10,430 nucleotides of DNA from Candidatus Auribacterota bacterium (GTDB lineage: Bacteria > Auribacterota > UBA6266). Within the stretch, counting starts at the first letter, position 1, and every line of letters begins with the position of its first letter. Of this stretch, positions 1 through 10,430 are shown piece after piece. The notes under the pieces were generated by a model. That model made no database searches. It was not told the DNA's origin and worked only from the letters and a program-made list of their open reading frames with translations. The position numbers were made by a program, and so were the translations under genes. The stretch covers positions 1 to 10,430 of the forward strand of contig JAGLRQ010000099.1 of assembly GCA_023136205.1 (NCBI GenBank), written 5' to 3'.

Positions 1-60
1 GAATTCGAAGTTGAAGACGGTCCTAAAGGCCCACAAGCCACAAAAGTAACGAAAATATAA
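1..60 (+). CDS. Cold-shock protein (CspA/CspB family), C-terminal fragment; the gene starts upstream of the window
   Basis: Frame 1 reads EFEVEDGPKGPQATKVTKI then TAA (58-60). This matches the conserved C-terminal strand of cold-shock domain proteins (compare ...FEIVEGNRGPQAANVTK in B. subtilis CspB, recalled from memory). A hairpin terminator follows at 205-240. Confidence 0.7.
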   Translation, partial: EFEVEDGPKGPQATKVTKI

Positions 61-202
61 CCTAAAAAACAAGTAAGGCCTAGCGATGGACAGACACCGA
101 TTTTCCTTAATACTTCAACCAACTTAGCACAATCCTTGCTTAAAACTTCCGCTTCCTCGGTTATTAACCACTTACGAAGTTCTTTCAACACAGGGAGCCG
201 GT

Positions 203-272
203 TTAAAAAAGCAGGAGACTTTTAGTCTCCTGCTTTTTTATGTCCGGTTTTACCGGTCAGCAAAATAGGTGG
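203..272 (+). repeat. Copy 1 of a 70-nt double-hairpin repeat (terminator hairpin, then a tgtccgg-tttta-ccggNca hairpin, then an aataggtg tail)
   Basis: Hand alignment to 2299-2368 gives 60/70 identical positions with no gaps. Confidence 0.7.
205..240 (+). terminator. Intrinsic, bidirectional-looking terminator downstream of the cold-shock gene
   Basis: A perfect 10-bp stem gcaggagact (211-220) / agtctcctgc (224-233) with loop ttt. It is flanked by A6 (205-210) and T6 (234-239). Confidence 0.75.
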
Positions 273-283
273 CCCTTTTTAAA

Positions 284-303
284 TTACTTAATTTTACTTA
301 ATT
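284..303. repeat. Perfect tandem direct repeat, 2 x ttacttaatt
   Basis: ttacttaatt occurs at 284-293 and again at 294-303. The repeat lies 10 nt upstream of a candidate -35 element. Confidence 0.8.
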
Positions 304-313
304 AACAAAATAT

Positions 314-343
314 TTGCTTTTATTAAAAAAAAAGAGCTATACT
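314..343 (+). promoter_or_regulatory. Candidate sigma70-type promoter for the membrane-protein gene pair
   Basis: TTGCTT (314-319), an 18-nt spacer, then TATACT (338-343). The ATG at 350 lies 7 nt after the -10 element, so a leaderless transcript is possible. This is a weak, by-eye call. Confidence 0.3.
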
Positions 344-349
344 GTTGTT

Positions 350-889
350 ATGATACCGTTCATTAATCTACCGGTTAAAATAGTGCGGCTTTTTACTTCT
401 AACGTATCCCCGAGTGAAATAGCCGCGGGGGTATGCCTGGGTATGTTTATGGCTTTTATTCCTTTAAACGGCCCTATGGCTATCGTCCTTTTAATATGCT
501 TGTTTGTCTTCAAGATAAACAGGCTCGCCGCAATGCTGGTACTTCCTTTAATTAAAATTTTATATTTACTTGGCATATATTCGATTACAGACGCACTCGG
601 GGGCCTTCTGCTCATTAAGGCTGATTTTCTTGCTCCTGTTTGGAGTATCCTGACACACTTTCCTGTGATTGGGTTATTAGACCTGAATAATACACTTGTT
701 ACCGGAGGCCTTGTCCTCTCGGCTATACTCTGTTTTCCTGTATACCTGTTTTCTAAAAAAGCTATCGTGATTCTCAGAAAAAAATATTTTGACAAAATAA
801 AGAACTCGAAATTCGTAAAATGGCTTTTGAAGATACCTATTATCGGAAAACTCATAACCTTGACAGACCGCCTAAAAGGCAGCGCATAA
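350..889 (+). CDS. Polytopic inner-membrane protein, DUF2062/TIGR03546-like
   Basis: This is ORF 314..889. The first ATG is at 350 (MIPFINLP...), and TTG 314 is an alternative start. The protein has several hydrophobic helices. The motif SPSEIAAGVCLGMFMAFIPLNGP resembles the DUF2062/TIGR03546 signature as I recall it. The stop TAA (887-889) overlaps the next ATG (TAATG). Confidence 0.65.
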   Translation: MIPFINLPVKIVRLFTSNVSPSEIAAGVCLGMFMAFIPLNGPMAIVLLICLFVFKINRLAAMLVLPLIKILYLLGIYSITDALGGLLLIKADFLAPVWSILTHFPVIGLLDLNNTLVTGGLVLSAILCFPVYLFSKKAIVILRKKYFDKIKNSKFVKWLLKIPIIGKLITLTDRLKGSA

Positions 890-2214
890 TGAAAATGTTC
901 AACATTAAAGGAATTGTAATACTCATAGCTCTTTTTGTCGCGGTACAGATCATTTCCGCTTTCCTTATTTCTCCCCTTCTTGGGCCGGTTGTGATAGAGG
1001 CTATTAATAAACATAGCGGTACAAAAATTTCGATAGATAAGGTAACTGTTTGGCCTTTGACTCTATCATGTTCCCTAAAGGGCTTGAAAGTGTTTGATCC
1101 TGATAACGAAAAAGAACGTATAGCGCTCGTTCAAAGCGCGTCTTTCAGATTAAGCCTGCTTGGGCTTTTATCCAAGCGTCTCGTTATATCCCGACTTGTT
1201 GTATCGGGTGCCGAAATAGATGTAAAAGGCGAACCTGATGGAAGTTTTAATGTACAGAAAATCGCCCGGTCAAAAGAGGACGCCGAGAAAGCGGAGACTG
1301 CCAAAACCAGTGCGTTAGGCCAACTTAAGGGTAAGAAAGATTGGTTCAGCCGTATTTATAACATGGTAAAACAAAAGTCTTCCAAAGAAACTGCCGAGAA
1401 AAAAGAAGTCAAGCGGGTAGAGCGAGCGATAGACGAACTCCCCCGCGGTCGAAGGGTCAGGTTTGTGACACCAAGCGATAGATACATATTTCAGATTCAA
1501 AATTTCATAATTAAAAACTCGCGTCTGAAGCTGGAAACTGATGTCGGGGAAACGGTTGATATAGACAAAGTTGCTATCTACATTAAAAACCTTAGATTGA
1601 CCTCCGCTGCAGGGGCCCGTTTTGACAAGCTCGGCCTACAGGGTATTGTAAGTAAAGACGGCAAACTTTCCGGCAATTTCGATTTAGATTACGCGCAAAG
1701 TTTCAAACAAAACAGACAGACAACAATCTGTGATCTTTCCGCAAAAGATGTTGATCTTCCGACACTTAAATTTATTTACGCGGATTCTCTGCCTGTAGAT
1801 TTTGAAAAAGGAATTATATCAATTAATTCGCGTACTAATATCGTAGACGGAGAGCTCGATTCCGCTAATTCATTAACGCTGAAAGGCCATACGATTCTAC
1901 CTAAAAATAGCACTCAGGTTGTGGCGTTCGTACCTCTGCCGGTTATTTGCGATGCGCTTAATAAACTTGATCCCGCGAAAATGAAATTTCAAATAACAGG
2001 TACGGTTGACCAACCACAGTTCAAAGGGTTTCAGGATATTTTGATCAACCTTATAAAACCTTACATCGGGAATATTACTGAGGGCCTGAAAAAAGATGGA
2101 TTGAAAGCGCTTGACGGTTTACTTAAAAAAGAAACTAAATCTTCGCAGGAAGATACTTCCCAAGAGGAAAGTACTACCTCAAAAACCATAGATTCTATTA
2201 AATCTCTTTTTTGA
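889..2214 (+). CDS. N-terminally anchored AsmA-like/DUF748/TIGR03545-like envelope protein
   Basis: This is ORF 820..2214. The preferred start is ATG 889, overlapping the upstream stop. A TM anchor IVILIALFVAVQIISAFLISPLL is followed by KISIDKVTVWPL...LKGLKVFDP...SFRLSLLGLLSKRLVISRLVVSGAEIDV, a pattern typical of AsmA/DUF748 N-termini. There is a K/E-rich linker, and the protein ends ...IKSLF. Confidence 0.65.
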   Translation: MKMFNIKGIVILIALFVAVQIISAFLISPLLGPVVIEAINKHSGTKISIDKVTVWPLTLSCSLKGLKVFDPDNEKERIALVQSASFRLSLLGLLSKRLVISRLVVSGAEIDVKGEPDGSFNVQKIARSKEDAEKAETAKTSALGQLKGKKDWFSRIYNMVKQKSSKETAEKKEVKRVERAIDELPRGRRVRFVTPSDRYIFQIQNFIIKNSRLKLETDVGETVDIDKVAIYIKNLRLTSAAGARFDKLGLQGIVSKDGKLSGNFDLDYAQSFKQNRQTTICDLSAKDVDLPTLKFIYADSLPVDFEKGIISINSRTNIVDGELDSANSLTLKGHTILPKNSTQVVAFVPLPVICDALNKLDPAKMKFQITGTVDQPQFKGFQDILINLIKPYIGNITEGLKKDGLKALDGLLKKETKSSQEDTSQEESTTSKTIDSIKSLF

Positions 2215-2226
2215 CACCCGGAATAA

Positions 2227-2252
2227 GAAATAGCGGCAAATACCGCTTTTTC
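2227..2252 (+). terminator. Weak intrinsic terminator after the AsmA-like gene
   Basis: The core stem is agcgg (2232-2236) / ccgct (2243-2247) with loop caaata, extended by A/T pairs with one mismatch, followed by a T-run (2247-2251). Confidence 0.45.
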
Positions 2253-2298
2253 TTATACATTAACCAGTTATCAAAATCGGCCAACCCGGGAAGTCAGC

Positions 2299-2368
2299 TT
2301 GAAAAAGGAGGAGACTAAAAGTCTCCTCCTTTTTTATGTCCGGTTTTACCGGACAGAATAATAGGTGT
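2299..2368 (+). repeat. Copy 2 of the 70-nt double-hairpin repeat
   Basis: 60/70 identical to 203-272. The second hairpin tgtccgg (2337-2343) / ccggaca (2349-2355) is perfect in this copy. Confidence 0.7.
2302..2335. terminator. Bidirectional intrinsic terminator between convergent genes; also part of repeat copy 2
   Basis: The stem is ggaggagact (2307-2316) / agtctcctcc (2320-2329) with loop aaa. It is flanked by A5 (2302-2306) and T6 (2330-2335). Read on the minus strand, it sits downstream of the 2387 stop and shows loop ttt and a T-run. Confidence 0.7.
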
Positions 2369-2386
2369 CTCTATTAAAATTAAAAA

Positions 2387-2767
2387 TTATTCATCCGAAG
2401 AACAACCAGCAGCTTTAGCCGGAGCTTCTACGATGCCGACAACAGCTTCTTTTGCAGTTTCCGCGGTTCCCTTAATCGGGGTGGTAATAATTTCAGGGGC
2501 CTTTTTTATGTTACCGGTCAATGTTTCTCCGGTCGCCTCAACTGTACCTCCAACTGTTTCTGCCGCACATTTCACAGTTTTTCCGGCAGCCTTAACAGTT
2601 TCACCGGCAAGCTTCACAGGATAGGTTACAACTGACTTAATAAATTCGCTGCCGCCGCTTATTGCTTTGGATCTCTTTCCGGGCTTATCCGCAAAAGCAG
2701 GCGTTAAAATAAAAACCGCGATAATTACAAGAACAGAAATCGTTAGTAAACTTTTCCCAACTTTCAC
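2387..2767 (-). CDS. Small secreted protein with heptad-like xxETVxx repeats, function unknown
   Basis: This is ORF 2387..2821. The preferred start is GTG at 2767, 7 nt downstream of GGAGG on the minus strand. That start gives (M)KVGKSLLTISVLVIIAVFILTPAFA/DKPGK, a classic signal peptide. The mature part contains AGETVKA-AGKTVKC-AAETVGG-TVEATGE repeats. Confidence 0.6.
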   Translation of the reverse strand: MKVGKSLLTISVLVIIAVFILTPAFADKPGKRSKAISGGSEFIKSVVTYPVKLAGETVKAAGKTVKCAAETVGGTVEATGETLTGNIKKAPEIITTPIKGTAETAKEAVVGIVEAPAKAAGCSSDE

Positions 2768-2847
2768 TTTATTTCCTCCATCGTTTTGTTGCCGGCTTCG
2801 GCAATGTTTTTTTATATCCACCGCTTTTCGCTAAAGCGAGTAAGGAA

Positions 2848-2875
2848 ATTATATAACAAGCCGGCAATTACTCAA
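2848..2875 (-). promoter_or_regulatory. Candidate promoter for the secreted-protein gene, divergent from the fur-like gene
   Basis: The minus strand reads TTGAGT (2875-2870), a 16-nt spacer, then TATAAT (2853-2848). The implied 5' UTR of about 70 nt carries two small hairpins, including ttgccg-gctt-cggcaa at 2786-2801. Confidence 0.5.
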
Positions 2876-2898
2876 GCTAAATATATCTTAAAAAGGGT

Positions 2899-2927
2899 TT
2901 GACAAAAAATAATATCTTGTGTATATT
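2899..2927 (+). promoter_or_regulatory. Candidate sigma70-type promoter of the Fur-family gene and operon
   Basis: Consensus TTGACA (2899-2904), a 17-nt spacer, then TATATT (2922-2927). The RBS AAGGAG is at 2951-2956 and the ATG at 2965. Confidence 0.55.
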
Positions 2928-2933
2928 TGTAAA

Positions 2934-2948
2934 TGGAAACCATTTTCA
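2934..2948. promoter_or_regulatory. Degenerate Fur-box-like 7-1-7 site overlapping the predicted transcription start of the fur-like gene
   Basis: TGGAAAC-C-ATTTTCA matches 12 of the 14 half-site positions of the perfect site TGAAAAT-A-ATTTTCA at 3454-3468. It starts 7 nt after the -10 element and is embedded in the palindrome aaatgg-aaa-ccattt. Confidence 0.4.
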
Positions 2949-2964
2949 ATAAGGAGTTATTGGT

Positions 2965-3438
2965 ATGCCTCGTGGAAACGGATTAGGGCCGCCGTGGTGG
3001 CATGGTAGATTTAGAGGCTGTGGATATAAAATTACTCTCGGTAGAGAAGCTATTCTCAATGCGCTTATCAAAGCCGATCAGCATTTAAGCGCTGAGGATA
3101 TTTATCAAAAGGTTCATACAACCTACCCTGCCATAGGATTAACAACCGTATACAGAACACTTGAAATCCTGGTTAATATGGGCCTTGTTTTTAAGTTTGA
3201 TTTTGGTGACGGCCGGGCAAGGTATGAACTCGTTGAAGGATCAAAGAAAAGCCATCATCACCACCATTTAGTATGTACCAATTGCAAACGGGTCATTGAC
3301 TATACAGATTTTGTAGATGATGAAATAGGATTACTTAAAAAAACAGAAAAAGGTTTATCTAAGAAATACAGCTTTGAGATAACAAATCATGTTATACAAT
3401 TTTACGGGCTGTGCGGCCAATGCAAAAATACTAAATAA
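2965..3438 (+). CDS. fur: Fur-family metalloregulator (Fur/Zur/PerR class not resolved) with a DUF5320-like extension of about 22 aa at the N-terminus
   Basis: The winged-helix region reads LSAEDIYQKV...IGLTTVYRTLEILVNMGLV. It is followed by SHHHHHLVCTNC and a C-terminal CGQC, i.e. the His-rich sensing site plus a CxxC...CxxC structural site typical of Fur-family proteins. The N-terminus is MPRGNGLGPPWWHGRFRGCGY. An AAGGAG RBS lies 8 nt upstream. Confidence 0.9.
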   Translation: MPRGNGLGPPWWHGRFRGCGYKITLGREAILNALIKADQHLSAEDIYQKVHTTYPAIGLTTVYRTLEILVNMGLVFKFDFGDGRARYELVEGSKKSHHHHHLVCTNCKRVIDYTDFVDDEIGLLKKTEKGLSKKYSFEITNHVIQFYGLCGQCKNTK

Positions 3439-3447
3439 TTTTTTCAA

Positions 3448-3474
3448 TATTAATGAAAATAATTTTCATTAATA
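3448..3474. promoter_or_regulatory. Perfect 27-bp palindrome with a Fur-box-like 7-1-7 core; putative operator
   Basis: The sequence is tattaatgaaaat-a-attttcattaata, with core TGAAAAT-A-ATTTTCA at 3454-3468. It lies 10 nt after the fur-like stop codon and 7 nt before the AGGAGGAGG RBS of the next gene. Confidence 0.6.
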
Positions 3475-3497
3475 AAAATTAGGAGGAGGTGAGCAAG

Positions 3498-3875
3498 ATG
3501 CCAAGAGGAGATGGAACCGGCCCAAGGGGAATGGGTCCCATGACAGGCCGGGCAGCAGGTTACTGCGCCGGTTATTCCGCGCCAGGTTATGCTAATCCGA
3601 TTTCCGGCAGAGGCCGGGGATTTGGTTATGGCCGCGGCAGAGGCTATGGTTGGGGCCGAGGCGGACGAGGAAGACAGGCCTGGGTTGGCTATGGACCCGC
3701 GTGGGGATACCCATATGGAGATGGCCTTGATTATGCAAATCCCGGCGCTCCAGAATTCACACCGCAACAGGAAGCAGAGATGCTTAAAAGAGAGGCCAAG
3801 GCTATGCAGAATGAGATTAACTCCATAAACCAGCGTATAAGTGAATTGGAATCTGCGGCAAAAGAGGCCAAATAA
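3498..3875 (+). CDS. DUF5320-family protein: conserved N-terminal motif, RG/aromatic-rich low-complexity region and C-terminal coiled coil
   Basis: This is ORF 3489..3875. The preferred start is ATG 3498, 8 nt after AGGAGGAGG (3481-3489). MPRGDGTGPRGMGPMTGRAAGYCAG matches the DUF5320 N-terminus as I recall it. It is followed by GRGRGFGYGRGRGYGWGRGGRGR and then the helical QQEAEMLKREAKAMQNEINSINQRISELESAAKEAK. There are tandem TAA TAA stops. Confidence 0.85.
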   Translation: MPRGDGTGPRGMGPMTGRAAGYCAGYSAPGYANPISGRGRGFGYGRGRGYGWGRGGRGRQAWVGYGPAWGYPYGDGLDYANPGAPEFTPQQEAEMLKREAKAMQNEINSINQRISELESAAKEAK

Positions 3876-3878
3876 TAA

Positions 3879-3942
3879 GTACTCAGAAAAGTTAGAGGTT
3901 GGAGCAAGTAAGAAAGAGCTCACTTACCTGCTCCCTGAGTAC
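3879..3942 (+). other. Intercistronic RNA stem-loop with no U-tract
   Basis: The outer stem gtactcag (3879-3886) / ctgagtac (3935-3942) has 8/8 pairs. The inner stem ggagcaagtaag (3901-3912) / cttacctgctcc (3923-3934) has 11/12 pairs. There is a 14-nt 5' bulge and a 10-nt loop. Confidence 0.4.
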
Positions 3943-3967
3943 ACAATCTTAGAAAAGGAGATTTTTT

Positions 3968-4366
3968 ATGAGGGCGGCTATATCCACAGATGGTGGTTTT
4001 GTATCTGCTCATTTTGGCAGATGTCCATCTTTTACTATCATAGATATTGAAAATGGCAAAGTTGCGAAAAAAGAGGTTTTAGACAATCCCGGGCATCAAC
4101 CTGGACTCATACCGCAATTTTTACACCAAAAAGGCGTTGAATGTATAATTTGCGGCGGGATGGGAATGCGGGCAGCAGGTTTTTTTGAAGAACTCGGCAT
4201 ACAGGCGATTGTAGGGATAAGCGGCAAAATTGAAGAAGCAATAGAAAAACTTCAAAAAGGAACTTTGGAAGGCGGTAAAAGCTCATGCAATCCCGGCGCG
4301 GGCAAAGGTTATGGGATAGACAAAACTGTATGTGACCACCCAAATGAAGAGAACCACGAACATTAA
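3968..4366 (+). CDS. Stand-alone NifX/NafY/NifB-C-terminal-like domain protein (dinitrogenase FeMo-cofactor-binding fold, MTH1175-like) with a Cys/His-rich tail
   Basis: The family-typical pattern is MRAAISTDGG.VSAHFGRC..F.I.D.ENGK....VLDNPGH...CGGMG.RA...L.E.GI.A. The RBS AAGGAG is at 3955-3960. The extra tail reads SSCNPGAGKGYGIDKTVCDHPNEENHEH. Confidence 0.85.
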   Translation: MRAAISTDGGFVSAHFGRCPSFTIIDIENGKVAKKEVLDNPGHQPGLIPQFLHQKGVECIICGGMGMRAAGFFEELGIQAIVGISGKIEEAIEKLQKGTLEGGKSSCNPGAGKGYGIDKTVCDHPNEENHEH

Positions 4367-4383
4367 TTATAAAAGGAGGGGCT

Positions 4384-4758
4384 ATGAAGGTTTGTGTTAC
4401 TTCTGAAGGAAATAATCTGGATTCTAAGGTTGATCCTCGTTTTGGCAGGTGTCAGTATTTTATCATTGCGGATATCGATACTTTAGCATTTGAGGCTGTA
4501 CAGAATCCGAATATTGACTCAATGGGCGGAGCGGGAATTCAGTCCGGGCAATTAATAGCAGGGAAACAGGTAAAAGCTGTTTTAACGGGAAATATGGGGC
4601 CAAATGCTTTCCAGACACTACAAGCAGCAAATATAACCGTAGTTACCGGAATATCCGGCAGTGTTAAGGAAGCAGTCGAGAAATATAAAAACGGTGATTT
4701 TAAGGCCACGCAGGGGCCAAGCGTAGACTCAAAATTCGGCATGCCTCCGCAAAAATAA
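4384..4758 (+). CDS. Second stand-alone NifX/NafY-like domain protein
   Basis: MKVCVTSEGNNLDSKVDPRFGRCQYFIIADIDT...VQNP...GGAGIQSGQLIAGKQVKAVLTGNMGPNAFQTLQAANI fits the same fold pattern. A strong RBS AGGAGGGG (4374-4381) lies just upstream. Confidence 0.85.
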   Translation: MKVCVTSEGNNLDSKVDPRFGRCQYFIIADIDTLAFEAVQNPNIDSMGGAGIQSGQLIAGKQVKAVLTGNMGPNAFQTLQAANITVVTGISGSVKEAVEKYKNGDFKATQGPSVDSKFGMPPQK

Positions 4759-4849
4759 TCTAAAAAAGATGTTAGCAATGGAACACGCCGCTTGTATAAA
4801 CGAGCGCTTAAATGAAACAATTAACAATTTTAAAATAAGGAGGTGTACA

Positions 4850-5074
4850 ATGCCAGGTGGAAATGGGACAGGCCCTTTTGGTGGAGGGCCGGGAACAGGC
4901 AGAGGTATGGGAGGAAGCGGCGGACGCGGCAGGATGGGGGGAAATCGCCCGGGCGCGGGCCCCGGCGGAGATTGCATCTGCCCTAAGTGTGGAGAAAAAG
5001 TATCTCATCAGGTAAGCGTTCCCTGCTATTCTATTGATTGCCCTAAATGTGGAACAAAAATGGTTAGAGGATAG
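4850..5074 (+). CDS. Mini-protein of 74 aa: a DUF5320-like Gly-rich N-terminus fused to a two-knuckle zinc ribbon
   Basis: This is ORF 4769..5074. The preferred start is ATG 4850, 6 nt after AAGGAGG (4837-4843). The N-terminus is MPGGNGTGPFGGGPGTGRGMGG and the C-terminus is C-I-CPKCG...PC....CPKCG. Confidence 0.75.
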   Translation: MPGGNGTGPFGGGPGTGRGMGGSGGRGRMGGNRPGAGPGGDCICPKCGEKVSHQVSVPCYSIDCPKCGTKMVRG

Positions 5075-5077
5075 AAT

Positions 5078-5926
5078 ATGATTATTGCTGTCGCCAGCGG
5101 AAAAGGTGGCACAGGTAAAACCACGGTCGCGGTGAATCTTGCACTGTCAAACTCAAACACGCAGCTTTCAGATTGCGATGTGGAAGAACCTAATGCCCAT
5201 ATTTTTATAAAACCAAAAATCAAAAATAAAGAGCTTATTTCTATTCCTGTGCCTGAAGTTGATAAATCTAAATGTGATGGCTGTGGCAGGTGCCAGGAGG
5301 TTTGCGCTTATAATGCCATAGCAGTTGTAAATAAAAAAGTGTTAATATTCCCCGAGCTTTGTCATGGGTGCGGCTCCTGCGGTTATTTCTGCCCTCAACA
5401 CGCGATAAAAGAAATAAATAAAGAAATTGGTTCTGTTGAAATCGGCAAAAGGGACAATTTGCTATTTGTGCATGGAAAGTTAAATATTGGCGAAGCAATG
5501 TCGCCGCCGCTCATAAAGGCAGTTAAAAAACATGTCAATCCCGCCCGAGTAAATATTATTGACGCGCCTCCGGGAACTTCCTGTCCTGTAATTACATCAA
5601 TAGAAGGAAGCGATTTTTGCCTTCTTGTTACCGAACCGACCCCCTTTGGATTAAATGACCTTATCCTCGCGGTTGAAGTCTTGAGGAAACTTGATATTCC
5701 CTTTGGTGTCGTTATCAACAGATCGGATTTAGGAGATAAAAAAACAGATGATTACTGTTCTCAGGAAAACATACCCGTACTTATGAGAATACCCTTCAAA
5801 AGAGAGATAGCTTCCGCTTATTCAAAAGGGATATCTATTGTTGAGGCATTCCCTGAATATAAAAAAGATTTTCAAGAGCTGCTGGATAATATTAGTAAGA
5901 TGGCAAAACAAAATAACAGAAGATAA
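5078..5926 (+). CDS. MinD/Mrp-class P-loop ATPase with an inserted 2x[4Fe-4S] ferredoxin domain (COG1149-like)
   Basis: The deviant Walker A is ASGKGGTGKTT. The inserted motifs are CDGCGRCQEVC and CHGCGSCGYFCP. Conserved extra cysteines occur in SDCDVEEPN and DAPPGTSCPV. The gene starts 3 nt after the previous stop. Confidence 0.9.
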   Translation: MIIAVASGKGGTGKTTVAVNLALSNSNTQLSDCDVEEPNAHIFIKPKIKNKELISIPVPEVDKSKCDGCGRCQEVCAYNAIAVVNKKVLIFPELCHGCGSCGYFCPQHAIKEINKEIGSVEIGKRDNLLFVHGKLNIGEAMSPPLIKAVKKHVNPARVNIIDAPPGTSCPVITSIEGSDFCLLVTEPTPFGLNDLILAVEVLRKLDIPFGVVINRSDLGDKKTDDYCSQENIPVLMRIPFKREIASAYSKGISIVEAFPEYKKDFQELLDNISKMAKQNNRR

Positions 5927-5941
5927 ATAATGGAGAGTTTA

Positions 5942-7282
5942 ATGGAAGAAAAAGTAGATATCCTTGTAATAGGCGGAGGCCCCGCTGGAATAATAAGCGC
6001 GGTAACCGCGAAAAAATATTACGCGAATAAGAAAATTTTGGTGATGAAAAGTATAGAAAACGGGGTTATCCCCTGCGGCATCCCCTATATGTTCGCGAGC
6101 CTGAAAAATCCCGATGAAAATAAGTTGGGTAATGCCGCTTTAGAAAAGAATAATATTAGTGTAATAGTAGACGAAGCGGTAAAAATTAATCGTGACAATA
6201 AAACAGTAGACACTAAAAATAAAAAAACATACCGTTATGAAAAATTAATACTGGCAATGGGTTCTTCGCCTGTTATCCCCCCTATCCCCGGCATCGATAA
6301 AAAAGGTATTTATCCAATATTTAAGGATATGGATTATCTTAAAAATGCTATAGAGCAAATTAGAAAGACAAAAAACATTGTCATATTAGGAGGCGGGTTT
6401 ATAGGAGTAGAATTTGCCGATGAAATTGCTAAAATCAAGGGCTTAAATGTGCATTTAGTAGAAATGCTTCCCGATTTACTGGCAAATTCTTTCGATTCAG
6501 AGTTTTCTAAGGCCGCGGAGGAAAAATTAAAATCTAAAGGGGTAACTGTTTTAACCGGCACTCGTATTGAAGAATTTACAGGTAACGAAAAGATAGAAGA
6601 AATTCGGCTTTCGGATGGAACAAAACTACCGGCCGACAGCGTAATTTTAGGCGCGGCGGCGGCTCCCGACACAAAACTAGCCGCTGACGCGGGGTTGGAT
6701 CTGGGCAGGGGGAAAGGAATATGGGTAGATGAATATATGCGGACAGTTGATCCGGATATTTTCGCCGTGGGAGACTGCGCCGGGAAAAAAGATTTTTATA
6801 CCCGCAAAGATGTTTCAGTAATGCTTGCTTCAACCGCGACTGCCGAGGCAAGGATTGCCGGGGCAAACCTTTATAAATTGAAAGTAGTGCGGGAAAACAA
6901 AGGAACAATAGCTATTTATTCAACTTATATTGATGGGTTGGTTTTAGGTTCGGCCGGGCTTACAGAGAATAGCGCTAAAAAAGAAAATTTTGAGATTGCG
7001 ACAGGTATTTCTAATGGAGTAGACAAACACCCTGCTACTTTACCGGGGACAAACAAAATTAAGGTTAAACTAATTTTTTCAAAACAATCAGGGATCATAT
7101 TAGGAGGACAGGTATACGGAGGCATATCGTGTGGTGAAATGATAAATTTAATAGGCCTTGCTATTCAAAAAAGAGTACTTTCTACAGAACTTGAAACGTT
7201 GCAAATGGCTACTCATCCTTATTTAACCAGCGCTCCAACGGTATATCCAATAGTGTTAGCCGCCCAGGATGCGTTTAAATAA
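5942..7282 (+). CDS. FAD-dependent pyridine nucleotide-disulfide oxidoreductase, single-Cys NADH oxidase/CoA-disulfide reductase type
   Basis: This is ORF 5930..7282. ATG 5942 has GGAG 6 nt upstream, and ATG 5930 is an alternative start. The FAD fold motif is DILVIGGGPAG, the NAD(P) fold motif is IVILGGGFIGVEFADE, and AVGDCAG is present. There is a single candidate redox Cys in GVIPCGIPY, comparable to the SF.NCG/ALPY motif of Nox/CoADR enzymes. Confidence 0.9.
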   Translation: MEEKVDILVIGGGPAGIISAVTAKKYYANKKILVMKSIENGVIPCGIPYMFASLKNPDENKLGNAALEKNNISVIVDEAVKINRDNKTVDTKNKKTYRYEKLILAMGSSPVIPPIPGIDKKGIYPIFKDMDYLKNAIEQIRKTKNIVILGGGFIGVEFADEIAKIKGLNVHLVEMLPDLLANSFDSEFSKAAEEKLKSKGVTVLTGTRIEEFTGNEKIEEIRLSDGTKLPADSVILGAAAAPDTKLAADAGLDLGRGKGIWVDEYMRTVDPDIFAVGDCAGKKDFYTRKDVSVMLASTATAEARIAGANLYKLKVVRENKGTIAIYSTYIDGLVLGSAGLTENSAKKENFEIATGISNGVDKHPATLPGTNKIKVKLIFSKQSGIILGGQVYGGISCGEMINLIGLAIQKRVLSTELETLQMATHPYLTSAPTVYPIVLAAQDAFK

Positions 7283-7314
7283 AAAATGATCGTAACATTT
7301 TAAAAGGATTGGTA

Positions 7315-8175
7315 ATGAAACAAATCGTTATAATAAGCGGCAAGGGAGGCACAGGAAAAACAGTAATTACAGGGGCATTTGCCGCTTTGGCAAAAAATAA
7401 GGTGATGGCTGATTGTGATGTTGACGCGGCAGATTTGCATCTATTATTAAAGCCGCAGATAAAAGAACGACATACCTTTAAAAGCGGCGCGACAGCGTTT
7501 ATTAATAAAGAACTCTGTACTCAGTGCGGAAAATGTGTTGAAGTATGCCGTTTTGATGCTATAAGCAAAGATTTTGTTATAGATTCTGTTTCCTGTGAGG
7601 GATGCGCGTTCTGTAGTTTCGCCTGTCCTGTTAACGCAATAACAATGGAAGAAAATGTTTCGGGCGAATGGTTTATATCGGACACACGTTTTGGATCTAT
7701 GGTGCACGCGAAACTTGGGATTGCCGAAGAAAATTCGGGAAAACTGGTTTCTTTAGTAAGGCAAAGAGCTAAGAAAATTGCTGAAGATGAAAAATCTGAT
7801 TGGATTATTATAGACGGTTCTCCCGGCATAGGGTGTCCGGTAATCGCTTCTCTCGGCGGCGTCAATTGTGCTTTAGTCGTCACCGAACCAACCTTATCAG
7901 GACTGCATGATGCTGATAGAGTTATAAAGGTTGCTAAACATTTTGGAGTACCAACTAAACTTGTGATAAATAAATATGATTTGAACTTGGAAATGACAAA
8001 AAACATAGAGCAGTACTGTCAGGATAATAACATTCAGCTTATCGGAAAGATAGGCTTCGATAAGGCTGTGGTGGAGGCAATGGTAGAAGGCAAGACAATA
8101 ATTGAGTATACGGATGGAAAAGCCAAAAGAGAAATTAGTGAAATGTGGGATAGGGTAGAAAAAGATATCCATTAG
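7315..8175 (+). CDS. Second MinD/Mrp-class ATPase with an inserted 2x[4Fe-4S] ferredoxin domain; paralog of 5078-5926
   Basis: This is ORF 7309..8175. The preferred start is ATG 7315, 6 nt after AAAGGA. Motifs are ISGKGGTGKT, CTQCGKCVEVC and CEGCAFCSFACP. The extra cysteines occur in ADCDVDAAD and DGSPGIGCPV. Confidence 0.9.
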   Translation: MKQIVIISGKGGTGKTVITGAFAALAKNKVMADCDVDAADLHLLLKPQIKERHTFKSGATAFINKELCTQCGKCVEVCRFDAISKDFVIDSVSCEGCAFCSFACPVNAITMEENVSGEWFISDTRFGSMVHAKLGIAEENSGKLVSLVRQRAKKIAEDEKSDWIIIDGSPGIGCPVIASLGGVNCALVVTEPTLSGLHDADRVIKVAKHFGVPTKLVINKYDLNLEMTKNIEQYCQDNNIQLIGKIGFDKAVVEAMVEGKTIIEYTDGKAKREISEMWDRVEKDIH

Positions 8176-8187
8176 TAAAAATCAAAA

Positions 8188-8964
8188 ATGGCAACAAAAA
8201 ATCTTAAATACATTTACGGGCCTGTCCCCTCCTGGAGATTGGGAAGTTCTTTGGGCATAGATCCTGTCTCATACAAAGAAAAAATTTGCAGTTTTGACTG
8301 TATTTATTGCCAATTGGGCAAAACAAAAGTGTTTTCTGATAAAAGAAAAATCTTCGTCCCTGTATCGAAAATTGTAGACGAATTAAAATTGTTGCCATCT
8401 ATAGAAATAGATTATATCACGTTTTCAGGCAGCGCAGAACCAACATTGGCTAAAAATTTGGGAACCATGATAAAAGCAACAAAGAAAATAAGGAATGAAA
8501 AAGTAGCAGTTTTAACCAATTCTTCCCTTTTAGATAAAAAAGACGTTCAGCAGAATTTATTGTTAGCCGATTTTGTCATAGCCAAACTTGACGCGGTTTC
8601 TCAAGAAACCTTTGAAATAATCAACAGCCCCCTGAAAACAATAAAATTTAATCCTGTTTTGAAGGGAATAAAGAATTTTCGAAGCATTTATAAAGGAAAA
8701 TTGGCGCTGCAGATAATGTTTGTTGAGCAAAACAAAAAACACGCGTCCGGAATCGCGCGGATGGCAAAAGAGATTAATCCTGATGAAGTACAAATCAATA
8801 CTCCTTTAAGGCCCTGTAGACTAAAGCCTTTATCGAAAGAAGAGTTACGTACTATAAAGAGCCATTTTAATGGTTTAAATAGTATTTCTGTATATGAAGC
8901 TGAAAAGAAAACGGTTAAGCCAATTAGCAGCGAAGATACATTGAAAAGGAGGGGTAAAATTTAA
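8188..8964 (+). CDS. Radical SAM enzyme, small and without an evident SPASM or other C-terminal cluster domain
   Basis: The CX3CX2C motif CSFDCIYC is near the N-terminus, and FSGSAEPTL is a GGE-like SAM-binding motif. The 258-aa length is consistent with a partial TIM barrel only. Confidence 0.85.
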   Translation: MATKNLKYIYGPVPSWRLGSSLGIDPVSYKEKICSFDCIYCQLGKTKVFSDKRKIFVPVSKIVDELKLLPSIEIDYITFSGSAEPTLAKNLGTMIKATKKIRNEKVAVLTNSSLLDKKDVQQNLLLADFVIAKLDAVSQETFEIINSPLKTIKFNPVLKGIKNFRSIYKGKLALQIMFVEQNKKHASGIARMAKEINPDEVQINTPLRPCRLKPLSKEELRTIKSHFNGLNSISVYEAEKKTVKPISSEDTLKRRGKI

Positions 8965-8967
8965 GAC

Positions 8968-9849
8968 ATGAAAACATATTTAGACTGCATCCCCTGCTTT
9001 TTTAAACAAGCTCTTGAGGCGGCAAGAATGGCTGGTGCCGGCGAGAGGATGCAAAAAAAGATATTAAATGAATTGGCCGAAATCCTGCCGGAATTTCCCT
9101 TAACTTCTTCCCCTCCTGAAATGGGCAGAATTATTTATGGGCTGGCTAGAAGGGTAACCCGGAGAGATGACCCTTATCTGAAGATAAAAGAAAAGAGCAA
9201 TCAACTTGCTCTGAATATTTATGGTAAGTTAAAAAAGAAAATAAGCCGTTCCCCTGATAAATTATTGATGGCGGTTAAGCTGGCTATTGCGGGTAATATT
9301 ATTGATTATGGCGTAAAAAATTCCCTGAATGTTGACGTGGAACTGGCAAAAATTCTAAACGAAGAAAATAAAGCTATTAACGAAGAAAAGAAGTCAATAT
9401 TTGATTACGCGAGATTTAAGAGTACTTTAAGGAGGGCAAAAACTATTCTTTACCTTGCTGACAATGCCGGAGAAACAGTTTTTGACCGCATTCTTATTGA
9501 GGAGATAAAAAGAATTGATGGAGATAAAAGAATTGTCTATGCTGTCAAAGAAAAGCCTGTTATTAACGACGCGTTAGTTGAAGATGCCTGTGTATGTGGG
9601 ATTGACAAATTAGCAAAGGTTATTTCTTCGGGCTCAGATGCTCCGGGAACAGTTCTTTCTTTATGTTCAAAAAATTTCTTAAGAATATACAAAAAAGCGG
9701 ATATGGTCATAAGTAAAGGACAGGGGAACTTCGAGGCCTTATCAACAACAAAAAGACAGGCCTTTTTTCTCCTCATGGCAAAGTGTCCGGTAATTGCCAA
9801 AGATGTTGGATGTGAAGTCGGGGATGTGATTTTAAGGAGTCTATTTTAA
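8968..9849 (+). CDS. DUF89 (ARMT1-like, damage-control phosphatase family) protein
   Basis: The N-terminal CIPCFFKQALEAA, plus the DNAGETVFD and SKGQGNFEAL motifs, match the metal-binding signatures of DUF89 proteins as I recall them. The gene starts 3 nt after the radical SAM stop. Confidence 0.85.
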   Translation: MKTYLDCIPCFFKQALEAARMAGAGERMQKKILNELAEILPEFPLTSSPPEMGRIIYGLARRVTRRDDPYLKIKEKSNQLALNIYGKLKKKISRSPDKLLMAVKLAIAGNIIDYGVKNSLNVDVELAKILNEENKAINEEKKSIFDYARFKSTLRRAKTILYLADNAGETVFDRILIEEIKRIDGDKRIVYAVKEKPVINDALVEDACVCGIDKLAKVISSGSDAPGTVLSLCSKNFLRIYKKADMVISKGQGNFEALSTTKRQAFFLLMAKCPVIAKDVGCEVGDVILRSLF

Positions 9850-10430
9850 ATGCGGTATATTCCTAAACTATTTGCCGGAGAAATCGAAGAAAATCATAAG
9901 CATTTTGAAGAACGCCTCTCCCTTTATAAAGAAAAGGGCCTTGATTTCTTTGAAAGCCGCAAATTTATATTAGAAAAAGCAAAACCTTTAGAAGGCAGCA
10001 TTTTGGAACTAGGCACCGGTACGGGATATACAACGCTTGCTTTGGCTAAAGCGGGGCACAAAATTATTTCTATAGACAAAGATAAAGAAACTTTAAAAAC
10101 GGCAGCATTAAATCTTGCTTACGCGAACGTTCTTTCCAGCGCTAAATTTTACATGATGGACGCAAAGCGTCTAACTTTTAAGAACAGTAATTTTAACAAC
10201 GTGGTTGCTGTAAACTTATTTCACCATATAGACAGTGCCAATAAAATGTTCGCGGAAATAGACAGAATATTGTACGCAAACGGCAAAATTGTTTTGTCCG
10301 ATTTTAACAAAAGAGGAATGGATACAGTTGATGCCGTACATAAACAAGAAGGCCACGTACATGAAAACAAATTCATTACCAAGTCTGATGTTTCTTCATA
10401 TTTTCGCGGCTTGGGATATAAGATTAAGAG
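9850..10430 (+). CDS. Class I SAM-dependent methyltransferase, 3'-truncated by the window edge
   Basis: This gene is not in the supplied ORF track because it is open-ended. ATG 9850 directly abuts the TAA at 9847-9849. I translated it by hand with no stop through 10430. Motif I is ILELGTGTGYTTLALAKAG, and VVAVNLFHHI and GKIVLSDF follow. Confidence 0.8.
   Translation, partial: MRYIPKLFAGEIEENHKHFEERLSLYKEKGLDFFESRKFILEKAKPLEGSILELGTGTGYTTLALAKAGHKIISIDKDKETLKTAALNLAYANVLSSAKFYMMDAKRLTFKNSNFNNVVAVNLFHHIDSANKMFAEIDRILYANGKIVLSDFNKRGMDTVDAVHKQEGHVHENKFITKSDVSSYFRGLGYKIK

What the first reader, a model, noticed from the sequence alone, without database searches (positions are those of the whole stretch)
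2965..10430. Fur-family-controlled 11-gene cluster resembling a split, nif-independent NifB/NifX/NifH-like metallocluster assembly or trafficking system
Seen in the sequence: eleven co-directional genes are separated by 0-92 nt, with no convincing internal intrinsic terminator. They encode a Fur-family regulator, two DUF5320 proteins, two stand-alone NifX-like proteins and two MinD/Mrp-class ATPases that each carry 2x[4Fe-4S] motifs. They also encode a single-Cys flavoprotein disulfide reductase/oxidase, a radical SAM enzyme, a DUF89 protein and a SAM methyltransferase. Established knowledge: NifB is a radical SAM domain fused to a NifX-like domain and builds the FeMo-co precursor. NifX and NafY carry such clusters. 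NifH and Mrp/NBP35/ApbC belong to the same ATPase class and hold subunit-bridging Fe-S clusters. Inference: the same functional parts appear here as separate genes, with no nifHDK or nifEN in view. This suggests a stand-alone machine that builds, stores or delivers a complex Fe-S or other metal cofactor, with the flavoprotein as reductant and Fur-type metal sensing as control. To my knowledge the core families (DUF5320, ferredoxin-inserted MinD ATPases, stand-alone NifX-like proteins) have no experimentally defined role. A Fur-controlled iron storage or biomineralisation role is an alternative reading.
Basis: partly seen in the sequence, partly recalled or inferred. Interest (0 to 1): 0.8.

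Follow-up and report, generated by a model that had tools for sequence, protein, structure and literature searches.

The report
Fur-controlled orange-protein (ORP) type iron-sulfur operon
This is a real, widely conserved operon of anaerobes: a variant of the poorly understood Desulfovibrio "orange protein" (ORP) complex that most likely handles iron-sulfide cargo, here switched by a dedicated Fur-type iron regulator that carries the same N-terminal peptide as the proteins it controls.

Summary
The operon continues past the window into an MBL-fold gene and an IscU-type scaffold.

It is not an unknown system. It is a variant of the ORP (orange protein) gene cluster of Desulfovibrio:
- NifX-like-2 is a full-length match to D. 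gigas orange protein.
- NifX-like-1 matches the C-terminal domain of MrpORP.
- The two ferredoxin-inserted MinD-class ATPases match the published description of Orp3/Orp4.

In 80 species-representative genomes from many bacterial and archaeal phyla, ATPase1 sits with ATPase2 in 79, a NifX-like gene in 74 and a DUF5320 gene in 51. Mrp, IscU, radical SAM, MBL and DUF89 genes recur less often.

New here:
- A Fur subfamily with a conserved DUF5320-like N-terminal tag, and a Fur-box-like operator conserved at two positions across phyla.
- Natural fusions of the orange-protein domain to DUF5320-type Gly/Arg-rich tails. These mirror IssA, the thioferrate storage protein.

The "split NifB/NifH" reading fails its tests. 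The radical SAM enzyme is not NifB-like and is not core. The ATPases are MinD/Mrp-like.

Best reading: ATP- and redox-driven handling of iron-sulfide or Fe-S cargo. The biochemistry is inferred, not shown.

The parts
2899..2927 (+). Sigma-70-type promoter of the operon (TTGACA-17-TATATT).
   Evidence: It matches 11 of 12 consensus positions. The same TTGACA-17-TATAAT-like element lies upstream of the fur homologue in L005, L008, L012-L016 and L020.
2932..2948 (+). Operator 1 (AATGGAAACCATTTTCA), a Fur-box-like inverted repeat. It lies 4 nt after the -10 element and 33 nt before the fur ATG.
   Evidence: An equivalent site lies 29-38 nt before the fur start in every tag-Fur locus that matched the pattern there.
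2965..3438 (+). Fur-family regulator with a 19-aa N-terminal tag, MPRGNGLGPPWWHGRFRGC. The tag resembles the DUF5320 N-terminal motif.
   Evidence: - PF01475 scores 110 bits and covers residues 20-147.
- The closest solved relatives are Fur proper (9IRE, E=3e-28), and those alignments start at residue 17.
- The tag is conserved in the 120 closest homologues.
- W11, W12, G14, F16 and G18 are invariant, and C19 is at least 90% conserved. H40, H98-101, C104, C107, C150 and C153 are also invariant.
3448..3474 (+). Operator 2, a perfect 13-1-13 palindrome: TATTAATGAAAAT-A-ATTTTCATTAATA. It lies in the fur/DUF5320-a spacer.
   Evidence: A conserved copy lies 1-78 nt before DUF5320-a in L005, L008, L012, L014, L090, L091 and L092, and a more degenerate one was seen by eye in L080.
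3498..3875 (+). DUF5320-a. It has the N-terminal motif MPRGDGTGPRGMGPMTGRAAGYC, then a Gly/Arg/aromatic-rich cationic stretch, then a C-terminal acidic helix.
   Evidence: - PF17253 scores 91 bits.
- Residues 24-85 contain 20 Gly, 7 Arg/Lys, 12 aromatic residues and 6 Pro, with pI 10.0.
- The same tail type is fused to the orange-protein domain in other genomes.
3968..4366 (+). NifX-like-1, equivalent to the C-terminal 'Di-Nase' domain of MrpORP. It carries HFGRC and CDH motifs.
   Evidence: - PF02579 scores 88 bits.
- It matches NCBIfam MrpORP model positions 265-364 at E=1.8e-27.
- The best PDB matches are TM1816 (1T3V/1O13) and PH0822.
- The Cys/His motifs correspond to those described for MrpORP (PMC6345978).
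4384..4758 (+). NifX-like-2, an orange-protein (Orp8/ORP) type carrier of the MTH1175/IssA clade.
   Evidence: The best PDB match is 2WFB, D. gigas ORP, at E=7e-21 over residues 2-113 of 124. MTH1175 follows at E=2e-18.
4850..5074 (+). DUF5320-b. It has the N-terminal motif MPGGNGTGP, a Gly/Arg-rich stretch and a 6-Cys C-terminal ribbon. By position it is the candidate counterpart of Orp5.
   Evidence: - Pfam matches only the N-terminal motif, at 20.6 bits against a 27-bit cut-off.
- Its position directly upstream of the ATPases matches the orp5-orp4-orp3 operon order (PMC8359166).
- The same tail is fused to the orange-protein domain in L015.
5078..5926 (+). ATPase1, a MinD/Mrp-class deviant-Walker-A ATPase with an inserted 2x[4Fe-4S] ferredoxin domain (Orp3/Orp4 type).
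   Evidence: -
- The invariant residues are GKGGTGKT, eight ferredoxin Cys, and C33, C169 and C227.
- The AlphaFold2 model has mean pLDDT 90.7, and its best folds are archaeal MinD, FleN and ApbC.
5930..7282 (+). Single-redox-Cys flavoprotein of the CoA-disulfide / CoA-persulfide reductase / NADH oxidase group. It is a lineage-specific accessory gene.
   Evidence: - Pyr_redox_2 scores 213 bits.
- The best PDB matches are NoxA-3 (6PFZ, E=3e-49) and CoA-persulfide reductase (8A56, E=3e-48). The redox Cys aligns in IPCGIPY.
- The gene is present in only 6 of 80 homologous clusters and is replaced by a CoA_binding protein in L008.
7315..8175 (+). ATPase2, a paralogue of ATPase1 (35% identity) with the same ferredoxin insert.
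   Evidence: It lies next to ATPase1 in 79 of 80 genomes.
8188..8964 (+). Radical SAM enzyme of unknown specificity. It is an accessory gene and is not NifB-like.
   Evidence: - PF04055 scores 49 bits.
- All NCBIfam hits are far below their cut-offs, and no NifB model appears.
- There is no PDB sequence relative.
- It occurs in 21 of 80 clusters and lies directly upstream of DUF89 in the window and in L019, L038 and L073.
8968..9849 (+). DUF89/ARMT1-like metal-dependent phosphatase, an accessory gene.
   Evidence: PF01937 scores 244 bits and covers residues 4-286, which supports the 8968 start. It occurs in 18 of 80 clusters.
9850..10430 (+). Class I SAM methyltransferase, cut by the window end (211 aa on L001). 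It is an accessory gene.
   Evidence: Methyltransf_11 scores 61 bits. The full gene, followed by MBL-fold and NifU_N genes, is on L001. A methyltransferase occurs in 16 of 80 clusters.

Best explanation
**What it is.** This is an ORP-type (orange protein complex) operon of an anaerobic PVC-group bacterium (Candidatus Auribacterota/Aureabacteria MAG). It is autoregulated by its own first gene, a specialised Fur-family repressor.

**Shown here.**
- The gene set and its synteny across phyla.
- Homology of NifX-like-2 to orange protein and of NifX-like-1 to the MrpORP C-terminal domain.
- The obligate pairing of the two ATPase genes.
- A conserved promoter and two conserved operators.
- Gene fusions that join the orange-protein domain to DUF5320 tails.

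**Inferred mechanism.**
1. The NifX-like proteins hold an anionic iron-sulfide species: Fe-S cluster fragments or thioferrate-like chains.
2. The Gly/Arg/aromatic-rich DUF5320 proteins act as detachable cationic tails, like the tail of IssA. They stabilise or organise that cargo.
3. The ATPase1/ATPase2 heterodimer carries four [4Fe-4S] clusters and three further invariant Cys per subunit. It couples ATP hydrolysis and electron transfer to loading or unloading the cargo.
4. The IscU-type scaffold encoded just downstream receives or supplies clusters. In sister clusters an MrpORP-type Mrp carrier is also present.
5. The CoA-persulfide-reductase-like flavoprotein supplies sulfide or reducing power in this lineage.
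6. The radical SAM / DUF89 / methyltransferase / MBL genes form a variable accessory shell of unknown chemistry.
7. Fur binds the two operators, which lie at and downstream of the promoter, in response to iron. Its DUF5320-like tag possibly also reports the loading state.
For: **Identity as an ORP-type cluster.**
- NifX-like-2 matches D. gigas ORP (2WFB) at E=7e-21 over its full length.
- NifX-like-1 matches MrpORP model positions 265-364 at E=1.8e-27.
- The Mrp gene of sister cluster L008 matches MrpORP positions 1-249 at 356 bits.
- The two ATPases share 35% identity, and each has two [4Fe-4S] motifs. Orp3 and Orp4 are described the same way (PMC6345978).

**Synteny in 80 species-representative genomes, bacteria and archaea.**

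| Neighbour of ATPase1 | Loci out of 80 |
|---|---|
| ATPase2 | 79 |
| any NifX-like | 74 |
| any DUF5320 | 51 |
| Mrp | 42 |
| IscU | 29 |

**Links to iron.**
- Fur, or in three loci DtxR, lies beside homologous clusters, and FeoB is a neighbour in six.
- VIT1 plus rubrerythrin lie upstream in L008, and an EncFtn-like gene sits inside the L091 cluster.
- IscU and a ZnuA/ABC-3 importer lie downstream in L001.

**Fur control.**
- A perfect 13-1-13 palindrome lies in the fur/DUF5320-a spacer, and a second copy lies just after the -10 element.
- The same sites occur in other tag-Fur loci. Named contigs there include Omnitrophota, Planctomycetales, Clostridia, Puniceicoccaceae and Nitrospirota MAGs. 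A more degenerate copy was seen by eye in the Syntrophaceae locus L080.
- 28 sites lie in tag-Fur loci, all 29-38 nt before fur or 1-78 nt before DUF5320-a. About 1 Mb of other loci holds three chance hits inside coding sequence plus three sites upstream of DUF5320-a in L047.
- Every tag-Fur context examined is followed by DUF5320-NifX-NifX, and by a ferredoxin-ATPase wherever the contig reaches that far.

**Tail hypothesis.**
- The orange-protein domain is fused to a Gly/Arg-rich stretch plus a coiled coil (the DUF5320-a type) in at least 13 loci.
- It is fused to the DUF5320-b type Cys ribbon in L015.
- It forms orange-protein-tail-NifX1 triple fusions in L040, L042 and L064.
- DUF5320-a residues 24-85 have 20 Gly, 7 cationic, 12 aromatic and 6 Pro residues at pI 10.0. 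The 70-aa IssA tail has 15 Gly, 7 cationic, 14 aromatic and 11 Pro residues at pI 10.7 (PMC5524996).

**Published biochemistry.**
- Orp3 co-purifies with Orp4 and Orp8, and MrpORP transfers Fe-S clusters to them (PMC6345978).
- IssA stores thioferrate and rebuilds the [4Fe-4S] cluster of ferredoxin (PMC5524996).
Against: - No biochemistry exists for this organism. The cargo is inferred only from homology and gene context.
- Purified orange protein carries a Mo-Cu thiometallate cluster, not an iron-sulfide one (PMC6345978).
- The D. vulgaris literature proposes a cell-division role and calls the function unclear (PMC8359166).
- IssA is not required for thioferrate-like particles to form in P. 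furiosus (PMC8219758).
- The operator geometry suggests that classical holo-Fur would repress the operon when iron is plentiful. That fits a scavenging or assembly system better than a store that fills when iron is abundant.
- I could not align the window proteins directly with DVU2103-2109, Dde_3197 or PF2025, because those sequences were not obtainable with these tools.
- The accessory enzymes (radical SAM, DUF89, methyltransferases, MBL) have no place in the model.
Confidence: 0.55

Rival explanations
1. One reading: a stand-alone 'split NifB / NifX / NifH' machine. The radical SAM enzyme would build a complex, NifB-co-like or otherwise exotic, metallocluster on the NifX-like proteins. The ATPases would act like NifH in maturation.
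For: A radical SAM gene, NifX-like genes and SIMIBI-class ATPases with Fe-S motifs lie in one operon. Radical SAM genes recur in 21 of 80 homologous clusters. Three invariant Cys outside the ferredoxin insert, C33, C169 and C227, could hold an extra cluster.
Against: - No NifB model appears among the NCBIfam hits. The best hits, MoaA and a W-cofactor maturase, score 41 bits against cut-offs of 284-380.
- The radical SAM protein has only four Cys, so it has no auxiliary cluster ligands.
- It has no PDB sequence relative.
- It is absent from about three quarters of the clusters, whereas the ATPase pair and NifX-like genes are nearly universal.
- The ATPases fall below the Fer4_NifH threshold, and the ATPase1 model ranks MinD, FleN and ApbC far above NifH, which first appears at rank 39.
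Confidence: 0.08
2. Thiometallate handling. The system would bind, detoxify or traffic thiomolybdate, thiotungstate or Cu-thiometallate species that form spontaneously in sulfidic habitats, as the Mo-Cu cluster of purified orange protein suggests.
For: NifX-like-2 is a full-length homologue of the protein that was purified with [S2MoS2CuS2MoS2]3- (PMC6345978). The cationic tails would bind any anionic metal-sulfide. A MoeA-like gene lies near three of the 80 clusters, identified by eye from the sequence and not confirmed by Pfam.
Against: - The regulators and neighbours point to iron: Fur, DtxR, FeoB, IscU, Mrp, EncFtn-like and VIT1/rubrerythrin.
- No molybdate or tungstate transporter or pterin pathway gene is among the 25 most recurrent unassigned neighbour families listed, apart from the MoeA-like gene in three loci.
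- The MrpORP-type domain, to which NifX-like-1 corresponds, binds Fe-S (PMC6345978).
Confidence: 0.1
3. A cell-division or positioning role. The MinD-like ATPase pair would position a structure such as the septum or a polar complex, as proposed for D. vulgaris. The Fe-S and NifX parts would serve as redox sensors.
For: The ATPase1 model matches archaeal MinD best. The morphological defects of D. vulgaris orpR mutants are attributed to lowered Orp protein levels, and MrpORP localises to a pole (PMC8359166, PMC6345978).
Against: - No recognised division gene (minC, minE, ftsZ) is among the neighbour families identified.
- Dedicated iron regulators and Fe-S scaffold or carrier genes co-occur instead.
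- The published division link is indirect, and the authors call the role 'still unclear' (PMC8359166).
Confidence: 0.08
4. A composite operon. Only fur to ATPase2, plus IscU, would form the ORP/iron-sulfide unit. The radical SAM-DUF89-methyltransferase-MBL genes would be an unrelated small-molecule or damage-control module that is merely co-transcribed, possibly related to CoA or phosphopantetheine.
For: - The accessory genes occur in only 20-26% of clusters, and their order varies.
- Radical SAM and DUF89 genes travel together in the window and in L019, L038 and L073.
- A CoA theme recurs: a CoA-persulfide-reductase-like flavoprotein here, and CoA_binding and PanD genes in L008.
Against: The same accessory families recur beside ORP cores in unrelated phyla, including archaea. 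That is more than chance linkage would give. They are separated from the core by 0-12 nt with no terminator.
Confidence: 0.15

Closest known systems
ORP (orange protein) complex and orp operons of Desulfovibrio vulgaris Hildenborough / D. gigas (Orp3, Orp4, Orp5, Orp7, Orp8, MrpORP; regulator OrpR)
   Same: - An orange-protein homologue is present (2WFB, E=7e-21).
- There are two paralogous MinD-class ATPases, each with two [4Fe-4S] ferredoxin motifs.
- A small Cys-rich protein is encoded directly upstream of the ATPases.
- A Di-Nase domain equivalent to the C-terminal half of MrpORP is present.
- The system is restricted to anaerobes.
- Sigma-54 activators sit beside homologous clusters in 18 of 80 loci.
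   Different: - Regulation is by an autoregulated Fur-family protein with a sigma-70 promoter, not OrpR with sigma-54 and IHF.
- The genes form one co-directional operon, not two divergent ones.
- The Mrp P-loop domain is absent from the window, and the Di-Nase domain stands alone.
- There is an extra DUF5320-a tail protein, a flavoprotein, radical SAM, DUF89, methyltransferase and MBL genes, and a linked IscU.
IssA (PF2025), the iron-sulfur storage protein of Pyrococcus furiosus that holds thioferrate
   Same: - Both have the IPR003731/Nitro_FeMo-Co domain.
- NifX-like-2 is close to MTH1175 (E=2e-18), which the IssA authors place in the IssA clade (PMC5524996).
- A cationic, aromatic, glycine-rich and nearly Cys-free segment of about 60-70 residues is associated with the domain.
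- Both are linked to iron in their expression or regulation.
   Different: - In the window the tail is on separate polypeptides, DUF5320-a and DUF5320-b. It is fused only in other genomes.
- The DUF5320 tails carry a conserved N-terminal MPRGDGTGP...C motif and a C-terminal coiled coil or Cys ribbon. The IssA paper does not describe such features for the IssA tail.
- The ATPase pair is not mentioned in the IssA paper.
- Thioferrate binding is untested here.
NifB / NifX / NafY / NifH nitrogenase cofactor maturation proteins
   Same: They share the NifX-type domain fold family. The ATPases belong to the same deviant-Walker-A dimeric class as NifH. A radical SAM gene lies in the operon.
   Different: - The radical SAM protein is not of the NifB family.
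- The ATPases are below the NifH threshold and fold like MinD or Mrp.
- They carry an inserted ferredoxin domain that NifH lacks.
- No nifDK or nifEN genes are in the window or the 16.9-kb contig stretch, and no such family is among the 25 most recurrent unassigned neighbour families listed.
Mrp/NBP35/ApbC Fe-S carrier ATPases and metallochaperone ATPases of the MinD class (HypB-Mrp type)
   Same: The fold class and the GKGGxGKT signature match. They share the context of Fe-S delivery.
   Different: - There is no C-terminal CxxC bridging motif of the Mrp type.
- Instead there is a 2x[4Fe-4S] ferredoxin insert plus invariant C33, C169 and C227.
- The ATPase genes occur as an obligate pair of paralogues.
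Classical Fur regulators and Fur boxes
   Same: - The Fur domain is present, with two CxxC pairs and a His-rich site.
- The operator core TGAAAATAATTTTCA is a 7-1-7 repeat. It differs from the B. subtilis Fur box TGATAATNATTATCA, recalled from memory, at one position per half-site.
   Different: - It carries a conserved 19-aa N-terminal tag that resembles the N-terminus of the DUF5320 proteins it regulates.
- It is encoded as the first gene of its target operon.
- In every context seen it is tied to this one cluster.

Membership tests
ORP (orange protein) gene cluster | An orange-protein-type NifX-like carrier (Orp8 / D. gigas ORP). | tested here: met
   NifX-like-2 matches 2WFB at E=7.3e-21, residues 2-113 against 6-119.
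ORP (orange protein) gene cluster | Two paralogous MinD-type ATPases, each with two [4Fe-4S] ferredoxin motifs (Orp3/Orp4). | tested here: met
   - Pfam finds CbiA/ParA plus Fer4 twice in both proteins.
- They share 35% identity, and all eight ferredoxin Cys are invariant.
- They are adjacent in 79 of 80 genomes.
- The architecture matches the description in PMC6345978.
- A direct alignment to DVU2103/DVU2104 was not possible.
ORP (orange protein) gene cluster | A small Cys-rich [2Fe-2S]-binding protein encoded upstream of the ATPases (Orp5 / Dde_3197). | tested here: inconclusive
   DUF5320-b (74 aa, six Cys) occupies the equivalent position (operon order from PMC8359166). The sequences of DVU2105 and Dde_3197 were not available, so homology could not be tested.
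ORP (orange protein) gene cluster | MrpORP: an Mrp/NBP35 P-loop domain fused to a Di-Nase domain. | tested here: not met
   Only the Di-Nase half is present, as the stand-alone NifX-like-1 (model positions 265-364, 96.6 bits against a 450-bit cut-off). There is no Mrp gene in the window or in the 16.9 kb of L001. The P-loop half occurs as a separate gene in sister clusters, for example L008 at 356 bits, and in 42 of 80 loci.
ORP (orange protein) gene cluster | Control by sigma-54 and the enhancer-binding protein OrpR. | tested here: not met
   The operon has a sigma-70-type promoter and Fur-type operators instead. The window encodes no sigma-54 activator.
IssA (thioferrate storage protein) | The IPR003731 / Nitro_FeMo-Co globular domain. 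| tested here: met
   PF02579 scores 88 and 91 bits. NifX-like-2 is close to MTH1175, the structural template that the IssA authors place in the IssA clade (PMC5524996).
IssA (thioferrate storage protein) | A C-terminal cationic, aromatic, Gly-rich tail on the same polypeptide. | tested here: not met
   Both NifX-like proteins of the window lack a tail. A tail of matching composition is encoded separately as DUF5320-a, and it is fused to the domain in other genomes.
IssA (thioferrate storage protein) | Binds thioferrate and forms nanoparticles. | not testable with these tools
   This needs anaerobic purification, XAS or Moessbauer spectroscopy, and TEM.
NifB | A NifB-type radical SAM domain with auxiliary cluster ligands. 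| tested here: not met
   No NifB model appears among the NCBIfam matches at E <= 0.001. The best hits score 41 bits against cut-offs of 284-380. The protein has only four Cys.
NifH / Fer4_NifH (PF00142) | A score above the Pfam gathering threshold and a NifH-like fold as the closest match. | tested here: not met
   The ATPases score 18.4 and 22.1 bits against a 25-bit cut-off. In the Foldseek PDB search, MinD, FleN, ApbC and HypB come first and the first NifH is at rank 39.
Fur family | The FUR domain, two CxxC pairs, a His-rich metal site and an inverted-repeat operator. | tested here: met
   - PF01475 scores 110 bits.
- C104, C107, C150, C153, H40, H98-101 and E88 are invariant.
- Operators are present and conserved.
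- No NCBIfam equivalog cut-off is reached; the best is the Bacillus-type Fur model at 130 bits against 220.
Fur family | DNA binding that responds to Fe2+. | not testable with these tools
   This needs EMSA or footprinting with and without metal, or transcriptomics.
DUF5320 (PF17253) | A score above the gathering threshold. | tested here: met
   DUF5320-a scores 91.4 bits against 27. DUF5320-b fails at 20.6 bits, with only its N-terminal motif matched.
CoA-disulfide reductase / NADH oxidase / persulfide reductase group | Pyr_redox_2 plus the dimerisation domain, and a single redox Cys near the N-terminus. | tested here: met
   - The domains are confirmed.
- The Cys in IPCGIPY aligns with the CG(L/I)PY Cys of 6PFZ and 8A56.
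- The CoADR equivalog cut-offs are not reached: 230 bits against 579. The substrate therefore remains unassigned.

The most novel reading that the evidence does not exclude
The Fur protein of this operon may be a feedback sensor that has borrowed the cargo-binding or docking peptide of its own regulon.

- Its conserved N-terminal tag, MPRGDGTGP-x-WWHGRFRGCGYR, is a version of the DUF5320 N-terminal motif MPRGDGTGPxGxGPxTGRxxGxC.
- The tag would let the repressor bind the same partner as the DUF5320 tails. That partner could be the NifX-like carrier, the ATPase pair or the iron-sulfide cargo itself.
- Transcription would then report how full the iron-sulfide pool is, rather than free Fe2+ alone.
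- Combined with the fusion evidence, this would recast the ORP complex as a widespread, ATP-driven, IssA-like iron-sulfide buffering system of anaerobes.
Probability: 0.2. Interest if true: 0.8.

Novelty: new variant of a known kind. Interest (0 to 1): 0.55.

Why it matters
- The ORP complex is conserved across anaerobic bacteria and archaea. ATPase1 stays 52-74% identical across the 80 best-matching genomes sampled, from Omnitrophota to Bathyarchaeia. Yet its function is still called unclear after fifteen years of work on Desulfovibrio.
- This variant adds three handles that make the question testable.
  1. A dedicated iron-type regulator with a defined operator.
  2. Gene fusions that tie the uncharacterised DUF5320 family to the orange-protein domain and, by architecture, to the thioferrate store IssA.
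  3. Consistent linkage to IscU and Mrp scaffold or carrier genes.
- If the iron-sulfide buffering reading is right, it fills a gap in how strict anaerobes store and mobilise iron and sulfide without ferritin chemistry.

Tried and rejected
1. An exact-sequence look-up of the 450-aa flavoprotein ORF found nothing. The gene caller uses a later start. The ATPase1 look-up succeeded instead.
2. The key 2011 ORP paper (PMC3133258) is not held. The Orp5/Dde_3197 paper was not looked for in the held library, and no sequences for DVU2103-2109 or Dde_3197 were obtained.
3. I tried to get the IssA (PF2025) sequence from the paper and its supplement. Only primers are given, so the tail comparison rests on composition, not alignment.
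4. Literature searches on DUF5320 returned two irrelevant papers. A search that included 'MinD' was swamped by 'mind'. Searches on Fur regulon plus NifX found no prior description of this regulator or operator.
5. The 'split NifB' and 'NifH-like' readings were tested and rejected.
6. The radical SAM protein has no PDB sequence relative.
7. I looked for other protein families that carry the MPRGDGTGP tag in the 89 loci held at that point. Only Fur and DUF5320-type proteins have it, apart from one motif-carrying Gly/Arg-rich ORF in L088 that phmmer assigned to ATPase1.
8. The window has no tRNA genes or Rfam matches.
9. The Fur model gives the tag low to moderate confidence: residues 1-6 fall below pLDDT 50, and residues 10-16 form a short helix. 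No structural role can be read from it.
10. The representative search shows that the strict WWHG tag appears in only 2 of the 70 representatives inspected, P0241 and P0247. Looser W-x-[HQ]-G-x-F...G-[YF]-[RK] variants appear in several more. In all, 44 representatives reach E <= 1e-30.

Full report
**1. Observation**

The window holds eleven co-directional ORFs from 2965 to its end. I refined their starts with the conserved N-termini and with gene calls on a near-identical contig:

| Gene | Coordinates |
|---|---|
| fur | 2965-3438 |
| DUF5320-a | 3498-3875 |
| NifX-like-1 | 3968-4366 |
| NifX-like-2 | 4384-4758 |
| DUF5320-b | 4850-5074 |
| ATPase1 | 5078-5926 |
| flavoprotein | 5930-7282 |
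| ATPase2 | 7315-8175 |
| radical SAM | 8188-8964 |
| DUF89 | 8968-9849 |
| methyltransferase | 9850 to the end (cut) |

Spacers are 0-92 nt. One exception is partial. DUF5320-b reaches only 20.6 bits against a 27-bit cut-off, because it shares just the N-terminal motif and ends in a six-Cys ribbon.

The terminator-like hits on the + strand inside the cluster all lie within coding sequence. The best promoter match (TTGACA-17-TATATT, 2899-2927) lies just upstream of fur. No tRNA gene or Rfam family is present.

**2. Source and wider context**

ATPase1 is 100% identical to a protein of a Candidatus Aureabacteria MAG. NCBI taxonomy files this name under Candidatus Auribacterota, in the PVC group.

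On the longest contig (L001, window coordinate + 962) the operon continues with the full methyltransferase, an MBL-fold protein and a NifU_N/IscU-type scaffold. An unknown 478-aa protein and a ZnuA/ABC-3 metal importer follow. The IscU is closest to the clostridial NifU scaffold model. The feature is therefore larger than the window shows.

**3. What it is**

NCBIfam matched both NifX-like proteins to the C-terminal part of 'MrpORP'. This pointed to the ORP (orange protein) complex of Desulfovibrio.

The published complex has these parts:
- Orp3 and Orp4, MinD-like proteins with two [4Fe-4S] ferredoxin motifs each.
- Orp5, homologous to a small [2Fe-2S] protein.
- Orp8, the orange-protein homologue, known for a non-covalent Mo-Cu sulfide cluster.
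- Orp9, also called MrpORP, an Mrp P-loop domain fused to a 'Di-Nase' domain.

The complex is encoded by the orp5-orp4-orp3 and orp7-orp8-orp9 operons under sigma-54 and OrpR (PMC6345978, PMC8359166).

The tests run here gave these results:
- NifX-like-2 matches D. gigas ORP (2WFB) at E=7e-21 over its full length, and then MTH1175.
- NifX-like-1 matches MrpORP model positions 265-364 (E=1.8e-27) and carries HFGRC and CDH motifs like those described for that domain (PMC6345978).
- The Mrp gene of a sister cluster matches MrpORP positions 1-249 at 356 bits. The Desulfovibrio protein thus corresponds to a fusion of two genes that stay separate here.
- ATPase1 and ATPase2 share 35% identity. All eight ferredoxin Cys and the GKGGTGKT signature are invariant.

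The window is therefore an ORP-type cluster. It differs from the Desulfovibrio original in its regulator, its one-operon layout, the missing Mrp domain and its extra genes.

**4. Synteny**

I scanned one genome per species with an ATPase alignment. The scan returned 80 loci in which ATPase1 is 52-74% identical. They come from these groups:
- Bacteria: Omnitrophota, Planctomycetota, Chloroflexota, Desulfobacterota, Bacillota, Acidobacteriota, Ignavibacteria, Kiritimatiellia, Zixibacteria and Armatimonadota.
- Archaea: Bathyarchaeia, Methanophagales, Methanocellaceae, Thermoplasmatota and Altiarchaeota.

I annotated the loci with phmmer, using the window's proteins as queries. The counts below cover genes within 8 kb on the same strand. 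They are lower bounds, because many contigs are cut.

| Neighbour | Loci out of 80 |
|---|---|
| ATPase2 | 79 |
| any NifX-like | 74 |
| any DUF5320 | 51 |
| Mrp | 42 |
| IscU | 29 |
| radical SAM | 21 |
| MBL | 20 |
| DUF89 | 18 |
| methyltransferase | 16 |
| Fur | 11 |
| flavoprotein | 6 |

Clustering the unassigned neighbours gave further recurrent families, most of them confirmed with Pfam:

| Family | Loci |
|---|---|
| sigma-54 activators (compare OrpR) | 18 |
| DUF134 | 15 |
| DUF364/DUF4213 | 10 |
| TrmO_N | 7 |
| a third NifX-like type | 7 |
| FeoB | 6 |
| CGGC | 5 |
| DtxR | 3 |

No nitrogenase-like family is among the 25 most recurrent families listed. The core is the ATPase pair plus NifX-like and DUF5320 genes, usually with Mrp or IscU. 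The radical SAM, DUF89, methyltransferase, MBL and flavoprotein genes form a variable shell.

**5. The regulator and its operators**

The Fur protein is closest to Fur proper (9IRE, E=3e-28; PerR, E=2e-18), and those alignments begin at residue 17. Residues 1-19 are an extra tag, MPRGNGLGPPWWHGRFRGC.

The tag is conserved:
- All 120 closest homologues (68-97% identity) keep a WWHGRFRGCGYR-type core. Most also keep the MPRGDGTGP-like start.
- W11, W12, G14, F16 and G18 are invariant, like the metal-site His and Cys residues.
- The first nine residues are the DUF5320 N-terminal motif. Across bacteria and archaea that motif reads MP[RG]x[DN]GTGPxGxGPxTGRxxGxC.

The fur/DUF5320-a spacer holds a perfect 13-1-13 palindrome, TATTAATGAAAAT-A-ATTTTCATTAATA (3448-3474). 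A second copy, AATGGAAACCATTTTCA, lies at 2932-2948, right after the -10 element.

Both positions are conserved:
- The same promoter and operator precede fur in L005, L008, L012-L016 and L020.
- The second operator precedes DUF5320-a in L005, L008, L012 and L014, with a more degenerate copy seen by eye in L080.
- The pattern AATGRAAAYNRTTTYCA, with at most one mismatch, finds 28 sites in tag-Fur loci. All lie 29-38 nt before fur or 1-78 nt before DUF5320-a.
- About 1 Mb of other loci holds three chance hits inside coding sequence, plus three sites upstream of a DUF5320 gene in L047.
- Every tag-Fur context inspected is followed by DUF5320-NifX-NifX, and by a ferredoxin-ATPase wherever the contig reaches that far.

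Control by this Fur-family protein is therefore well supported by phylogenetic footprinting. Its metal response, and whether it represses or activates, remain inferred.

**6. DUF5320 as a detachable IssA-like tail**

In many genomes the orange-protein domain is fused at its C-terminus to a Gly/Arg(/Met)-rich stretch plus a coiled coil. This is the architecture of DUF5320-a without the N-terminal motif:
- This fusion occurs in L013, L019, L021, L023, L024, L027, L030, L036, L039, L055, L068, L079 and L088.
- In L015 the domain is fused to a Gly/Arg stretch plus the same Cys ribbon as DUF5320-b.
- In L040, L042 and L064 an orange-protein-tail-NifX1 triple fusion occurs.

IssA of P. furiosus has the same plan: the IPR003731 domain plus a 70-residue tail, proposed to wrap anionic thioferrate (PMC5524996).

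| Segment | Gly | Cationic | Aromatic | Pro | pI |
|---|---|---|---|---|---|
| IssA tail, 70 aa (PMC5524996) | 15 | 7 | 14 | 11 | 10.7 |
| DUF5320-a residues 24-85 | 20 | 7 | 12 | 6 | 10.0 |

This is a resemblance in architecture and composition, not a sequence alignment. The IssA sequence could not be obtained. The IssA paper mentions neither orange protein nor the ATPases.

**7. The other parts**

- The ATPase1 model is confident (mean pLDDT 90.7). Its best PDB folds are archaeal MinD, FleN/FlhG, McdA, ApbC and Mrp-type HypB. The first NifH is at rank 39.
- No close sequence relative of the ATPase has a solved structure. The best match to its NTPase part is MinD at E=3e-9.
- Besides the ferredoxin Cys, C33, C169 and C227 are invariant in both paralogues. 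C169 lies in the DAPPGTSCPV stretch. That it could ligate an inter-subunit cluster is my inference.
- The flavoprotein belongs to the CoA-disulfide / CoA-persulfide reductase / NADH oxidase group, with the redox Cys in IPCGIPY. It is replaced by a CoA_binding protein in L008.
- The radical SAM protein has no informative relative.

**8. Mechanism**

*Shown:* the gene set, the homologies, the synteny, the operators and the fusions.

*From the literature:*
- Orp3 co-purifies with Orp4 and Orp8 and receives Fe-S clusters from MrpORP (PMC6345978).
- The orp genes are expressed only at low redox potential (PMC8359166).
- IssA binds thioferrate and can rebuild the ferredoxin cluster (PMC5524996).

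*Inferred:*
- The NifX-like proteins with DUF5320 tails hold anionic iron-sulfide cargo.
- The ATPase heterodimer loads or unloads it, using ATP and electrons.
- IscU, and Mrp in other genomes, connect it to Fe-S assembly.
- The flavoprotein supplies sulfide or electrons.
- Fur sets expression according to iron.

*Caveats:*
- Orange protein was purified with a Mo-Cu cluster.
- IssA is dispensable for particle formation (PMC8219758).
- Holo-Fur repression would switch the operon on at low iron. That suits scavenging or assembly more than storage.
- The accessory enzymes remain unexplained.

**9. Verdict**

The feature is a new variant of a known but functionally unresolved system.

The points that add value are these:
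- The tag-bearing Fur subfamily and its conserved operator.
- The fusions that link DUF5320 to the orange-protein domain.
- The bridge these build between the ORP and IssA literatures.

Noticed in passing
window 2965-3021 (Fur residues 1-19); P0121-P0240: The Fur-family regulator starts with MPRGNGLGPPWWHGRFRGC. This is a version of the N-terminal motif of the DUF5320 proteins encoded downstream. All 120 closest homologues keep a WWHGRFRGCGYR-type core and most keep the MPRGDGTGP-like start. W11, W12, G14, F16 and G18 are invariant.
   Followed up: yes
L040 8456-9349, L042 399-1235, L064 1170-2162; L015 9428-10000: Natural fusions exist in Desulfobacterales MAGs: orange-protein domain, then Gly/Arg tail with coiled coil, then NifX-like-1 domain. 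In a Clostridia MAG the orange-protein domain is fused to a DUF5320-b type Cys ribbon.
   Followed up: yes
L047 2692-3000: Three copies of the Fur-type operator lie upstream of a DUF5320-a gene in a Leptospirales MAG. No tag-Fur gene is in the locus, so the regulator may be encoded elsewhere in that genome.
   Followed up: no
L091 3169-3420: In one tag-Fur cluster an 83-aa EncFtn-like (encapsulated-ferritin-like) gene sits where DUF5320-b normally lies. This is another link to iron storage.
   Followed up: no
L008 8617-9817 and 13826-14224, 18759-19109: In a sister cluster, VIT1 (iron transporter family) and rubrerythrin genes lie directly upstream of fur. A CoA_binding protein replaces the flavoprotein, and a PanD-type aspartate decarboxylase lies between the radical SAM and DUF89 genes. 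Together with the CoA-persulfide-reductase-like flavoprotein of the window, this suggests a CoA or phosphopantetheine theme in the accessory shell.
   Followed up: partly
L005 16365-17372, L008 15624-16607: A DUF2099 protein lies between ATPase2 and IscU in Omnitrophota-type clusters. It nearly reaches the 'methanogenesis marker 8' NCBIfam cut-off (228 bits against 232.7). This is unexpected outside methanogens.
   Followed up: partly
L048 665-1462 and 15 other loci (e.g. L028 405-869): DUF134, a sigma-70 region-4-like HTH protein, recurs beside ORP-type clusters in 15 of 80 loci and is fused to an orange-protein domain in L048. It is probably a third kind of dedicated regulator, besides the sigma-54 activators and tag-Fur.
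   Followed up: partly
window 5174-5182, 5582-5584, 5756-5758 (ATPase1 C33, C169, C227) and equivalents in ATPase2: Three Cys outside the ferredoxin insert are invariant in both ATPase paralogues. C169 lies in the DAPPGTSCPV stretch. They could hold a further, possibly subunit-bridging, metal site.
   Followed up: partly
window 9850-10430 and methyltransferases in L005, L008, L092: One to three class I SAM methyltransferases are embedded in clusters that also encode Gly/Arg-rich (RGG-like) proteins. In the Pfam scan the window enzyme shows weak similarity to protein methyltransferase families (PrmA and Methyltransf_16 above their cut-offs, PCMT below). The tails might be methylation substrates.
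   Followed up: no
window 2387-2767 (- strand): A divergent small ORF (126-144 aa) has an N-terminal hydrophobic segment, repeated GETV/AETV-type motifs and no Pfam match. It is conserved next to the cluster in L001 and L002.
   Followed up: no
window 314-2214: The upstream genes, unrelated to the finding, encode a DUF2062 membrane protein and an AsmA/DUF748-family protein. A bidirectional hairpin follows at 2232-2247. A second hairpin with a T-run lies at 2787-2806, upstream of the fur promoter.
   Followed up: partly
window 3252-3266 (Fur residues 97-101): A run of five consecutive His (HHHHH) sits at the Fur regulatory metal site. H98-H101 are invariant in the subfamily.
   Followed up: partly

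Follow-up and report, generated by a model that had tools for sequence, protein, structure and literature searches.

Proteins of the Fur family, such as Fur and PerR of Bacillus subtilis and the PerR3-type protein of Bacillus licheniformis, combine a winged-helix and dimerisation fold with structural CxxC pairs, a five-residue regulatory site, 7-1-7 AT-rich palindromic operators over the promoter, and autoregulation. The regulator described here, which is encoded in a 10,430-nucleotide stretch of DNA from a Candidatus Auribacterota bacterium (the window), resembles them in all of these respects, the last two by prediction. In contrast to these proteins, its helix alpha1 is replaced by WWHGRFRGCGY after a disordered tail similar to the start of DUF5320 proteins, and it appears to be dedicated to an operon type with DUF5320, NifX-like and P-loop genes instead of iron uptake or classical peroxide genes. 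The Fur proteins of Helicobacter pylori and Campylobacter jejuni likewise have a short addition at the N-terminus that is specific to their lineage, namely functional extensions of 9-10 amino acids (PMC3950669). However, those extensions are helical and are not common to the products of target genes, whereas the nine residues of our regulator are predicted to be disordered and reproduce the beginning of two of its operon's proteins.

The operon is similar to the ORP system of Desulfovibrio vulgaris, in which Orp3, Orp4, Orp5, Orp8 and Orp9 are physically in one complex and a small [2Fe-2S] protein is known as a homologue of Orp5 (PMC6345978). NifX-like orange proteins, two MinD-like ATPases with two [4Fe-4S] motifs each, and small accessory proteins are found in both, and the two PF02579 proteins and two CbiA/ParA plus Fer4 proteins of the window agree with the composition given for ORP systems (PMC6345978). 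The D. vulgaris genes form two divergent operons, whereas those of the window form one co-directional operon:

2965 to 3438, plus strand: Fur-family regulator, 157 aa (Pfam PF01475, 8.1e-32; PDB Fur matches to 3.4e-28)
3498 to 3875, plus strand: DUF5320-long, 125 aa (Pfam PF17253, 8.1e-26; 91.5 bits against a gathering score of 27)
3968 to 4366, plus strand: NifX/orange-protein-like protein 1, Nitro_FeMo-Co domain (Pfam PF02579, 5.3e-25; syntenic in most loci)
4384 to 4758, plus strand: NifX/orange-protein-like protein 2, Nitro_FeMo-Co domain (Pfam PF02579, 6.7e-26; syntenic)
4850 to 5074, plus strand: short DUF5320-like protein, 74 aa (Pfam DUF5320, 4.5e-4, residues 1-39; zinc-ribbon hints)
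5078 to 5926, plus strand: MinD/Mrp-type P-loop ATPase with two [4Fe-4S] motifs, Orp3/Orp4-like (Pfam ParA/CbiA and Fer4; syntenic)
7315 to 8175, plus strand: second P-loop ATPase with two [4Fe-4S] motifs (Pfam CbiA and Fer4; syntenic)

No fused Mrp/NBP35-NifX protein (MrpORP) was found in the window, where NF041136 gave partial matches only, of at most 96.6 bits against 450. The DUF5320 proteins may correspond to Orp5 and Orp7, as judged from gene order rather than sequence comparison, and the short DUF5320-like protein is probably an Orp5-type small Fe-S protein, given its place in the gene order and the description of Orp5 (PMC6345978). Both operon types have a dedicated regulator. In OrpR, that of the Desulfovibrio orp genes, the N-terminal part is the sensor and responds to redox potential by means of a [4Fe-4S] cluster (PMC8359166), but OrpR is an enhancer-binding protein of the sigma-54 type that contains an Fe-S PAS domain, whereas the regulator of the window is a Fur-family repressor.

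A third point of comparison is IssA of Pyrococcus furiosus, in which a NifX-like domain (IPR003731) is joined to an unstructured cationic Gly/Arg/Trp/aromatic tail that has been proposed to bind anionic thioferrate (PMC5524996). A tail of such composition is found in DUF5320-long, encoded beside two NifX-like proteins, and in the Fur tails of distant relatives of the regulator. In IssA, however, the tail is C-terminal and part of the same polypeptide, whereas in the window it is carried by separate DUF5320 proteins; the C-terminal ends of the two NifX-like proteins are short, so that neither has a tail of its own of the IssA type. Furthermore, IssA lacks the motif MPRGDGTGP, nor has a regulator with a tail like its own been reported.

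DUF5320 (PF17253) is a large family, with more than 7,000 clusters at E <= 1e-5; DUF5320-long had 7060 homologues (clusters) at this threshold, and PF17253 was present in all 120 among the matches listed. Apart from two mentions without bearing on it, our literature search found nothing on DUF5320 function and no paper containing MPRGDGTGP, and a PDB search found no solved structure of a DUF5320 protein and no relative of DUF5320-long. The latter consists of the module MPRGDGTGP.G.GPMTGR..GYCAGY (with C23 in 59 of 59 sequences), a Gly/Arg/aromatic middle region, and a C-terminal coiled-coil helix; its first 31 residues by themselves scored 47.8 bits with PF17253, and AlphaFold predicts residues 1-81 to be disordered (pLDDT ~42) and 89-124 to be helical (>90). 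The short protein falls under the gathering score (21.8 bits against 27, profile positions 1-42 only) and has the shared N-module, an RG-rich linker, and a Cys-rich ribbon, C.CP.CG...PC...CPKCG, without a coiled coil; the logo of its family begins with MP[GRF]GDGTGP.G.GPGTGRG. The first nine residues of the regulator follow the N-terminal signature of PF17253, and two genuine carriers of the module are encoded in the same operon, but the regulator is not a DUF5320 member and has neither the invariant GYCAGY block nor the coiled coil. The possibility that the module is an arginine-finger-type activator peptide for the MinD-like ATPases was set aside because position 3 of DUF5320 is Gly more often than Arg.

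The Fur-family regulator and its predicted operators

The regulator matched PF01475 over residues 20-147 with 110.3 bits against a cut-off of 23.1, and a PDB search with it returned 24 Fur/PerR/Zur chains at E <= 1e-5. As originally predicted, its translation is forced to start at ATG 2965, with an in-frame TAA at 2950-2952 and no further in-frame ATG, GTG or TTG before Met72. The elements preceding and following the gene are:

2899 to 2927, plus strand: sigma-70-type promoter of the fur-like gene (TTGACA, 17 nt, TATATT), 11 of 12 consensus positions matched
2934 to 2948, no strand assigned: putative operator box A, Fur-box-like 7-1-7 inverted repeat TGGAAACCATTTTCA, best match to TGAAAAT-N-ATTTTCA
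2951 to 2956, plus strand: ribosome-binding site AAGGAG of the fur-like gene, read from the sequence, 8 nt before ATG 2965
3454 to 3468, no strand assigned: putative operator box B, TGAAAATAATTTTCA, in the spacer from the fur stop to the DUF5320-long start, 14 of 14 consensus positions matched

The two CxxC pairs of the structural zinc site, C104/C107 and C150/C153, align to C96/C99 and C136/C139 of B. subtilis PerR and are invariant in an alignment of 72 sequences, in which the residues of the regulatory site, H40/E88/H99/H101/D112, aligned to H37/D85/H91/H93/D104 of PerR, are each invariant or at least 90% conserved. It has been reported that Asp instead of Glu at the position of B. subtilis PerR D104 distinguishes PerR (PMC4866751), and D112, which is at least 90% conserved, occupies this position. 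The scores for the PerR equivalogs were not reached (NF052545, 97.4 bits against 180; NF047406, 71.2 against 200), and the best NCBIfam match was Bacillus-type Fur (130.3 against a cut-off of 220), so that the regulator lies under every NCBIfam equivalog cut-off. At one distant locus, L195, a peroxiredoxin gene follows the Fur-DUF5320 pair, which is the sole hint toward a PerR-like response to H2O2.

The promoter lies directly upstream of box A, and in most of 66 loci this box is found some 30 nt ahead of the start codon. An equivalent of box B lies 15-27 nt past the fur stop in nearly all loci and is present in the distant clade members L193 and L195 as well. When 825 kb were scanned for sites matching at least 12 of the 14 consensus positions, 111 were found, of which 36 were in the box A region and 54 in the box B region; thus 90 of the 111 lie beside fur. 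These two conserved predicted operators support the proposal that the protein regulates its own pathway. The palindrome following fur was also considered as a terminator, but it was read as an operator because it is AT-rich, no terminator was called by the scan, and it recurs upstream of fur. No structured RNA or riboswitch was detected in the window, in that no Rfam family reached its gathering score.

The gene order is conserved as well. The fur gene lies directly upstream of DUF5320-long in 58 of 61 loci, followed by the genes for NifX-like proteins and Fe-S P-loop ATPases, which bears out the expected co-occurrence of such regulators with DUF5320 operons, and the order Fur, DUF5320-long is also found in relatives with 59%, 46%, 40% and ~33% identity. 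At L195 the pair occurs without NifX or P-loop genes. It had been stated that homologous regulators lacking the N-terminal extension would speak against its significance; the opposite was found, since all 120 close homologues have an N-terminus of the WWHG type and most start with MP. The N-terminus characteristic of this group was detected in 66 species from at least 7 phyla. As judged from sequence and gene order, the regulator is a member of a Fur clade that spans several phyla and is dedicated to ORP-like/DUF5320 clusters. This clade, with its predicted operators, PerR-like metal site and unusual N-terminus, is defined here.

The N-terminus of the regulator and the shared motif

The near-identical starts noticed earlier for three proteins of the cluster are real: MP[RG]G[DN]G.GP is present in the Fur-family protein (ATG 2965, MPRGNGLGPPWWHGRFRGCGYKIT), in DUF5320-long (ATG 3498, MPRGDGTGPRGMGPMTGRAAGYCAGY) and in the short DUF5320-like protein (ATG 4850, MPGGNGTGPFGGGPGTGRGMGG). 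Six-frame translations of 825 kb, comprising 68 loci from 68 related genomes and the window, contained 63 matches to the strict pattern MP[RG][GR][DN]G.GP, and all 63 were in Fur (17) or in the long and short DUF5320 genes (46), every one on the fur strand. Among unrelated ORFs, only 10 of 10,578 Met positions matched at least 6 of the 9 consensus positions, and five of these 10 matched 9/9 and evidently belong to unrecognised DUF5320-type ORFs just downstream of fur, leaving ~5 true non-family matches per 10,578 Met positions. The three-way N-terminal match is far above chance.

The codons for the motif differ among the Fur, DUF5320-long and short genes (ATGCCTCGTGGAAACGGATTAGGGCCG, ATGCCAAGAGGAGATGGAACCGGCCCA and ATGCCAGGTGGAAATGGGACAGGCCCT, respectively), as had been noted, and the view that the similarity is kept at the protein level is supported by synonymous-site identity, which is barely higher within genomes than between genomes (0.42 vs 0.37; 0.56 vs 0.45). 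An origin of the start shared by fur and the DUF5320 genes in recent duplication or gene conversion was rejected on the same ground, third-codon identity within genomes barely exceeding that between genomes. The module is portable. In an unbiased metagenome scan it preceded a coiled coil, a Cys ribbon, a 2x[4Fe-4S] ferredoxin domain, hydrophobic helices, or Fur; only 1 of the 145 motif-bearing ORFs encoded Fur, and no other regulator family was found among them.

The part of the regulator that shares the motif is shorter than the extension of about 22 amino acids proposed originally. Alignments with Fur structures in the PDB start at residue 17 of the regulator, which corresponds to residue 13 of the closest solved Fur, and AlphaFold places a helix at residues 10-16, in the position of alpha1, with modest confidence for this segment. 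Therefore, the tail comprises only about nine residues, and residues 10-21 replace alpha1:

2965 to 2991, plus strand: disordered tail MPRGNGLGP, codons 1-9, resembling the DUF5320 N-terminal motif (pLDDT ~51, coil, AlphaFold)
2992 to 3036, plus strand: rewritten helix alpha1 and junction to the DNA-binding domain, codons 10-24, PWWHGRFRGCGYKIT (conservation, AlphaFold helix)

The canonical amphipathic helix alpha1 of the Fur family is thus absent, and PWWHGRFRGCGY with the disordered tail of nine residues is found instead; an ordinary N-terminal helix is present in Fur paralogues encoded at these loci. In the 45 species with canonical spacing, W11, W12, F16, G20 and T24 are invariant, H13, G14 and G18 are each conserved in 40, Y21 in 41, C19 in 38 and R15 in 37. 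This block, codons 10-24, is the true hallmark of the clade and the strongly conserved part of the N-terminus.

The 9-mer is the least constrained part. Although its length is kept in 45 of the 66 species, the residues found in these 45 are M (45), P (41), R (29), G or R (21 each), D, N or F (15, 13 and 9), G (25), a free position 7, G (39) and P (37). A match to at least 7 of the 9 consensus positions was found in the Fur of 25 of 66 species, whereas DUF5320-long matched at least 8 in 57 of 59; a Fur match of at least 6/9 was found in 37 of 66 species, against ~5e-4 in the background, and 18 of 66 had 4/9 or fewer. Thr7, near-invariant in DUF5320 (57/59 and 27/29), is free in Fur (0.88 bit), in which Asp5 is also variable. 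In members from Atribacterota, WOR-3 and Spirochaetota the Fur tail has diverged or been lost, while the DUF5320 genes of the same genomes retain the motif. Since the motif is kept in DUF5320 while the Fur tail drifts, it is unlikely, on the pattern of conservation, that an identical partner-binding constraint acts on both.

Beyond residue 9 there is no likeness between Fur and DUF5320: an HMM of DUF5320 columns 10-26 gave at most 0.1 bit on every Fur. Homology over the whole N-module (GR..GYC.GY and GRFRGCGY), although plausible by eye, was rejected with this result. A 9-column HMM was discarded as a detector, since DUF5320 itself scored 13-18 bits and only 4 of 66 Fur proteins scored at 5 bits; because of this weakness, counts of consensus positions were compared with the background. 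The Pfam DUF5320 model did not match the Fur N-terminus of the window at E <= 10, and of three homologous Fur N-termini tried, two reached 13.7-13.9 bits with it, under the cut-off of 27. In distant clade members the tails are rich in Arg, Gly and Trp, similar to the middle region of DUF5320 and to the IssA tail proposed to bind thioferrate, and some of these are RG-rich and strongly cationic, e.g., MPGWGRQGQGGGRGNQRGRGRG and MGRGYGRGQGRGHGWGRQ.

Possible roles of the shared N-terminus

The peptide common to the Fur repressor and two operon proteins hints, from sequence comparison, at a built-in feedback link between regulator and products. The product of 2965-3438 would be a dedicated, autoregulated Fur/PerR-type repressor of an ORP-like metal-sulfur operon, which would bind at two 7-1-7 palindromes, located over its own promoter and ahead of DUF5320. 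With its usual N-terminal helix rebuilt as WWHGRFRGCGY, it may use the short disordered tail ahead of this helix, which copies the DUF5320 linear motif or, in distant clade members, has the Gly/Arg/Trp-rich character of the DUF5320 middle region instead, to occupy weakly the site used by the DUF5320 proteins. This site could be some member protein of the NifX/P-loop assembly, or else a metal-sulfide anion like that proposed to be bound by the IssA tail, and repressor activity might thereby be coupled to the load of the system under its control. We tentatively favor the reading, at somewhat less than an even chance, that tail and DUF5320 proteins have a partner or an anionic metal-sulfide ligand in common. 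The N-termini of Fur and DUF5320 are both predicted to be disordered despite their conservation, as is expected of a motif that folds on binding. If the tail does couple the repressor to the partner or ligand of the products, this would be a compact case of feedback through a shared linear motif and would also point to the component or ligand recognised by the DUF5320 N-module. A more specific version, which we regard as rather improbable, is that the repressor borrowed a disordered "sticker" from the proteins that it regulates, so that it would bind the same metal-sulfide polymer or cluster, or co-assemble with them, and be titrated as the Fe-S store fills; candidate ligands would be an IssA-like thioferrate or the cargo of the NifX-like proteins. 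Such direct sensing of product or cargo would be a mode not described for Fur-family proteins, and would make the function of ORP/DUF5320 systems in anaerobes accessible to experiment.

Alternatively, the tail might be a DNA-contacting arm that enters the narrow minor groove of the A-tract operator TGAAAAT-N-ATTTTCA and adds affinity or specificity in the manner of Arg-containing arms and AT-hooks, its likeness to DUF5320 being a by-product of shared ancestry or composition. The tail directly precedes the DNA-binding domain, the operators are A/T-tract palindromes, the tails of distant members are cationic as described above, and both the functional extensions in Fur of H. pylori and C. jejuni and the reading of the minor groove by Arg have been documented (PMC3950669); but the 9-mer in the clade of the window is net neutral (R3, D/N5) and Gly/Pro-rich, it is conserved best at P2, G8 and P9 and not at basic residues, and the exact copying of the start of two operon proteins would be left unexplained, so that we give this explanation only a modest minority chance. 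Gradual decay of the 9-mer across lineages with WW.G.F..G near-invariant, a tail disordered in AlphaFold, and a likeness confined to nine residues could also be left by an ancient fusion to, or capture of the 5' end of, a DUF5320 gene, in which only WWHGRFRGCGY gained a function and the first nine residues drift. We consider such a remnant unlikely, since P2, G8 and P9 (41, 39 and 37 of 45) are kept across several phyla down to ~65% overall identity, tail length and matches of at least 6/9 persist at the frequencies given above, and distant members swapped the tail for another DUF5320-like Gly/Arg/Trp sequence without losing it. Even under these two alternatives, the operator motif and the assignment of the regulon would be of direct use for annotation.

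Least probable, and by a wide measure doubtful, is an N-terminal redox or metal sensor, in which His13 and Cys19, possibly with the tail, would be ligands of a metal or Fe-S cluster, or act as a thiol switch, as a second input beside the canonical Fur/PerR site, comparable to the Fe-S PAS domain of OrpR, with the shared 9-mer being incidental. The conservation of H13 (40/45) and C19 (38/45), the invariant single Cys of the DUF5320-long N-module (59/59), the PerR-type Asp at the D104 equivalent, and redox sensing by the N-terminal [4Fe-4S] cluster of OrpR (PMC8359166) are consistent with it. However, Cys19 gives way to Ala, His, Arg or Gly within the set of 45 species with canonical spacing and to Asn, Gln or Tyr elsewhere in the clade, each subunit offers a single Cys and a single His, insufficient alone for a cluster, and the AlphaFold confidence for the segment is only modest. 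In a Fur dimer, moreover, the two N-termini sit on separate DNA-binding domains, which also argues against a sensor of this kind.

The operon also encodes accessory proteins:

5930 to 7282, plus strand: pyridine-nucleotide disulfide oxidoreductase (Pfam Pyr_redox_2, 6.5e-63; subset of loci)
8188 to 8964, plus strand: radical SAM protein, accessory, in a subset of clusters (Pfam PF04055, 8.1e-13; 10 ORFs across loci)
8968 to 9849, plus strand: ARMT1/DUF89-like damage-control phosphatase, accessory, recurrent in DUF5320 clusters (Pfam PF01937, 2.3e-72)

The oxidoreductase is similar to CoA-disulfide reductase and NADH oxidase, with NCBIfam matches under the cut-off. The ARMT1-like gene lies between the DUF5320 and NifX genes in L190, L191, L073, L086 and L131.

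The shared N-terminal motif and its gene cluster

The ORF and family-model searches identified a cluster of co-directional genes on the plus strand of the window (2965-9849), which is listed below together with the putative regulatory elements around the fur-like gene.

Genes of the cluster and elements flanking the fur-like gene
2899-2927, near-consensus promoter of the fur-like gene (TTGACA-17-TATATT)
2934-2948, box A, just downstream of this promoter and overlapping the fur promoter region
2965-3438, +, Fur-family gene (family-model match)
3454-3468, box B, 16 nt after the fur stop, between fur and DUF5320
3498-3875, +, DUF5320-long (family-model match)
3968-4366, +, NifX/orange-protein-like gene 1 (family-model match)
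4384-4758, +, NifX/orange-protein-like gene 2 (family-model match)
4850-5074, +, DUF5320-short, 74 aa, combining an N-terminus of the DUF5320 type with a Cys-rich ribbon
5078-5926, +, MinD/Mrp-type P-loop ATPase with two [4Fe-4S] motifs
5930-7282, +, pyridine-nucleotide disulfide oxidoreductase
7315-8175, +, second P-loop/Fer4 ATPase
8188-8964, +, radical SAM protein
8968-9849, +, ARMT1/DUF89-like protein

The Fur-like protein, DUF5320-long and DUF5320-short begin with MPRGNGLGP, MPRGDGTGP and MPGGNGTGP, respectively, and the codons for this 9-mer are unlike among the three genes, as the original prediction had stated and as the window's own sequence confirmed. A six-frame scan covered 825 kb, made up of the window and 68 genome loci at species level. 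In this sample, the pattern MP[RG][GR][DN]G.GP had 63 matches, of which 17 belong to Fur-clade genes and 46 to long or short DUF5320 genes, all on the same strand as fur, and none outside these two groups in any frame. Among unrelated ORFs, at least 6 of the 9 consensus positions were found at only 10 of 10,578 Met positions, and the five background matches at 9/9 are evidently unrecognised DUF5320-type ORFs just downstream of fur. Chance as the source of the shared motif is thus excluded. Gene conversion was also considered and was rejected from the codon comparison of the genes. The claim that ATG 2965 is the only sensible start of the Fur-like protein held as well, with TAA at 2950-2952, AAGGAG 8 nt before the ATG, and no further in-frame start before Met72. 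The mechanical ORFs of the DUF5320 genes open farther 5' (GTG 3489 and ATG 4769); the homologues open at the MP motif, and 3498 and 4850 are each preceded by a good ribosome-binding site.

The gene content of the cluster is similar to that of the Desulfovibrio ORP (orange protein) system, in which Orp3/4/5/8/9 are parts of one complex, Orp5 being a homologue of a small [2Fe-2S] protein (PMC6345978). The ARMT1/DUF89-like gene recurs within DUF5320 clusters (window 8968-9849, L190 1911-2756, and loci L073, L086 and L131), in some of them directly between the DUF5320 and NifX genes. Upstream of fur are a membrane-like 191-aa ORF (314-889), a 464-aa ORF (820-2214), and, on the minus strand, a divergent ORF of 144 aa (2387-2821) in which ..TVK/..AAGKTVK.. 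segments recur; these genes (314-2821) are not conserved beside fur in other loci, except in the near-identical L001.

Anatomy and conservation of the Fur N-terminus

The same type of N-terminus is present in each of the 120 closest homologues (about 157 aa, 68-97% identical) and in 66 species of Omnitrophota, WOR-3, TA06, Atribacterota, Cloacimonadota, Elusimicrobiota, Spirochaetota and others, while five Fur paralogues from the same loci have helical N-termini of the ordinary type. This N-terminus is a clade character. It had been regarded as an add-on of about 22 aa. However, PDB Fur alignments open at query residue 17, which pairs with residue 13 in the nearest Fur of known structure. In an AlphaFold model built with a 72-sequence alignment, residues 1-9 are coil of low confidence, and a short helix spans residues 10-16 (PWWHGRF). 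The excess over the usual length is therefore not about 22 residues; instead, helix alpha1 was rewritten and a tail of about 9 residues was gained.

Conservation by position (Fur: 45 species with canonical spacing)
Rewritten alpha1 of Fur, the hallmark: W11, W12, F16, G20 and T24 invariant; H13, G14 and G18 40/45 each; C19 38/45
9-mer tail of Fur: P2 41/45, G8 39/45, P9 37/45, R3 29/45, G6 25/45; position 5 D/N/F; position 7 free (0.88 bit)
DUF5320-long, for comparison: D5 56/59, T7 57/59, C23 59/59

The DUF5320 nine-position consensus was matched at 8 or more positions by 57 of 59 DUF5320-long proteins; 7 or more were matched by 25 of 66 Fur proteins, and 18 of the 66 matched 4 or fewer. Within the same genomes, the DUF5320 motifs are intact and the Fur tail is drifting, for example to MPGRWGGGPAK (Atribacterota), MPKRFDYYP, MRHNMGPP, and MIVDKRWYKRF (a spirochaete). 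Since the 9-mer is relaxed in Fur, its constraint there cannot equal that in DUF5320. Past residue 9 the resemblance ends, and no Fur was matched by an HMM of DUF5320 columns 10-26. The Pfam DUF5320 model did not match the window's own Fur N-terminus and gave 13.7-13.9 bits for two of three homologue N-termini tested. A search of 1.84 billion cluster representatives revealed a wider Fur clade (33-59% identity) in which alpha1 is likewise replaced and the tails are Arg/Gly/Trp-rich (e.g. MPRGFGRWRHRFRDGGFRVT, MGRGYGRGQGRGHGWGRQ, MPGWGRQGQGGGRGNQRGRGRG); beyond it are canonical, helical Furs.

Linkage to DUF5320, putative operators and the metal site

The expected co-occurrence of the Fur extension with DUF5320 operons was strongly upheld: in 58 of the 61 loci with sufficient downstream sequence, the start of DUF5320-long is no more than 700 bp beyond fur. 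The conserved gene order is Fur, DUF5320-long, NifX, NifX, (small ferredoxin), DUF5320-short, P-loop, P-loop, and four seeming exceptions were detection misses. Among distant Fur members, scored where contigs allow, Fur is directly followed by DUF5320 for P0122 (L189), P0211 (L190 and L191), P0212 (L195 and L196) and P0236 (L194, read from DNA). At L195 (5001-6689; likewise at L196), a Fur of 40% identity bearing the tail MGRGYGRGQGRGHGWGRQ and an 83-aa DUF5320 are followed by a peroxiredoxin (AhpC-TSA), and NifX and P-loop genes are absent nearby, suggesting that Fur and DUF5320 together may form the conserved core. The dependency is one-way: an unbiased metagenome scan with the back-translated motif recovered 145 motif-bearing ORFs, nearly all DUF5320 variants and one Fur, and a Fur match was found in 6 of 120 loci. 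An IS110-family transposase lies within the L189 cluster (7009-8037), between the NifX-like and the small ferredoxin/DUF5320-short genes.

Boxes A and B are 15-bp 7-1-7 palindromes close to TGAAAAT-N-ATTTTCA at fixed positions beside fur, and they resemble the Bacillus subtilis 7-1-7 Fur box. A TGATAAT half-site is mentioned in PMC3950669. Equivalent palindromes were found at L001-L067 and at the distant members L193, L194 and L195, and 90 of the 111 sites scoring at least 12/14 in the 825 kb fall within the two box positions. The Fur-like protein is thus very probably the repressor of this operon, and the best-supported reading is that of a repressor of the Fur/PerR type that is autoregulated and serves DUF5320/ORP-like operons specifically. 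A further 12/14 operator-like sequence, TAAAAAAGATTTTCA (5860-5874), within the first P-loop ATPase gene at its 3' end and just upstream of the disulfide reductase gene, is probably a chance match.

The regulatory site H40/E88/H99/H101/D112 aligns to PerR H37/D85/H91/H93/D104. D112 (3298-3300) is of the PerR type, whereas Fur proteins have Glu there, and E88 is a Glu at the position of PerR D85; PMC4866751 reports this Glu/Asp combination for a B. licheniformis paralogue that resembles PerR. The Fur-like protein reached none of the curated equivalog thresholds. With this PerR-like pattern, the regulator may sense peroxide or redox and not iron alone, Fe2+/Mn2+ plus peroxide being a candidate effector.

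Neither the Fur fold nor the putative operators nor the ORP-like gene content is new in kind. We found no description of a multi-phylum Fur clade tied to DUF5320, of the rewritten alpha1, or of a regulator with an N-terminal linear motif common to its own operon's products.

The DUF5320 module and the role of the Fur tail

Residues 1-81 of DUF5320-long (3498-3740) are predicted to be disordered (pLDDT about 42) despite a near-invariant sequence, with many invariant positions across 59-71 sequences, including a lone Cys23, and are followed by a confidently predicted coiled-coil helix. The metagenome scan found the N-terminal module ahead of coiled coils and Cys ribbons, and the MPRGDGTGP/RG-rich form fused to a 2x[4Fe-4S] ferredoxin domain (L179 +508); the latter form also precedes C-terminal hydrophobic helices (L111 +11895, L157 -4942). 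With such varied downstream domains, the module acts as a portable N-terminal unit. No solved structure of DUF5320 and no literature on its function were found. The Gly/Arg/Trp/Tyr composition of the middle region of DUF5320-long (GRGRGFGYGRGRGYGWGRGGRGR...), like that of the tails of distant Fur members, matches the composition of the IssA tail, which is unstructured, cationic and contains Gly, Arg, Trp and other aromatics, and which has been proposed to wrap anionic thioferrate beside a NifX-like domain (PMC5524996). The orange protein binds an anionic Mo-Cu-S cluster non-covalently (PMC6345978), and the Desulfovibrio orp operons are under OrpR, whose N-terminal PAS domain with an Fe-S cluster senses redox potential (PMC8359166).

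The Fur N-terminus is best explained as a rewritten alpha1 preceded by a disordered tail that is DUF5320-like. Most likely, this tail and the DUF5320 proteins would have one partner or anionic metal-sulfide ligand in common, and such shared engagement would give feedback. This role is favored because of the motif identity, the portability of the module, its disorder combined with conservation, the obligate adjacency, and the IssA/ORP analogies. The original interpretation is partly supported, with the co-occurrence upheld (58/61), and is weakened by the relaxation of the 9-mer in Fur relative to DUF5320.

Alternatively, the tail could be an arm that contacts the putative A-tract operators, for which the cationic tails of distant Fur members and the precedent of Helicobacter pylori and Campylobacter jejuni would speak, but the 9-mer of the window's own clade is neutral and Gly/Pro-rich. 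The decay pattern of the 9-mer could also be that of a remnant of an old 5'-end capture, although P2, G8, P9 and the tail length have been kept across phyla. A sensory site at Cys19/His13 would be compatible with the other readings; however, Cys19 is replaceable.

Some DUF5320-long ORFs (L012 6445-6969, L024 10525-10671) carry tandem N-terminal modules, MPGFDGTGP..GYC.. and, after about 20 residues, MPRGDGTGP..., which could reflect either duplication of the module or two small genes side by side. At L037 (10498-10668), the regular DUF5320-long gene is preceded by an additional mini-ORF of 56 aa, located right after fur, whose leader MEMVFNNKGRCD is followed by MPRFDGTGPRSGSKGARVGKGQGKG....
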